Source: Chloroflexota bacterium
Lineage (GTDB): Bacteria > Chloroflexota > Anaerolineae > Anaerolineales > UBA11858
Assembly: GCA_016865865.1 (NCBI GenBank)
Contig: VGOC01000005.1
Span: 1,194-65,193, forward strand
Reading direction: 5' to 3'
Length of the DNA stretch: 64,000 nucleotides
Both the position numbers and the translations under genes were made by a program. Position 1 is the stretch's first letter. Each line of letters opens with the position of its first letter. Below the pieces are notes generated by a model. That model had not been told where the DNA came from and made no database searches. It saw only the letters and a list, made by a program, of their open reading frames with translations. This document shows, one piece after another, positions 1 to 64,000 of the stretch.

Positions 1-408
1 ATCATTCCGATCCATTTGGGAATAGACTTCCTCAGCAGAATATTGGGGTGCGCGTATTTTCCCCCCATATTCGATCCCCTCATAGACAGCCGGATTCCGT
101 AGCGGAAACGCCAGCCCAATCAGGTTGATGAGGAGGAATATGAGGCTGAGAACGAAAGTGGCAAAGCTGGGCAGCCTGGTTGTTCGAATGGCTTTCCACA
201 GCGATGGTGGTCGAACGACGAAACTGTTGATCCCTGTCATCAGGAGGCCAATGAAGATGATCGCTTTCTGAAGGACGCCAATCTCATAAAGCCCCGAATT
301 GTTTTGGATGAGATCGAGGCTGATGGCTCCCAAGGCGAGGGCGATGCCCAGGAAATCAAGTGAAAAAGCCGAAAAATCTTTGATGCGATTCGTTTTATTA
401 CTAGCCAT
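1..408 (-). CDS. Membrane protein of unknown function, N-terminal part; the ORF runs off the left edge
   Basis: Hand translation of the reverse strand from the ATG (complement of 406-408) gives MASNKTNRIKDFSAFSLDFLGIALALGAISLDLIQ... The frame stays open to position 1 and has several hydrophobic segments. It is absent from the ORF track because it has no stop inside the window. Confidence 0.6.
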   Translation of the reverse strand, partial: MASNKTNRIKDFSAFSLDFLGIALALGAISLDLIQNNSGLYEIGVLQKAIIFIGLLMTGINSFVVRPPSLWKAIRTTRLPSFATFVLSLIFLLINLIGLAFPLRNPAVYEGIEYGGKIRAPQYSAEEVYSQMDRND

Positions 409-422
409 ACGGCAATTATACT

Positions 423-548
423 CAGTGCTTCACGAAATTACGATCTTTTTGACCCGTTGCTCCGATTCACTCAGCATAGGCCTCGGGTTGCCCGGGGCTT
501 GCATTAAGCCTGGCCGAAGTGACGGGCTTTGGACCTTTTTCGTGATCT
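423..548. repeat. Expanded variant of the nested-palindrome (REP/terminator-like) element
   Basis: It shares the ends cttcacgaaat.acgatct / tttttcgtgatct and the core cctcgggt.gcccgggg with the copies at 32404, 39369 and 47921. Extra segments of about 23 nt sit on both sides of the inner hairpin. Confidence 0.55.
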
Positions 549-645
549 TTGATACTCGTATGGGGTCAGTTATTTGCACCTTGACCCAGGCTCTCTCGCG
601 GTTATAATTCAGGAGTTGAATTATGTATCGGGTTTTGGTGTTGAT

Positions 646-1125
646 ATGGAATTAGATACCTCTCATGAACAACGCGAACTGATCCTCCTGGAGCAAATCG
701 AGGAAGACCCGGATGTAAGCCAGGCCACCTTAGCCGATCGTCTCGATGTCGCGGTTGGCACGGTGAATTGGCATATCAAACGATTGGTCAACAAAGGCTA
801 TATCAAGTTGAAGCGCGCTGAGCGCAAGAAGCTGCGCTATATTATCACCCCCGAGGGAATCGCCTTCCGGGCGCACCTGACTGTAAAATATATCGAGAAT
901 TCGATGCTGCTATTCCGTAGGACTCGCCGCCGTGTGAAGGATTTGTTGTCGGAAGTACGCGGCGACGGTTATGACCGCGTGCAAATTGTGGGAGATGGAG
1001 ATCTCGCCGAAGTGATCCGCCTGACCTGCATCGAGCAGGGGATCAGAGTTGATAATGACCCGGAGTTGCCTGTCTTGGAAGTCCGCGGCTGGAAAGTGTA
1101 TCTAAACAAGGACGGCAAGGCTTGA
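646..1125 (+). CDS. Winged-helix (MarR/Lrp-like HTH) transcriptional regulator with an uncharacterised C-terminal domain
   Basis: The sequence contains ...DVSQATLADRLDVAVGTVNWHIKRLVNKGYIKLKR..., a typical HTH plus wing. The ATG at 646 is preferred over the longer track ORF starting at 574. Confidence 0.7.
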   Translation: MELDTSHEQRELILLEQIEEDPDVSQATLADRLDVAVGTVNWHIKRLVNKGYIKLKRAERKKLRYIITPEGIAFRAHLTVKYIENSMLLFRRTRRRVKDLLSEVRGDGYDRVQIVGDGDLAEVIRLTCIEQGIRVDNDPELPVLEVRGWKVYLNKDGKA

Positions 1126-2138
1126 AAGCGGAACACCATGTCTTGATCACCGGAGGCGCGGGGTATGTTGGTTCGTTTCTGGCCGGTGAACTTCTCCGTC
1201 AGGGGTATTCTGTCACCGTTGTGGATGATTTGCTCTATGGCGGCGAATCGCTGATGTCCTGCCTACCTCACGCGAGTTTCCATTTCGTGAAATCCGATGT
1301 ATGGGAATCGCGCGCCATTCGCACAGCGGTGAGAGGGGATTGGCCTACCCCCCAGGCCGTGATCCATTTGGCCGCCCTGGCTGGATTCCCTGCCTGCCAG
1401 TCAGTAGGCAGATTGGTGGCCTGGCGATACAACGTCGAGGCCACGCAACATGTTTTCGAACAGGCCGAGGCGTTGGGCGTGGAACGGTTTATCTATTTAT
1501 CCTCTTATAGCAATTATGGCCTCTCCACTGATGGTAAACCGGTCACGGAAGAAACGCCTCTCGATCCCCAATCCTTGTATGCAGAAACCAAAGTCGCCTC
1601 CGAGCAATACTTGTTGTCCCAGGTTGGCGTCAGCCGCTGCGCACCTCTGATCTTCCGACCTGCGACCTTATATGGGCTTTCTCCCCGGCCGCGCTTCGAT
1701 CTCATCGTCAACCAGTTCGTCCTCGAGGCTTTCAGCAGGCGGAAACTGATGATCTATCAGCGTGGTTATCTGCGCTCATTCGTTCACATCGCAGATGCGG
1801 TTCATGGTATTATTTTGGGTCTTCGATTGCCCCTGGAGAAGGTTCGTGGGCAGGTGTATAACATTGGCGCGCCCGAAGGTAACCTGACGAAAGATCAGCT
1901 TGTCGAGCTGATTCTCAAGCGTCTGCCGGAAACCTTTGTGTATTACAAGGATATCACCTTTGGCGGCGATATGCGCGATATAACAGTGTCGTTCAACAAG
2001 ATTCAACATGAATTGGGCTTTACAGCTAAGTACTCTGTTGATGACGGCATCCGGGAAGTTTTGCGCGCCCTGCAGGATGGCCTCATCCGGGAGCCGGGCG
2101 ATCCGCGTTACCGCAACGCGCGTTTCATCGTGCAGTGA
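1122..2138 (+). CDS. NAD-dependent sugar epimerase/dehydratase (extended SDR family)
   Basis: Has the VLITGGAGYVGS Rossmann motif and YAETK (YxxxK). The TTG start at 1122 overlaps the upstream stop; GTG at 1140 is an alternative start. Confidence 0.8.
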   Translation: MKAEHHVLITGGAGYVGSFLAGELLRQGYSVTVVDDLLYGGESLMSCLPHASFHFVKSDVWESRAIRTAVRGDWPTPQAVIHLAALAGFPACQSVGRLVAWRYNVEATQHVFEQAEALGVERFIYLSSYSNYGLSTDGKPVTEETPLDPQSLYAETKVASEQYLLSQVGVSRCAPLIFRPATLYGLSPRPRFDLIVNQFVLEAFSRRKLMIYQRGYLRSFVHIADAVHGIILGLRLPLEKVRGQVYNIGAPEGNLTKDQLVELILKRLPETFVYYKDITFGGDMRDITVSFNKIQHELGFTAKYSVDDGIREVLRALQDGLIREPGDPRYRNARFIVQ

Positions 2139-2178
2139 AAACTAGGGAGAAGTTGATGAGTACAAAAAGGAAAATGAA

Positions 2179-3246
2179 ATGAAAAAAGCTTTGATTACAG
2201 GCATATCTGGCCAGGATGGCTCTTATCTGACGGAGTTGTTGTTGTCGAAAGGCTATCAGGTCCATGGCATGATCCGCCGGTCGAGCACATTCAACACAGG
2301 GCGCATCGATCATATTTACCGTGATCCGCATAATGGCAAAAAGGCCAGGATGCGCCTCCACTACGGAGATTTGGCCAGCTCCGATAGTTTGCAGAATATG
2401 ATCTCCGAAGTCGAGCCTGACGAGATTTACAATCTGGCGGCTCAGAGTCATGTGCGCGTGAGTTTCGACATGCCTGAATACACGGGTGATGTCACCGGGT
2501 TAGGGACTTTGCGCCTCCTGGAAGCTGTTCGGCGTATTGGGGCCGATGTCCGTTTTTACCAGGCGTCTACCAGCGAGATGTTTGGCGACGCTTTGCCTCC
2601 TCAGTCTGAGATGACCCCGTTTGCGCCGCAAAGCCCCTATGCGGCTGCCAAGACCTACGCCCACTGGGTCACGAAGAATTATCGTGATGGATACGGCATT
2701 TTTGCCTGCAGCGGTATCCTCTTCAACCACGAGTCCCCACGCAGGGGTGAGACATTCGTCACGCGCAAGATCACGCGCGCTGTCGCGGCGATCCTTGCCG
2801 GGAAACAGACACACCTCTATATGGGCAATCTGGACGCCAAACGGGATTGGGGGTACGCGCCGGAGTACGTCGAAGTGATGTGGCGGTTGTTGCAGCATGA
2901 TGAGCCAATGGATATTGTCATCGGCACCGGGGAATCTTACTCAGTGCGTGAATTTCTCGAGGAAGCTTTCGGCTACGTTGCCCTGGATTATCGGGATTAT
3001 GTGAAAATTGATAAGCACTACTTTCGTCCCACCGAGGTGGATTATCTGTTGGCAGATCCAGGCAAAGCTCGAACAGTTCTGGGCTGGGAGCCGAAAATCC
3101 GTTTCCATGATTTGGTGCGTATCATGATGGATGCTGACCTGGAATTGCAGGGGTTGGATGTTCCCGGGGAGGGCAAGCGCCTCCTGGCAGAACGCTTCGA
3201 TGGCTGGCACCGCTGGGAAGATCAAGTCGTTAGTATGGATAAGTGA
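2179..3246 (+). CDS. gmd: GDP-mannose 4,6-dehydratase
   Basis: [47 protein letters not shown]... and ...[21 protein letters not shown] are hallmark Gmd sequence. Confidence 0.93.
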
Positions 3247-3248
3247 TT

Positions 3249-4223
3249 ATGGCTGAAAAGACGTTCCCTAAACCGGAAGAATTCTGGGCCGATCGGCGGG
3301 TCTGTGTGACTGGGGGGGCAGGCTTCTTAGGCTCGTTCGTGCAGCGAGAACTGCGGGATCGAGGCGCTACTGAAGTCTTCATCCCTCATGTCGAACATTA
3401 CGATTTGACTTTGTTGGAAGATGTCCAGCGGGTCTTGAAAGATGCCAATCCTGATGTAATCATACACCTGGCGGCAATCGCGGGCGGTATCGGCGCTAAC
3501 CGCGCTCGCCCGGCCGAGTTCTTCTATAAAAACCTCATGATGGGCGTGCCGTTGATGCACGAAGCCTGGAAACAAGGTGTGGAGAAATTCGTCGCCATTG
3601 GCACGATCTGCGCCTATCCCAAATTTACGCCGATTCCTTTCAGGGAGGAAAACCTGTGGGATGGTTACCCCGAAGAGACCAATGCTCCTTATGGGTTGGC
3701 GAAAAAGATGCTCCTGGTTCAGGCTCAGGCCTACCGGGAGCAATACGGTTTCAATGCGATATATCTGCTCCCCGTGAATTTATATGGCCCGGGCGACAAT
3801 TTCAACCTGGAGACCTCTCACGTAGTTCCGGCGTTGATTCGCAAGATGATCGAGGCTCAGCAGCGCGGCGACTCCGAAGTTGTGTTATGGGGGGACGGTT
3901 CCCCCACGCGCGAGTTCTTCTACGCTGGCGATGCAGCCCGTGGCATCGTGATGGCAGCGGAGCGTTACAATAGCGCTGAGCCGGTCAACCTGGGATCGGG
4001 CATGGAAATCAGCATCAAAGATTTGGCTTCGTTGATTGCAGAGCTGACCGGCTTCGAGGGCGAAATCGTTTGGGATACCACCAAACCCAATGGCCAGCCG
4101 CGCCGCGGCCTGGATACCAGCCGGGCGAAGGAGTATTTCGGCTTCGAGGCGCAAATGCCCTTCGAAGAGGGGTTGCGGAGGACGATAGCGTGGTTTAGAG
4201 AGAATCAGGAGCGAATAGCGTAA
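3249..4223 (+). CDS. fcl: GDP-L-fucose synthase (GDP-4-keto-6-deoxymannose 3,5-epimerase/4-reductase)
   Basis: Has [18 protein letters not shown] and [24 protein letters not shown], and lies directly after gmd. The ATG at 3249 is preferred over GTG at 3243. Confidence 0.88.
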
Positions 4224-4273
4224 AACGTAAAACGTGATGAGTGATTCACGCTTCACGTTTTACACTTTACACG
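4219..4273. repeat. Period-7 degenerate tandem repeat forming an imperfect palindrome (AAACGTG/CACGTTT family)
   Basis: Reads cgtaaaa|cgtaaaa|cgtgatg|agtgatt|cacgctt|cacgttt|tacactt|tacacgg. The left half is the inverted complement of the right half. Confidence 0.75.
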
Positions 4274-4281
4274 GAAATCAA

Positions 4282-5139
4282 ATGACAGAGACTTCTCTTA
4301 CGACGAAAGCGGCCCCAGAGACGATCCTCCTGCGCCCCTCGCGCGGCTGGGCAGCCTTGAATTTAATGGATCTCTGGCGCTACAGAGAGTTGATCTACTT
4401 CCTCACCTGGCGCGATATCAAGGTGCTCTACAAACAGACTGTCCTAGGAGCCGCCTGGGCGATCTTGCGTCCCATCATTACGATGATCGTTTACGCGTTC
4501 ATTTTTGGGCAACTTGCCAACCTGGATTCTGAAGGAGTGCCGTATACGATCTTCACTTATGTGGCCTTGTTGCCCTGGCAGCTTTTCTCGAGAGCGATGA
4601 GCGAAACCGGGCGCTCGATGGTATCGAACCGCAATATGATTACGAAAATCTATTTTCCGCGTCTGGTCATCCCAGTTTCAACGATACTCAGCGGCATGGT
4701 GGATTTCTTTATCGCTTTTGTGATTTTGATCGGCATGATGTTCTATTACCAGATCAGCCCAACCCTTGCTATCTGGACTTTGCCGCTCTTCTTGTTATTG
4801 ACCTTGATAACAGCCTTAGGTGTTGGATTGTGGTTTTCTTCTTTGAATGTGCTGTACCGTGACATTGGTTATATCCTGCCATTTCTGACCGAGGTATGGA
4901 AGTACCTCACCCCGGTAGCCTATTCGGCTGGATATATCACGGGCGCGTGGAAAATCATCTATTCGATCAATCCGATGGCCGGGGTCGTGGAAGGATTCCG
5001 TTGGGCTTTATTAGGCATCGAACTGGACTCGTCCGCCTCGCTCACGATGTCCATTTCGATCGGTGTAGCCATTGTTGTGCTTATCAGCGGTTTATTCTAC
5101 TTCCGCCGCATGGAGCGAACTTTCGCGGATATGGTGTAG
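4282..5139 (+). CDS. wzm: ABC-2 type polysaccharide/O-antigen export permease
   Basis: Six hydrophobic spans and the typical N-terminal LWRYRELIYFLTWRDIKVLYKQTVLGAAWAILRP. The ATG at 4282 is preferred because 4234-4281 lies inside the heptamer repeat. Confidence 0.88.
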   Translation: MTETSLTTKAAPETILLRPSRGWAALNLMDLWRYRELIYFLTWRDIKVLYKQTVLGAAWAILRPIITMIVYAFIFGQLANLDSEGVPYTIFTYVALLPWQLFSRAMSETGRSMVSNRNMITKIYFPRLVIPVSTILSGMVDFFIAFVILIGMMFYYQISPTLAIWTLPLFLLLTLITALGVGLWFSSLNVLYRDIGYILPFLTEVWKYLTPVAYSAGYITGAWKIIYSINPMAGVVEGFRWALLGIELDSSASLTMSISIGVAIVVLISGLFYFRRMERTFADMV

Positions 5140-5172
5140 AGTTTTCACGTATCACGTTTCGCGTTTCGAGTT

Positions 5173-6459
5173 ATGACGGATTTAGCGATAAGAGTAAATG
5201 ACCTCGGCAAACAATACCGCATTGGGTTGGCTCCTGAGCGATATAAGACGCTGCGCGATTCTATCGTTGATGTGGTGACCTGGCCGCTTCAACGAATCCG
5301 CCGTGGGCTGGCTCCCTCGGGTGAGGACTATGCTGATACCATCTGGGCATTGCGCGATGTATCCTTCGAGGTCGAGCAAGGGAAAGTATTGGGGGTGATT
5401 GGGCGGAATGGGGCGGGCAAGAGCACGCTGCTCAAGATATTGTCGCGCGTTACCGAACCCACCGAAGGAGAAGTCGAGATCCGCGGCCGGGTTGGATCGC
5501 TCCTGGAAGTCGGCACAGGCTTTCACCCGGAATTGACTGGGCGCGAAAATATCTATCTCAATGGCGCTATTCTAGGGATGAAGCGCTCCGAGATAGACGG
5601 CAAATTCGATGAGATCGTTGACTTCTCCGGCGTCGAGCAATTTATAGATACCCCGGTCAAACGTTACTCTAGCGGCATGTATCTACGATTGGCTTTTGCG
5701 GTTGCAGCGCATTTGGAACCGGAAATCCTGGTGGTGGACGAGGTGCTGGCCGTCGGCGATGCCGAGTTTCAACGAAAATGCCTGGGGAAAATGAGCGACG
5801 TCGCTCAGGAAGGCCGCACAGTGCTATTCGTTAGCCATGATATGTCCGCGATTCTGCGCCTTACCGAAGAGGCCATCGTGCTGGATGATGGTCAACTGGT
5901 TTACCGCGCCCCTACCGTCGCGGCGGTGGATTATTATATGGTATCCGGATTCTCCGAGGCGGGGGAGCGCGTCTGGGATGATGATGAGATTCCAGAATCG
6001 GCTGCGCCCTTCCACCCCCTGGCTATGCGCGTGTGTAACTCGAATGGGCAGAATGTTGACGTAGTTCGCTCGACTGAGCCGATCAGCTTAGAGGTCGAGT
6101 ATCAACTGGCAGAACCCATCCACGGGCTGCGCGTCGGCCTCTACCTGATGAGCGCGCGCGGCGAATATGTCCTGACATCCTTCGATACCGATGAGCCGGA
6201 GCAGTATAACAACTATGGCGTCCGCCCTGCCGGTCACTTCCTCAGCCGTTGTACGATCCCGCCGGATTTGTTGAATGAAGGCCGATATACAGTGGGGGTG
6301 AACGCCAGCTCCTTCCGGGTGAAACGCTATTTCATGGATGAACGGGCTTTGACCTTCACAGTTGACGGCATGGGCGCGCCAGGGAAACAGTGGGCCGAAA
6401 CGCGCATGGGGCTGGTGAGGCCGCGCTTGAATTGGCAGATCGAGGCGGTAGAGAAATGA
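5173..6459 (+). CDS. wzt: Polysaccharide ABC exporter ATPase with a C-terminal Wzt_C-like carbohydrate-binding extension
   Basis: Walker [15 protein letters not shown], signature YSSGM and Walker [13 protein letters not shown]. About 170 extra C-terminal residues follow (..[30 protein letters not shown]..), which look beta-rich. Confidence 0.88.
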
Positions 6460-8081
6460 CGATGATTGGAAGCGAATCCTTGAAGAAGATTCTTGGCGAG
6501 TTTCCTGTTACCGCAGATCTCTACTGGCGGATTATGCAGCAGGCTGATCCTCCAGTGGGGGGGTACTTGCTTGACGACGTTCGGAAGCATCTGCCAACCT
6601 GGCTGGATCAAGCGCGGGCGGCAGAGGTGAAAAGCAATCACCCCAAACGCGTGCTGGTTTTCAGTGTGCTTCGATATTGGCTGGAACATAGCCTGCTCAT
6701 GAGCCTGGCACTGGTGGCTTTTGGACATGAGGTCACGCTGGCCTATTTACCGTATGCTCACTGGAAAAGACCCATCAATCGCTTCGACCTGCGCCGTCAG
6801 GATCTTTATATCAAAAGCATCATCAAGCAAATCGAACCCTTCGTAAGATTGGTCTCGATGCTGGATGCTCCGAAAGCCGACAGGCTGCCTGAAGCGATTA
6901 GCGACCAAATGGCGGCGGCAGCTTTCCGCGATACTCAATACAGTATGCTGCGGGAAGACATCGACACCGATGGCGAGATCTACCGATTGCGCCAGGAGCG
7001 CAACAACGATTATGCCCTGCGAATGTTGGCCTGGATGCAAAATGAACGCCCTGACGTGGTAGTCGTCCCGAATGGCAGCATCCTCGAATTTGGTATTACC
7101 TATCGTCTTGCCCGTTACCTAAACATCCCCGTGACGACCTACGAGTTTGGGGAACAAAACCACCGCATGTGGATGGCACAGAATAATGATGTGATGCGCC
7201 AGGACACCTCGGATTTATGGAATGCGCGCGGCGAGATACCATTGACTGACGTAGAAAAGGAACTGATCTATAATCTATTTTCGTCTCGCCAGGGAGCCAG
7301 TCTGTGGCATACCTTTGCCCGGCGATGGCAGGATGCGCCCAAAATCGGCGGCAGCGCAATACGGCAGGAGCTGGGCCTCGATTTGCGGCCTCTGGCATTA
7401 ATCCCGGCCAATGTGTTAGGCGATAGTCTGGTCCTCGGCCGGCAGCTATTTAGCGAGAGCAATACGGAGTGGTTGAAGCGCACAGTCGAATTCTTTATCG
7501 AGCATCCTGAGGCCCAGTTGGTTATTCGTGTTCACCCGGGAGAGCGCATAGGTTGGGGGTCCTCGGTCTATGAAATCTTAGTGCAACATTTTCAGGAATT
7601 CCCAGAAAATATCCACCTGCTCCCTGCGGAATCGAGCGTCAATACGTATGATTTGGTGGATGCCGCTGACTTTGGGCTGGTCTTCACCACAACCACCGGG
7701 ATGGAGATGGCCATGATCGGAAAACCAGTAATCGTTACGGGCCACACGCACTATCGCGGCAAGGGGTTCACGATTGATCCGAATACCTGGAAAGAGTACT
7801 TCGAAGCCTTGAAACAGGTGCTGTATGACCCCAAGGCTCACACTTTATCTGAAGGTCAGATCGAATTATCCTGGCGCTATGCTTATCGCTTTTTCTTCGA
7901 ATATCCTCAGCCTTTCCCCTGGCGAGTCCCCTATCTTTGGGAGAGCTTGAAGGAATGGAGCATGGCGCGGGTTCTCAGCCCAGAAGGACAGGCCCAATTT
8001 GGGAATACTTTTCGTTATCTGGTTGGCGAGCCGATTGATTGGGCTCGAAGTTATGTAGAAGGTCGGCTGACGAATGAGTGA
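6456..8081 (+). CDS. Capsule_synth-like (KpsC/KpsS-type) GT-B protein; candidate CMP-ulosonic-acid transferase
   Basis: Motifs [23 protein letters not shown] and [25 protein letters not shown] match the Q.xDS / HP / G.EA.l.gkPv pattern of KpsS/KpsC. The ATG at 6456 overlaps the wzt stop (ATGA). Confidence 0.6.
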
Positions 8082-9078
8082 TCATTTACGAGACCATCCT
8101 GTATTTTTATGTGGTTATCCCAGGTCTGGCACCTCCTTAGTGCGCGCGCTATTAGATGGCCATCCTCAGCTTGTCGTATATCCGTTCGAGACTTTCTTTT
8201 TCCGCGGCTTTCTCCCCCAGGCAGCCAGGCGTGACATGGATGGCAAGGTGGAGTTGGCCTCGAGGTACCTCCTTCAATTCGTTGGACTTCGCCACGAGAT
8301 GGAGGAGGATTATGAGCATTTCCATCCCAATGAGGATACCGTCCATGATTTTGCAAAAATGTGTCTCTCCATTCAGCGGCAAATTGCTGCCCATGGCTGC
8401 CGGCACGATGGGGACCTGCTCGCGGCATCAGTCCTGGCTTTTGGAGAAGTGTATGGCTTTCTCCATGAAAATACCCGTTGCTGGCTAGAGAAATCTGTTC
8501 ATAATGAATTCTTTGCAGAACAAATCTTTGGGTGGTGGCCTGAGGCTCGGTGCATTCATCTCATGCGAGATCCGCGCGATGTTTATTCATCGTATCATCC
8601 CAGGCGACAGAAGGTTCTACCCCGCCTGTTTTCGCTCCGTTGGGCGAGAAGCGCCCAAAAAGGGCTGGATAATCAACGGGTTTATGGGGAAGATCATTAT
8701 TACCTGATCGAATACGAACAACTGGCGCAAGACCCTGAAGCAGCTCTTCAGGGGTTGACCCATTTCTTAGGGATCGAAGATCATCCGATTTTACGAATTC
8801 CGTCTTCTATGGGGATTCCATGGGAAGGCAATTCGACCTTCGCAGACAAGTTCGCTGGTATTAGCGCCAGGCCTGTCGAAAGGTGGAGAAAAGAACTGGC
8901 TCGACATGATGTGCAGATCATCGAGCAGATTGCCAGACAACCCATGACAAAGTTGGGTTATCGGGTAGAAAATAAATGGTCATTGTCGACAAGTCTACGG
9001 ATACTGCGCGGGTTTCTCAGTTATTATCGTGATGCAATCGAAAAGATAGACCCGGCGGATATAGATGGTGTTGAATAG
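8074..9078 (+). CDS. Sulfotransferase
   Basis: A 5'-PSB-like loop FLCGYPRSGTSLV and a 3'-PB-like LMRDPRDVYSS. The start overlaps the upstream stop. Confidence 0.8.
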   Translation: MSDHLRDHPVFLCGYPRSGTSLVRALLDGHPQLVVYPFETFFFRGFLPQAARRDMDGKVELASRYLLQFVGLRHEMEEDYEHFHPNEDTVHDFAKMCLSIQRQIAAHGCRHDGDLLAASVLAFGEVYGFLHENTRCWLEKSVHNEFFAEQIFGWWPEARCIHLMRDPRDVYSSYHPRRQKVLPRLFSLRWARSAQKGLDNQRVYGEDHYYLIEYEQLAQDPEAALQGLTHFLGIEDHPILRIPSSMGIPWEGNSTFADKFAGISARPVERWRKELARHDVQIIEQIARQPMTKLGYRVENKWSLSTSLRILRGFLSYYRDAIEKIDPADIDGVE

Positions 9079-9093
9079 GTATCGGATGTAGTA

Positions 9094-9996
9094 ATGGTGG
9101 CCATGGCCGATATAAAACAGCATGTGCGAGAGTTCTACGACCAGGTTGGTTGGCTGGAAGTCAGCGAGGGAGTTTATCAAAACGCTCGCTATGAGGATTT
9201 ACGGCCAGTTTCACGTGAATATATTCATCGTTGCCATCTACGTGTGAGCCGCCACATCAAACCCGAGGGGCGCTACTTCCTCGACGCAGGTTCTGGGCCG
9301 ATTCAATACCCGGAGTATTTGGAGTATTCCAAGGGATACAATTACCGGGTCTGCGCTGATATTTCCTATGTAGCCCTGCAGGAAGCCAGGAAAAGGGTTG
9401 GCGATCACGGCCTGTTTGTGGTCGCCGATGTAGCTAATTTGCCCTTCGCTCCTGAAACTTTCGAGGGCGTTGTCTCATTGCATACGATCCATCATCTGCC
9501 GCAAGAAGAGCATGTTCAGGCATACAGAGAGTTATACCGGGTATTGTCCCCCGGATGTTCGGCGTCGGTTGTCAACGGTTGGGGCGATGCGCTGATCCCG
9601 CGCCTGTTATCGAATCCCATGCGCTGGACGAACCGCTTGCTGGGGGTTGTCAGGCGTTTATTGGGCATTACGCCCACAGAACATCCTGCAAAACCTGTCA
9701 GTATGTCTGATGATAACAAACCCACAAGCACCTTTGTGCGCAAAGATAGCGCCGATTGGTTGAAGGAGCAGCTCGCTACGTTGATGCCAATCGAAATCGT
9801 TGTCTGGCGGGGGATCAGTGTAAAGCACTTGCGCACCTTCATCCATCAGGGATGGGGTGGATGCTATGTGTTACGGTTTTTATTCTGGCTAGAGGAACGT
9901 TTTCCTCATTTCTTCGGAGAGAAAGGTCAATACCCCTTGGTTGTGATCCGAAAAATGAGCTACACAGATGAGTTCACTGAAAGAACTCATGAATGA
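9094..9996 (+). CDS. Class I SAM-dependent methyltransferase
   Basis: Motif I FLDAGSGPIQ, plus ..VADVANLPFAPETFEGVVSLHTIHHL (Methyltransf_11-like). Confidence 0.8.
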   Translation: MVAMADIKQHVREFYDQVGWLEVSEGVYQNARYEDLRPVSREYIHRCHLRVSRHIKPEGRYFLDAGSGPIQYPEYLEYSKGYNYRVCADISYVALQEARKRVGDHGLFVVADVANLPFAPETFEGVVSLHTIHHLPQEEHVQAYRELYRVLSPGCSASVVNGWGDALIPRLLSNPMRWTNRLLGVVRRLLGITPTEHPAKPVSMSDDNKPTSTFVRKDSADWLKEQLATLMPIEIVVWRGISVKHLRTFIHQGWGGCYVLRFLFWLEERFPHFFGEKGQYPLVVIRKMSYTDEFTERTHE

Positions 9997-11019
9997 ATGG
10001 AGTTGCATATGAATTGGAAAGATAAAACTATTCTCGTCACAGGCGGAACCGGGTCCTTTGGAAAAGCATTTTCCAGGATTATGTTAGAGGAATACCAGCC
10101 GGCTAAGTTGATTGTATTTAGCCGGGATGAACTCAAGCAGCACGAAATGAGGGTTTCTGGTTTCGACTACCCCAATATCCGATATTTTATCGGCGACGTT
10201 CGCGATCTACCACGATTGAAGCGCGCCATGCAGGGTGTGGATATCGTCGTCCATGCAGCCGCTCTGAAACAGGTGCCAGCCTGTGAATATAACCCCATGG
10301 AGGCAGTAAAGACCAACATCCTTGGCAGCAGCAACGTGGTTGATGCTGCTCTAGATACTGGGGTTAAAAAAGTTATGGCCTTGAGCACCGACAAGGCCGT
10401 CAGCCCGGTCAATTTGTATGGGGCCACGAAGCTCGCTGCCGAAAAACTAGTGATTCAAAGTAATGCCTACGCAGGAAAGTACGAAACACGTCTGAGTTGT
10501 GTGCGCTATGGCAATGTTGTTGGCAGTCGGGGAAGCGTTGTCCCGGTTTTTCTGAGTCAACGGGCCAATAACGGCAAACTTACCATAACCGACAAACGGA
10601 TGACGCGCTTCTGGCTATCGCTTGAGCAAGGAGTCAGGTTCGTGATCAAGAGCATTGAACACATGTTAGGTGGGGAAGTATTCATTCCTAAGATACCTAG
10701 CATGAAAGTGGTTGATCTGGCTAAAGTCATCGCCCCTGATGCAGAGATAGACATCATCGGTATTCGGCCAGGCGAGAAATTGCATGAGATGCTGATCTCG
10801 CGGGATGAATCTCGCTCGACTATCGAAATGGATGATATGTTCGTCGTTCAGCCGGTCGAAGCCTTCTGGTTTGGTGGAAAATGGAGTGAGAAGGGAAAAC
10901 CTGTTCCTGATGGTTTCCGCTATTCCAGCGCCGAGAATCCAGAGTGGCTTAATGTCGAACAGATCAGAGAGATGATCAAACCTTTCGAGGAGGCGTTTGC
11001 GCAAGGAAAGCTAGCTTAA
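9997..11019 (+). CDS. UDP-GlcNAc 4,6-dehydratase of the PseB/FnlA/CapE type
   Basis: Has KTILVTGGTGSFGKAF, LIVFSRDELKQHEM, GDVRD and NLYGATKLAAEKL. ATG at 10009 is an alternative start. Confidence 0.85.
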   Translation: MELHMNWKDKTILVTGGTGSFGKAFSRIMLEEYQPAKLIVFSRDELKQHEMRVSGFDYPNIRYFIGDVRDLPRLKRAMQGVDIVVHAAALKQVPACEYNPMEAVKTNILGSSNVVDAALDTGVKKVMALSTDKAVSPVNLYGATKLAAEKLVIQSNAYAGKYETRLSCVRYGNVVGSRGSVVPVFLSQRANNGKLTITDKRMTRFWLSLEQGVRFVIKSIEHMLGGEVFIPKIPSMKVVDLAKVIAPDAEIDIIGIRPGEKLHEMLISRDESRSTIEMDDMFVVQPVEAFWFGGKWSEKGKPVPDGFRYSSAENPEWLNVEQIREMIKPFEEAFAQGKLA

Positions 11020-11108
11020 GTATGTTTGCCTTGTATACCTTGCTTACCTGCAGGCTCGATGTGACCTCTGGTTGAGTGAATTGGGTAAATAGTGAATACA
11101 AGGTAAAG

Positions 11109-12029
11109 ATGATGCGAATACTGATAACAGGTACAGGCGGCCTTTTGGGAAGCAACCTCGCTTTAGAAGCCGCCAGCCGCCACACAGTTTTCGGGGTGGA
11201 TAGAAGTTGTCCTCAGAAAACGACTGCTTTCACCCCTATGGTGGCCGACTTGCTAGACCCGGGCGTGGTGGAACGTATCCTGGATGATACTCAACCCGAT
11301 TGGGTGATCCATTGCGCTGCTCAGGCGAACGTGGATGCCTGTGAGCATGATCCAGAGAATGCCCGGAAATTGAATACAGAACTGCCGCGAAAACTGGCGC
11401 ATCATGTCGCCAGGGGCGGAGCGCGCATGTTGCATGTATCCACGGATGCGGTTTTCGATGGACAGAAGGGTGAATATGGCGAGGAAGATCCTCCAAATCC
11501 CCTCAATATTTATGCGCAAACAAAATTAGCTGGGGAATATGGAGTTCTCGAAACATCGCTCGATGCCATCGTAGCCCGGATAAATATCTTTGGGTGGAGT
11601 CCGTCAGGCAGGCGTAGCTTAGCTGAATTTTTCTATAACAACCTGGAAGCCGGTAACCCGATCAAGGGCTTCGTGGATGTTTTATTCTGCCCCTTGTTAG
11701 TGAATGATATAGCCGACCTGTTTCTAAAGATGCTAGATAGGGGATTGAGCGGGTTATATCATGTGGTCAGCAGCGAGAGCATCAGTAAATATGATTTCGG
11801 TGTTGCTATTGCGAGAAGATTCGGCTATGACCCTGATCTCATTACGCCAGTTTCTGTTAGCCAGGCTGGTCTTAAAGCGATCCGCTCTACCAACCTCACC
11901 CTGCGCGTGGATAAACTCATCCACGATTTGGGGGTAGTTCCTCCGGGTTTGTCCCCAGGGATAGATCGGTTTTACACGTTTTATCAACAGGGCTATCCAC
12001 AAATGATACGAACCTTGTGTGCAGAATAA
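11109..12029 (+). CDS. RmlD-substrate-binding-domain reductase (dTDP-4-dehydrorhamnose reductase / FnlB/WbjC-like)
   Basis: Has MMRILITGTGGLLGSNL and YAQTKLAGE. The ATG at 11109 is preferred over GTG at 11076. Confidence 0.75.
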   Translation: MMRILITGTGGLLGSNLALEAASRHTVFGVDRSCPQKTTAFTPMVADLLDPGVVERILDDTQPDWVIHCAAQANVDACEHDPENARKLNTELPRKLAHHVARGGARMLHVSTDAVFDGQKGEYGEEDPPNPLNIYAQTKLAGEYGVLETSLDAIVARINIFGWSPSGRRSLAEFFYNNLEAGNPIKGFVDVLFCPLLVNDIADLFLKMLDRGLSGLYHVVSSESISKYDFGVAIARRFGYDPDLITPVSVSQAGLKAIRSTNLTLRVDKLIHDLGVVPPGLSPGIDRFYTFYQQGYPQMIRTLCAE

Positions 12030-12048
12030 GAATGCAGAGGTCAAAGAT

Positions 12049-13131
12049 ATGAATATTCCCTCCCCTGAAATTACCATAGCTGACCGGAAAGTCGGCCTCA
12101 ATCACCCCACCTATTTCATCGCTGACATCGCCGCCAACCACGATGGCGATCTGGAGCGCGCCAGGTTTCTCATCCGGCTGGCGAAAGAAGCCGGCGCCGA
12201 GGCTGCCAAATTCCAGAATTTCCGCGCCCCCAATATCGTCTCCGATTATGGGTTCAAGTCGTTGGGCGGCCAGCTCTCTCATCAGGCCAGTTGGAAGAAA
12301 AGCGTGTTCGAGGTGTATAGAGATGCCTCGATCCCCTTCGAGTGGACGCCGATCCTCAAAGAGACATGTGACGATGTGGGAATTCACTATTTCTCCTCCC
12401 CATACGACTACGACGCCATTGATATGCTGGCCCCATATGTGCCAGCCTATAAAGCCGGCTCTGGGTTGATGTCGTGGCCTGATGGGCTGGTGCGCATGGC
12501 AAAACTCGGCAAACCCTTGCTGATCGCAACGGGCGCGGCGGATATCAGCGATGTGGTGCGCGCCATGCGGGCGGTGAGGCCGGTCAACGATCAAATTGTA
12601 CTCATGCAGTGCAACACCAATTACACCGCTGCCGACTCGAATTACGATCACCTCAATCTCAATGTGCTCAGGACATATGCCGCCATGTTCCCGGATGTAG
12701 TGTTGGGACTCTCGGATCACACCCACAGCCCGGCGCCGATCGTCGGCGCGATAGCCTTGGGGGCGCGCGTCATCGAACGGCACTTCACCGACGATAACGA
12801 CCGAGAAGGCCCCGACCACAAATTTGCCATGAACCCCGAGAATTGGGCTGAGATGGTTCATCAAGTCCGCACACTCGAGCGCGCATTGGGATCATTCGAC
12901 AAATTCGTCACCGGCAGCGAGCAAGAAACTTACGTGCTCCAACGCCGATGTCTGCGGGCTGCCCGGGAGATCAAGGCTGGCGAAACCATCGCTGAGGATA
13001 TGGTCGAACCCCTGCGCCCTGCCTCTCCAGGCGCGATCATGTCCTGGGAGCTGGACAGACTCGTTGGAAGGAAGGCCCTGGTGGACATGCCGTATGGGAT
13101 GGATATGCGGTGGGAGAATATTGGGGCATGA
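12049..13131 (+). CDS. NeuB/PseI/LegI-family ulosonic (nonulosonic) acid synthase with a SAF domain
   Basis: Has PTYFIADIAANHDGDLERARFLIRLAKEAGAEAAKFQNF, VIERHFT and a C-terminal REIKAGETI (SAF). The ATG at 12049 has a gagg RBS. Confidence 0.85.
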   Translation: MNIPSPEITIADRKVGLNHPTYFIADIAANHDGDLERARFLIRLAKEAGAEAAKFQNFRAPNIVSDYGFKSLGGQLSHQASWKKSVFEVYRDASIPFEWTPILKETCDDVGIHYFSSPYDYDAIDMLAPYVPAYKAGSGLMSWPDGLVRMAKLGKPLLIATGAADISDVVRAMRAVRPVNDQIVLMQCNTNYTAADSNYDHLNLNVLRTYAAMFPDVVLGLSDHTHSPAPIVGAIALGARVIERHFTDDNDREGPDHKFAMNPENWAEMVHQVRTLERALGSFDKFVTGSEQETYVLQRRCLRAAREIKAGETIAEDMVEPLRPASPGAIMSWELDRLVGRKALVDMPYGMDMRWENIGA

Positions 13132-13203
13132 AACGTAAAAAGGTAAACCGTAGAAAGTGATTTCAGTTTCTCGATTACATCTCACGTTTTACGTTTATTC
13201 CAT

Positions 13204-14361
13204 ATGCGTGTCCTTTACTTTACCAGAGACTACACCACCCACGATCACCGGTACCTCTCCGCTTTAGCCAAGACGGAGTACGAAGTTGGATATTTGCGGC
13301 TCGAACATGGGGGGCACGATTTGGATGATCGGCCACTGCCCTCGAAAATCGAGCAAATTTCCTGGATAGGAGGGCGAACGCCTGCCAGGTTGAGTGATGG
13401 GCCGCGGCTGCTTGCCGGTCTTCGAGGGGTGATTCGCTCTTTCAAGCCTGATCTGATTCAAGCCGGCCCCTTGCAGCGTTCTGCTTTCCTGGCAACATTG
13501 ACCGGCTTTCACCCCCTGGTGAGCATGTCGTGGGGTTATGATTTGCTGATGGATGTCAATCGAAACCGTTGGTGGGAGTGGGCTACTCGATATACGCTTC
13601 GACGGAGCGACGCCCTGGTGGGGGACTGTGATACCATTCGTAATCTTGCCATTCGATATGGCATGGCGCCAGAGCGGATCGTTACCTTCCCGTGGGGCGC
13701 GAATATCGAGAAATATTCGCCCGGTGACGATGGCGGGCTGCGCGAACGTTTAGGGTGGGGCGAGGATGCTTTTGTGCTGCTCTCCACCCGAGGTTGGGCG
13801 CCGATCTATGGCATTGATGTCCTGGCCCATGCTTTTATCAGGGCTGCGCGCCAGCGCCCGGAACTACGCCTGCTGATGTTGGGGAATGGGCCGCTGGCGC
13901 CACAAATCCGCCAGATTTTTATGCAGGCGGATTTCCTCGACCGGGTACATTTTCCCGGGCAAATGAACCAGAAGGATCTGCCGAATTATTATCGGGCGGC
14001 AGATTTATACATCAGCGCATCTCACAGCGATGGCGCGTCTATTTCTTTATTGGAAGCCCTGGCCAGTGGCAAGCCTGTACTGCTCTCTGATATTCCTGGG
14101 AATCAGGAGTGGGTATCCCCCTCGTCCCCGGCTCCCGCTTTGCGCGCCGTTGGCGTCTCTCAGGGAGAGGGGAGTCGGGTCGGCTGGTTGTTTCGGGACG
14201 GGGATGTGTCCTCTCTCACCGAAGGCATTCTCGGGGTCGTGGATCATCGGGAGCAGTTACCCGCTATGGGCGTAGCAGCCCGCCAATTGGCAGAATCACG
14301 CGCGAATTGGGAAGAGAACTTCCCAAAACTGTTCGAGGCTTATCGAATCGCTTTTACGTGA
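13204..14361 (+). CDS. GT4-family glycosyltransferase carrying an about 22-aa in-frame insertion
   Basis: ASHSDGASISLLEALASGKPVLLSDIPGNQEWV....GWLFRDGD shows the EX7E region interrupted by SPSSPAPALRAVGVSQGEGSRV. Confidence 0.85.
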   Translation: MRVLYFTRDYTTHDHRYLSALAKTEYEVGYLRLEHGGHDLDDRPLPSKIEQISWIGGRTPARLSDGPRLLAGLRGVIRSFKPDLIQAGPLQRSAFLATLTGFHPLVSMSWGYDLLMDVNRNRWWEWATRYTLRRSDALVGDCDTIRNLAIRYGMAPERIVTFPWGANIEKYSPGDDGGLRERLGWGEDAFVLLSTRGWAPIYGIDVLAHAFIRAARQRPELRLLMLGNGPLAPQIRQIFMQADFLDRVHFPGQMNQKDLPNYYRAADLYISASHSDGASISLLEALASGKPVLLSDIPGNQEWVSPSSPAPALRAVGVSQGEGSRVGWLFRDGDVSSLTEGILGVVDHREQLPAMGVAARQLAESRANWEENFPKLFEAYRIAFT

Positions 14362-14389
14362 TATTTTTAGCCATCGCATGTATGGAGGC

Positions 14390-14502
14390 AACTACTCAGC
14401 CAAACGGAGAAATTCCCGAAAAAAGGGTGTGCGTGGGGGTGCTGCGCACCCCCACGCACACCCTTTTTTCGGGCTAATCCGTTCGATGACTGAGCAGTTA
14501 CG
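14390..14502. mobile_element. 113-nt MITE-like palindromic element, copy A
   Basis: Identical to 61536-61648 except for the 3-nt loop. It has a perfect 28-bp stem, cccgaaaaaagggtgtgcgtgggggtgc / gcacccccacgcacacccttttttcggg, and imperfect outer inverted repeats aact.ctcag. Confidence 0.75.
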
Positions 14503-14516
14503 TATGGAGTGCCGTT

Positions 14517-15287
14517 ATGCTTACGAAAAACGATCTCATCGAAGAATTTCAAACTATTGGTGTAGAAGCCGGCGACTCCTTGCTGGTTCACAGCTCGTAC
14601 AAGTCGTTCGGCGGCGTTGAGGGCGGCCCGCAGATTGTCATAGATGCCCTGTTGGATGTCCTCGGCGACGAAGGCACGCTCATCATGCCGACCTTCAATT
14701 TCGATTTCTGCACAGGAGAACCCTGGGATGCGCGCGAAACGCCTTCCCACATGGGGGTCATCACCGAACTGGTTCGCAAAGACCCTCGCAGCCGCCGCGT
14801 TTTCCACCCCATCTATTCATTTGCTATCATCGGAAAACAGGCTGAATTCTTGACCAGAGAACGCTATAAGAGCAGTTATGGGCGCAATTCATTGTTTGGT
14901 AAACTGCGTGAACTCGACGGCAAGATCATGGTGATCGGTTTGCGTTATAACGACAGCATGACCTTTTTCCATCATGTCGAAGAACTGGAAGGGGTGGATT
15001 ATCGCTATCTAAAAACTTTCACCGGCATGGTCACAGATGAAGATGGCAACACCTATGAAGATTCCTTCCAGATGCTGGTGCGCGATATCGAAAAAGGCGT
15101 GGAAACGATGGTTGACCCTATGGGCGCATTGGCGGAAGAAGCTGGCGTCATCGCCGTGCGCCAGGTCGGTCAGGCGAAAGTCTCTCTCATGAAGGCCAAC
15201 GCGATCTACGACTTCACTGCCCGCGAAATGCGCCGCGACCCCAAATTACTCTATCGCATCGCCTCTCCCGACCAACCAGCCAACTAA
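14517..15287 (+). CDS. AAC(3)-family (Antibiotic_NAT fold) N-acetyltransferase; a sugar N-acetyltransferase is the likely role here
   Basis: LIEEFQTIGVEAGDSLLVHSSYKSFGGVEGGPQIVIDALLDVLGDEGTLIMPTFNF is the typical AAC(3) N-terminus. Confidence 0.8.
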   Translation: MLTKNDLIEEFQTIGVEAGDSLLVHSSYKSFGGVEGGPQIVIDALLDVLGDEGTLIMPTFNFDFCTGEPWDARETPSHMGVITELVRKDPRSRRVFHPIYSFAIIGKQAEFLTRERYKSSYGRNSLFGKLRELDGKIMVIGLRYNDSMTFFHHVEELEGVDYRYLKTFTGMVTDEDGNTYEDSFQMLVRDIEKGVETMVDPMGALAEEAGVIAVRQVGQAKVSLMKANAIYDFTAREMRRDPKLLYRIASPDQPAN

Positions 15288-15303
15288 CAAACTAACCAAC
15301 CCC

Positions 15304-16620
15304 ATGCAACTAAAACCTCTCCTCGAAAGAATCTACCCCCTTCATCGCACACTGGCCTCTGATGGCCTGGATGAAGCCTTGCGTATTGTAGGTGAGGCTA
15401 TGCCCGCCTCGGCGGGTTATGCTATCGAAACCTACAGGCCGGGCGATTCCATCTGGACATGGCGGGTGCCAGAACGCTATGTGGTTCATGATGCATCTCT
15501 CGAAACGGATCGTGGTCAGCGAGTGATCAATTTTGCTCACAACCCGCTTCACATCGTTTCATATTCGCTGCCCGTAGACAGAACACTCACCTGGGACGAA
15601 CTGGAGCCGCATCTTTTCTATTGCGAAGAGCGTCCCTGGGCGATCCCCTGGCACTTCAATTACTACCAGCGAGATTGGGGTTTTTGTCTCTCGAAAGAGG
15701 TATTCGACAATCTCCCGCGGGATGTCCGGTATCGGGCGGTGATCCGCTCGGAGTTTCTTGCAGATCCCAACGATGGCGGCTTTCGTGTGGGGGCGGGAGT
15801 GTTGCACCCCGAGGGTGGGCCTGTTTCCGGGGTTGGAGAATTGCTGATCTCGGCGCATATCTGCCATCCTATGCAGGCCAATGATGACGCCGCTGGGGTG
15901 GTCACAGCGGTCGAAGTTGCCCGGCGGCTGGCCGAAAATCCCTTGCCTCCCGGCTCGATGAGTGTGCGCTTCTGGTTTGGCCCTGAAACCATCGGCACGA
16001 TCGCTTATCTGGCTCACAACGAAGACCTGATCCCCAGGTTGAAGGGCGGCGTCTTCATCGAAATGACCGGCAACAATAACACCATCGCCTGGCACCATAC
16101 CCGTCAGCATACTCATTTATTAGATCGAATTACGCATTACGTTTTACGCAATATGGATCACATCGAGCGCAACTTTGCCGACTTCCCCCCCAATGACGAA
16201 CGCGTCATCAACGGTCCCGGCGTCAATGTTCCCTGCATTTCGATCAATCGCTGGCCTTACGACGAATACCACACCACCGATGACAACCCCGGCATCATCC
16301 ACGAAGAAATGCTCCAGAGCGCAGCCGATATTGTCGAGGAGATCGTGCGCATCTACGCATCCAATTTCATCCCCAAACGAAAATTCCGCGGCCCGCTTTT
16401 CTTATCGGGCAATGATCTCTGGGTGGATTGGCGGGAGAATTTCGATCTCAACCGCTCGTATGAAAAAATCATGATGCGGTTCGAGGGCCAGCACAGCCTC
16501 TTCGATATCGCCGAGGAGGTGGGGTTGGATTACTGGGTCGTGCGTGCGTATGTCGAAAAATATCGAGTGAAGGATTTTATCGAAGCGCTTCCTATCCCCA
16601 GCGAGGCGCCAGATTTTTAA
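15304..16620 (+). CDS. Aminopeptidase-like (M28-like, DUF4910-type) domain protein with a C-terminal winged helix
   Basis: Size and layout fit, with a C-terminal HSLFDIAEEVGLDYWVVRAYVEKY. This family recurs in polysaccharide loci and its function is not established. It contains a heptamer-repeat segment at 16127-16154 (RITHYVLRN). Confidence 0.6.
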   Translation: MQLKPLLERIYPLHRTLASDGLDEALRIVGEAMPASAGYAIETYRPGDSIWTWRVPERYVVHDASLETDRGQRVINFAHNPLHIVSYSLPVDRTLTWDELEPHLFYCEERPWAIPWHFNYYQRDWGFCLSKEVFDNLPRDVRYRAVIRSEFLADPNDGGFRVGAGVLHPEGGPVSGVGELLISAHICHPMQANDDAAGVVTAVEVARRLAENPLPPGSMSVRFWFGPETIGTIAYLAHNEDLIPRLKGGVFIEMTGNNNTIAWHHTRQHTHLLDRITHYVLRNMDHIERNFADFPPNDERVINGPGVNVPCISINRWPYDEYHTTDDNPGIIHEEMLQSAADIVEEIVRIYASNFIPKRKFRGPLFLSGNDLWVDWRENFDLNRSYEKIMMRFEGQHSLFDIAEEVGLDYWVVRAYVEKYRVKDFIEALPIPSEAPDF

Positions 16621-17483
16621 TGTCACATATTGTCGCCATCATTCAAGCTCGCATGAGCGCCTCGCGCCTGCCAGATAAAGTGCTTTTGGATATTGGCGGG
16701 CGACCGATGCTTCAATGGGTGGTCGAGAGAACGTGCCGTGCGAAAACAATCACCCACGTGGTTGTCGCAACAACGACTGATCCATCCGATGATCCTGTAG
16801 CGGAGTTTTGCCAATCCCAAAACATCGCTTTTACCCGCGGCAGCGTGCATGATGTCTTAGATCGCTATTACCTAGCTGCCAGGAAGTTTAAAGCGGGTGT
16901 AGTAGTACGCATCACCGCGGACTGCCCATTGGTCGACCCCGCTCTGATCGATCAGGCTGTCTGCGCTTTATTTACCCCTCCTAACCAGGCGCTAAATACT
17001 GACCACTGTTTACTGACCACTGTCCACTGGGACTTCATCGCCAACCGCCTGCCACAACCCTGGTGGCGCACTTACCCCCTCGGGTTGGATACCGAAGTAT
17101 TCACCTTCGACGCCCTCGAACGGGCGTGGAGGGAAGCCACAGAACTACACCAACGCGAACACGTCACGCCATTTTTCTACGAGGGCATTCCTGTCGAAGA
17201 TTTTCGTTTTTCATCAAACAAAACATCGTTTGTCAAATCCGAATCGCCGCGTGGATTCAAGGTCGGATTGCTTCATCACCATGAAGAACTGGGCCATCAC
17301 CGCTGGACGGTAGATACTCCTGAAGACTTGAAGTTAGTGCGCGAAATCGCGGCGCGGTTTTCCGACGATCACTTTACCTGGTTGGATGTCTTGGCGCTTA
17401 TCGAACGGGAGCCTGGTTTAGCGCAAATCAACGCCGCTGTGCAGCACAAGACTCACTTAGATGTAGATGAACGACCTCGCTGA
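16620..17483 (+). CDS. SpsF-like cytidylyltransferase (CTP_transf_3 family)
   Basis: Has IVAIIQARMSASRLPDKVLLDIGGRPMLQWVVER and RITADCPLVDP. The ATG overlaps the upstream TAA. A period-7 repeat insertion lies at 16997-17031. Confidence 0.8.
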   Translation: MSHIVAIIQARMSASRLPDKVLLDIGGRPMLQWVVERTCRAKTITHVVVATTTDPSDDPVAEFCQSQNIAFTRGSVHDVLDRYYLAARKFKAGVVVRITADCPLVDPALIDQAVCALFTPPNQALNTDHCLLTTVHWDFIANRLPQPWWRTYPLGLDTEVFTFDALERAWREATELHQREHVTPFFYEGIPVEDFRFSSNKTSFVKSESPRGFKVGLLHHHEELGHHRWTVDTPEDLKLVREIAARFSDDHFTWLDVLALIEREPGLAQINAAVQHKTHLDVDERPR

Positions 17484-18399
17484 GAAGATTCCATTCCTGA
17501 CAATCTTCACCGCCCCAAAACCCTTTGCAGACCCTCATATCAACATTATCCAGCGAAATGCGATTCGATCCTGGCAGTGTTTAAGCGGCGATGTCGAGGT
17601 GTTGTTGATCGGCGAAGAAGAAGGTCTGGCCGAGGCGGCAGACGAATTTGACATCCAGCATTTGCCGGATGTCGCCAGGAACGAGTGGGGCACGCCGCTG
17701 GTGAGTTCGATTTTTACGTTGGCCCGAGAGAATAGCCATGCGCCGTTGTTGGCATACGTTAATGCCGATATATTATTGACGCCGGATTTTCTAGAAGTCG
17801 CACGTCAGGTTGCCGAACAGACCGAGAAGTTCTTGATTGTAGGGCGGCGTTGGGATCTGGATGTCCGTTGGGAATTGGCATTCAGCGCAAACTGGGTATC
17901 CGGACTCCGCAAAGAAGTTCGAAGCAAAGGAAAACTGCATGCTCCTTCCGGAAGCGATTATTTCGTTTTCCCCCGGCATGTGTTTACCGAGATCCCTGAC
18001 TTCGCCATTGGGCGGGCAGGCTGGGATAATTGGATGATCTATCATGGTTTACGGCAAGGCTGGCCCGTGATAGATGCATCAGGTTCTCTGATGATTGTCC
18101 ATCAGGTTCATGATTACGGACATCTGCCCGACGGTCAAGCGCATTATGACCTCGAAGAGACGAAAATCAACGCCGAATTGGGAGGGGGAATGCAGAACAT
18201 GTATATGGTTCTCGATGCCAGTCATGAATTCGTCCATGGTCGCGTTCGCAAGGCGCGCTTTCGCCCGGTGGGTTTGGTGCGCAAGCTTGAGCGGTTGTTC
18301 TATTCTCCAGAACAGCAAGGTGTACGCTGGCTACTGACGCGTCGCCTGCGCAGCTTGCGCAAAAAATTGGTTTCGTCGAGCAAGGTGAAGGATGCCTGA
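17467..18399 (+). CDS. Hypothetical protein, possibly a GT-A-like nucleotide-sugar transferase
   Basis: The ORF is translationally coupled on both sides, and ..LLAYVNADILLTPDF.. is a DxD-like region. No family was confidently recognised. Confidence 0.35.
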   Translation: MNDLAEKIPFLTIFTAPKPFADPHINIIQRNAIRSWQCLSGDVEVLLIGEEEGLAEAADEFDIQHLPDVARNEWGTPLVSSIFTLARENSHAPLLAYVNADILLTPDFLEVARQVAEQTEKFLIVGRRWDLDVRWELAFSANWVSGLRKEVRSKGKLHAPSGSDYFVFPRHVFTEIPDFAIGRAGWDNWMIYHGLRQGWPVIDASGSLMIVHQVHDYGHLPDGQAHYDLEETKINAELGGGMQNMYMVLDASHEFVHGRVRKARFRPVGLVRKLERLFYSPEQQGVRWLLTRRLRSLRKKLVSSSKVKDA

Positions 18400-19276
18400 A
18401 GATATAAAACAATGCCCTCTTTGCCATAGCGAGAAGAGTTCTCTATTCGATCGGCGGCAGTTCCGAGGCCATCAGGTTGTCAACTGCCTCTGTGAGAACT
18501 GCGGTCTGGTGTATCAATCCCCTCGCATGACTCCCGCCGAGTTGGATGAATTCTATACGCGTGAGTATCGCCTAGTCTACCAGGGCGCTGAAGGCCCCAC
18601 GCCAAGAGACCTGTTCGTACAGAATAACCGCGCGGCTTCGTTGCTGGAGTTTCTGGCAGCGCAGGATATTCGACCTCAACGCTATCTCGATATCGGCGCC
18701 TCCTCGGGAATTCTATTGCAGCGTTTCACCGAGCGTTTTGGGTGCACTGCCGTGGGTATCGAGCCGGGAGAGGCTTACCGCGCCTACGCTCAGGAAGCTG
18801 ACTTTACAGTGTACGCCGATATCGCCGATCTGCGGGATGCGGGCGAAGCGGCTTTCGACCTGGTCAGCATGGCGCATGTTTTAGAGCATTTGCCCGACCC
18901 GGTGGCTTTCCTCGCTGATTTGCGCGGGGATGTACTGACTCCCTCGGGGGTGATCCTGATCGAGGTGCCTAATCTCTACGCCCACGACAGCTTCGAGATT
19001 GCCCACATGACCAGCTTCAGCGCCCACACTTTACGCCAGGTCCTTGCCCAAGCCGGATATGAGATCATTTTCCTGAAGAAACACGGACGCCCGCGCTCTA
19101 AGCTGCTGCCACTGTATCTGACGGTTTTAGCGCGGCCTGCTTTGAGTTATGAGTTAGGAGTTAGGGGCGAACGTCTTGTCGCTCTCAAACGCCGCGCTGG
19201 GATGCTCCGGCGGCGCGTTTTGACCAAACTTCTTCCCCGTCGAGCCTGGGTCCCAGGGATATACCCTCGAGAGTAG
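18392..19276 (+). CDS. SAM-dependent methyltransferase with an N-terminal Cys4 zinc ribbon
   Basis: Has CPLCHS...CENCG, motif I YLDIGASSG and VSMAHVLEHLPDP. A heptamer-repeat segment lies at 19144-19164. Confidence 0.8.
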   Translation: MPEDIKQCPLCHSEKSSLFDRRQFRGHQVVNCLCENCGLVYQSPRMTPAELDEFYTREYRLVYQGAEGPTPRDLFVQNNRAASLLEFLAAQDIRPQRYLDIGASSGILLQRFTERFGCTAVGIEPGEAYRAYAQEADFTVYADIADLRDAGEAAFDLVSMAHVLEHLPDPVAFLADLRGDVLTPSGVILIEVPNLYAHDSFEIAHMTSFSAHTLRQVLAQAGYEIIFLKKHGRPRSKLLPLYLTVLARPALSYELGVRGERLVALKRRAGMLRRRVLTKLLPRRAWVPGIYPRE

Positions 19277-19279
19277 AAA

Positions 19280-20224
19280 ATGCGCATTGGACAGAATCCG
19301 GCCAAAACGATAGAACGTGTCGTCCAGCCTCGGCAGGTGACCGTCGCCATCGTCACGTATATCCCCTTTTTGAGCGGATATTATGCCCAGGGGCTGGATA
19401 TCCTCGAGGCCAGCCTATCCAGCCTGCGAGCGAACACATCGGAACCATTCGATTTGATGGTCTTCGATAACGGCAGTGGGGTAGAAACGCAGTCATATCT
19501 CAGGGACGAATATGCTAAAGGTAATATCCAATATCTAATATTCTCTGGACGCAACCTGGGCAAAGGGGGGGGCTGGAATTTCATCTTCGGCGCTGCGCCG
19601 GGCGAGATCATCGCCTACGCCGATAGCGATATTTTCTACCATCCCGGTTGGCTAACACGCTCGCTGGAGATTTTGGAGACTTACCCGAACGTGGGCATGG
19701 TCTCGGCGCGGCCATTGCGCAGCAGGGAACAGTATTTCTCGGCCACGCTGGATTGGGCGCGGCGGACATCGGATGTGGAATTGACGCAGGGTCAATTCAT
19801 CACCTGGGAAATCTTCAATCAACACTCGTTGAGCTGCGGGATAGATGAGACGCAGTCGCGGCAGTGGTTCAACGAAAGCTGCGACTGGAAGCTAAATTAC
19901 CGGGGCCTGGAAGCATATGCCGGGGCGGCGCATTTTCAGTTCGTAGCTCGCAAGGATGTGTTGCACACCCTGCTGCCCTTCGAGATGGATAGACCCATGG
20001 GACAGGTGCGGGCGCTCGATGAGCAGTTGAACGAAGCCGACTATCTGCGCCTGATGACAGCCGAGCCGTTGATCCTTCACATGGGCAACATGCTCTTCGA
20101 CGGCCAGGCTGGCATGGGAGGACGCGAGAAAAGAACGCACCGCGTCGTTGATTGGCCGCCATTCAGGAAAATGATCTTATCCATTTATCATCGCATTTTT
20201 CGACTTTACTACGGCAGGTCTTGA
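19280..20224 (+). CDS. GT2-like (GT-A fold) glycosyltransferase, paralog 1 of 3
   Basis: Reads MRIGQNPAK...VTVAIVTYIP...DLMVFDNGSG...AYADSDIFYHPGWL. Confidence 0.7.
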   Translation: MRIGQNPAKTIERVVQPRQVTVAIVTYIPFLSGYYAQGLDILEASLSSLRANTSEPFDLMVFDNGSGVETQSYLRDEYAKGNIQYLIFSGRNLGKGGGWNFIFGAAPGEIIAYADSDIFYHPGWLTRSLEILETYPNVGMVSARPLRSREQYFSATLDWARRTSDVELTQGQFITWEIFNQHSLSCGIDETQSRQWFNESCDWKLNYRGLEAYAGAAHFQFVARKDVLHTLLPFEMDRPMGQVRALDEQLNEADYLRLMTAEPLILHMGNMLFDGQAGMGGREKRTHRVVDWPPFRKMILSIYHRIFRLYYGRS

Positions 20225-21258
20225 TGCGCGTTGGAACCAACCCCATTCGAAGTCGGTATCTGGCATATTCCTATCAGCGCGTTGGCGTAGCTTCGATCAC
20301 CTTTGCTCCGTTCCTGGAAGGATTCTTCAGCGAAGCTATAGAAGTGATTGATATTCATTTGAACAGCATTCGTCAATCTGTCAGCGAAAATATTGATCTG
20401 TTGGTTTTCGATAACGGCAGTTGTGTGGAGCTGACCGATTTTTTGTGCGCTCAGCAGCGCCTTGGGTTGATTGATTGGTTATTTTTATCGAAACACAATC
20501 TGGGTAAAGCAGGGGCGTTGAACTGGATTTTTGCATCCATGCCGAATGAGTACATCGTCTACACCGACAGCGATGTGCTCTTTCGCCCTGGTTGGTTAGA
20601 ACAGAGTTCAGAGGTTTTTAACACTTTCGAGCGTGTGGGCATTGTCAGCGCCCAAACGGCATTTTTCGATGACATCCCTGGCGTGGCGGCGACTGCCCAA
20701 CGGCTGGCTGAACTTCCGGGTGTGCAATTGTCGGAAGAAATGCCCAACCCGGAGATATTGTCTGAATTCTGTGAAGGTGTTGGCGCGCCCGCCGAAGTGC
20801 GTCAGCGGTTAGAACAGATTCCATTGCATGTTGCCACCCATCGAAAGAAAGGCGTGCGCGCTGTTGCCGGAACCACCCACATGCAGTTTATGCTGCAAAG
20901 GGAACTTGCCCGGCGGCTATCTCCCTTGCCAGTAACCCGCGCCCTGGATTCGAGTGATGACTTCGAAATCAACCGCCGCGTGGACGCTATGGGGTATTTG
21001 CAGTTATCCTTGCCTGTCCCTTTGGTGTATCACATGGGGAATCGGTTGGAAGGCCGGTATATGCTCGAAGCGAACAATATACGCCGCAATGCAGGCAGGG
21101 CGTTCGAACCGTGGGATCATGCGCGTGCTCAATCACGGCAGAAGAGCCGTTCTAAAAAAGTGTTTGGGCGGTCGCTCCAACATTCGCCGAGACTAAAACG
21201 ACTGATACAGCGTGTTTATGCGTTCCTGTTCGATATTCTCTATGCCAACTATGAATAG
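20224..21258 (+). CDS. GT2-like glycosyltransferase, paralog 2 of 3
   Basis: Reads MRVGTNPIRS...DLLVFDNGSC...VYTDSDVLFRPGWL. The ATG at 20224 overlaps the upstream TGA. Confidence 0.7.
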   Translation: MRVGTNPIRSRYLAYSYQRVGVASITFAPFLEGFFSEAIEVIDIHLNSIRQSVSENIDLLVFDNGSCVELTDFLCAQQRLGLIDWLFLSKHNLGKAGALNWIFASMPNEYIVYTDSDVLFRPGWLEQSSEVFNTFERVGIVSAQTAFFDDIPGVAATAQRLAELPGVQLSEEMPNPEILSEFCEGVGAPAEVRQRLEQIPLHVATHRKKGVRAVAGTTHMQFMLQRELARRLSPLPVTRALDSSDDFEINRRVDAMGYLQLSLPVPLVYHMGNRLEGRYMLEANNIRRNAGRAFEPWDHARAQSRQKSRSKKVFGRSLQHSPRLKRLIQRVYAFLFDILYANYE

Positions 21259-23440
21259 AATCCCGCGAGCCGCTGTATATGTGGGTTGGCTGCTGGTGAC
21301 CATAAGCTGGTGGTTGGCGGGAAGCGCGTTGTTCTTTGGAAACGAATATAGATTTTTTGCCCTCCGCGGCCTGCTTGAAAGCGCGCTGCTGTTGCCGATT
21401 TTCTTTCTCATCATCGGCGCTCTGACGAAATATTTTCTCTCATCTGCTTTCCAGAAAATTCTGGAAACTACTCGAACCCAATCCACGACGGTGGATTTCG
21501 TACGCCAGCCTCGAATTTATTCGATGGTTGAGCAAATCTTGCGCCGAAACCGGTTCTGGCTGGCAACATCTCTCTCGGCGTTGTCGGTCGTCATGCTTTT
21601 TCCACTTTCGATTCCTGCATTCCCTGCCGGACACAGCCTGGAAATTACGGCTATAGATGGGACAGTCGAGATTCGCCAACTGCTCTATCTGGATGGCAGC
21701 CCTATTCCTCTGGAGGAATTCGAGCTTTCCGGCGATTGGCAGGTGGTTGGAGACATGCTTATCGCTCAAGGGGGGGAACCTGGATCAACAGCCAGACTCG
21801 CCGGGATGATGCCAGGCGGAGTAGTGCTGAGCGTGCGTCATAATGTAGAGGCGGGAAGAATGTTGGTGCTTTGGGATGGGGAGCAGACCGAATGGGATTT
21901 ATCTGCCTCTCAGAGTGTGACCAACGATGTGGTTTTCGGAGGATCAGGCGCGACCCCGGGGCTGCTCCTGCTGGTGAGGGGATTCTACTTCCTGGCATTT
22001 TGGTCGTTGACCTTCGTCTTCGCGCTCCTTGTCGAGATGCGCTGGCCACGCCCCGTAGTGGTCAATGCCCTGTTGGCCGTACTTAATATCGCTATCATGG
22101 CCTCTTTTGTTCCCCAAAAACTGGCGTATGCTGAATTCAGTGCGGAACGAGTATTTCGCGACACAGAATGGTATGTCGAGACGGCAAGTGCTCCGTTAGG
22201 CTCGCTGGATTTTTGGGCTGGAACCCGCGCCTTCACATATCCTCTCGTTTTCAAGCTCTTTGGCATTAACTCGGGCAACTTCACCGATCCTGATTTGCTC
22301 GCTGATGTCGTTCAGTTCCAATATTGGTTCTCGATATTTGCCTGGTCTGCTCTTGCCCTGGCGGTGTCCCAATGTATGCGCGCGCTGTGGCTCAGGCCTG
22401 TTGTGTTGAGTTTGGTGCTCTATTTCAGCTTGAATTTGCAGATTTCGATTTGGGATAACTTGATACTTTCTGAATCCACATCGTTTTCCCTGTTCGCCCT
22501 GCTGATCGCAGTATGGATTTTGTGGAATGCGACAGCCTCGAAAGAGACCGGTCATCTCGCGCAGATTGGGTATCTGTCTTTGACTGTCCTGATAACCATC
22601 TTATATGTGTTTTCTCGTGAGAGCAACCAATATTTCGTATTCTTTGGGGTTTTGATCCTGCTGTCTGCTGGTTTGTTTGGCATACTTCCTCCACGGAATA
22701 CGAATTATTTACTGGCTTATTTCGTGATATTTATTGGGATTGTCGTTGGGAAGAATATCTCTTTCGAGAGGAGCAATCTCTGGCAGGTTCACCTTTTCGA
22801 TCATCTGGCGCATCGCATCATTCCAGACGAAAGGATGTTGGATTTTTTTGTTTCAGCCGGTTTGCCCCTCAGTGAAGACCTGATAGGGATTACTGATATG
22901 CCGGGGCATGAGTACCTGCCCTATTTGTTCGATGATCCCGGGATGGCTGAAGTTCGAGAATGGGTTAGCCAGTATGGATTATCCACTTACCTGGGCTATC
23001 TGATTTCCCATCCCATTGATTCGCTCATCGAACCTCTCCGCCAATTTCCTTCGATTCTTCTTGGTGATAACCTTGAATATCACAACCCACGCTATGCGGT
23101 TCAGACAATACCAGTCTGGTTGATGGATCTCACGCGGAGATTCTATCCCCGCGATTTTTATACCATGATTGCTTTTGTCGGGCTTGCTGCCTTCGGGGTG
23201 ATTCGATATATCTTTGATAGAAATCAAGCGCGGTCGTCATGGATTGTTGTGGCCGTACTCCTCGTCAGCCTGTACCCGATGATGTTCATCATCTGGCATG
23301 GCAACCCCATCGAGATCGAGCGACATGCCGCGTCTATTGGCATTCAACTCCGGCTGATGGGCTGGATGACGGTGGCGCTTCTGCTGGATCAACTGGCGTC
23401 TGGAAAATGGTACACGGATTACACGGATTACATGGATTAG
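21251..23440 (+). CDS. Large polytopic membrane protein (about 729 aa) with an N-proximal extracytoplasmic domain; function unknown (polymerase-like or GT-C-like)
   Basis: More than 10 hydrophobic spans and a non-hydrophobic segment of about 150 aa after the TM2-3 region. The ATG at 21251 overlaps the upstream stop. The C-terminal YTDYTDYMD is encoded by a 9-nt tandem repeat. Confidence 0.5.
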   Translation: MNRIPRAAVYVGWLLVTISWWLAGSALFFGNEYRFFALRGLLESALLLPIFFLIIGALTKYFLSSAFQKILETTRTQSTTVDFVRQPRIYSMVEQILRRNRFWLATSLSALSVVMLFPLSIPAFPAGHSLEITAIDGTVEIRQLLYLDGSPIPLEEFELSGDWQVVGDMLIAQGGEPGSTARLAGMMPGGVVLSVRHNVEAGRMLVLWDGEQTEWDLSASQSVTNDVVFGGSGATPGLLLLVRGFYFLAFWSLTFVFALLVEMRWPRPVVVNALLAVLNIAIMASFVPQKLAYAEFSAERVFRDTEWYVETASAPLGSLDFWAGTRAFTYPLVFKLFGINSGNFTDPDLLADVVQFQYWFSIFAWSALALAVSQCMRALWLRPVVLSLVLYFSLNLQISIWDNLILSESTSFSLFALLIAVWILWNATASKETGHLAQIGYLSLTVLITILYVFSRESNQYFVFFGVLILLSAGLFGILPPRNTNYLLAYFVIFIGIVVGKNISFERSNLWQVHLFDHLAHRIIPDERMLDFFVSAGLPLSEDLIGITDMPGHEYLPYLFDDPGMAEVREWVSQYGLSTYLGYLISHPIDSLIEPLRQFPSILLGDNLEYHNPRYAVQTIPVWLMDLTRRFYPRDFYTMIAFVGLAAFGVIRYIFDRNQARSSWIVVAVLLVSLYPMMFIIWHGNPIEIERHAASIGIQLRLMGWMTVALLLDQLASGKWYTDYTDYMD

Positions 23441-23536
23441 GTGGATTTATGGCGTGCTTATCTGTGTTCATCCCTTCAATCCGTGTCCCATTTCTTGTCT
23501 CACTTTCTCTGAAACAACTCTATTGGAGATTGATTA

Positions 23537-24496
23537 GTGCGTATTGGACAAAACCCCGCTAAATTTATCGAAGCAAGCCCGCAACCGGCGCGTGTGACCG
23601 TCGCGACCGTCACCTATATCCCGATGGTCAGTGGATATTTTGCCCAAAGTCTGGATATCCTCAAGCTGTGTTTCGATAGCTTATGGAAGCACACGCAGAT
23701 CGACTACGATTTGATGGTATTCGACAACGCCAGTTGTCCCGAAGTCAGGAAATACCTTCTCGAAGAGCAAAGCGAAGGACGGATTCAGTATTTGCTGCTT
23801 TCGCAAGAGAATATCGGCAAGGCCGGCGCCTGGAATGTCATCTTTGGGGCTGCCCCGGGAGAAATCATCGCCTATGCCGACAGCGATGTGTATTTCTATC
23901 CTGGATGGTTATCTGCGCAGTTAGAGGCGCTCGAAAAGTTCCCCAATGTGGGCATGATTACTGGAATGCCGATGTGGAGTCCCGAAGAATTTTCCACCAG
24001 CACCGTTCGGTGGGCCGAGGATACGCCAGATGTCACAATCGAGCGGGGAAACTTCATCTCATGGGAGAATCATTGGCGACATGCGCGCAGCCTGGGTGGA
24101 GAAGAGGCGCGTGTGCGCGAATTCTTTGCTGAAGTCGAAGACATCCGTCTGACGTATCAGGGCAAGCATTATTATGTGGGGGCCGGGCATTTCCAGTTTG
24201 TGGGGTACAAGCAAGCCCTCCAAAGCGTCCTGCCGATTCTGAACGAGCGTCCGATGGGACAGGTTCGCCTTTTAGATGTGGCGATCAATGAACGTGGCCT
24301 CTTGCGCCTTTCTACGCCCGAATGGTGGGTGCAGCATTTGGGCAATAGGCTCTCAGAGGATGAACTAGAACTTGGGGCGCCTGTGGTCAGCCTGAAAGGT
24401 AGAGAGCGCAAGCGACCCTGGATTCTGAAATGGCAACTCGCCGAGGATTTCCTGTATTGGATTTACCATCGCCTCTTCGAGTTCTTGCATGGCTGA
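23537..24496 (+). CDS. GT2-like glycosyltransferase, paralog 3 of 3 (GTG start)
   Basis: (V)RIGQNPAKFIE...DLMVFDNASC...AYADSDVYFYPGWL, closely similar to the 19280 gene. A ggag RBS precedes the GTG. Confidence 0.72.
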   Translation: MRIGQNPAKFIEASPQPARVTVATVTYIPMVSGYFAQSLDILKLCFDSLWKHTQIDYDLMVFDNASCPEVRKYLLEEQSEGRIQYLLLSQENIGKAGAWNVIFGAAPGEIIAYADSDVYFYPGWLSAQLEALEKFPNVGMITGMPMWSPEEFSTSTVRWAEDTPDVTIERGNFISWENHWRHARSLGGEEARVREFFAEVEDIRLTYQGKHYYVGAGHFQFVGYKQALQSVLPILNERPMGQVRLLDVAINERGLLRLSTPEWWVQHLGNRLSEDELELGAPVVSLKGRERKRPWILKWQLAEDFLYWIYHRLFEFLHG

Positions 24497-24520
24497 CCAG
24501 TTATCATAGATACGACTACT

Positions 24521-25372
24521 ATGGAAAAACTGCTTGAATTATTAGTATGTGAAGGCTGTGGACGAAGCTACCAGCAGAGTCAGGGCGGCGTGCTCCGGTG
24601 CAGCCAGTGCGGAAAGGCCGTGCCGATGCAGGAGAACATCCCTATCTTTACAGATATCCCAGATGATATCCACCCCTCTGATAAGGAGACCCGGGGCCCT
24701 GATATCGGCACGCCATGGCGGCAGGCGAACTGGCAGTTTTTGACCGACTGGCTGGAGAGCCAGAATCCAGACATCTTGATCCTCGATATCGGCGCAGGGC
24801 GTGGAGATTTTGCCGAGGCTCTCACAGGCAGAAACTGTATCGCCCTGGATATTTACCCATACCCCGAGGTGGATATCGTTTGTGACCTGACGAAAGCCAA
24901 CCCGTTTCGCCCTGCAAGCGTTGACGCTGCTTTGATGCTCAATGTGTTGGAACACATCTACGATACACATGCGATGCTCGAAACCCTTGCGAAAATCCTC
25001 AAGCCTGGCGGAAGGCTTTTGTTGGCGATTCCCTTCATGGTCAAGATGCATCAACCTCCCCTGGATTTCGTCCGTTATACACACTTCGCATTGCAGCAAA
25101 TCGGCCAAGAGTATGGATTGGAAATCGAACAACTCGAAGGCTTCTATGATCCGATGTTCTTCCTTGGGGAGGGCATCCGGAATATCCAATGGCCGATCTT
25201 GCGCAAGATGCGCGGCTGGAGGCAGCACATCGGGCGTTTGTTGCTGGCGGGAATTCGATTCTTCGCATATCTCATGCAGCCGGTGATCGGCTCCGGCCAC
25301 ATCAAATCCCCCATTGAAGCCATCAGCCTGGCTCCAACGGGATATCAGGTGGTTTATCGGAAAAAGGTGTAG
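24521..25372 (+). CDS. SAM-dependent methyltransferase with an N-terminal Trm112-like zinc ribbon
   Basis: Has CEGCG...CSQCG, motif I ILDIGAGRGDF and ALMLNVLEHIYD..LKPGGRLLL. Confidence 0.82.
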   Translation: MEKLLELLVCEGCGRSYQQSQGGVLRCSQCGKAVPMQENIPIFTDIPDDIHPSDKETRGPDIGTPWRQANWQFLTDWLESQNPDILILDIGAGRGDFAEALTGRNCIALDIYPYPEVDIVCDLTKANPFRPASVDAALMLNVLEHIYDTHAMLETLAKILKPGGRLLLAIPFMVKMHQPPLDFVRYTHFALQQIGQEYGLEIEQLEGFYDPMFFLGEGIRNIQWPILRKMRGWRQHIGRLLLAGIRFFAYLMQPVIGSGHIKSPIEAISLAPTGYQVVYRKKV

Positions 25373-25384
25373 ATCGCGGACGAC

Positions 25385-25444
25385 TTTCCGGGAAACGGGT
25401 TGCAAGTTCCACTTTGCCGTGATTTTCGCCCCGTTTCCCGGAAA
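25385..25444. promoter_or_regulatory. Perfect 15-bp inverted repeat with a 30-nt spacer (operator or hairpin)
   Basis: tttccgggaaacggg (25385-25399) pairs with cccgtttcccggaaa (25430-25444). It lies in the 170-nt gap after the methyltransferase stop. Confidence 0.4.
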
Positions 25445-25542
25445 CTGAAATCAAAGAGCCAGATTTATACCACAGACAGCGGACGACCGACCGTAAAGCA
25501 AAACCGCCGTCTTCCGTCAGTGGTCCGCGGTCGCTTCCATTT

Positions 25543-26988
25543 ATGGCAAACTCGAAGCGAATCTTCATTTGCGCCGATCATGGATTAGCGGCGATATATT
25601 TTTTGCAGAGCGACGTTGTGTCGGCATTGCTCGCTGCGGGCGTCGAAGTCATACTATTTACCGATGAGGCCCTCAAGGATCAGATTCAACGGCGTTTCGG
25701 TCGCCCCGGTTTGATCCTCGAGGGATTACGCCTGGAGCAGGCGCGCGACTACGAACGCACGGTCAGCCCTTCCCTGCAGTGGTGGCTTCATTTCTTGCGC
25801 CGGGCTGGGGCGTCCAATCGCATCAACCTGGAGGCTGTGGACGGCTTCGTCAGCCAAGTCGAGGACGAAGCCCACCCCAAGCGTAAGGCTTTGTTCCCAT
25901 TGATGAAATTGGTGATCGCCTTTTTGCGCCATAGCCAACCGGCGCGGCGAATGCTTATGCGGCTCCAGAATCGTTTCAATCCCAATCTGTACGCAGATTT
26001 GTTCGAGGAATACTGGCCAGAATTAGTCGTAGCTAGCACACCGGGTTGGCGATTCGATCGCTATCTGCTCCGGGAGGCGACCGCGCGCGGCGTAACCACT
26101 GCGGCGGTGATTGTTGGATGGGACAACACCAGCAGTTATAGTTTGCCTGGAGCTGCGGTGGACTGGATTTCATGTTGGTCGGATCTACAGAAGCAGGAAC
26201 TGACCCGAGGCGCGGATTGGCCCCCGGGGCGCGTGAACATCGGGGGGATACCCTCCTATGATGGCTATTTCCGCAGAGAGTGGCTCATCCCGCGACATGA
26301 ATATTTCCGTATGCACGGCCTCGACCCGGCGCGCAATCTGATCTCCTATGCCAGCAGTTTCGTCACCTTCTCGCCGAATCTGCCCAATGTGGAAATGCTA
26401 GCGCGCCTGGTTGCTGAAAACCAACTCTCTCGACCGGCGCAGTTGCTCATTCGCCTGCACCCCACCCATTTTTCGGAGATAGCGCATTACGCCGGAGAGC
26501 GCGAGAAAATCCGCCATTTGGCGCGTGATCTGCCCCATGTCCATGTGGTCGAGCCGGTGCCGCTGGGCGAAGGGGGCATGAGTTATTACTCAGGCGAAGA
26601 CATGCCGGAAAAATCCTCGATGATGGCCTACTCGGATGTGATGGTGACGGTCTATTCGACGATGGTCGTCGAGGCCTCGATCCATGGGACGCCGGTGATC
26701 AGCTTGTGCCTCGACTCGCCGGAAGGATGGCCGGGGAAGTTCACCTTGCCGCTGACGAAAATTGGCGGCTGGCCTACGCACCTGCGTTTCAGAGAATCCG
26801 GCGCCGGGCGTGAGGCGCGGGACGAAGCCGAGTTACTGGCCACCATCAACCGCTACCTGGATGATCCAACCGCAGATCAACAGGCCAGAAAAGATTTCAT
26901 CGCTCGCGAGTGTACTTTCATAGATGGCAAAGCGGGCGTACATACTGCCGAATTCTTGTTTTCTCTGCTGAATAGAAACGATGATTAA
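25543..26988 (+). CDS. GT-B-like transferase of uncertain family (Capsule_synth-like or TagF-like pattern)
   Basis: Has LLIRLHPTHF and YSDVMVTVYSTMVVEASIHGTPVISL. The N-terminal half is Rossmann-like (IFICADHGLAAIYFLQSDV). Confidence 0.45.
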   Translation: MANSKRIFICADHGLAAIYFLQSDVVSALLAAGVEVILFTDEALKDQIQRRFGRPGLILEGLRLEQARDYERTVSPSLQWWLHFLRRAGASNRINLEAVDGFVSQVEDEAHPKRKALFPLMKLVIAFLRHSQPARRMLMRLQNRFNPNLYADLFEEYWPELVVASTPGWRFDRYLLREATARGVTTAAVIVGWDNTSSYSLPGAAVDWISCWSDLQKQELTRGADWPPGRVNIGGIPSYDGYFRREWLIPRHEYFRMHGLDPARNLISYASSFVTFSPNLPNVEMLARLVAENQLSRPAQLLIRLHPTHFSEIAHYAGEREKIRHLARDLPHVHVVEPVPLGEGGMSYYSGEDMPEKSSMMAYSDVMVTVYSTMVVEASIHGTPVISLCLDSPEGWPGKFTLPLTKIGGWPTHLRFRESGAGREARDEAELLATINRYLDDPTADQQARKDFIARECTFIDGKAGVHTAEFLFSLLNRNDD

Positions 26989-28024
26989 GAAATTTACCAA
27001 ACGACTCAAGCTGGCAGCTCGAGTCCTCCTCACCGGGCAGGTTTCATCCGAGTCGAGAGGGGATATCCCTGGGATAACGCCTGAGGAGGCGGCTGAATTC
27101 CGAGCCTTCTTCCCCTTGGATAAGTTTTTCATCTTTGGCCATGCACGCTCCGGCACAACCCTGCTTACCCGGCTGATTCGCTTGCATCCTGAAGTTCACT
27201 GTAATTACCAGGGGCACTTTTTCACCCGCCAGCCCACATTGGAAGGACTTGTGGATAGCGCCGCGATCGAGGCCTGGCTTACGCGCCGCAGCAACCGTTG
27301 GAATCGCGGTCGTGATCTGTCGCCTGTGATGTTGCGGGCGGCGGTCGAATTCGTCATGGAGCGTGAAGCCCGCTTGGCGGGAGCCAGCGTCGTGGGAGAC
27401 AAAAGCCCCAATGCTTTGTTGAATGGCGAAGCCGTGCGCCGGATGCATAGAATCTATCCAGATGGCAAGCTGATCTTCATTGTGCGTGACGGACGCGACG
27501 CGGCTATCTCGCATCGTTTTCAGCAGTTCATTGATGCGCCTCACCATCTCTCAAGGCAAGACAGGCTGATCAGGAAGAAATTCGAAAGCGCCCCCGAATC
27601 TTCTCTGCGCGGAGAATATTCGATATTTACCAGAGAGGGGATCCGAGAAGCGGCGGAAGGCTGGGTCCGCAATGTCGCTGAAACAGATCAGATGGGGCGG
27701 CAGTTGTATGGGGATGGACAGTATATATCCGTGCGATATGAGGATTTACTGAAGTCTCCATGGGAGCAAATGCTGCGTTTGTGGGGATTCCTGGGCGTAG
27801 ATACTTCATCGGCTGGTTTACCCGCCCTTTTATACGAAGAATTAAGCAGCAACCCCGATGCCGAATGGCAGCAACAAAAAGCCGGTGACTTAATCGAGCC
27901 GTTGAAGAAGGGAAAATCCGGTTCCTGGCGCGAGTTGTTTACTACCAGGGATAAGCTGTTTTTCAAAGATGTTGCCGGAGATACGCTGATTGCCTGGGGG
28001 TATGAGAAAGACCTGGACTGGTAG
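26981..28024 (+). CDS. Sulfotransferase
   Basis: Has FIFGHARSGTTLLTRLI (PSB loop) and FIVRDGRDAAIS (3'-PB-like). Confidence 0.8.
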   Translation: MIKKFTKRLKLAARVLLTGQVSSESRGDIPGITPEEAAEFRAFFPLDKFFIFGHARSGTTLLTRLIRLHPEVHCNYQGHFFTRQPTLEGLVDSAAIEAWLTRRSNRWNRGRDLSPVMLRAAVEFVMEREARLAGASVVGDKSPNALLNGEAVRRMHRIYPDGKLIFIVRDGRDAAISHRFQQFIDAPHHLSRQDRLIRKKFESAPESSLRGEYSIFTREGIREAAEGWVRNVAETDQMGRQLYGDGQYISVRYEDLLKSPWEQMLRLWGFLGVDTSSAGLPALLYEELSSNPDAEWQQQKAGDLIEPLKKGKSGSWRELFTTRDKLFFKDVAGDTLIAWGYEKDLDW

Positions 28025-28027
28025 AAG

Positions 28028-29029
28028 ATGAAATTCCTGATCGCCGGTTTCGGCTCCATTGGCCGCCGCCATTTTCGTAATCTGATAGCGCTTGGGGAGC
28101 GGAATATTCTCTTTTTACGCAGCCAGCATAGCACACTGCCCGATGACGAAATTGCTGGCTTCCCTGTAGAGACAAACATCGAAGCTGCTCTGGCCCACAA
28201 GCCGGATGCAGTGATTGTCTCGAACCCCACCTCACTTCATCTGGATGTAGCCATCCCGGCTGCTGAGGTGGGTTGTCATCTGTTGCTGGAAAAACCCCTC
28301 TCTCACTCGATGGCGCGCGTAGACGAATTACAGGCGGCTGTCGAGCGAAAATGCGGGAGGGTATTGGTGGGGTTCCAGTTTCGTTATCATCCACAACTGC
28401 GGCAAATCGCCGCGCTGCTGGCTGATGAGGCCATCGGGTACCCTGTGTCAGTCCAGGTGATTTGGGGCGAGTATTTGCCGGGGTGGCATCCCTGGGAGGA
28501 TTATCGTCAGGGCTTCAGCGCCCGCGCTGATTTGGGGGGCGGGGTGATCCTGACTTTGACTCATCCGTTCGATTATCTGCGCTGGCTGCTGGGAGATGTT
28601 GCTGCTTTGTGGGCTTTTACCGGCCGGGTGGATGACCTGGAAATCGCTGTGGAAGGGGTTGCTGAAATAGGATTGCGTTTTGCCAATGGGGTCTTGGGTA
28701 CCGTCCATCTGGATTATATTCAACGCCCGCATACCCACCGATTGGAATTAGTTGGTACGCAGGGGACAATTCGCTGGGATTATCTCGAGGGGATTCTGCA
28801 GGTGTTCAGGGCATCGAAGGAGGAATGGGAAGTCTATTTAGTCCCTGAGGGTTTCGAGCGCAATCAATTATTCCTGGATCAGATGAAACACTTTTTGGCT
28901 GTGGCGCGCGGAGATGAGCAGCCCTTGTGTACGCTGGCTGACGGAATCTGGGCGCAGAAGCTGGCTATGGCCGCGCACGAGTCGGCTCGTTCGGGAAGAG
29001 TAGTCGCCTGGAGTTCACCGACCAGCTAA
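28028..29029 (+). CDS. Gfo/Idh/MocA-family NAD(P)-dependent sugar oxidoreductase
   Basis: Has MKFLIAGFGSIGRRHFRNL and EKPLSHS. Confidence 0.8.
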   Translation: MKFLIAGFGSIGRRHFRNLIALGERNILFLRSQHSTLPDDEIAGFPVETNIEAALAHKPDAVIVSNPTSLHLDVAIPAAEVGCHLLLEKPLSHSMARVDELQAAVERKCGRVLVGFQFRYHPQLRQIAALLADEAIGYPVSVQVIWGEYLPGWHPWEDYRQGFSARADLGGGVILTLTHPFDYLRWLLGDVAALWAFTGRVDDLEIAVEGVAEIGLRFANGVLGTVHLDYIQRPHTHRLELVGTQGTIRWDYLEGILQVFRASKEEWEVYLVPEGFERNQLFLDQMKHFLAVARGDEQPLCTLADGIWAQKLAMAAHESARSGRVVAWSSPTS

Positions 29030-30603
29030 GGGGCCTGTCCGACTCGCCCCCACAAAATATTTGGAGAATCGCTCCGGGCAGAGAATAACATCCCATCTAT
29101 CTCTACCACAGTGTAGTACTGTTGGATATATGCATATGCTATTTCTTTATCTCCCCAGAGCTGCACGATCATATCGGGTTCGAGCTGACCAATCGAGTAA
29201 TCATAATCCCATTTCATATGGCCGGGGCGGATATCCTCTAGCGATGCGGGGGTGTGGCTGGGCAGATGGGCGATATAGGGATCGTTTTTCCCTAGTAGAT
29301 CGATAGCCGGGCGGTCGGCGAAATAGGGGATTGCCCCGGCGGTCACCACGGCGATGCTGGCCTGAGGGGTGGTGCTTTTGCGAACGGCCAAGGCGATGCG
29401 GGTGTCTTCTTTGTTGCCCTCGATGAAAATCGGCGGCTGGAGCAGCAGCCACCGCCTCAAATAGGCGGTGTCGCGCCGGATGAAGTTGAAATTTGCCAGC
29501 GAGGCCAGCGTAAAACCAACCAGTATCAGGTTGACGAAAACAGGCTCAAGACGTGAAAATTGTCGTCGGATGGCCTGGAGAATTCGATCAACGCAGACTA
29601 CGAAGAGCGTGAAGAAGGCCGGCATTGCGATGGCAATATAGCGGTTAGCCCCGCCTTTGTGCTCCCAGGCGTCCCCGCCAACATAAACGCTGTAAGCTAC
29701 TTGCCCTACGAATAGCAGGGCGAGTAGAAAGGTTTTTCGGTCCCTTTCGAAGATCAGATGTATGAAGGGGAGAGTCAGCAACATCCAGTTCAGGTCCCTC
29801 CCGAACTGATAGAATACATAGAGGCCGCGTTGGATGCGTAAGAGTAGAGGGATTCCGCTCATTTTCAGGTAATACGTATTGGGCAAAGGGTCGCCGTAAT
29901 ACCACAGACGGAAGAGGGTCTGGCTGGCGAGGAAGGCGGCCAACAGGCCAAGCTCCCAGGCGAGACGCCGCCAGCGATGGCGGGGGACGAAAAGAAAGGC
30001 AAATCCTACAAGGACGAGATAAGGCACGGTCATATCTACTCGGACGAGCGTGCCAAACCCAAGTAGAAGATAAGGCCAGGGCGAAAAGCGATCGTTCCGA
30101 ATTTCGAACAGCATTATCAAAACGGCTGCGTTGAGCAAAAGCACCAAAATACTGACTTCCATACCTTGCAAGCCCCAGTTGTTGAGAGGAGTGTAGAAGG
30201 CAGTCAGCAGCACCGCCAGAAAGGGCGGGATGAATTCATTCGAGATGTTTTCGGTGATCTTTTTGACGAAGATTAAATTTAACCCCAGAAAGATCCCCCC
30301 ACTGATTTGAATGGCCAGGCTGACTTTCGACGCCGGGATGGGAAACAGGTGGAAGAAGGACATGAAGATCACCCATAGCGGGTTTGTGTAGCCTTCGACC
30401 GGCGTTTCACCAGGGTTCCATACCAGCCCATATCCCTCGGCAAAGTTCCTGGCGTAGCGCATCGAAATCATCGCGTCGTCGAAAAGGACGAAATACCGGA
30501 TCCCTTCTATGACGAAGCTGGTTTTGTAGATATACATTCCCGCATAGAAAACATAAACGCCGAGAAGGGTGATAAGCAGCCAGTTCTTATTGAAGGTATG
30601 CAT
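29026..30603 (-). CDS. GT-C-like polytopic membrane glycosyltransferase
   Basis: 525 aa with more than 10 TM spans. The first-loop motif VLFDDAMISMRYARNFAEGYG is typical of GT-C enzymes. It is the only reverse-strand gene inside the first locus. Confidence 0.6.
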   Translation of the reverse strand: MHTFNKNWLLITLLGVYVFYAGMYIYKTSFVIEGIRYFVLFDDAMISMRYARNFAEGYGLVWNPGETPVEGYTNPLWVIFMSFFHLFPIPASKVSLAIQISGGIFLGLNLIFVKKITENISNEFIPPFLAVLLTAFYTPLNNWGLQGMEVSILVLLLNAAVLIMLFEIRNDRFSPWPYLLLGFGTLVRVDMTVPYLVLVGFAFLFVPRHRWRRLAWELGLLAAFLASQTLFRLWYYGDPLPNTYYLKMSGIPLLLRIQRGLYVFYQFGRDLNWMLLTLPFIHLIFERDRKTFLLALLFVGQVAYSVYVGGDAWEHKGGANRYIAIAMPAFFTLFVVCVDRILQAIRRQFSRLEPVFVNLILVGFTLASLANFNFIRRDTAYLRRWLLLQPPIFIEGNKEDTRIALAVRKSTTPQASIAVVTAGAIPYFADRPAIDLLGKNDPYIAHLPSHTPASLEDIRPGHMKWDYDYSIGQLEPDMIVQLWGDKEIAYAYIQQYYTVVEIDGMLFSARSDSPNILWGRVGQAP

Positions 30604-30720
30604 GGTTTACACTTCAAGTCATTGATATCGTTGTACTGAGTATTATACGGCTGTTGCGGATTGTCCGAAAGGGGCGCCCATAGAAATTTCGAACTTTGCA
30701 GAAACAAAAGAACAGGTAGC

Positions 30721-31416
30721 ATGATCATGCAAAATCTTTCAACCCGAATTATTCGCCGTACACAAAGATATAAAAGAGATTTTTCCGGCGCCATTGATGT
30801 AAAACGATTTCTCAGGAGATATCCAGGTTTCAAAGAATATGATGAACATGTTCGTTCTCTAGAACTTCGCCTGAAACCTGCCTATGCGAGATACATCGAA
30901 GATATTTCTACGAAATATATGGCGGTATCGTTGGAAACGGCCTTTTTTTTGTACATAGCCGCTAAAATCAAAGGCGCGACCCAGATTTTAGATTTGGGGA
31001 GTGGTTTTAGTTCATATGTGTTGGGGTTATACTCTTCGAATACCGGAAGTAATGTGTTCGTACATACAGTAGATGATAATGATCTGTGGTTGGATAAGAC
31101 GAAGTCCTTCTTGCTCGAAAATGGAATGCCGATAGATCGAATCAGCACGTGGGCGGATTTCCACCAGAACAATCGAACCAGGTACGATCTGATATTTCAC
31201 GATCTGGGGGATATGCAAACCCGAATGGAAACGCTCCCCTTTGTGCTGAACTTGCTGTCAGAAGGAGGCATTGTTGTCTTGGATGATATGCACAAGAAGG
31301 AATACAGTCAATATGCCAGAGCCGAAGCCAGAAATGCAGGGTTTTCTTTGTTTTCTATGAGTCGTTACACATTAGATGAATTAGGACGTTTCTCGGAGAT
31401 AGCCATTGACGAATAA
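30721..31416 (+). CDS. Class I SAM-dependent methyltransferase-like protein
   Basis: Has ILDLGSGFSSYVLG, DLIFHDLGD and GGIVVLDDMHK. The ATG at 30721 is preferred over TTG at 30661. Confidence 0.6.
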   Translation: MIMQNLSTRIIRRTQRYKRDFSGAIDVKRFLRRYPGFKEYDEHVRSLELRLKPAYARYIEDISTKYMAVSLETAFFLYIAAKIKGATQILDLGSGFSSYVLGLYSSNTGSNVFVHTVDDNDLWLDKTKSFLLENGMPIDRISTWADFHQNNRTRYDLIFHDLGDMQTRMETLPFVLNLLSEGGIVVLDDMHKKEYSQYARAEARNAGFSLFSMSRYTLDELGRFSEIAIDE

Positions 31417-32329
31417 ACCTTTTCTTTTTCTTCTGCTGATTATTTTATCTTGCCTGGCTATCGCCGGTTGTGGTTTCCAGACGGAAGAGTTGCCATCCTT
31501 TACCCCCCTGACGCCCTCGGCCACGCCATTGCCACCCACAAAAACGATTACGCCTACGCCTTCGAAGACCCCTGTTCCACCCACGGAGACGCCGTCACCC
31601 ACCCAACCCCCTCTGACAAACACCCCCACAGATACGCCGACGATGGTTCCTGCATCATTGCTCGTCGAGCAGCCTGCGGTTTGTCGTACAGGACCAGGAA
31701 CGTCCTATAGCATCGCGGGCTACCTGGCTGAGGGGGATACAATGCCTGCCGATGGCGTAGTCGAAGGTGACCTCTTTTGGTGGCATATACATGTCAAGGA
31801 TGGTGAAGTATCCTGCTGGATAGCGGATACGGTCGTTTCTGTGGCGGGAAGCACAGCGAGTGTGCCGCGCCTGACCCCGCCGCCAACGCCTACCGAAGCG
31901 CCAATTTCTGCTTCAGGAGGAGAGGGGATCTATTATTTCCTGGTTGCTGAAAACACTGGCGGCCCATTTGCTTGTGGCGACAGCCTCCTGATGATTTATC
32001 CTGGCATCGCGCGAACCGGGGATGCGCAGGTTGACATTACGAATGCATTGAACGCTTTACTCTCGAACAAACATCAGTATTACAACGGCCTCTATAACCC
32101 AATGTATGCATCGTCATTGCGCGTGAGTGATGTAGATGTATTTCCTGGGGAGCCTGAGAGCAACGTATGGTTGGCCGGAGATTTTGCAAGGCCGAAGGAT
32201 AAATGCGACAGTTTACGTATGCGCGCTCAAGTGTGGGAGACCATCGAAATCCAATTCCCCGAAGTGGGACATGCTGTGATCCGGGCAAACAACGCCCTAC
32301 TGGGCGATCTTCTGGAAACGGGCTGGTGA
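31406..32329 (+). CDS. Lipoprotein with Pro/Thr-rich linkers, an SH3b-like domain and a GerMN-like C-terminal region
   Basis: Signal peptide plus lipobox LAIAGC, and a linker of about 50 aa (TPLTPSATPLPPTKTITPTPSKTPVPPTETPSPTQPP...). CRTGPGTSYSIAGYLAEGD is SH3b-like. TTG start. Confidence 0.65.
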   Translation: MTNKPFLFLLLIILSCLAIAGCGFQTEELPSFTPLTPSATPLPPTKTITPTPSKTPVPPTETPSPTQPPLTNTPTDTPTMVPASLLVEQPAVCRTGPGTSYSIAGYLAEGDTMPADGVVEGDLFWWHIHVKDGEVSCWIADTVVSVAGSTASVPRLTPPPTPTEAPISASGGEGIYYFLVAENTGGPFACGDSLLMIYPGIARTGDAQVDITNALNALLSNKHQYYNGLYNPMYASSLRVSDVDVFPGEPESNVWLAGDFARPKDKCDSLRMRAQVWETIEIQFPEVGHAVIRANNALLGDLLETGW

Positions 32330-32403
32330 GTTGGCGTAAACCATGTTATGATTTCGCCCCGCCGGCTTTATGGTCGGCGTTTTCGTTGTCACAAAATAAT
32401 TCT

Positions 32404-34229
<1,826 letters not shown>

Positions 34230-34240
34230 AAGGCAAACGA

Positions 34241-35062
34241 ATGTCCGATCTCCCTGATCTTTTCGATCTGTCATGCCGCGTGGCAATCGTCACCGGCGGG
34301 GCAGGGTTATTAGGGGCTGAGTTCTGCCAAACCCTGGCGTATGCGGGCGCAGCCGTTGTAATTGCAGATATAGATGAGGAAGTCGCCTCGAATTTGGCGG
34401 CTTCTCTGTCTCGAGGTGGATTCAGCGCCCTGGGCGTGAGGGCGGACGTGACCAGAGTTGATTCTGTTCGAGAAATGGTGGACTCAGCCCTGAAGAATTA
34501 CGACCGCCTCGACATCCTGGTCAACAGCGCTGCCCTGGATCCTAAGTTCGACCCACGATCGAAAAGAGCCCATTCCGGCGCTTTCGAAGACTATCCTCTC
34601 GATCTATGGCAGCAAGCCCTGGATGTCAATCTCACCGGGATGTTCCTGTGTTGTCAGGCCGCGGTGCAGCCCATGCTCGAACAGGAAAGCGGAGTGATTA
34701 TCAATATCGCTTCGATGTACGGCGTGGCTGCCCCCGACCAGCGTTTGTACCAGCGTGAAGGGCAGCCTCCTCAATACAAGCCGGTTTACTACACCGTCAC
34801 CAAAGCCGGGGTGCTGGGCATGACCAAATATCTGGCCGCCTATTACGCCGGAAAGAACATTCGTGTAAACGCGCTGACACCTGGGGGTGTGTTCAACGAG
34901 CATAGCGCAGAGTTTGTCGAGGCCTATTCTGCCCGCGCGGTGATAGGCCGCATGGCTAAAAAAGACGAGATGAACGGTGCCTTGCTCTTCCTGGCCTCCG
35001 ATGCCTCGAAGTACATGACCGGCGCCAATTTGATCGTCGACGGCGGATGGACAACCTGGTGA
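34241..35062 (+). CDS. Classical SDR-family oxidoreductase
   Basis: Has VAIVTGGAGLLGAEF, NSAA and YTVTKAG. Confidence 0.82.
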   Translation: MSDLPDLFDLSCRVAIVTGGAGLLGAEFCQTLAYAGAAVVIADIDEEVASNLAASLSRGGFSALGVRADVTRVDSVREMVDSALKNYDRLDILVNSAALDPKFDPRSKRAHSGAFEDYPLDLWQQALDVNLTGMFLCCQAAVQPMLEQESGVIINIASMYGVAAPDQRLYQREGQPPQYKPVYYTVTKAGVLGMTKYLAAYYAGKNIRVNALTPGGVFNEHSAEFVEAYSARAVIGRMAKKDEMNGALLFLASDASKYMTGANLIVDGGWTTW

Positions 35063-35067
35063 CTCCG

Positions 35068-35823
35068 ATGACCGAAGTCCTCGCCATTATCCCCGCCCGC
35101 GGCGGATCGAAATCTATCCCTCGTAAAAACATCCTCGACTTTGCCGGGCATCCGCTGATCGCTTACAGCATTGCTGCTGGGCTGGCCGCTGAAACGGTCA
35201 CGCGGGTGATCGTCTCCACCGATGATGAAGAGATCGCCGAGATCTCGCGTCGCTATGGGGCTGAAACCCCCTTCACTCGTCCCGAGAAGCACGCCCGGGA
35301 CCAGACCCCGGACCTGCCTGTCTTCCGGCACGCTCTGGAATGGTTGCAAACCAACGAAGGCTATCGGCCGGATATCGTCGTCCAATTACGCCCCACCTCC
35401 CCCTTTCGGCGAGTTCAGCACATTGACCAGGCTGTAGAGACTCTCGTCGAGCGCTCCGAAGCGGATGCCATTCGCACGGTCTGTATCCCTTTTCAAAATC
35501 CCTTCAAGATGTGGCGCATCGCTCCGGATGGTTTCATGCGGCCGATTGGCCTGGAGTTAGGAGTCGCTCACGAGCCTCATAACCAGCTCCGCCAGGCCTT
35601 ACCGGAGATTTACTGGCAAACCGGCTATGTGGACGCAGCCTGGGCAGATACGATCATGCTAAAAAATTCGATGACAGGCGACCGTATTTTGCCTCTCATC
35701 ATTGATCCCAGCGACTGGGTGGATATCGATTCGCCGGATGACTGGAAGAGGGCGGAGCGGTTGTTAGAGAGTGGGGAGATCACCTTGGATGATTTAGGAT
35801 TTCACTTGGAAGTAAACGAGTAG
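35068..35823 (+). CDS. Acylneuraminate (CMP-nonulosonate) cytidylyltransferase family
   Basis: Has MTEVLAIIPARGGSKSIPRKNILDFAGHPLIAYSI and VQLRPTSPFR. ATG at 35047 is an alternative start. Confidence 0.85.
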   Translation: MTEVLAIIPARGGSKSIPRKNILDFAGHPLIAYSIAAGLAAETVTRVIVSTDDEEIAEISRRYGAETPFTRPEKHARDQTPDLPVFRHALEWLQTNEGYRPDIVVQLRPTSPFRRVQHIDQAVETLVERSEADAIRTVCIPFQNPFKMWRIAPDGFMRPIGLELGVAHEPHNQLRQALPEIYWQTGYVDAAWADTIMLKNSMTGDRILPLIIDPSDWVDIDSPDDWKRAERLLESGEITLDDLGFHLEVNE

Positions 35824-35885
35824 ACAAGGTATACGAGTATTACCTGTCCACCTTGTGTACATGTACCTGTTACGGAGAATAAACT

Positions 35886-37775
35886 ATGCCTGAGATAAAA
35901 ATCGGCGACCGCCTGATAGGCGACGGACACCCAACTTATATCATTGCCGAGATCGGCGTCAATCACAATGGTATCCTGGAATACGCTTTCGAGTTGATTG
36001 ATGCTTCGGTGGATGCCGGCGCGGATGCAGTCAAATTCCAGAAACGAAACTTGGAGAAGCTCTACCCCAAGAAATACCTCGAAAATGCCAATATCGGCGA
36101 GAAAAACCTCAACTACCTGTTGCCCATTTTGCAACAGGTCGAACTTTCGGACGAAGATTATCACAAAATCGTCGCCTATTGTCAGAAGAAGGGGATTACT
36201 TTCCTGTGCTCGGCTTTCGATGAAGATAGCGCCGATTTCATCGAATCCCTGGGGGTTCCGGCCTTCAAAGTTGCCTCGGCGGATATGATCAATTTGCCAT
36301 TGCTTGACTATCTGATTGGGAAAGGCAAACCGATGATCGTGTCCACTGGCATGTCCCGTATGGAGGAGGTCGAAACCACAGTAGCCTTTCTCAAGGAGCG
36401 TCATGCTGAGTTCGCCTTGTTGCATTGTAATAGCGCCTACCCTGCGGCTTTCGCTGACATCAATTTGCGCTTTATGGAACGTCTGCGAGAGTTTGGGGTG
36501 CCGATAGGCTACTCAGGTCATGAGCGCGGGATCGCGGTCTCGACCGTCGCCGCGGCGCTGGGTGCTAGCATCATCGAACGGCATATCACCCTCGACCGCA
36601 CCATGGATGGCCCCGATCACGCTTCGAGCCTGGAACCGCATGGCTTCAAGAAAATGGTGCGCGATATCCGACAGGTGACCCTGGCTTTGGGAAGTGGGGA
36701 GGAGAAGTACTTCACGATGGGTGAAATCCTCAATCGGGAAGTCCTGGCCAAAAGCCTGGTGGCGACGCGGCGCATCGAACCTGGCGAGGAGATCACCCGC
36801 GAGATGGTCACTGTCAAAGGTCCTGGGCAGGGACTCTCCCCGCAGCGATATACCGATCTCATTGGTCGTGTGGCTGAACGCGTGATCGAAGAAGACGAAC
36901 CTTTTCTGCCCGTTGATTTGGGGCGCAGAGTCACGCTGGATGTGGAGCATACTCTGCCGATGGAATGGGGCTTTGTCGTCCGGTTCAACGACTTCGAGAA
37001 CATGCTGAAATATAACCCGCTGCTGTTGGAATTCCATTTCACCGATAAAGACCTGGATGAGCCTTACCGTGGCGAGGATTTGGATATTCAATTAGTCATC
37101 CATGCCCCAGAATTTTGGTCGAATCATCTGGTAGATTTGTGCACCTTCGATGATGATCACCGCCGGGCTTCGGTTCGACTCTTGCAGAAAGCCATCAACG
37201 TCAGCCGGGTTATGGCCCCACATTTCGCTGGCGTCCCGAAGGTGGTCGTCCACCCTGGGGCGGCCAGCATAGATAGCCCAATGATTGACCGTCGAGGCCT
37301 GTATGACAACCTCAAACGCTCAGTCGAAGAACTCGATTTCGATGGCGTGGAGTTGCTGATCGAAAACCTGCCCCCCCATCCCTGGTATTTTGGCGGTCAG
37401 TGGTTGACCAATGCTTTTATGGATACCTATGAAATCCGCGAATTCCTGGATTCGATGGGGATGATGACTTGTTATGACACCTCCCATCACAAATTGTATT
37501 GCAACTGGGCGAACGTTGATTTCTACGAGCAAGTCGGAGTCATTCTGCCTTATATTTCTCATTTGCATCTATCCGATGCCTCCGGCCTGGATGGGGAGGG
37601 GCTGCAGATTGGCCAGGGAAATATTGACTGGGTCGAATTCTTCAAGGTCGCCAAGGATTATCATGGCACCATGATCCCCGAAATCTGGCAGGGGCATCAG
37701 CGCGGCGGCGAAGGCTTTATTGTCGCCATCAACCGTCTCTCGGAGGCTTACTTCGAAGCGGTAGGAGATGCCTGA
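35886..37775 (+). CDS. Fusion protein: NeuB-type ulosonic acid synthase (with SAF domain) plus a xylose-isomerase-like TIM-barrel domain
   Basis: The N-terminal half has PTYIIAEIGVNHNGILEYAFELIDASVDAGADAVKFQKR, IIERHITLDRTMDGPDHASSLEP and RRIEPGEEIT. The C-terminal half has VIHAPEF, VVHPG, LIENL, CYDTSH and HLHLSD, the AP_endonuc_2/TIM pattern. Confidence 0.8.
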   Translation: MPEIKIGDRLIGDGHPTYIIAEIGVNHNGILEYAFELIDASVDAGADAVKFQKRNLEKLYPKKYLENANIGEKNLNYLLPILQQVELSDEDYHKIVAYCQKKGITFLCSAFDEDSADFIESLGVPAFKVASADMINLPLLDYLIGKGKPMIVSTGMSRMEEVETTVAFLKERHAEFALLHCNSAYPAAFADINLRFMERLREFGVPIGYSGHERGIAVSTVAAALGASIIERHITLDRTMDGPDHASSLEPHGFKKMVRDIRQVTLALGSGEEKYFTMGEILNREVLAKSLVATRRIEPGEEITREMVTVKGPGQGLSPQRYTDLIGRVAERVIEEDEPFLPVDLGRRVTLDVEHTLPMEWGFVVRFNDFENMLKYNPLLLEFHFTDKDLDEPYRGEDLDIQLVIHAPEFWSNHLVDLCTFDDDHRRASVRLLQKAINVSRVMAPHFAGVPKVVVHPGAASIDSPMIDRRGLYDNLKRSVEELDFDGVELLIENLPPHPWYFGGQWLTNAFMDTYEIREFLDSMGMMTCYDTSHHKLYCNWANVDFYEQVGVILPYISHLHLSDASGLDGEGLQIGQGNIDWVEFFKVAKDYHGTMIPEIWQGHQRGGEGFIVAINRLSEAYFEAVGDA

Positions 37776-39354
37776 TATCCCAGTGCGGCATTCGAAAGCA
37801 AATAGGATGGTATTCGAAAACTGGAAGCGCTTGCTTCCAGTTTTGTTGCCGCTATCTCTCGTGATCGCCGCCGGGATCTGGGGTGTGGATTTTGGCAATC
37901 ATTGGGATGAGGACAAACTCATCCCTCAGTTGCGTGACACAATCAGAACAGGCGTGTTTTTGCCTGGATGGTACCGTTATCCTTCGATTACATATTGGCT
38001 GAATCTATTAGGATTAGCACCATATATCGTCGGTATAGCTGCGAAAGGCGGGGCAGAACCAAGCGATCTTCGAGCTTATCTGATTGATGTTACCGGTGGA
38101 GACATCTTTCGCCTTCAAGCGCGCAAGATATTCATCGTCGTATCAGCTCTGGCGATTTTGTGGGTGTACTTGTTCATCCTTGTAGACAGAAAGCGCAGTT
38201 GGATGGAGTCGCTTTTGGGGGCTTTGTTCTTGGGATTTTCATGGGAAGTGGGGTATCACATGCGCTGGATTGCTCCTGACGGCGTCTTGATGCAGTTCGG
38301 CGCCTTGACCATTTTTTTTGTCTTTCTTGCTCTTCAGGCAGATCGAAGGAAATATTGGCTTTGGGCAGCGGCTGTAGCGGCAGGATTGGGGATGGGGTCG
38401 AAATATCCGGGGGGACTGCTTCTCGTCCCTGTGCTGATGGCTGCATTCAGGCTGAGGGTTCGATCTGGTTGGGGCATCCTTCTCGAAGTGCTGTTCGCCT
38501 TTGGAGTCAGTTTTGTTCTTTCTACCCCAGGCGTCTTCTTGCAGCCGAAAACTTTTTTCTCCGATGTCCTCTCGGAAGTCTCTCATTATCAGACCGGGCA
38601 TTATGGGTATGTGGTATCTCCATGGGAACACTTGGGATTGATGTCCACTTACTTCTCTCAGGTGACATTTTCCCACTACCGGGGTATTGCTTTGGTGCTT
38701 TTTCTGTTTTCTCTGGCGGGCATCTTCGCGCTGACGAGAGAATCCTGGCAGGATACAGTGTTGTTTCTGAGCTTTCCGCTCTTGTACGTGGTTTTCTTCA
38801 GCTTTCAGCGCGTGATGATCGTGCGAAATCTGTTGGTGCTGATCCCGTTTGGGGCAATTCTATCCGCCCGAGGTGTTTGTTATTTGTGGGATAAGATGCA
38901 TCATTGGCTGCCAAAGGCTGCTTTTGGATTGCTGATTCCGGCGATTGTCATCGTCAATGGCGTTTGGTTGTTTCGCGCTGCGCATTCGATCACCCTGCGA
39001 GGGACAGATGATTTCACTCGCCAATTGATCGCCTATTTCGACGAGAACCCACAGATGCGGTTTCTCCTATCTGATAAGGTGATGGACGACATCGAGTCTT
39101 TGGGAGAGCCAACTCCATCGAATGTGATCGGGGATGGGCTAGAGGGTGTTGATATGGTCGTTTTCTACGCTTCAGAGGGGATGGAGAAGCCTGCCGATTG
39201 GCCGCGAAATCGCCCAGGGATAGCAACGAAGTTCTTTGGCCCATGGGAAGTCAACTTTGACTACTATCCCACCTGGGCAGGCGATGATCGAGTATTGGTG
39301 ATGCCATTCGAGAAGGCTCGAGAGATGGGGATCAAAGCGCTCACAGATGAATGA
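37768..39354 (+). CDS. GT-C-like (ArnT/PMT_2-like) polytopic membrane glycosyltransferase
   Basis: 528 aa with more than 10 TM spans, an N-terminal loop DFGNHWDEDK and a soluble C-terminal domain of about 110 aa. Confidence 0.6.
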   Translation: MPDIPVRHSKANRMVFENWKRLLPVLLPLSLVIAAGIWGVDFGNHWDEDKLIPQLRDTIRTGVFLPGWYRYPSITYWLNLLGLAPYIVGIAAKGGAEPSDLRAYLIDVTGGDIFRLQARKIFIVVSALAILWVYLFILVDRKRSWMESLLGALFLGFSWEVGYHMRWIAPDGVLMQFGALTIFFVFLALQADRRKYWLWAAAVAAGLGMGSKYPGGLLLVPVLMAAFRLRVRSGWGILLEVLFAFGVSFVLSTPGVFLQPKTFFSDVLSEVSHYQTGHYGYVVSPWEHLGLMSTYFSQVTFSHYRGIALVLFLFSLAGIFALTRESWQDTVLFLSFPLLYVVFFSFQRVMIVRNLLVLIPFGAILSARGVCYLWDKMHHWLPKAAFGLLIPAIVIVNGVWLFRAAHSITLRGTDDFTRQLIAYFDENPQMRFLLSDKVMDDIESLGEPTPSNVIGDGLEGVDMVVFYASEGMEKPADWPRNRPGIATKFFGPWEVNFDYYPTWAGDDRVLVMPFEKAREMGIKALTDE

Positions 39355-39368
39355 TCCTGGCCGATATT

Positions 39369-39440
39369 CAATACTTCACGAAATCACGATCTACGACCCG
39401 TCCTCGGGTCGCCCGGGGACGGGCTTTCGATCTTTTTCGT
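39369..39440. repeat. Nested-palindrome REP/terminator-like element, copy 2 (core inverted relative to copy 1)
   Basis: caatacttcacgaaatcacgatctacgacccgtcctcgggtcgcccggggacgggctttcgatctttttcgt. A 14-bp GC-rich stem is followed by a T-rich tract, 15 nt after the upstream stop. Confidence 0.75.
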
Positions 39441-39517
39441 TATCCACTGATATTGGATAATGATTCACCGCAGAGCCGCGGAGTGCGCAGAGAAAAAATG
39501 GGTAGGGCAACATCAGA

Positions 39518-41173
39518 ATGTCTTCGATAGCTGTTGTTGAAAAGATAAAGTCGCGTGTAATGACACGGGCTTTGCAATATAAGTCTGATTTGCAGATTTC
39601 ACGCCTTTCGCGGGATGTGGCGCGTTTTAGCAACCTGGATTCTCAGCAGAAACCGGTTGCATTTTTCAATGTCTCCTCACGTCTGGGGGGCATAAGCCAG
39701 AATGCTGCCTTCACTCTCCTGACATCGTGGGGATTGCAGTTCGCAGGCTCGCCGGTCGTCCATTTTGCTTGCCGCGCCGGGATGAGCCGCTGTGTGTTGG
39801 GGATGAACCCTGATGACCACACTGCATCCCCGCCATGTGAAACTTGTGTCGCCCAATCGAAGAAGTTGCTGGCTTCAACCCCAGCCCATTGGTTCGAATT
39901 CATTCCAAATGAAGCACTTGCCAATGAGATCTATTCTCTCGACCTCGAAGAACTGAGCAATTATCAATTTACAATTGACAATTCACAATTATCAATTCAT
40001 GGCAGGATCATTCCTCTTGGAGAACTGACCATCACTTCCCTCCGCTGGGCCCTACGCCAGCATCACCTTCCCGACGACGAAGCCGTTCGTCACCAACTGC
40101 GTGAATATATCCTTTCTGCCTATCGTGTGGCTGAGACATTCGATTCCTTTCTGACCGGAGTCGAGCCAGCCGTCGTTGTCCTCTTCAACGGATTGCAGTT
40201 CCCCGAAGCCACAGCCCGTTGGGTGACCCGCCATCTCGGCATCCGCACGATCACACATGAGGTCAGCTTTCAGCCCTTTTCGGCCTTTTTCACCGAGGGG
40301 GATGCCACCGCTTACCCCATCGAGATACCAGACGAATTCGAATTATCCCCTTCGCAGAACGCTCGCCTGGAAGCCTATCTCAGTCACCGGTTCCAGGGCG
40401 AGTTCACTATGGCTGGCATCCGTTTCTGGCCTGAGATGAGCGGGTTAGACAAAGCCTTTTTACAATTCGCAGCCCAATTCGAGCAGATCGTGGCGGTGTT
40501 CACAAATGTGGTTTTCGACACCAGCCAGCTCCACGCCAACACGGTTTTCCCGCAGATGTTCGCCTGGTTGGACTTGATCCTCGAAATCATCAAATCGCAT
40601 CCTGAAACGCTTTTTGTGATTCGCGCTCATCCTGACGAAAAACGCCCCGGCACTCGCAAGCAGAGCCGCGAAAGCGTCAGTCATTGGGTGGCGCACAATG
40701 GCGTTGATCAGCTCCCCAATGTGATCTTCATCGATTCGGGCGAATATATCAGCTCCTATGATCTGATCCGCCGGGCAAAGTTCGTGATGGTATATAACTC
40801 TTCCATTGGCCTGGAAGCGACGCTACTAGATACGCCCGTCTTGTGCGGTGGGAAAGCCCGCTTCACTCAATACCCTATCGTACACTTTCCGCAGACGCCA
40901 GCGGAATACCGACAAGTTGCTGAAGAATTTCTGGCTTCCGAAAAGTTGATCGTGCCAGAAGAGTTCGAACGCAATGCCAGACGGTTTTTGTATTATCAAC
41001 TTTTCCGCGTTTCTTTGCCTTTCGATGAATTCATCGAAGCTCATCCTATCCCAGGATATGTGCAGCTCAAACCCTTCTCCTGGCGCGATCTGCAACCCGA
41101 ACACTCGCCCACGTTGCGCGTCGTCGTGGATGGAATCCTCGATACTAAGCCCTTCGTTCTTTCGGATGAATAA
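39518..41173 (+). CDS. Capsule_synth-like (KpsC/KpsS-type) GT-B protein with an N-terminal Cys cluster
   Basis: Has VAVFTNVVFDTSQL, LFVIRAHPDEKR and VMVYNSSIGLEATLLDTPVLCGGKARF. The Cys cluster is CRAGMSRC...CETC. An in-frame 42-nt heptamer repeat lies at 39958-39999. Confidence 0.6.
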   Translation: MSSIAVVEKIKSRVMTRALQYKSDLQISRLSRDVARFSNLDSQQKPVAFFNVSSRLGGISQNAAFTLLTSWGLQFAGSPVVHFACRAGMSRCVLGMNPDDHTASPPCETCVAQSKKLLASTPAHWFEFIPNEALANEIYSLDLEELSNYQFTIDNSQLSIHGRIIPLGELTITSLRWALRQHHLPDDEAVRHQLREYILSAYRVAETFDSFLTGVEPAVVVLFNGLQFPEATARWVTRHLGIRTITHEVSFQPFSAFFTEGDATAYPIEIPDEFELSPSQNARLEAYLSHRFQGEFTMAGIRFWPEMSGLDKAFLQFAAQFEQIVAVFTNVVFDTSQLHANTVFPQMFAWLDLILEIIKSHPETLFVIRAHPDEKRPGTRKQSRESVSHWVAHNGVDQLPNVIFIDSGEYISSYDLIRRAKFVMVYNSSIGLEATLLDTPVLCGGKARFTQYPIVHFPQTPAEYRQVAEEFLASEKLIVPEEFERNARRFLYYQLFRVSLPFDEFIEAHPIPGYVQLKPFSWRDLQPEHSPTLRVVVDGILDTKPFVLSDE

Positions 41174-42071
41174 GCTACGATATAGCGTTAGTCGGGTTGC
41201 TAACCTGATCCACCTCTCCTCGAAAGCAAAATTCGCTATCAAACTCGCTCGCCGCCAGGTACGCCGCGCGGCCGCAACGCTGAAGCATGGTTTTCTGGCG
41301 AGCGCGCCTGTTTTCTTCGCCAATTCCTTCCCCAAGAGCGGCACGCATCTGTTGATCCAGGCGCTGCAGGGATTGGCCCAACTCGGCCCGGCGGTGGATA
41401 GCGGCCTGCCGGCGGTGGTCACTTTCGATGGCCCAACCGGGCAGCCTCGCCCTCTGGATACGATCCTGCGGGATTTGCGGCGCTTCCAGCCTGGCGACGT
41501 AGGGTATGGCCATTTGCATGCCCTCCCGGAAATCGTTTCGTTGCTGACCCAGGATGGGATGGCCCCCTTTTTCATCTACCGCGATCCCCGTGATGTCGTC
41601 GTTTCGCACGTGTATTATGTCACCGAGATGGAGCCAAATCACGTGCACCATTATTATTATCGGGATGAATTGACCAGTTTCGATGAACGACTTCGGGTGA
41701 GCATTTTGGGACGTCCCGAGTTGGGTGGGCTTTTCCCTGATATTCGCAGGCGATTCGAACCTTATTTGGGCTGGCTCGAACGTCCCGAGGTCTTGATTCT
41801 GCAATTCGAGGATTTCATCACCCAACAAGAGCAGACTCTGCTTCGGGTGCTGGATCACGCCCGAGGTCGCGGGTTCCCGATCACCCTCGAGGAGCAGGAA
41901 GCGCTCAGGGTCTTGAAATCAGCCATTGATCCGATGAAATCTCCGACCTATCGTATGGGTCAAGTGGGCAAATGGCGCGAGTCATTCACCGAGGAACATA
42001 AATCGTGGTTCAAAGAAATATCCGGAAATCTTCTGGTACGCCTGGGGTATGAGCAGTCGGATGATTGGTGA
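41166..42071 (+). CDS. Sulfotransferase
   Basis: Has FANSFPKSGTHLLIQAL and FIYRDPRDVVVS. The ATG at 41166 overlaps the upstream stop; the longer track ORF from 40974 was rejected. Confidence 0.8.
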   Translation: MNKLRYSVSRVANLIHLSSKAKFAIKLARRQVRRAAATLKHGFLASAPVFFANSFPKSGTHLLIQALQGLAQLGPAVDSGLPAVVTFDGPTGQPRPLDTILRDLRRFQPGDVGYGHLHALPEIVSLLTQDGMAPFFIYRDPRDVVVSHVYYVTEMEPNHVHHYYYRDELTSFDERLRVSILGRPELGGLFPDIRRRFEPYLGWLERPEVLILQFEDFITQQEQTLLRVLDHARGRGFPITLEEQEALRVLKSAIDPMKSPTYRMGQVGKWRESFTEEHKSWFKEISGNLLVRLGYEQSDDW

Positions 42072-43020
42072 GGCTCCTCTATGCTCGGTGGTGATCCGGG
42101 CTTATAACGAGGGCGAACATATTGGCCGCCTGTTGATGGGCATCGCACAGCAGACGCTGCGAGATGTCGAAATCATCCTGGTGGATTCGGGTTCCACGGA
42201 TGATACCGCGGCGGTCGCTTCCCGTTACCCGGTGAGGGTTGTCCATATCCGTCCCGAGGAATTTACTTTTGGCCGCTCTCTCAACCGGGGCATCGAAGCT
42301 GCCAGGGGAAAATTCGTTGTGATCGTCAGCGCGCATTGTTACCCGGTCTACCCTGATTGGCTCGAGCAATTGCTGAAGCCTTTCGAAGATGTCGAAGTCG
42401 CGGTCGCCTACGGCAAGCAGCGCGGCGGGGAAACCAATCAATATTCCGAGCGCCAGTTCTTTCGCCAGTATTTCCCAGATAGCTCGCAACCGAGGCAGGC
42501 GAATGCGTATGCCCATAACGCCAATGCAGCTATTCGGCGCGCATTATGGGAACAGCACCCTTATAACGAAAACCTGACCGGCCTGGAAGACCTGGCCTGG
42601 AGCAGTTGGGCCAGGGAACAGGGCTATGCAATCGCCTACGTTGCAGAGGCGGAAGTCGTCCATTGGCATGACGAACGGCCGCTGCAGGTGTATAACCGTC
42701 ATCAGCGAGAGGCCATTGCCATGAAGCAGATTCTTCCGGGGAGTAAGTTCACCTGGTGGATTTTTTTGCGCCTCTGGTGGGGAATGACGATATCTGATCT
42801 ATTGAAAGCGCGGCGTGAGCATGTGCTCAAGTTGCATTGGGCAAGTATTCTTTGGTTCCGGTTTATGCAATACCTGGGGACATATCTCGGCTATCGCTAT
42901 TCTGGGAAAATCGATGCTCAGCTTCACCAAACCTTCTACTATCCGCCGGGCGTCCTCTCGAAGAAAACGTCCGCTCCGCGCCAGGTAACGCCGATTGATT
43001 ATGGGGATGCTGGAAGGTGA
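42049..43020 (+). CDS. GT2-family glycosyltransferase
   Basis: Has CSVVIRAYNEGEHIGRLL and IILVDSGSTDDT. Confidence 0.82.
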   Translation: MSSRMIGEAPLCSVVIRAYNEGEHIGRLLMGIAQQTLRDVEIILVDSGSTDDTAAVASRYPVRVVHIRPEEFTFGRSLNRGIEAARGKFVVIVSAHCYPVYPDWLEQLLKPFEDVEVAVAYGKQRGGETNQYSERQFFRQYFPDSSQPRQANAYAHNANAAIRRALWEQHPYNENLTGLEDLAWSSWAREQGYAIAYVAEAEVVHWHDERPLQVYNRHQREAIAMKQILPGSKFTWWIFLRLWWGMTISDLLKARREHVLKLHWASILWFRFMQYLGTYLGYRYSGKIDAQLHQTFYYPPGVLSKKTSAPRQVTPIDYGDAGR

Positions 43021-43049
43021 GAGTATAATTCGAAAATTAGGTAGAAAAT

Positions 43050-43718
43050 ATGTCTCGACTTATTGCCCTCGTCCCCATGCGGCACAGTTCCCAACGGGTG
43101 CCGGGAAAAAATTATCGCCTGTTGGGGGGGAAGCCGCTGTTTCACTACATCATTGCCACACTGCTCGAGGTTCCCCAGATCGCTGAAGTGGTAGTGAATA
43201 CCGACAGCCCAGAGATTGCCGAAGGTTTGGGGAAATCCTTCCCGAGCGTGCGGGTGCTGGAACGACCCGCGCATTTGCAAGCCCCTGAAGTGCCGATGAA
43301 TGAAATCCTGGCTTACGACACATCCCAGATCGAAGCTGATTTCTATTTGCAAACCCACAGCACAAATCCCCTGTTGTGCGCCGAGACGATATCGAAAGCA
43401 ATCAGAGTATTTTTGGAGCAGTATCCGGCCCATGATTCTCTTTTCTCGGTGACAAGTCTAAAGACCCGCCTGTACGATCAACTGGGGCGGGCGATCAACC
43501 ATAATCCGGCTTACCTGCTGCAAACCCAGGATTTACCCCCGGTTTACGAGGAGAATTCCTGCATCTACATCTTTACGAAAGAAACCTTGCTGGCGCGCCG
43601 AAACCGCCTGGGGGAACGGCCTCTGATGTTCGAGATCGCCGCCGTGGAGGCCTGGGATATCGATGAGGAACTAGATTTCGAGATAGTGGATTTCTTGATG
43701 AGGAGAAAAGGTGATTAG
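43050..43718 (+). CDS. CTP_transf_3-family cytidylyltransferase (third in the window)
   Basis: Has LIALVPMRHSSQRVPGKNYRLLGGKPLFHYIIATL and VVNTDS. Confidence 0.78.
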   Translation: MSRLIALVPMRHSSQRVPGKNYRLLGGKPLFHYIIATLLEVPQIAEVVVNTDSPEIAEGLGKSFPSVRVLERPAHLQAPEVPMNEILAYDTSQIEADFYLQTHSTNPLLCAETISKAIRVFLEQYPAHDSLFSVTSLKTRLYDQLGRAINHNPAYLLQTQDLPPVYEENSCIYIFTKETLLARRNRLGERPLMFEIAAVEAWDIDEELDFEIVDFLMRRKGD

Positions 43719-43789
43719 ATATTGGTGATTGGGTATTAGGTTAGACGCTTTCCTGATACCCACTACCCAATACCTAATACCCAATCACC
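43710..43789. repeat. Inverted pair of period-7 repeats (TGATTGG/CCAATCA family) containing a perfect 18-bp inverted repeat
   Basis: ggtgattgggtattaggt (43724-43741) pairs with acctaatacccaatcacc (43772-43789). The right arm ends at the base before the ATG at 43790. Confidence 0.85.
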
Positions 43790-44749
43790 ATGTTTACCAT
43801 TCTATTCACCGCCCCCTACATGATCCCCTCCCTCGATCGCTTCCGGCCTATGCTGGAGAAATATGGCCTGGAGTTGATCGTCGCCGAGGTAAAGGAACGG
43901 CTCGACGAAGAGGAGATCATCGCTTATGCCGGTCGGTTCGATGGCGCGATCTGCGGGGATGACCGCTATTCGGCGCGCGTCCTGGAGGCCTGCGCGCCGC
44001 GCTTGAAGGTGATTTCCAAGTGGGGCACCGGGATCGATTCCATCGACCAGGAAGCCTGCGCTCGCCTGGGGATCAAGATCGGCAATACGCCTAACGCTTT
44101 TACGCTGCCGGTGGCAGATACCGTGATGGGGTATATCCTGGCCTTCGCCCGCCGACAACCCTGGATGGATCGTGATATGAAAAAGGGTCGGTGGCAGAAG
44201 CTTCCAGGTTGGTCATTGAGCGAATGTACATTGGGCGTGATCGGTGTGGGAAATATCGGCAAGGCGGTCCTCCGCCGGGCCAGCGCCTTCGGCATGGAGT
44301 TGTTGGGCAATGATGTCGTCGAGGTTGATCCTGTTTTTGTGCGCGAAAACCGTGTCGAGATGACTTCACTCGAAGATTTGATGAAGCGGGCTGATTTCGT
44401 CAGCGTGAATTGCGATCTCAACCCCACCAGCCATCATTTGATCAATGCGCGGACATTGGCGTGGATGAGACCTGAATCGGTGTTGATCAATACCGCGCGC
44501 GGCCTCGTCGTTGACGAATCTGCCCTGATCGCGGCGCTGCAATCGGGCGGCATCGCCGGGGCGGCGTTGGATGTTTTCGAAACAGAACCCCTCCCAGAAG
44601 GGAGTCCGCTGCTCCACATGGATCAGGCGATGGTCGCGCCGCATAACGCCAATTCCAGCCCAATGGCCTGGGAGCGAGTCCACTGGAATACTATCCGTAA
44701 TCTGCTGGATGGACTGGGAATCGATTGTTCGAATTTGCCATCCCAATAA
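43790..44749 (+). CDS. D-isomer-specific 2-hydroxyacid dehydrogenase family (PGDH-like)
   Basis: Has LGVIGVGNIGKAVLRRA, INTARGLVVDESAL and LDVFETEPLP. Confidence 0.85.
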   Translation: MFTILFTAPYMIPSLDRFRPMLEKYGLELIVAEVKERLDEEEIIAYAGRFDGAICGDDRYSARVLEACAPRLKVISKWGTGIDSIDQEACARLGIKIGNTPNAFTLPVADTVMGYILAFARRQPWMDRDMKKGRWQKLPGWSLSECTLGVIGVGNIGKAVLRRASAFGMELLGNDVVEVDPVFVRENRVEMTSLEDLMKRADFVSVNCDLNPTSHHLINARTLAWMRPESVLINTARGLVVDESALIAALQSGGIAGAALDVFETEPLPEGSPLLHMDQAMVAPHNANSSPMAWERVHWNTIRNLLDGLGIDCSNLPSQ

Positions 44750-44779
44750 CCAGCAATCGTTTAGCGACTCGACAAAAAT

Positions 44780-45538
44780 ATGAAACGAAAAACTATGCTG
44801 ATCACTGGCGCGGCTGGAGGCATTGGCCGCGCAACGGTTGAGTTGTTTGCCAGGAAGGGCTGGCGTGTCATCGGCGTTGATCGCGCTCCCTTTGGGGATG
44901 GTTTCCCGGAGGATGGCTTGTTCATCCGAGCAGACATCTCGGATGGCTCAGCCCTGGAATCGATTTTCGAGCAAACGAAAAGCTTCACGAAAACCCTGGA
45001 TGCTTTGATCAACAATGCCGCCTATCAAATCACCAAGCCGTTGCTGGAGACCAGCGTGGAAGAATGGGATGCGGTGATGGCCTCGAATTTGCGCTCGGTA
45101 TTCTTGAGCGCCAAGCTGGCGTATCCGCTGTTGAAAAACCAAGGCGGCGGCGCGGTGGTCAATGTCTCGTCGGTTCATGCGGTGGCCACCTCGAAGGATA
45201 TCGCCGCCTACGCGGCCAGCAAAGGCGGGCTTCTGGCGTTGACCAGGGCTATGGCCATCGAATTCGCGCCAGATAACATCCGTGTGAACGCGATCCTGCC
45301 CGGGGCGGTGGATACGCCCATGCTGCGCGCCGGGATGAACCGCGATCACGCCGGCGCTGGCAGTGTGCAGGAGCGCCTGGACAATCTGGCCCGCAAGACG
45401 GTCAGCGGCAAGATCGGCACGCCCGAAGAGATTGCCCATGCGATCTATTTTCTGGCCGATGCGACTCAATCTTCCTTTATGACCGGGCAGGCCATGATCG
45501 TTGATGGGGGAGCGACGGCGCGATTGAGCACAGAATAG
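44780..45538 (+). CDS. Classical SDR-family oxidoreductase
   Basis: Has MLITGAAGGIGRAT, NNAA and YAASKGG. Confidence 0.85.
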   Translation: MKRKTMLITGAAGGIGRATVELFARKGWRVIGVDRAPFGDGFPEDGLFIRADISDGSALESIFEQTKSFTKTLDALINNAAYQITKPLLETSVEEWDAVMASNLRSVFLSAKLAYPLLKNQGGGAVVNVSSVHAVATSKDIAAYAASKGGLLALTRAMAIEFAPDNIRVNAILPGAVDTPMLRAGMNRDHAGAGSVQERLDNLARKTVSGKIGTPEEIAHAIYFLADATQSSFMTGQAMIVDGGATARLSTE

Positions 45539-45571
45539 CGTTCGAACGTAAAACGTGAAACGTCAAGAGCA

Positions 45572-46399
45572 ATGGCAGATTTAAGAAAAGCTATCAAAGG
45601 ATTGTTTCCTCCAGCGGTATGGGAGCCAATCAGCGAGGCGCGTTACACCATTCAGTATGCAGCCCAGTGGCCGGCGGCCACATTACACCCCTGGCGGCGG
45701 GAGAGCATCCGACGGCTGGCCGAATGGAAGGACAGATACAAAGGGGAGCGTTGTTTCATCATCGGCAATGGGCCAAGCCTGACGAACACCGACGTTTCGA
45801 AACTGGCGGGTGAGTATACCTTTGGGATGAACCGCATATATCTGGCCTTCCCCGAGTGGGGCTTCAAGACCACTTTTCTCGTCTCGGTCAACGACCTGGT
45901 TATCGAACAGTGCGTGGACGATTTTATCGCCCTGGATATTCCCAAATTCTTCTCCTGGCGCTCACGTCGGTTCTTTACCCAACCACCAATCCCTAATCAC
46001 CAATCACCGATCTTTCTCCACACCACCTACACCGGCCCAAAATTCGCTGCCGACGCCCGCGGCCGCCTGTGGGAGGGCGCGACTGTGACCTATGTCTGCC
46101 TGCAACTGGCCTTCTATCTGGGTTTCGAAAAGGTCATCTTGATCGGCGTGGATCATAGCTTTTCCAGCCAGGGCAAGCCGAATACGACTGTGGTCTCCTC
46201 TGGCGATGACCCGAATCATTTCGACCCCGGCTACTTCGGCAAGGGCTTCCGCTGGCAACTGCCTGATCTGGACACCTCAGAACGCGCCTATCGGATGGCA
46301 AGGGAGGTTTTCAAGTCGGCCAGGCGCCAGGTTCTGGATGCCACGATTGGGGGGAAATTGACTGTATTCCCAAAAATTGACTACGATACGTTGTTTTAG
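45572..46399 (+). CDS. DUF115 / MptE-like (Maf-type) protein; candidate CMP-nonulosonate transferase
   Basis: Has CFIIGNGPSLTNTDVSKL and VILIGVDHSF. The GNGPSL motif is shared with Campylobacter Maf proteins and GT42 sialyltransferases. A heptamer repeat segment lies at 45979-46013. Confidence 0.6.
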   Translation: MADLRKAIKGLFPPAVWEPISEARYTIQYAAQWPAATLHPWRRESIRRLAEWKDRYKGERCFIIGNGPSLTNTDVSKLAGEYTFGMNRIYLAFPEWGFKTTFLVSVNDLVIEQCVDDFIALDIPKFFSWRSRRFFTQPPIPNHQSPIFLHTTYTGPKFAADARGRLWEGATVTYVCLQLAFYLGFEKVILIGVDHSFSSQGKPNTTVVSSGDDPNHFDPGYFGKGFRWQLPDLDTSERAYRMAREVFKSARRQVLDATIGGKLTVFPKIDYDTLF

Positions 46400-46408
46400 T
46401 GTGAACCC

Positions 46409-47914
46409 ATGTTAGGCGGCCATAGTCCAGGTCACTCTAAATGGGCGTTGGGGATAGCAGGGGTCGTTGTTTTCACCTTCGGCCTGCTCGTCCGCCTAGT
46501 TGACCTGACTGATCCACCTTTGGATTTCAATCCTACCCGTCAACTGCGTTCGGCGATCATCGCCCGGGGCATGTATTACGGCAGCCAGCCCGAAGATGAC
46601 GCCTTGCATCGGCAGCTTGCGCTGACTCATTGGAAAATGATGGAACGATTGGAGCCGCCGCTATTGGAATGGGTAGTGGCTTCTACATATCGTTTGATCG
46701 GTGGAGAGCAAGTCTGGGCAGCGCGCATCTATACGATTTTCTTTTGGTTGATTGGCGGCGCGGCGCTGCATGATTTGGCGCGCCGAATGGCTTCTCCCTT
46801 GGGGGCGCTGGTGGGCGTTGGCTATTTTTTCTTCTTGCCTTTCAGCATCCTGGCCAGTCGTTCTTTTCAGCCAGACCCGGGCATGATTATGTTGATATTA
46901 TTGACGGGCTGGTCATTATGGCGATGGGCGGAGAAGCGCACCTGGCGATGGGCGCTTTTGGCGGGGGTCTTTGGCGGCGCGGCGGCCTTTGTCAAAGCCA
47001 TGGGTATCTTCTTTGTGGGGGGGATGGCTGCGGGAGTAGTTTTATACAATCTTGGGCTCGATGCTCAGGCATCCCTGATCACTGATTCGAAATGGCAGGT
47101 CAGGAACCTGAAATTTGGGCTTCGAGATCTCCAGGTTTGGGTCATGGCTGGACTGATGGTAACTCCGGCCTTACTCTATGCTGTGCTGGGGGCTGATGAA
47201 CAATCCTCGCCGCAAATCCTGCATTGGACAGTCTTGTCGCGCTGGCAGGATGTTTTGAGCCTGTCTTTCTATATGCGTTGGATGATCCGCGTCAGCAGCC
47301 TTATGGGGCCGGGCGTTGTCCTGGCCAGCTTTATCGGCGCGCTGCTGATTCCGCCCAAAAGCCGGGCATTGTTGTGGGGCTTTTGGATTGGATATGGCCT
47401 GTATGGCTTGACATTCCCCTACCATATCGCCACCCATGATTATTATCATCTGCCCCTTTTGGCCGTGGTATCGCTATCCCTCGCTGTACTGGCAGGCTTC
47501 ATTGCAGAAAAAGTGTGGGAGCAGGGCAGACTCACCCGTGTATTGTTCATCGTGGTGGCTCTGATCGCCGCGATCTACAACGGTTGGATTGGACGCTCGA
47601 TATTGGTTGGACAGGATTTCAGCCAGCATCCGGCGTATTGGCAGGAAATAGGGGATTCTTTTCCGGCGGATGCCAAAGCGGTTGGGGTGACGCAAGATTA
47701 TGGCTTTCGCCTGATGTATTACGGCTGGCGCACGATTAAGCTCTGGCCGTCAGGCGCCGGCAGCGAGAATTTCGAGGAGCAGGTTGGTGAGGCGGATTAT
47801 TTCGTCGTCACTGCCTTGAACCAGCTCGATTCCGATTTGAAAGAGTATCTCGCCGCCCAGTACCCCATCTATGCGGAGGGGATAGGGTATATCATTTATC
47901 ATCTGCGTCCCTGA
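46409..47914 (+). CDS. GT-C-like (ArnT/PMT_2-like) membrane glycosyltransferase, tandem paralog A
   Basis: 501 aa, polytopic, with LDFNPTRQLRSAIIARGMYY and SFQPDPGM. It is collinear with the next gene. Confidence 0.62.
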   Translation: MLGGHSPGHSKWALGIAGVVVFTFGLLVRLVDLTDPPLDFNPTRQLRSAIIARGMYYGSQPEDDALHRQLALTHWKMMERLEPPLLEWVVASTYRLIGGEQVWAARIYTIFFWLIGGAALHDLARRMASPLGALVGVGYFFFLPFSILASRSFQPDPGMIMLILLTGWSLWRWAEKRTWRWALLAGVFGGAAAFVKAMGIFFVGGMAAGVVLYNLGLDAQASLITDSKWQVRNLKFGLRDLQVWVMAGLMVTPALLYAVLGADEQSSPQILHWTVLSRWQDVLSLSFYMRWMIRVSSLMGPGVVLASFIGALLIPPKSRALLWGFWIGYGLYGLTFPYHIATHDYYHLPLLAVVSLSLAVLAGFIAEKVWEQGRLTRVLFIVVALIAAIYNGWIGRSILVGQDFSQHPAYWQEIGDSFPADAKAVGVTQDYGFRLMYYGWRTIKLWPSGAGSENFEEQVGEADYFVVTALNQLDSDLKEYLAAQYPIYAEGIGYIIYHLRP

Positions 47915-47920
47915 CCCGGA

Positions 47921-47998
47921 CTAGATCAAGAAAAGATCGAAAGCCCGTCCCCGGGCGACCCGAGGACGGGTCTTTGATCCTCTTTTCGTGAAGTATTG
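47921..47998. repeat. Nested-palindrome REP/terminator-like element, copy 3 (reverse complement of copy 2)
   Basis: ctagatcaagaaaagatcgaaagcccgtccccgggcgacccgaggacgggtctttgatcctcttttcgtgaagtattg. Confidence 0.75.
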
Positions 47999-48018
47999 AT
48001 TATCGTTATGGAGGCAGA

Positions 48019-49530
48019 GTGGACCTGAACTCAGAGCGTTTTTTCGATCGAAAATGGTTATTGTGGGTAGTCGTTGGTCTGGCTTTCGTCCTGGGCCTGG
48101 GGATTCGCGCTTACGACATCACAGATCCACCTTTCGACTTCCACGCCACTCGACAACTCCGTGCGGCTGTGATCGCTCGAGGTATGTATTACCAGGGTCT
48201 GGAGGACGCCCCCGAATGGCAGCGTCAACAAGCCGATATGGCCTGGCATGAAGAAGCGATCATCGAACCGCCGGTGATGGAACGCCTGGCGGCCTGGGGT
48301 TATCAGTTGGCTGGCAGTGAACAATTATGGATACCGCGTTCATTATCGGCGATATTCTGGTGTCTTGCGGGATTGGCGGTATGGCTCCTGGGGCGAGAGT
48401 TAAGCGCCGCTGATGGCGGAGTACCGGCGATATTCTACTTTCTCTTTCTGCCTTATAGCATCTACGCCACGCGGACTTTTCAGCCAGACCCTTTGATGGT
48501 GTGCCTGATCGCCTGGTCGTTATGGGCTGTCTCTCGCTGGCATCGGGAGCGGACGACGCGGATGGCGATTGTTGCCGGAGTTTTGGGCGGCCTGGCGATC
48601 TTCGTCAAGACCGTGGCGATCTTTTTCGTGGGGGGAGCTTTCATTGGCCTCATCCTCTTGGGCGCAGGTTTGGCCAAAGCCATCCGGGATAAGCAGGTCT
48701 GGCTGATGGGACTCTTGACCATATTGCCCACCAGCCTGTTCTACGTTTACGGATTGTGGATTGCAGGTTTTCTTCAGCGACAACTCAGCTACCGCTTTTT
48801 CCCGAGTTTATGGTGTGACCCTGCTTTTTATATCCGCTGGCAGGAAATGGCTACGAACATCTGCGGTTATGGGACGTTGTTGGCCGCCCTCGCTGCCCTG
48901 TTTCTGGTTCGGGATAGAGGCAAACGAGGGTTTCTCGCTGGCCTGTGGATCGGATATGGTCTGTACAGTATGACCTTTGCATATCATACCCTGACGCATG
49001 ATTACTACCAACTCCCGTTGATCCTTGTCATTAGTGTATCGCTCATTGCAGTGGCTGCTGAACTTTTGAAAGCCATTGCCGCGATCGAGAAAGGTCTCTG
49101 GGTGCGTCTTTTTATTGTCTTATTGCTCTTTGCCGGGGCTGCTTTCAAGATATGGGATGTGCGCGTAAACCTCATCCGGGATGACTACCGCGGCGAGGCG
49201 GCTTTTTGGGAAAAAGTCGGCGGCCTGATCGAACCTGGGGCGCGGGTGCTGGCGATGAGCCAGACGTATGGAAATGCGCTGAGTTATTACGGCTGGACGC
49301 CGAATGATTCCTGGGCCAGCGAAGGCGATATCAATTTGCGAGTATTAGCAGGCGCGTCTGCAGAAGATATCGAACAAAGCAGCTATGCCGCCATAGAACA
49401 TTACGATTATTTCGTGATCACGAAAGTTGGAGAGTTCGACGATACGCCTGAACTCAAAGAACTACTGTATAATAACTATACTGTGTTTGCGGAGGGGGAG
49501 GATTATATTATTTTCGACCTTAGACCGTGA
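48019..49530 (+). CDS. GT-C-like membrane glycosyltransferase, tandem paralog B (GTG start)
   Basis: Has FDFHATRQLRAAVIARGMYY and TFQPDPLM. A ggagg RBS precedes the GTG. The C-terminus ..YIIFDLRP resembles ..YIIYHLRP in paralog A. Confidence 0.62.
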   Translation: MDLNSERFFDRKWLLWVVVGLAFVLGLGIRAYDITDPPFDFHATRQLRAAVIARGMYYQGLEDAPEWQRQQADMAWHEEAIIEPPVMERLAAWGYQLAGSEQLWIPRSLSAIFWCLAGLAVWLLGRELSAADGGVPAIFYFLFLPYSIYATRTFQPDPLMVCLIAWSLWAVSRWHRERTTRMAIVAGVLGGLAIFVKTVAIFFVGGAFIGLILLGAGLAKAIRDKQVWLMGLLTILPTSLFYVYGLWIAGFLQRQLSYRFFPSLWCDPAFYIRWQEMATNICGYGTLLAALAALFLVRDRGKRGFLAGLWIGYGLYSMTFAYHTLTHDYYQLPLILVISVSLIAVAAELLKAIAAIEKGLWVRLFIVLLLFAGAAFKIWDVRVNLIRDDYRGEAAFWEKVGGLIEPGARVLAMSQTYGNALSYYGWTPNDSWASEGDINLRVLAGASAEDIEQSSYAAIEHYDYFVITKVGEFDDTPELKELLYNNYTVFAEGEDYIIFDLRP

Positions 49531-49548
49531 GGTTATTTGCCCTACGCG

Positions 49549-51471
49549 ATGAAACCACTCGTTTCGATTGTCACTCCCTCTTATAACCAGTCCCAATATC
49601 TGGAAGACACCATTCGCTCGGTTTTGGCCCAGGATTACCCCAATATCGAATATGTCATCGTAGATGGAGGTTCCACCGACGGCAGTGTAGAGATCATCCA
49701 GAAATACGCCCATCGTCTCTCCTGGTGGGTCTCGGAGCCGGATAAAGGCCAGGCGGACGCCATCAACAAAGGGCTGAGACGGGCTCGCGGTGAGATCGTA
49801 GCCTGGTTGAACTCTGACGATGTCTATTTCCCAGACGCCATCTCTCAAGCTATGGATGCTTTTCAAGCCCACCCCGAGGTGGGGATGGTGTTTGGCAACG
49901 CCATCTCGATGGATTCCCAGGGCTACCCCCTCCATAACCAGGCTTTCGGAGATTGGGGCCTGGATGAGTTGATGTGTTACAACATCATCTGCCAGCCGGC
50001 TGTTTTCATGCGCAAGGAAGCCCTCCAGCAGGCTGGATTTTTGGATCAGTCTTACCACTATTTGCTGGATCACCACCTCTGGTTGCGCATCTTTGACATG
50101 GCTGGCGCGAAGCATGTCCCCTCGATCTGGGCTGGCGCCAGGCATCACCTCGAAGCCAAGAACGTGGCCAAGGCCGCCGAGTTTAGCGCGGAAGTGTTCA
50201 GGATTCTCGATTGGATCCAAGAACAGCCATCCCTCGAGGCGCGCACGAAGAAACTCAAACGCCGCATCCTGGGCGGCGCCTACAATATCAGCGGTCGGTA
50301 TTTGCTCGAAGGGGGCTTGCCAGGCCCGGCCGTCAAAGATTACTGGCGGGCGACTTTCAAAGACCCTACCCTCCTCAAATTCTATTGGCACCGGATGATC
50401 TATGCCTACCTCAGTCTGATGGGTTGGAGCGGCACAGCCGAATGGTATTACTCGCTGATGACCCATTTCCGGCCCGACGTGGGTGAGGATCCCCGCCTGA
50501 AGACCTGGCCAGGCATAAAGCTAGATGGCAGGAGCACCCCCATCCTGATTACCGGTGTGCATCGTTCTGGCACTACCTGGGTTGGCAGAATGATCGCCGC
50601 CAGCAGCGATGTCATCTATTTGAGCGAACCACTCAATATCTGGCACCGGCCCGGGGTGATGCGCACCCCCGTCGAGTACTGGTATCAATATATCTGTGAG
50701 GAAAACGAAAAGGCCTTCCTTCACGCCCTGCAGGACACTTTGGAGTATCGTTATCACTTCGGCACAGAACTGTTTTCCATCCGCTCGGTCAAGGATGCCG
50801 GGCGTATGGTGCGCGACATGGGGCGCTTCCTCAAGGGCAACCTCTCCCATGCCCGCCCCTTGCTCAAAGACCCCTTCGCCGTGTTTTCTAGCCCCTGGTT
50901 TTCCAAACGCCTGGGGTGCAAGATCGTCATTGTGGTTCGTCACCCCGTCGCCTTCGTCAGCAGCCTCAAACGCCTGGGCTGGACCTTCGACTTCAAAAAT
51001 ATATTAGATCAGACCTTGTTGATGCGCGACCACTTATCTGCGTATGAACAGGAAATGGAAAGGATGTTGGATTTCCCGGAGGATATTATTGGACAGGGAA
51101 GCCTGCTGTGGCGCATGGTTTATGATGTCGTGGATCGCTATCAGGTCACTCATCCGGAGTTTGTGGTGGTGAGGCATGAAGATATTTCTCTTCGCCCCCT
51201 GGCGGGATACCAGCAAATGTACCAGACTTTGGGGTTATCTTTTACCCCGTGGGTGCGCCGTTCGATCATGAGATCATCAGAAGGAAGTAACCCCTCCGAG
51301 CAGCCGCGCCAAAAAGAATTTTCGACCCAATTGGATAGCCGGGCTAACCTGTTGAATTGGCAGCATCGCCTCACCAGGGACGAAGTTGCCCGGGTGAAGG
51401 AGCTGACTTCTGACATCGCCGGAAAATTCTACACCGATGAAGAGTGGCAGCAGTGGACAGGCAGCTCCTAG
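49549..51471 (+). CDS. Fusion protein: GT2 glycosyltransferase plus a C-terminal sulfotransferase domain
   Basis: The N-terminus has [22 protein letters not shown] and [11 protein letters not shown]. The C-terminal part (about 50540 onward) has [18 protein letters not shown] and [13 protein letters not shown]. Confidence 0.75.
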
Positions 51472-52265
51472 TATCGGTTGTCACCCCCTCTTTCAATCAG
51501 GCCAAATATCTCGAAGCGACCATTCGCTCGGTATTGGAGCAGGGTTACCCGCACATCGAATATATCATCATTGATGGCGGCTCGACTGATGGCAGCGTCG
51601 AGATCATCCGCAAGTATGGTAAGCGATTGGCCTGGTGGGTCTCGGAACCCGACCAGGGTCAGACTGCGGCCATTAATAGAGGTTTTGCCCATGCCAGCGG
51701 AGAGATCTTCGCCTGGCTGAATTCAGACGATACGTACAATCCCAACGCTGTAGCCGAGGCCGTCGCTTTCTTGAGTGCGCACCCCGAGGTTGGCCTGGTA
51801 TATAGCGACGCCGACTTCATCGACTCCAACGGAGGGGTTGTGGGAAAATTCAACGCTCGACAGACCAGTTATCGGCGTTTGCGCCGCGGCGGGGTATACA
51901 TCCCTCAGCAGGCCGCTTTCTGGCGGGCGGATTTGTGGCGTCAAGTCGGCCCGTTGGATCCAAGCTATTATTTCGCGATGGATTACGATTTGTGGGTGCG
52001 GCTGGCAAGGGTATCGGATATTCGATATTATCCCGGCCACACCTGGGCTAACTTCCGCTTGCACGACGACGCCAAGACCATCGCCGCCGATGAACGCTGC
52101 TGGCCAGAGATGCTGCGCATCCACCGCCGCGATGGCGGAAGCTGGTTCTCGTGGATCTACCTGCGTTACTTTGCCCGCCGCGCCCTCTCCCCGCTGATCA
52201 AATGGCGGTTGCGCCGTAAATTTCGCACTCGGGGAACATATCGTCCAACGCCCCAGGCGCTATGA
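51444..52265 (+). CDS. GT2 glycosyltransferase, close paralog of the N-terminal domain of the preceding fusion
   Basis: Has [22 protein letters not shown] and [11 protein letters not shown]. The start is uncertain (GTG at 51444 or 51453). Confidence 0.8.
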
Positions 52266-52733
52266 TATGGTGGGCACAGCAGCCCGGATGGCATGAAAGC
52301 CATGCGGATCGGTATTACAAACACTTCGATGAGCTATTGCCAGAAAATAACCACTTGGTAGTTGTCGTGATCTTCAAAATGCAGTTGGACAAAGCGCTTC
52401 GCGCAGATGATTTTCCCCGCATAGGCTCTGACAATTTCATTCGTTCGCATGAGCGCAAAATCACACTCTGCCCGTTGTGCGCTGACACTCACCACTCGCA
52501 GCGTAGACTCGGGGCCGCAGCCAATCACCTGCCTGCTGCGTGCGGCTTAGTCCAACTGGATTGATGTGGCGGCGCATAGGCTCCAGCTTCGGCGTTGGTT
52601 CTGACCGATACATCAATCCTTAATCGTTAGGTTGAGGTTGTCAACCGAGTTTTTAGTTAGGTTGCTTGGTATCGCAACCTTAAAAGGCTCAATTAGCAGA
52701 GAGAGACATCTCTCAAGGGGTATAATCCTATAC

Positions 52734-53360
52734 ATGAATATCACAGATTTATTCACTGACCAGAAAACGATAGCCAAAATACAAGTACGCCTGCCTGAGT
52801 TGTTTCACATTGCAGAAGTAGAGAGTTCGCGGGCTGGCAAGATTGGCATGGAAGTAGGATCTGCAAGAGAAAGAATCCTGATCGCGTTGCTGATCTACAA
52901 GTTTGGCGAAGCGAATGTTGAAACCGAAATACCGATAACGGAGCCAGAAGTGGATGTCAAAGTGTTTGGTCTGCCTATCTCAATCAAAACCATCACAGGG
53001 AGAAAGCTAAATGGAGTAAAACTCATCTGGACAGTTGACGCGGAACAAGCCCTCAAATTCAGCCAAGAGTATAACCCTCGCTGTGATATTCTTCTGGCCC
53101 AAATGAACTGAAATGACTGGGGGCGGTTTTTCTTCTTCCCAAAATCTGCCCAAATTGAAACATTGCATCGAATCGGCAGGCAAAACTATATCAAGTTACC
53201 AAAAGCAGGTACAAACCCGCGAGGTGTTGAAATTTCGGCAGAAGCGCTCGGACTTCTTGCGGGTCACTCTCAAAGCTTGAACATTCCGGTAAAATGGTAT
53301 CGAAAGCAAGTTGACTATGATCCCTATGAACGATGGTTAGAACTTTGGAAAAAGGACTGA
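52734..53360 (+). pseudogene. Type II restriction endonuclease-like gene interrupted by a single in-frame TGA (53109-53111)
   Basis: ORFs 52734..53111 and 53112..53360 are in the same frame with no other stop (...ILLAQMN*NDWGRFFFFPKSAQIETLHRIGRQ...). It sits directly upstream of a DNA methyltransferase. A TATAAT lies at 52721-52726. Confidence 0.55.
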
Positions 53361-53363
53361 GTA

Positions 53364-54260
53364 ATGAAAAAAGGTTCAAAAACCAGTAGCTTCGGTACGA
53401 CATCGCGGATAAGCCACGACTCTTCGCAGTATTACAATTCGAAGCTTTATTCAGAACTGCCAGGAAATAACGGTTCACTTCCAATCCCCGACAATCTGTT
53501 TCCGCCTGAATACGAGAACACCACCATTCTTGGTAGCTCGGAGAACATGAAAGAAATCCCAGATAACTCGTTGCATTTGATGATCACTTCACCCCCTTAC
53601 AACGTAACGAAAGAATACGATGAAGACCTTTCGCTCAAAGAATATTTACAACTACTAAGAAATGTATTCTCTGAGACTTATCGTGTTCTGGTTTATGGTG
53701 GTAGAGCTTGCATCAATGTGGCAAACTTAGGGCGTAAGCCCTACATACCACTATCAGACTATATTTCCCAGATCATGATAGAAATTGGCTATCTCATGCG
53801 TGGGGAAATTATCTGGTACAAAGGCGCAGGAGCAGGCATCTCAATGGCCTGGGGTAGCTGGCAATCTGCCGCCAATCCTGTATTGCGTGACACTCATGAA
53901 TACATCATGGTTTTTTCAAAAGGATCATTTTCCCGTAAAAAGCCAGAAGACAAAGAGAATACGATAACCAGAGATCAATTTATGGAATGGACGAAATCTG
54001 TCTGGACGATGAATCCAGAGTCGGCTAAAAAGGTTGGACATCCTGCCCCATTTCCCGTTGAATTACCTTATCGGTTAATTCAGCTTTACACTTACAAAGG
54101 AGATATTATTCTTGACCCGTTTATGGGTAGCGGCACTACAGCGATTGCGGCCTTGAAATCTGAACGTAAATACGTCGGTTATGATATTGACCCTGAATAC
54201 GTTAAATTGACCGAAGATAGAGTTGCACCCTATAAACTTCAAATGAGCTTGGGCTTATAA
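53364..54260 (+). CDS. Beta-class DNA N4-cytosine/N6-adenine methyltransferase (N6_N4_Mtase family)
   Basis: Motif IV LMITSPPYNV precedes motif I DIILDPFMGSGTTAIAA. Confidence 0.88.
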   Translation: MKKGSKTSSFGTTSRISHDSSQYYNSKLYSELPGNNGSLPIPDNLFPPEYENTTILGSSENMKEIPDNSLHLMITSPPYNVTKEYDEDLSLKEYLQLLRNVFSETYRVLVYGGRACINVANLGRKPYIPLSDYISQIMIEIGYLMRGEIIWYKGAGAGISMAWGSWQSAANPVLRDTHEYIMVFSKGSFSRKKPEDKENTITRDQFMEWTKSVWTMNPESAKKVGHPAPFPVELPYRLIQLYTYKGDIILDPFMGSGTTAIAALKSERKYVGYDIDPEYVKLTEDRVAPYKLQMSLGL

Positions 54261-54605
54261 GAAGCGCAGCCTAACAACCGCTTCCACCTGACCGCCTTCG
54301 GCGCGGGTATGCGTGCGCCATGAGGCAGCATAGGCTTTGGTTTACCGTGAGTCTTGCTCGCCCCGCTCGGCGGCTTATCCAGGTCGTTGGGTGGCTTGAA
54401 GGTTCGCAGCTTTGTGGTAGAAGTGACAGAAATGAAAACAAAATTGAACTCATTATCTGATTTACAGTACGGAATTTTAAGAGCCTTTGTTAGCCTTATC
54501 CTATCAGAAATCCAGTGCTCATTTTCAATTTTGGCGAAACTCCAGATTTAAAGTAACAACTCAGGCATCCCTCGCCCTGGATTGAAATCCTGGGCTGGAA
54601 AGCAA

Positions 54606-54704
54606 AGTCCGTTCAAACGGACTGGTAAATCAGCGTATTTCCAGTCGGATTTCATCCGACTTCGTTTCTCAGCCTGGGAATTCATTCTCAGTCGGTTGGC
54701 TGAG
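54606..54704 (+). other. Array of three short stem-loops in the leader of the 1240-aa gene
   Basis: agtccgtt-ca-aacggact (54606-54623), agtcggat-ttc-atccgact (54643-54661) and ctcagtc-ggtt-ggctgag (54687-54704). Confidence 0.5.
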
Positions 54705-54747
54705 TAGTAACGATTTAAAAATACATCCCGAATTCCAATTGGCTGAC

Positions 54748-57700
54748 ATGAACACCAATCACGAACGCCAGAAATGGGATCACTACTATGCTTCTCTTCC
54801 TTCCACGGATGAGGATGAGAATATCATCCGATTCCGGGAAGAGTTTACTAGCGTTGTTGCTGATCTGCTGCCCGAGGGCGGGTGGATTCTCGAAGCTGGC
54901 TGCGGAGGAGGGGAGCAGAGTCTGGCGTTGGCGAAGACGGGGAAATATCAACTGACGCTGCTGGATTTTTCAGCAGAGGCCCTCGAAAAGGCGCGTCTGG
55001 CCTTCGACCGTGAGGGGTTGCAGGCCGAATTCCTGCTCGAAGATGCATTCCGGCCCGGAAATGCGCGATTCGACCTGGTTTTCAACGCTGGGGTCCTGGA
55101 GCATTATTCCACCGACCAACAGGGTTCTCTGCTGCGCGGGATGGCTAGCCGCAGTGAGAAATATGTCCTGGCGCTGGCGCCCAATTTTCGAAACTACTGG
55201 TACTGGCTGTGGCGCGCCCACAAGACCAGCCAAAACCAGTGGCCTTTTGGCCGCGAAGTCCCCGCCCTCGATTTGAGCGGAGCCTTCGAGGCCGCCGGCA
55301 TGCGTTACCTGGGGAGCGCCTTCTTGGGCCAGAGTTGGACGGAAAGCTTCATCAGCGGCGTAGACGGCATGGCCGATGACTTGAAAGGGCTGCTGCTCCA
55401 GATTCACCGTGGGGGAATTTTGCCCGCCGCGCAGACCAGCTATCTCGTCGCGGCGCTGGGGGGCGTGGATGAGGTTTCTGCTCCGCCTGGCTGGGGCGAT
55501 CTCCCGGAGGCTGACCGAGCTCCTGCAATCGAAGCCTTGACCGCGGCGCTGACCGACGCCCTGGCTTTGCAGGTGGAGGCGCGCCGTGAAGCGCGAGTTG
55601 CGCGGGACGAATATCTGGCCCGGCTGGCGGATATGTCAACGCAACTGATGGAACAAAAGCGGGGTCATACTATCGGGCTGATGGAACGCGTTCAGGAGAT
55701 CGAGCGGCAGACTGCCGACGAACTGGTCGGAAAGATTCAGGAGATCGAACGCCGCTTCGACGAGCGCGTCCGCCAGATCGAGCAGCAGAGCGCAGACGAC
55801 CTGACCTGCAAAGTTCAGGAGATCGAGCGCCGCTTCGATGAGCGCGTCCACCAGATCGAGCAGGCACGCGCCAGCGACCTGGCCGAGCAGATAGGGGCCA
55901 TCGAGCGAGACGGCGCTGAACAACTCGTCGGGCGGCTTCGAGAGATCGAACGACGCAACGCCGAAGCACTCATCGAGAAGCTCAAGGAGATCGAGTATCA
56001 ACAGGTCTTCGACTACACCGGCCTGGTTCGGCAGATCGAACACGACCATACCGGCGTTCTGATCGGCAAAATTCGTGAGATCGAACATCTCCGGGCGCAG
56101 ATCGAAGCCCTTCATCAGCCTCCCACGCCCATCCTGAGTCAGCAGGTCAAGTCTTTCCTGATACGTATCTTCACAAAGCTGGGTCTGCTTTCCTATGCAA
56201 TCGAATTGAAAAAAAACCTGAAAAAAGCCCGTCATCTCTTCCGCAAAAAAATCCCTTCAGAAGCGTCGTATCAGCCGCCGATTTCCCTGGGACATCCCGC
56301 CATCCCACCAGAGAGAAGGGTGGTCATCCTGACTTATACGTTTTTCGATTTCGATGGGGGAAATATGTATTGTGGGGGGGCGGAGCGCTATGTTCTCGAG
56401 CTGGCGCGCTTGATACGGGAGTTGGGTTTTTTCCCGGAGTTGTATCAGTGCGGGAACGGCTATTGGGTGCGCTATTACCGCGATTTGCGGGTCACGGGGC
56501 TCGATGTGGGCGGGGAAGCAGAACGTCTGGCGGCGGAATATCGGAAGTTGCCGCATCAGCAGGCGTTGACGATCTTTTCGCCATTTTCTCTGGCTATCTC
56601 TGCCGGGGAGGGGCGCTCGGTGGGAATCAGTCACGGCGTCTTCTGGGATTATCCTGATTTCCAGGCTAATCGGCCAGCTATGCAGGCGGTGTGGGATTCT
56701 TGCCGCAATCTGGAGATCATCGTTTCCGTAGACACCAACACGATCAACTGGGTGCGGGCCAGCGCGGCGGGGTTGGCAGAGAAGTTCGTGTATATCCCTA
56801 ATTTTGTGGATGTGGATGTGTTCGAACCCGCTCCCCTGACCCCTCACCCCGCCAGGGAGGAGGATGCCAGGAGTGTGGGCGATAGAATCACCATTCTTTA
56901 TCCCCGGCGGTTGTACCGGCCGCGCGGTTTCTGGCTGGTTGCCGAAGTGCTGCCGAAGATATTGGAGCGTTACCCGCAGGTGGAGTTTTTCTTTGTCGGC
57001 AGGGCGGATAAACCTGAGGCGGATTATGTTTGCGAGTTGACCGTGTGTTATCCGGGGCGAGTGCGCTGGGAGATCTTGCCCCCAGAGGAGATGCCTCAGG
57101 CGTACCGGCAGGCTCATATCACGGTAGCGCCCACGCTGCACAGCGAGGGGACTTCGCTATCGTGTTTGGAGGCCATGGCCTCGGGAAACGCGGTGATTGC
57201 CACCAACGTGGGCGGGCTGCCCAACCTGATCCTGCCATATCACAACGGATTGTTGATTGATGCCTCGGCGGACGCGCTCGAAAATGCCCTGGTAGAGCTG
57301 ATCGAGAACCCAGCCCTGCGCCAGCAGATCGCGCAGCGCGGCCGCGAGGCGGCTGCTGCTTTCTCGATCGAACGCTGGCGCGCGCAGTGGCGAGAAATCC
57401 TGGCGCAGCGTCTGGTTGCTGGTGAAAGGGTAGATAGTGAATCCACGAAAGTGGCCTTCTTCCCGATCGCTCCCGGGATTCCTTGGGAAGGTATCAAGCA
57501 GCGCCCCCACCATTTAGCCATGCAGCTTGCCAGGGCGGGGATCGAGACATTTTGGGGCAACCCCACCCGGAGGCAGGCCAGCCCGCATCCGCTGCTGCAT
57601 ATCCTCGGCCCGCGCGAGGAGACCCATTTCAGCCGCCCGCTGATTTTCGTGTATTACCCCTTCACTTATAGAGCGATACATCAATATGATGATCCATTTG

Positions 57701-58470
57701 TTGTGTATGATGTTCTGGATGATCCCAGCATTCACGAAACCTCGGATCAGGCTTTGCCGGTAGGGCGCCGGGCAATTGATTATCATCGAAAATTGTTGGC
57801 CGAGGCCGATTTAGTGATCGCTTCATCGTCAGTGTTGGTCCGGCGTCTCGAGCCTCAGCGCCCGGATGTGCTCTTGATTCCGAATGGGGTTGATTTGGCG
57901 CACTTCCGCCCCGATGACCTTCGCGCACACGATAAGCAGGCTGACACAACAGGGAAGCCCCGCATCGGTTTTCATGGCGCGATTGCGGAATGGTTCGATG
58001 TGGATTTGGCCTGCGAAATCGCCAGATTGCGGCCTGACTATCAGTTCGAGTTTATCGGGCCTGCTTCGGTTGATACCCAGCAACTGAGACGCCTCCCGAA
58101 TGTGATCGTCCGAGATGCGGTGGCCTATGAAGAAATCCCCCGCCATATTGCCCGGTTCGACGTGGGCATCCTGCCTTTCCACCTCGATGCGTTGACCCAG
58201 GCAGTCCGACCGCTCAAGGTCTTAGAATATCTGGCGATGGGCAAACCCGTTGTGGCTGCGCCTCTGGAAGAGATCGAAGGCTGGCCTGGCGTTCTAACCG
58301 CCAGGGATCCCCAGGATTTTGCTGCACAGATTGACCATGCTCTGGCGATTCGAGACGCCATTTCGAGCGACGAACAAGTTCAGGATTTTGTCGTCTCCGC
58401 CTCCTGGCAAAAGACGACTCAACCGCTCATCGCTCTTCTCGATGAGGCTTTTCGAGTATCTTCTCAATAA
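54748..58470 (+). CDS. Multidomain protein: SAM methyltransferase, about 200 aa of coiled coil, a GT4 domain and a second GT1/GT4 (TuaH-like) domain
   Basis: MT motif I ILEAGCGGGEQS and FNAGVLEHY. A repetitive xxEIExx helical region lies at 55520-56115. GGAERYVLELARLI...EGTSLSCLEAMASGNAVIATNVGG marks the GT4 domain. The C-terminal GT-B domain has KQRPHHLAMQLARAG...LKVLEYLAMGKPVVA. Confidence 0.8.
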   Translation: MNTNHERQKWDHYYASLPSTDEDENIIRFREEFTSVVADLLPEGGWILEAGCGGGEQSLALAKTGKYQLTLLDFSAEALEKARLAFDREGLQAEFLLEDAFRPGNARFDLVFNAGVLEHYSTDQQGSLLRGMASRSEKYVLALAPNFRNYWYWLWRAHKTSQNQWPFGREVPALDLSGAFEAAGMRYLGSAFLGQSWTESFISGVDGMADDLKGLLLQIHRGGILPAAQTSYLVAALGGVDEVSAPPGWGDLPEADRAPAIEALTAALTDALALQVEARREARVARDEYLARLADMSTQLMEQKRGHTIGLMERVQEIERQTADELVGKIQEIERRFDERVRQIEQQSADDLTCKVQEIERRFDERVHQIEQARASDLAEQIGAIERDGAEQLVGRLREIERRNAEALIEKLKEIEYQQVFDYTGLVRQIEHDHTGVLIGKIREIEHLRAQIEALHQPPTPILSQQVKSFLIRIFTKLGLLSYAIELKKNLKKARHLFRKKIPSEASYQPPISLGHPAIPPERRVVILTYTFFDFDGGNMYCGGAERYVLELARLIRELGFFPELYQCGNGYWVRYYRDLRVTGLDVGGEAERLAAEYRKLPHQQALTIFSPFSLAISAGEGRSVGISHGVFWDYPDFQANRPAMQAVWDSCRNLEIIVSVDTNTINWVRASAAGLAEKFVYIPNFVDVDVFEPAPLTPHPAREEDARSVGDRITILYPRRLYRPRGFWLVAEVLPKILERYPQVEFFFVGRADKPEADYVCELTVCYPGRVRWEILPPEEMPQAYRQAHITVAPTLHSEGTSLSCLEAMASGNAVIATNVGGLPNLILPYHNGLLIDASADALENALVELIENPALRQQIAQRGREAAAAFSIERWRAQWREILAQRLVAGERVDSESTKVAFFPIAPGIPWEGIKQRPHHLAMQLARAGIETFWGNPTRRQASPHPLLHILGPREETHFSRPLIFVYYPFTYRAIHQYDDPFVVYDVLDDPSIHETSDQALPVGRRAIDYHRKLLAEADLVIASSSVLVRRLEPQRPDVLLIPNGVDLAHFRPDDLRAHDKQADTTGKPRIGFHGAIAEWFDVDLACEIARLRPDYQFEFIGPASVDTQQLRRLPNVIVRDAVAYEEIPRHIARFDVGILPFHLDALTQAVRPLKVLEYLAMGKPVVAAPLEEIEGWPGVLTARDPQDFAAQIDHALAIRDAISSDEQVQDFVVSASWQKTTQPLIALLDEAFRVSSQ

Positions 58471-58483
58471 CTTGGGGGAAGAT

Positions 58484-58522
58484 GGGGGGTGTGCGGGCGG
58501 CGAAGCCGCCCGCACACCCCCC
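58484..58522 (+). terminator. GC-rich hairpin (17-18 bp stem) after the 1240-aa gene; no clear U-tract
   Basis: ggggggtgtgcgggcgg-cgaag-ccgcccgcacacccccc. It starts 13 nt after the stop. Confidence 0.35.
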
Positions 58523-58554
58523 GCTCCCCCTATTATTGAGTTGATACCTTTTCG

Positions 58555-60696
58555 ATGAATCTTGACGGGTGGAAGAACAATATTGGTTTTTGGTTGGGTA
58601 CCGCAGGGGTCATTTTTAGTTTAATGCTCAGCATCTGGTTTTCGGCTGCCACATTCCTCGATCCCTTGCCTCCTTATGTCTTCTATGACCATGATCTGCG
58701 CATCGCAATCCTCTATCTGGTCATTTTCTCGATTGTGGGATTCTTGTCCCTGATCCAGAAACCTTGCTGGCTGGGGACATTAACCATCGTCTCGAGTGGG
58801 GGAATGATTCTGGTCGCTGCAAAGACGCCTTCTCTGGCCGTCAGCCTTCTCTTGCTTTTGTGGTTTCTCTGGTCGAGCTGGTGTATTGGGGAGGCGGCCC
58901 TTCGATGGCTGGTCAACCCCGAGGATTTATCTGCCGGCGAAGGGGCGGCGTTGGCGATCGTTTTGGGGTGGGGCGTGCTGGTTGTGTTGACTCTATTCCT
59001 GGGGGTGATCGGTCTTTATCAGCGCTGGCTATTTTACGCGCTTTTCTCGTTGATCACGATCTGGGGCTTATGGAAACACAAAATGAAATTCAGGCAGCGG
59101 CGCTCCAACCGTCATCCAGGTTCCTGGCCTGGCGCGCTCGTATCGAGCCTGTTGGCGGTCGTCGCCGCAGGGAGTTTTTTCTGGGCGCTGGCTCCTGCCG
59201 TTCGCTATGATTCCCTCAGCTATCATTTGGCGGTCCCTCTCCGCTATCTCGAGGCCGGGCGGATGCTCGAACTGCCCGAGTCCTTCCAGATGTATTTTGC
59301 CCATTATGGCGAGATGCTCTACCTGATTGCCTTCGCACTGGGCGATCAGCCTTTGCCGGGGTTGATTAATTTCTCCGCCGGGATTCTGCTCACCATTCAG
59401 ACATATTTCCTCGGCAAACGCCTGGCAAATCGAACACTGGGATGGATTGCAGCAGTGATTTTGTATTCGCTGCCAATCATCGGCATCGAGTCGGCGACAA
59501 CGTATGTAGACATATTCATCGCTCTGTTCGTTACTTCAGCGCTCCATGCTGCGTTGTTGTGGTCGCAGGGAAAGGGGGGTCGGTGGCTGTTTTTGACAGG
59601 GATTTTCTCCGGCCTTGCGCTGGGGACGAAGTTGAACGCCTTCCTTTTGTTGCTTCCCTTCTGGCTTTGGACATTCACCGCAGAGACGCGAAGTTCGAGG
59701 AGCAAGACAGTAATAAATATTCCGCGCTCTCTGCATCTCCGCGGTGAAGCGCTATTGTCGCTAGGTTTGCCCGCGCTGTTGTTGTGGGCGCCCTGGCTGG
59801 CCCGCGACTGGTTCTGGACTGGTAATCCGATCTTTCCGAATCTGAATGCCATCTTTCGAAGCCCCGAGTGGTTCGACAGGCATTTTTTCGTTTTCCAACC
59901 CACCCTGAACACTCTCCAGGGGATCCTCTTTTTCCCCTGGTTGGGGGTCGCGGACTCTCACCGATATTATCACGAAGCTCCCGGGGCGGTTCTGGGCGCG
60001 TTGCCGATGCTCAGCCTGCCCTGGTTCTATGGCTGGCGAATACGGCGCTCCCAAACGCTGTCGCTTTTTTTCGCTTTTTGTGCGGCGATGGCCTTGCTCT
60101 TCGGCTTTGGCGCAAATGCCCGATACCTGATGCCGCTTTTTCCATTGCTCAGCGTCCTGGCAGCTTCGAATGTCGAATCCTTTGGCGAGATTCTATTCCG
60201 GAAGCAAAAGCACTGGGGCGCGCCCCTCGTTTTCCTGGCGTTGCTGTACGTATTTTCGACGCGCCTGGCGTTTACGGCGCGCTGGTGGGAGATCCCCGAA
60301 AGGTACCCGATTCGAATCTGGCTGGGACAAGAATCCCAGGAACATTTTGTGGAGCGTGTCTTGCCAGTCTATGGGGCGTTCGAGTTTTTAAATCAACAAG
60401 GGCGCTTCAAGGTGTTCTCTGTGGGGAATGAACTTCGGCTTTACACAGCTTCGGAGATATATGGCATCCTCTTCTCCAAAGAAGCCCATCATGCCCTTCA
60501 CGATGCCACCACCCCAGATGAATTGGCCCAAAACCTTGCCAGGGAGGGCTATGATTACCTATTGATCTATCCGCCAGAACAGGAACACCGCCCAGAGATT
60601 TACACCTCCCCGAGTTTGCACGAAGCCTTTTTTGAGCGCTATACGCGCTTAGAATATAGCCAGAAAAATGTTTATCTCTACCATTTTGTGCCATAA
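58555..60696 (+). CDS. GT-C-like polytopic membrane protein (713 aa)
   Basis: More than 12 hydrophobic spans. RYDSLSYHLAVPLRYLEAGRM is a typical first periplasmic loop of ArnT/PMT_2-like proteins. There is a soluble C-terminal domain. Confidence 0.55.
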   Translation: MNLDGWKNNIGFWLGTAGVIFSLMLSIWFSAATFLDPLPPYVFYDHDLRIAILYLVIFSIVGFLSLIQKPCWLGTLTIVSSGGMILVAAKTPSLAVSLLLLLWFLWSSWCIGEAALRWLVNPEDLSAGEGAALAIVLGWGVLVVLTLFLGVIGLYQRWLFYALFSLITIWGLWKHKMKFRQRRSNRHPGSWPGALVSSLLAVVAAGSFFWALAPAVRYDSLSYHLAVPLRYLEAGRMLELPESFQMYFAHYGEMLYLIAFALGDQPLPGLINFSAGILLTIQTYFLGKRLANRTLGWIAAVILYSLPIIGIESATTYVDIFIALFVTSALHAALLWSQGKGGRWLFLTGIFSGLALGTKLNAFLLLLPFWLWTFTAETRSSRSKTVINIPRSLHLRGEALLSLGLPALLLWAPWLARDWFWTGNPIFPNLNAIFRSPEWFDRHFFVFQPTLNTLQGILFFPWLGVADSHRYYHEAPGAVLGALPMLSLPWFYGWRIRRSQTLSLFFAFCAAMALLFGFGANARYLMPLFPLLSVLAASNVESFGEILFRKQKHWGAPLVFLALLYVFSTRLAFTARWWEIPERYPIRIWLGQESQEHFVERVLPVYGAFEFLNQQGRFKVFSVGNELRLYTASEIYGILFSKEAHHALHDATTPDELAQNLAREGYDYLLIYPPEQEHRPEIYTSPSLHEAFFERYTRLEYSQKNVYLYHFVP

Positions 60697-60747
60697 GGGG
60701 GAAGGATTCTCTTTCTCCTACGCAAGCGGTCCCTATTTAGATATATT

Positions 60748-61242
60748 TCACTTACCAGTGTTCAATCGAGCAAGCTGTCCGCGTACTCTTTGGATGAATT
60801 CCCCAGGCCGTAATATGTTAATATCTGGATTTCCTGGCTGGTAGTGACGGATGTTGAGTGTCACTAGCCAGGGATACCCTTCTCGTAAAGCGGCTGCTAT
60901 GATGGGTAAATCTTTTGGATCAGCCTGTCCCTGCAATGGGAGTAAATCTTCCGGTTTTGGATCTGGGACGATCTTTATACACCTGCTGACAAGGTGATTG
61001 AACGCTGAGAGGACCTGAGGCAATTTTTCACCCAGGTTGCGCTTCGCTTCTGTGATCACTTGCTCTGAAGTCAGGGCTTCAATGAATGCTATTTCAGCTA
61101 GCCGAAAAATAAGCAAACTCGCCCCGTGTTCGATTGGTGAGGCTGTTCCAGCAAATAACACATCTGCATCGACGAAAACCTGAGGTTTAGGTTGTCTGAT
61201 CGGCGGCATACTTCTCCTGGTAAAATCGTTGGCGTTGTTCAC
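60748..61242 (-). CDS. PIN-domain toxin (VapC-like)
   Basis: Has an N-terminal VFVDADVLFAG acidic motif and is about 150 aa. It overlaps the upstream AbrB-type gene. ATG at 61209 is an alternative start. Confidence 0.65.
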   Translation of the reverse strand: MNNANDFTRRSMPPIRQPKPQVFVDADVLFAGTASPIEHGASLLIFRLAEIAFIEALTSEQVITEAKRNLGEKLPQVLSAFNHLVSRCIKIVPDPKPEDLLPLQGQADPKDLPIIAAALREGYPWLVTLNIRHYQPGNPDINILRPGEFIQRVRGQLARLNTGK

Positions 61243-61465
61243 GCAACCCTTTTAGCAATTCTTCCAGGCTCACCCCAGCCTCCAGGCGCGCTCGCTCGAT
61301 CTCTTGAGCCAATTCAGGCGCCATGGGAACCATGGGCGTCAACACGAAAATCCCATCCATATCGACCAGGCGGAAGGCATCCCCTTCCTGTATCGCATAT
61401 CGCTCGCGTAATTCAGAAGGCAAGGTCAGAACGCCTCGTTTACGAATTTGAAGTGTTGCTTCCAT
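61187..61465 (-). CDS. AbrB/MazE/SpoVT-family antitoxin
   Basis: MEATLQIRKRGVLTLPSELRERYAIQEGDAFRLVDMDG. The start at 61465 is preferred over the longer track ORF. Confidence 0.65.
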   Translation of the reverse strand: MEATLQIRKRGVLTLPSELRERYAIQEGDAFRLVDMDGIFVLTPMVPMAPELAQEIERARLEAGVSLEELLKGLREQRQRFYQEKYAADQTT

Positions 61466-61535
61466 TTTCACATTCCTCTTGCTGTATGAATTTCCGCATT
61501 TGCAGATTATCTGCATCATACTTTGGAATCGATGT

Positions 61536-61648
61536 AACTACTCAGCCAAACGGAGAAATTCCCGAAAAAAGGGTGTGCGTGGGGGTGCGCAGCACCCCCA
61601 CGCACACCCTTTTTTCGGGCTAATCCGTTCGATGACTGAGCAGTTACG
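61536..61648. mobile_element. 113-nt MITE-like palindromic element, copy B
   Basis: Same sequence as 14390-14502, but the loop is gca instead of tgc, so the hairpin core is inverted relative to the flanks. Confidence 0.75.
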
Positions 61649-61678
61649 AATCGATTATGTATTTGGAGATATATACCT

Positions 61679-62506
61679 GTGAAGCAGTTTTCAGTGAACT
61701 TTTACGACTCATCCAGCGTAGTTCACCCCTTCGTTGAGGAAATCCAGGCGTTGATGGCTTATCGAGGGTTGGTTGTGCAGTTTGTGGCCCGGTCGATCAA
61801 GACCCGCTACAAGCGTTCGATCCTGGGTGTGGCTTGGACCATGCTCAACCCTTTGTTGACTATGATCGCGCTCACGGTGGTATTCTCTCAGCTCTTTCGG
61901 ATTCAAATCGAAAACTTTCCTGTTTACGTGCTGAGCGGCCAATTAGTGTGGATCTTCTTCTCAACGACGACCAGCAGCGCCATGGGAGAGATGATCTGGA
62001 GCAGCGAATTGATCAAACGTATCTACTTGCCCAAATCGGTCTTTGCTGTTGCTGCGGTTGGGACAGGATTGGTCAATTTTCTCTTTTCCTTGCTGCCGTT
62101 GTCAGTCATTGCTTTGGTGTTGGGCGTCGAACTACGCTCGGCCTTATTCACCTGGCTGCTGACGATGTTGCTTCTATCATTCTTCTCCTTGGGGTTGGGT
62201 CTGCTGCTCTCGACGGCGACTGTCTATTTTGCGGATATGTTGCCGGTGTACAACGTGCTTTTGACGATCTGGCTTTATCTGACGCCGGTGATTTACCCTA
62301 TGGAGATCGTCCCCACACAGTGGCATTGGTTGTTCCGCATCAACCCGGTTTACTATTATGTAGAAGCTTTCCGTGAGCCTTTGTTGGCTGGCAGTATCCC
62401 GGGCTGGGGAACCTGGCTCCCGGCAACCGGATTTGCGTTGGTGACTTTTCTGATCGGGTGGTTTGTTTTTACATCCAGATCAAGCGAATACGCCTATCGG
62501 ATATAG
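61679..62506 (+). CDS. wzm: ABC-2 type polysaccharide export permease (second copy, GTG start)
   Basis: Has LMAYRGLVVQFVARSIKTRYKRSILGVAWTMLNP and six hydrophobic spans. Confidence 0.85.
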   Translation: MKQFSVNFYDSSSVVHPFVEEIQALMAYRGLVVQFVARSIKTRYKRSILGVAWTMLNPLLTMIALTVVFSQLFRIQIENFPVYVLSGQLVWIFFSTTTSSAMGEMIWSSELIKRIYLPKSVFAVAAVGTGLVNFLFSLLPLSVIALVLGVELRSALFTWLLTMLLLSFFSLGLGLLLSTATVYFADMLPVYNVLLTIWLYLTPVIYPMEIVPTQWHWLFRINPVYYYVEAFREPLLAGSIPGWGTWLPATGFALVTFLIGWFVFTSRSSEYAYRI

Positions 62507-62656
62507 ATCAACTACCCCCCTCTCTGTCCCCCCATTTTCGCATGCGTGTGCAGCAAGCACCCCCGTATATGCCGCCCCGCCCCCTCATTGATGAATTTTT
62601 TCAGTGAACTCAGGCAATCGATGGCGAAAATGGGGAGATGAAAGGTGGGGGTGTTC

Positions 62657-63424
62657 ATGATGCAAACCAAACCCGACTCGTTTATCAACAGTGAAGATTC
62701 CGTGATTCGCGTGGAGGGCGTTTCTGTGCGGTACCGCGTTCTCCGCGAGCAACTCTCGGGGATCAAGGAGTATGCGATCCGTTGGCTGCAACGACGCCTG
62801 CAATATCGTGACTTCTGGGCTTTGAACGATATCAGCATCGAGGTTCGCCGGGGGGAGTTTTTCGGGATCGTCGGTCGCAATGGCGCGGGGAAGAGCACTC
62901 TCCTCAAGGTGATGGCCCGGGTGATCAGGCCAACCCTGGGGAGGGTAGTCATGCTTGGTAGAACTGCGCCCCTCCTCGAGCTGGGCGCGGGATTCCATCC
63001 CGAATTGACCGGTCGTGAAAATATCTTCCTCAATGGCGCTTTGTTGGGATTATCTCACACGGAAATCGTTCAGCGTTTCGAGGAGATCGTTGCTTTTTCC
63101 GAAATCGTCGAGTTCATCGAAGCGCCGCTGCGGACGTATTCCACCGGTATGGTGGCGCGCCTGGGGTTTGCAGTGGCGACCAGCGTGAGGCCAGATATCA
63201 TGCTGGTGGATGAGGTCCTCTCCGTCGGCGATGCGCAGTTTCAGGAGAAGTGCCTGGTTCGGATGCGCGCCTTTCAGGAACAGGGCGCGACGATTGTGTT
63301 GGTCACGCACAGCATGGAGAGGGTGGTCGCATTGTGTGAACGGGCGATCTGGTTGGATGGGGGAAAGGTTGCAGCCCAGGGGGAAGCCTCGGCAGTTGTC
63401 AATCAATACTCACGAACGCTATAG
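62657..63424 (+). CDS. wzt: Polysaccharide ABC exporter ATPase without a C-terminal binding domain (second copy)
   Basis: Has [19 protein letters not shown] and IMLVDEVLSVGD. It ends about 20 aa after the NBD. Confidence 0.85.
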   Translation: MMQTKPDSFINSEDSVIRVEGVSVRYRVLREQLSGIKEYAIRWLQRRLQYRDFWALNDISIEVRRGEFFGIVGRNGAGKSTLLKVMARVIRPTLGRVVMLGRTAPLLELGAGFHPELTGRENIFLNGALLGLSHTEIVQRFEEIVAFSEIVEFIEAPLRTYSTGMVARLGFAVATSVRPDIMLVDEVLSVGDAQFQEKCLVRMRAFQEQGATIVLVTHSMERVVALCERAIWLDGGKVAAQGEASAVVNQYSRTL

Positions 63425-63446
63425 AAAGCTCTATTGAAAGCAAAAC

Positions 63447-64000
63447 ATGAGCAGCATCGGAAAACCACGCGTTTTGTTTTGCCGATCGAATCCCGTCGCG
63501 CCGGACCCGCGCCTCGAAAAGGCAGCTGCCGCTTTAGCTGAAGCCGGATATGACGTTGCCATATTGTGTTGGGATCGCACTGGCCAGTTTCCTGCCCGCG
63601 ATCAAGTGGGCGGCGTATCATGCTACCGCCTTCCGATCAAGGCCTGGTTTGGAACTGGCCTGGGCAATTTTCGTCCACTCTTGAGATGGCAGTGGGGCTT
63701 GTTGCGTTGGCTGATCCGGTGCCGCCATGAATATGATCTGATCCACGCTTGCGACTTCGATACGGTGCTGCCGGCCATGCTCTCTAAGATGCTCTTTCGC
63801 AAGAAAGTTGTCTATGATATTTACGATTTCTATGCCGATCACTTGAGAGCCACACCAGGGTGGATCAAACGCGTCATCCGGGCTGTTGACCTGCGCGTGA
63901 TTCGATCTGTGGAGGGGTTGATCATCACCGACGATTCTCGCTGGGAGCAGATGGGCCTTGCTCCCCTGTCGAATAGCGCGGCGATCTACAACTCGCCTCA
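63447..64000 (+). CDS. GT4-family glycosyltransferase, N-terminal part; runs off the right edge
   Basis: Hand translation gives MSSIGKPRVLFCRSNPVAPDPRLEKAAAALAEAGYDVAILCWDR...HACDFDTVLPA... The frame is open to the end of the window. Confidence 0.7.
   Translation, partial: MSSIGKPRVLFCRSNPVAPDPRLEKAAAALAEAGYDVAILCWDRTGQFPARDQVGGVSCYRLPIKAWFGTGLGNFRPLLRWQWGLLRWLIRCRHEYDLIHACDFDTVLPAMLSKMLFRKKVVYDIYDFYADHLRATPGWIKRVIRAVDLRVIRSVEGLIITDDSRWEQMGLAPLSNSAAIYNSP

What the first reader, a model, noticed from the sequence alone, without database searches (positions are those of the whole stretch)
54748..58470. Single 1240-aa protein combining a methyltransferase, a long coiled coil and two GT-B glycosyltransferase domains: a candidate terminator-ruler-polymerase
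In E. coli O8/O9a, the terminator WbdD (a methyltransferase, with or without a kinase, plus a coiled coil) sets O-antigen length by positioning its catalytic head at a fixed distance from the membrane-bound dual-GT4 polymerase WbdA. In Klebsiella O12 and Raoultella, WbbB fuses a Kdo-transferase terminator, a coiled coil and two GTs.

This protein has the WbbB-like all-in-one layout, but with a WbdD(O8)-like SAM methyltransferase head. It sits next to a Wzm/Wzt pair. The only Wzt with a cap-binding-type domain is 50 kb away at 5173.
Basis: inference. Interest (0 to 1): 0.75.

Follow-up and report, generated by a model that had tools for sequence, protein, structure and literature searches.

The report
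Glycan polymerase with built-in methyl-capping stalk
One 1240-residue bacterial enzyme joins a methyltransferase, a long helical stalk and two sugar-adding domains, a layout already known from Klebsiella and Geobacillus for building surface sugar chains and capping them at a set length; this is an unstudied Chloroflexota version with an unusual stalk and no cap-reading transporter.

Summary
ORF 54748-58470 (+) encodes 1240 aa with five parts:
- a class I SAM methyltransferase (aa 1-245);
- a proline-free helical stalk (aa 259-455);
- a basic amphipathic segment (aa 463-501);
- two GT-B/GT4 glycosyltransferase domains (aa ~524-888 and ~902-1239).

The terminator-ruler-polymerase reading is plausible but unproven, and it is not new in kind. 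K. pneumoniae O7 ORF6 (methyltransferase-kinase, coiled coil, two GTs), O12 WbbB and Geobacillus WsaE are characterised precedents.

Evidence in favour:
- The gene order GT2, this gene, GT-C, Wzm, Wzt is conserved in all Anaerolineales orthologue loci that have enough flank.
- The catalytic domains keep a constant length, while the stalk varies from 69 to 155 aa. This window carries a recent 78-nt (26-aa) tandem duplication in the stalk.
- In other phyla the same methyltransferase head family sits directly beside Wzt proteins that carry the cap-binding Wzt_C domain.

Differences and evidence against:
- The cognate Wzt is short and has no CBM in every orthologue.
- The stalk is built from 15/11-residue repeats (period 3.7), not heptads.
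- The head has no specific homology to WbdD.
- The oligomeric state, the cap and any ruler effect are all untested.

Verdict: a new variant of a known kind, of moderate interest.

The parts
54748..58470 (+). Whole gene: 1240-aa methyltransferase, stalk and GT4-GT4 fusion protein
   Evidence: ORF and translation. Pfam and NCBIfam. About 27 full-length orthologues at 38-65% identity, found only in Anaerolineales/Anaerolineae MAGs.
54748..55482 (+). Methyltransferase head, aa 1-245: class I SAM-dependent methyltransferase with an intact ExGxGxG motif (E49, G51, G53, G55) plus invariant D73, D99 and N113-H119
   Evidence: Pfam. AF2 pLDDT above 90. Foldseek matches class I methyltransferases, including the sugar O-methyltransferases AtmM and RebM. 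Invariant columns. The head-plus-neck module defines a family of 153 clusters (50% identity) at E <= 1e-30.
55522..56112 (+). Helical stalk, aa 259-455: a conserved neck helix (259-305), then an array of 15- and 11-residue repeats (306-456)
   Evidence: AF2 helices 259-348 and 356-455. The 'IE' motif recurs at spacings of 15/11/15/11/15/15. Hydrophobic period 3.70-3.75, reached by 0 of 500 shuffles, with no 3.5 signal. No Pro in aa 306-456 of this protein, and none in 25 of 27 orthologues. Length varies from 69 to 155 aa among orthologues.
55697..55863 (+). 78-nt (26-aa = 15+11) tandem duplication inside the stalk: 2.1 copies, 85% matches
   Evidence: Tandem Repeats Finder. The segment is missing in most orthologues (68% gaps at aa 347-356) and coincides with the break in the AF2 helix.
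56008..56115 (+). Membrane-proximal stalk segment, aa 421-456 (FDYTGLVRQIEHDHTGVLIGKIREIEHLRAQIEALH): the most conserved stretch of the whole protein
   Evidence: Mean majority-residue fraction 0.80, against 0.74 for the methyltransferase, 0.75 and 0.70 for the GTs, and 0.42 for the variable stalk.
56134..56250 (+). Basic amphipathic helices, aa 463-501 (net charge +10): candidate peripheral membrane anchor between the stalk and the GTs
   Evidence: Helices in both AF2 models. muH 0.50 for aa 463-478. No TM-grade hydrophobic stretch (maximum KD19 1.26). Net charge +5 to +15 over the aligned aa 452-512 region in all 27 orthologues. WbdD(O8) and distant relatives carry an analogous basic 'SRxWR' helix in the same position.
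56317..57411 (+). GT module 1, aa ~524-888: GT-B fold, GT4 retaining type, with invariant EX7E (E800...E808)
   Evidence: Pfam Glyco_transf_4 and Glyco_trans_1_4. AF2. Foldseek matches MshA, PimA, PglA and HepE. PDB phmmer hit to PimA at 7.6e-14. Invariant columns.
57451..58464 (+). GT module 2, aa ~902-1239: GT-B fold, TuaH-like GT4
   Evidence: NCBIfam TuaH match at aa 984-1177, E 2.8e-24. Second Glyco_trans_1_4 stretch. AF2 pLDDT about 90. Invariant QRPH, YDxLDD and KxxEY motifs.
58555..60696 (+). 713-aa GT-C (PMT/PMT_2 family) membrane glycosyltransferase. It always follows the fusion gene in orthologue loci, and overlaps it in L001 and L003.
   Evidence: Pfam. Synteny in every orthologue locus with enough flank.
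61679..62506 (+). Wzm: ABC-2 permease
   Evidence: Pfam ABC2_membrane, E 2.3e-23. 70-84% identical in orthologue loci.
62645..63424 (+). [quoted passage not shown]
   Evidence: Pfam finds ABC_tran but no Wzt_C. The tail after the NBD is 0-4 aa in all orthologue loci that reach this gene.
48019..52265 (+). Conserved upstream block: PMT_2 GT-C (48019-49530), GT2 fused to a sulfotransferase (49537-51471) and GT2 (51444-52265)
   Evidence: Pfam. Same order upstream of the fusion gene in orthologue loci, except that L003/L004/L008 and L015 have GT2 before the PMT_2 gene.

Best explanation
The protein is a cytoplasmic-face, peripherally membrane-bound assembly enzyme for an ABC-transporter-exported surface glycan of an Anaerolineales (Chloroflexota) bacterium.

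**Proposed mechanism** (domain content is shown; function is inferred):
1. The basic amphipathic helices (aa 463-501) hold the two GT4 modules at the membrane.
2. There the GT4 modules alternately extend a polyprenol-linked chain.
3. The stalk (aa 259-455, about 29 nm if fully extended) self-associates into a parallel, non-heptad bundle built from hendecad and pentadecad repeats. This holds the methyltransferase head away from the membrane.
4. Only chains long enough to reach the head are O-methylated at the non-reducing end, and the methyl cap stops elongation.
5. Wzm/Wzt then exports the chain. Because this Wzt has no CBM, export would not proof-read the cap.
6. The GT-C enzymes, and a Wzy_C-type ligase encoded downstream in orthologue loci, would modify and attach the polymer outside the membrane.

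Stalk length, and therefore chain length, would be tuned in evolution by gain or loss of 11-, 15- or 26-residue units.
For: **Shown**
- Domain content and order.
- Catalytic motifs of all three enzyme modules are invariant across 26 sequences.
- The stalk is helical and proline-free. Its hydrophobic periodicity of 3.70-3.75 was reached by 0 of 500 shuffles.
- Among orthologues the methyltransferase (245 aa) and the two GT modules (about 364 and about 340 aa) are constant in length. The repeat array ranges from 69 to 155 aa. In this genome it has grown through an 85%-identical 78-nt tandem duplication.
- A basic amphipathic segment between stalk and GTs is conserved, and there is no TM helix.
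- The order GT2, fusion gene, GT-C, Wzm, Wzt is conserved in every orthologue locus with enough flank.
- The same head family (50-54% identity) lies immediately downstream of Wzt proteins with a Pfam-verified Wzt_C cap-binding domain in at least 8 loci from Planctomycetota, Proteobacteria and Anaerolineaceae. This ties the head family to cap chemistry.

**Established knowledge**
- WbdD, WbbB and K. pneumoniae O7 ORF6 place the terminator at the distal end of a coiled-coil ruler (PMC11231755, PMC3482155).
- The N-terminal methyltransferase of WsaE makes the terminating 2-O-methyl cap (PMC2943079).
Against: - The cognate Wzt lacks a CBM here and in all orthologues. The literature states that all characterised terminated systems have one (PMC11231755, PMC11127046).
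- There is no specific homology to WbdD, and no PDB sequence match to any characterised terminator.
- The AF2 monomer model breaks the stalk at aa 349-355, which would be compatible with a fold-back hairpin. However, that break falls on a lineage-specific insertion with 68% alignment gaps.
- The stalk has only moderate confidence (pLDDT 50-78).
- Oligomeric state, polymerising activity, the methyl acceptor and any chain-length effect are all untested.
- The cluster holds four further GTs and several GT-Cs, so these two GT4 modules need not be the polymerase.
Confidence: 0.55

Rival explanations
1. Decorating enzyme. The two GT4 modules and the methyltransferase build or modify a defined unit, for example by methylating internal sugars of every repeat as in mycobacterial methylmannose polysaccharide synthesis. 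The helical region would serve only to oligomerise the protein or to scaffold a complex. Chain length would be set by the balance between export and polymerisation, as in CBM-less Wzm/Wzt systems.
For: - The cognate Wzt is CBM-less in all orthologues. This is the pattern of non-capped systems.
- The window is rich in other methyltransferases and sulfotransferases, which points to heavily decorated glycans.
- Foldseek hits for the GT pair include the methylmannose-polysaccharide mannosyltransferase 7qsg.
- WsaE methylation in vitro was independent of chain length (PMC2943079).
Against: - An oligomerisation module has no need for about 200 residues, nor for unit-wise length variation while every catalytic domain stays fixed in length.
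- The methyltransferase sits at the end of the stalk opposite to the membrane-binding segment and the GTs, which makes co-operation on each repeat awkward.
- Homologous heads pair with cap-reading Wzt_C transporters elsewhere.
Confidence: 0.25
2. Fold-back stalk. The helical region is an intramolecular antiparallel hairpin or helical bundle that packs the methyltransferase next to the GTs. There would then be no spatial separation and no ruler, although the methyltransferase could still cap chains.
For: - AF2 places a low-confidence break at aa 349-355, close to the midpoint of aa 259-455.
- pTM is 0.55 for the N-terminal half.
- Indels among orthologues cluster in the central part of the array, which a hairpin could tolerate.
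Against: - The break coincides with a 26-aa lineage-specific duplication that most orthologues lack (68% gaps). It therefore cannot be a conserved turn.
- There is no Pro and no conserved Gly turn motif anywhere in the stalk.
- Single-unit differences of 11, 14 or 15 residues between close orthologues lie on one side of the array.
- Monomer AF2 runs commonly fold homo-oligomeric coiled coils back on themselves (own knowledge).
Confidence: 0.12
3. Primer or adaptor synthase. The two GT4 modules add a fixed non-repeating linker to the lipid carrier, in the manner of WbdB/WbdC or WsaC/WsaD. The polymer itself would be made by the neighbouring GT2, GT4 or GT-C enzymes, or by a Wzy-type route (the Wzy_C and weak Wzz-like genes downstream in orthologue loci).
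For: - Other GTs are conserved around the gene: two GT2 upstream and two GT4 downstream in orthologue loci.
- A 352-aa protein with a sub-threshold Wzz hit (E 4e-4) lies next to a Wzy_C protein.
Against: - In every characterised case, the GT modules fused to the coiled-coil protein are polymerase modules (PMC11231755).
- Wzy_C also marks ligases and O-oligosaccharyltransferases, such as the predicted WsaB (PMC2943079).
- The Wzz hit is below Pfam's cut-off (20.9 against 25.5 bits).
Confidence: 0.08

Closest known systems
Klebsiella pneumoniae O7 ORF6 (methyltransferase-kinase, CBM, coiled coil, two GT2 modules; PMC11231755)
   Same: A single polypeptide with an N-terminal SAM methyltransferase terminator, a central helical spacer and two C-terminal GT modules, encoded in a wzm/wzt cluster. 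Both belong to the same functional class of terminator, ruler and polymerase.
   Different: - O7 ORF6 has an added kinase and an Ig-like CBM, and its product carries a methyl-phosphate cap. This protein has neither domain.
- The GTs here are GT-B/GT4, not GT2.
- The head probably belongs to a different methyltransferase subfamily. Its glycine motif is at aa 49-55, against G91/G93 in ORF6. ORF6's closest structure, CgnL (7pd7), is not among this head's top 50 Foldseek hits.
- The stalk here is non-heptad.
WbbB of K. pneumoniae O12 / Raoultella terrigena
   Same: The all-in-one order: terminator, then coiled coil, then two polymerising GTs (as described in PMC11231755).
   Different: - The WbbB terminator is a GT99 beta-Kdo transferase, not a methyltransferase.
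- Its Wzt carries a CBM that reads the Kdo cap. The Wzt here has no CBM.
- No WbbB chain appeared in the PDB sequence searches.
WbdD(O8) plus WbdA of E. coli O8 / K. pneumoniae O5
   Same: - A methyltransferase-only head, a helical stalk, then a basic amphipathic helix (sequence read from E. coli IAI1).
- The polymerase is made of GT4 modules.
- Methyl capping of a homopolymer is the presumed analogue.
   Different: - In O8 these are two separate proteins. Here they are fused.
- There is no detectable specific homology. BLASTP gives E 1.8 for head plus stalk. hhalign gives 45% probability, limited to the SAM-binding half. Against WbdA only a generic GT4 motif matches (26% over 127 aa).
- The WbdD(O8) stalk is about 90 aa and heptad-like (period 3.45). 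This stalk is about 200 aa with period 3.70-3.75.
- The O8 gene annotated wzt is 1215 nt (about 404 aa), consistent with the C-terminal extension described for terminated systems in PMC11231755. It was not scanned here.
WsaE of Geobacillus stearothermophilus NRS 2004/3a (S-layer glycan; PMC2943079)
   Same: - An N-terminal O-methyltransferase plus two GT domains in one protein.
- Encoded next to wzm/wzt in a monoderm bacterium.
- The methyl cap is proposed to terminate the chain.
- The cluster also holds a predicted oligosaccharyl:protein transferase (WsaB). Orthologue loci here encode a Wzy_C-family protein downstream.
   Different: [quoted passage not shown]
- Its GTs are rhamnosyltransferases.
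- The sequence relationship could not be tested because the WsaE sequence was not retrievable with these tools.

Membership tests
Coiled-coil terminator/polymerase proteins of capped, ABC-transporter-dependent glycan assembly (WbdD / WbbB / KpO7-ORF6 class) | A chain-terminating catalytic module at the end of the protein distal from the membrane and the GTs | tested here: met
   An intact class I SAM methyltransferase occupies aa 1-245, at the end of the stalk opposite to the amphipathic segment and the GTs. Its terminating activity is not shown.
Coiled-coil terminator/polymerase proteins of capped, ABC-transporter-dependent glycan assembly (WbdD / WbbB / KpO7-ORF6 class) | A long helical, amphipathically periodic spacer between the terminator and the polymerase or membrane end | tested here: met
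   AF2 helices span aa 259-455. The periodicity of 3.70-3.75 was reached by 0 of 500 shuffles, and there is no Pro in aa 306-456. The repeats are 15/11-residue units, not heptads.
Coiled-coil terminator/polymerase proteins of capped, ABC-transporter-dependent glycan assembly (WbdD / WbbB / KpO7-ORF6 class) | The spacer forms an extended parallel homo-oligomer (dimer or trimer) that acts as a ruler | not testable with these tools
   Only monomer AF2 was available. That model has a low-confidence break at aa 349-355, on a lineage-specific insertion.
Coiled-coil terminator/polymerase proteins of capped, ABC-transporter-dependent glycan assembly (WbdD / WbbB / KpO7-ORF6 class) | A membrane-association element proximal to the polymerase | tested here: met
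   Conserved basic amphipathic helices at aa 463-501 (net +10), with no TM segment. This is a prediction only.
Coiled-coil terminator/polymerase proteins of capped, ABC-transporter-dependent glycan assembly (WbdD / WbbB / KpO7-ORF6 class) | Genetic linkage to wzm/wzt | tested here: met
   Wzm and Wzt lie 3.2 kb downstream. The order is conserved in all orthologue loci with enough flank.
Coiled-coil terminator/polymerase proteins of capped, ABC-transporter-dependent glycan assembly (WbdD / WbbB / KpO7-ORF6 class) | [quoted passage not shown] | tested here: not met
   The Wzt at 62645-63424 is 259 aa with no Wzt_C domain. The tail after the NBD is 0-4 aa in all orthologue loci. More distant relatives of the head family do have an adjacent Wzt with Wzt_C.
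Coiled-coil terminator/polymerase proteins of capped, ABC-transporter-dependent glycan assembly (WbdD / WbbB / KpO7-ORF6 class) | The glycan carries a non-reducing terminal cap and has a modal chain length that depends on stalk length | not testable with these tools
   This needs NMR or MS of the polymer, together with genetics.
WbdD family (sequence homology) | Detectable homology of the terminator domain to WbdD O8 or O9a | tested here: not met
   BLASTP against WbdD(O8) from E. coli IAI1 gives E 1.8. hhalign gives 45% probability over 104 columns of the SAM-binding half only. No WbdD chain is hit in the PDB at E <= 10, and none is among the top 50 Foldseek hits.
CAZy GT4-type retaining GT-B glycosyltransferases (both GT modules) | A GT-B two-Rossmann fold, Glycos_transf_1-type C-terminal domain and EX7E motif | tested here: met
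   Pfam. AF2 pTM 0.82. Foldseek matches MshA, PimA, PglA and HepE at E down to 5e-18. E800...E808 is invariant in module 1. Module 2 is TuaH-like and keeps only the second Glu (E1160).
Class I SAM-dependent methyltransferases | A Rossmann-like fold with a glycine-rich motif I and acidic residues after strands beta2 and beta4 | tested here: met
   Pfam Methyltransf_25/11/12. Foldseek E about 1e-10 to many class I methyltransferases. E49, G51, G53, G55, D73 and D99 are invariant.
WsaE-type methyl-rhamnosyltransferases of S-layer glycan clusters | Sequence homology to WsaE, and dTDP-rhamnose-dependent GT modules | not tested
   The WsaE sequence is not in any collection reachable here. Cluster-name look-ups for 10 head-family representatives returned only 'glycosyltransferase'.

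The most novel reading that the evidence does not exclude
The Anaerolineales orthologue group may be a capped-glycan system that has dispensed with cap proof-reading by the transporter, since its Wzt has no CBM. It would measure chain length with a right-handed-type coiled coil built from hendecad and pentadecad repeats, whose length is reset in nature by in-frame 11-, 15- or 26-residue duplications. The repeat array ranges from 69 to 155 residues across orthologues, and this genome carries a fresh 26-residue duplication. If so, the orthologue series is a ready-made natural test of the molecular-ruler hypothesis, in a phylum generally regarded as monoderm and lacking LPS. It would also show that capping and cap recognition are separable.
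Probability: 0.3. Interest if true: 0.6.

Novelty: new variant of a known kind. Interest (0 to 1): 0.4.

Why it matters
Coiled-coil rulers that set polysaccharide length have been characterised in only a handful of enterobacterial O-antigen systems.

If this enzyme works as proposed, it would extend the principle to Chloroflexota and to a methyltransferase head family that has no name and no characterised member. That family comprises at least 153 clusters at 50% identity, spread across several phyla.

It would also uncouple chain capping from recognition of the cap by a transporter CBM. In addition, the orthologue series has fixed catalytic domains and stalks of graded length, which suits a test of whether stalk length dictates chain length.

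If it does not work this way, it is simply one more multidomain glycan-decorating enzyme in a very large glycan gene cluster.

Tried and rejected
1. **PDB sequence searches.** The whole protein and aa 1-505 hit only generic GT4 enzymes and class I methyltransferases. No WbdD, WbbB or WbdA chain appeared.
2. **Foldseek on both models.** Again only generic class I methyltransferases and GT4 enzymes.
3. **Anchoring the head family to a named enzyme.** Ten head-family representatives were looked up for source names. All were 'glycosyltransferase' or unnamed. The WsaE and K. pneumoniae O7 ORF6 sequences could not be obtained.
4. **Papers not held.** Hagelueken 2015, Williams 2017, Whitfield 2020 and Mann 2019. 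Statements about them rest on the citing papers PMC11231755, PMC11127046 and PMC3482155, or on my own knowledge.
5. **BLAST with the CBM tail of the window's other Wzt (5173-6459).** It found nothing in the related loci. Tail length plus Pfam was used instead.
6. **A second coiled-coil terminator in the window.** The two Capsule_synth proteins (6390-8081 and 39518-41173) were checked. None was found.
7. **Promoter and terminator scan upstream of the gene.** Promoter-like sites occurred at the level expected by chance. No repeats were found in the 488-bp upstream spacer.
8. **Fold-back hairpin reading of the AF2 break.** Considered and down-weighted, because the break falls on a lineage-specific insertion.

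Full report
**1. The observation**

The + strand carries one uninterrupted ORF, 54739 (TTG) / 54748 (ATG) to 58470, which gives 1240 aa from the ATG.

Pfam finds class I methyltransferase models at aa 47-133. It finds a GT4 N-terminal domain at aa 543-690 and Glycos_transf_1-type domains in two stretches, the best at aa 715-854. NCBIfam adds a TuaH-like match at aa 984-1177. Nothing matches aa 250-540.

AlphaFold2 was run on the two halves with 26 orthologues as the alignment:
- The methyltransferase domain is confident (pLDDT above 90).
- Helices span aa 259-348 and 356-455, followed by two short helices at 463-477 and 481-500.
- The C-terminal half forms two GT-B domains, at about aa 524-888 and 902-1239 (mean pLDDT 86, pTM 0.82).

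Foldseek matches the head to generic class I methyltransferases, including the sugar O-methyltransferases AtmM and RebM. It matches the GT pair to retaining GT4 enzymes (MshA, PimA, PglA, HepE, ManT).

**2.

*(a) The stalk is not a heptad coiled coil.* An 'IE' motif recurs at spacings of 15/11/15/11/15/15 residues. The hydrophobic pattern is 3-4-4-4 and 3-4-4, that is, pentadecads and hendecads. The hydrophobic power spectrum of aa 306-456 peaks at 3.70-3.75 residues (power 136 against 52 +/- 15 for shuffle maxima; 0 of 500 shuffles reach it). There is essentially no 3.5 signal (power 5). By the same measure, E. coli WbdD(O8) and a distant Anaerolineaceae relative (L046) have heptad-like stalks, at 3.45 and 3.50. 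Repeats of this type are associated with right-handed or nearly straight bundles (own knowledge).

*(b) The stalk is the only length-variable part.* Across 27 full-length orthologues:

| Segment | Length (aa) |
|---|---|
| Methyltransferase | 241-249 |
| GT module 1 | 363-381 |
| GT module 2 | 332-355 |
| Repeat array | 69-155 |

The array length changes in steps that fit 11, 15 and 26 residues. In this window a 78-nt (26-aa) tandem duplication, 85% identical at the DNA level, lies at 55697-55863.

*(c) The AF2 helix break falls on that duplication.* The break at aa 349-355 lies inside this lineage-specific insertion, where 68% of orthologue cells are gaps. It is best read as an alignment-depth artefact and not as a conserved turn. 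There is no Pro in aa 306-456 of this protein, and none in 25 of 27 orthologues.

*(d) The membrane-proximal end of the stalk is the most conserved stretch of the protein.* For aa 421-456 the majority-residue fraction is 0.80, against 0.70-0.75 for the catalytic domains. This suggests a docking or hinge site.

*(e) A basic amphipathic segment lies between the stalk and GT module 1.* Amino acids 463-501 carry a net charge of +10. Over the aligned region aa 452-512 the net charge is +5 to +15 in all orthologues, and there is no TM-grade hydrophobic stretch. WbdD(O8) and distant relatives carry a different but analogous basic helix ('SRxWR...') at the same place.

*(f) The catalytic motifs are intact.* The motifs of the methyltransferase (E49/G51/G53/G55, D73, D99), of GT module 1 (EX7E, E800...E808) and of GT module 2 (QRPH, YDxLDD, KxxEY) are invariant.

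**3. Context**

The window is one 64-kb glycan super-cluster. It holds nucleotide-sugar genes, two NeuB-type synthases, three CMP-transferases, PAPS synthesis, several sulfotransferases and methyltransferases, four PMT_2-type GT-C proteins and two Wzm/Wzt pairs.

Around the focal gene the order is:
1. PMT_2 (48019-49530)
2. GT2 fused to a sulfotransferase (49537-51471)
3. GT2 (51444-52265)
4. a 100-aa ORF
5. an insertion: ThaI-type restriction fragment plus DNA methylase
6. the focal gene
7. a 713-aa GT-C (58555-60696)
8. an insertion: PIN toxin module on the minus strand
9. Wzm (61679-62506)
10. short Wzt (62645-63424)

Contigs from the same genome continue with a GT4 gene. In orthologue loci the same order holds without the two insertions, although in L003/L004/L008 and L015 the GT2 precedes the PMT_2 gene. 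Those loci continue with GT4, GT4, a 352-aa protein with a sub-threshold Wzz hit, and a Wzy_C protein.

Full-length orthologues (52-65% identity) occur only in Anaerolineales/Anaerolineae MAGs among 185,579 species representatives. The organism is therefore a Chloroflexota bacterium. That phylum is generally regarded as monoderm and lacking LPS (own knowledge). The product is then more likely a wall- or protein-linked glycan than an O antigen. This point is inference.

**4. The transporter question**

The adjacent Wzt has no Wzt_C domain. In every orthologue locus that reaches this gene, the tail after the nucleotide-binding domain is 0-4 aa.

The methyltransferase head plus neck (aa 5-285) defines a discrete family. 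It has 153 clusters at E <= 1e-30 among 1.84 billion representatives, in proteins of 125-2144 aa (many of the short ones are fragments) with GT2 or GT4 partners.

In relatives outside the orthologue group that have a Wzt within 10 kb, the Wzt usually lies immediately upstream on the same strand and carries a Pfam-verified Wzt_C domain. This was verified in L021, L046, L050, L057, L061, L065, L072 and L074. It is inferred from tail length in L077, whose Wzt lies at the same position and has the same tail length as that of L074. The hosts are Planctomycetota, Proteobacteria and Anaerolineaceae. Exceptions with a short Wzt are two Firmicutes loci (L039, L042) and L069. L055 has a long non-CBM fusion.

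The head family is thus tied to cap-reading transporters elsewhere. This supports a capping role for the family. The Anaerolineales GT4-GT4 group, however, lacks that checkpoint, and the literature states that all characterised terminated systems have the CBM (PMC11231755, PMC11127046).

**5. Comparison with known systems**

- K. pneumoniae O7 ORF6 is a characterised protein with methyltransferase-kinase, CBM, coiled coil and two GT2 modules. The same paper describes the coiled-coil terminator as a widespread hallmark (PMC11231755).
- Geobacillus WsaE is a methyltransferase plus two rhamnosyltransferases whose methyltransferase makes the terminating 2-O-methyl cap (PMC2943079).

To test 'WbdD(O8)-like' directly, I retrieved the O8 cluster of E. 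coli IAI1:
- BLASTP of head plus stalk against WbdD(O8) gives nothing (E 1.8).
- hhalign of the orthologue profile gives 45% probability over the SAM-binding half only.
- The GT pair shares only a generic GT4 motif with WbdA(O8).
- PDB searches never retrieve WbdD O9a.

The protein works like the WbdD, WbbB and ORF6 class in layout. It is not a sequence-level member of the WbdD family.

**6. Mechanism and confidence**

Best explanation, confidence about 0.55:
1. The protein is peripherally membrane-bound through aa 463-501.
2. The GT4 pair elongates a lipid-linked glycan at the membrane.
3. A parallel 11/15-repeat stalk, about 29 nm long if extended, holds the methyltransferase away from the membrane.
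4. Chains that reach the head are O-methyl-capped, and elongation stops.
5. A Wzm/Wzt transporter without a CBM exports the chain, with no cap proof-reading.

*Shown:* the domains, their order, conservation, stalk variability and synteny.

*Inferred:* the oligomeric state, membrane binding, polymerisation, capping and the ruler effect.

Rival explanations:

| Rival | Confidence |
|---|---|
| Decorating enzyme with an oligomerising helix | 0.25 |
| Fold-back stalk with no spatial separation | 0.12 |
| Adaptor synthase rather than polymerase | 0.08 |

**7. Verdict**

The feature is real. What is new:
- the combination of a methyltransferase-only head from an uncharacterised family, fused to a GT4 pair;
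- the non-heptad stalk that evolves by unit duplication;
- the phylum;
- the consistent absence of the transporter CBM.

I rate it a new variant of a known kind, with moderate interest (0.4).

Noticed in passing
window 52632-54260 (+): A truncated ThaI-type restriction endonuclease (159 aa, matching profile positions 1-120 of 203) and an N4/N6 DNA methyltransferase (298 aa). They lie in a low-GC patch (0.47) inserted between the conserved GT2/100-aa ORF and the fusion gene. The orthologue loci lack this insertion.
   Followed up: partly
window 60748-61519 (-): A PIN_3-domain toxin (60748-61242) and an adjacent small ORF, which together look like a toxin-antitoxin pair. They are inserted on the opposite strand between the GT-C gene and wzm. 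In orthologue loci the GT-C and wzm genes abut.
   Followed up: partly
window 4234-8081 (+), with 12019-13131, 16620-17483, 35886-37775 and 39518-41173: A second ABC-transporter system. It comprises Wzm (4234-5139), Wzt with a Wzt_C cap-binding domain (5173-6459) and an adjacent 563-aa Capsule_synth (KpsC/KpsS-like) protein. There is a second Capsule_synth protein at 39518, plus two NeuB-type synthases and three CMP-sugar synthetases. This suggests a separate glycan capped with a Kdo or nonulosonic acid. A simple composition scan found no coiled coil in the Capsule_synth proteins.
   Followed up: partly
window 32502-34229; 8074-9078; 26981-28024; 40974-42071; 49537-51471: A fused ATP-sulfurylase/APS-kinase (PAPS synthesis) and at least four sulfotransferase domains, one of them fused to a GT2. 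The cluster probably makes sulfated glycans.
   Followed up: no
window 56008-56115 (aa 421-456 of the fusion protein): The membrane-proximal 36 residues of the stalk (FDYTGLVRQIEHDHTGVLIGKIREIEHLRAQIEALH) are more conserved than any catalytic domain (0.80 against 0.70-0.75). AF2 confidence dips at aa 422-432. This may be a hinge or a partner-docking site.
   Followed up: partly
window 54606-54661: Two similar terminator-like hairpins on opposite strands (AGTCCGTTTGAACGGACT and AGTCGGATTTCATCCGACT). They lie in the 488-bp spacer just upstream of the fusion gene. Terminator-like sites in 52200-54800 number 6, against 2.3 +/- 1.5 expected.
   Followed up: no
L001 19888-22388; L003 19814-22290 (orthologue loci, beyond the window's end): Downstream of Wzt and two GT4 genes, orthologue clusters encode a 352-aa protein with a sub-threshold Wzz (chain-length determinant) hit (E 4e-4) and a 472-480-aa Wzy_C protein of the ligase / O-oligosaccharyltransferase type.
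   Followed up: partly
L022 7695-13942 (Anaerolinea thermolimosa IMO-1): A cultured Anaerolinea encodes the amphipathic-helix plus GT4-GT4 part alone (762 aa, 43% identity to aa 462-1231), with no methyltransferase or stalk. It lies directly after Wzm and a Wzt carrying Wzt_C, and is followed by a 556-aa multi-TM protein. This is a split or head-less version of the system in an isolate that could be studied.
   Followed up: partly
window 21212-23440 (+), 29026-30603 (-), 37768-39354, 46409-47914, 48019-49530, 58555-60696: An unusually high density of large polytopic membrane proteins. Four are PMT_2-type GT-C enzymes, and two are Pfam-less multi-TM proteins of 742 and 525 aa. This implies extensive extracytoplasmic glycan modification.
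   Followed up: no
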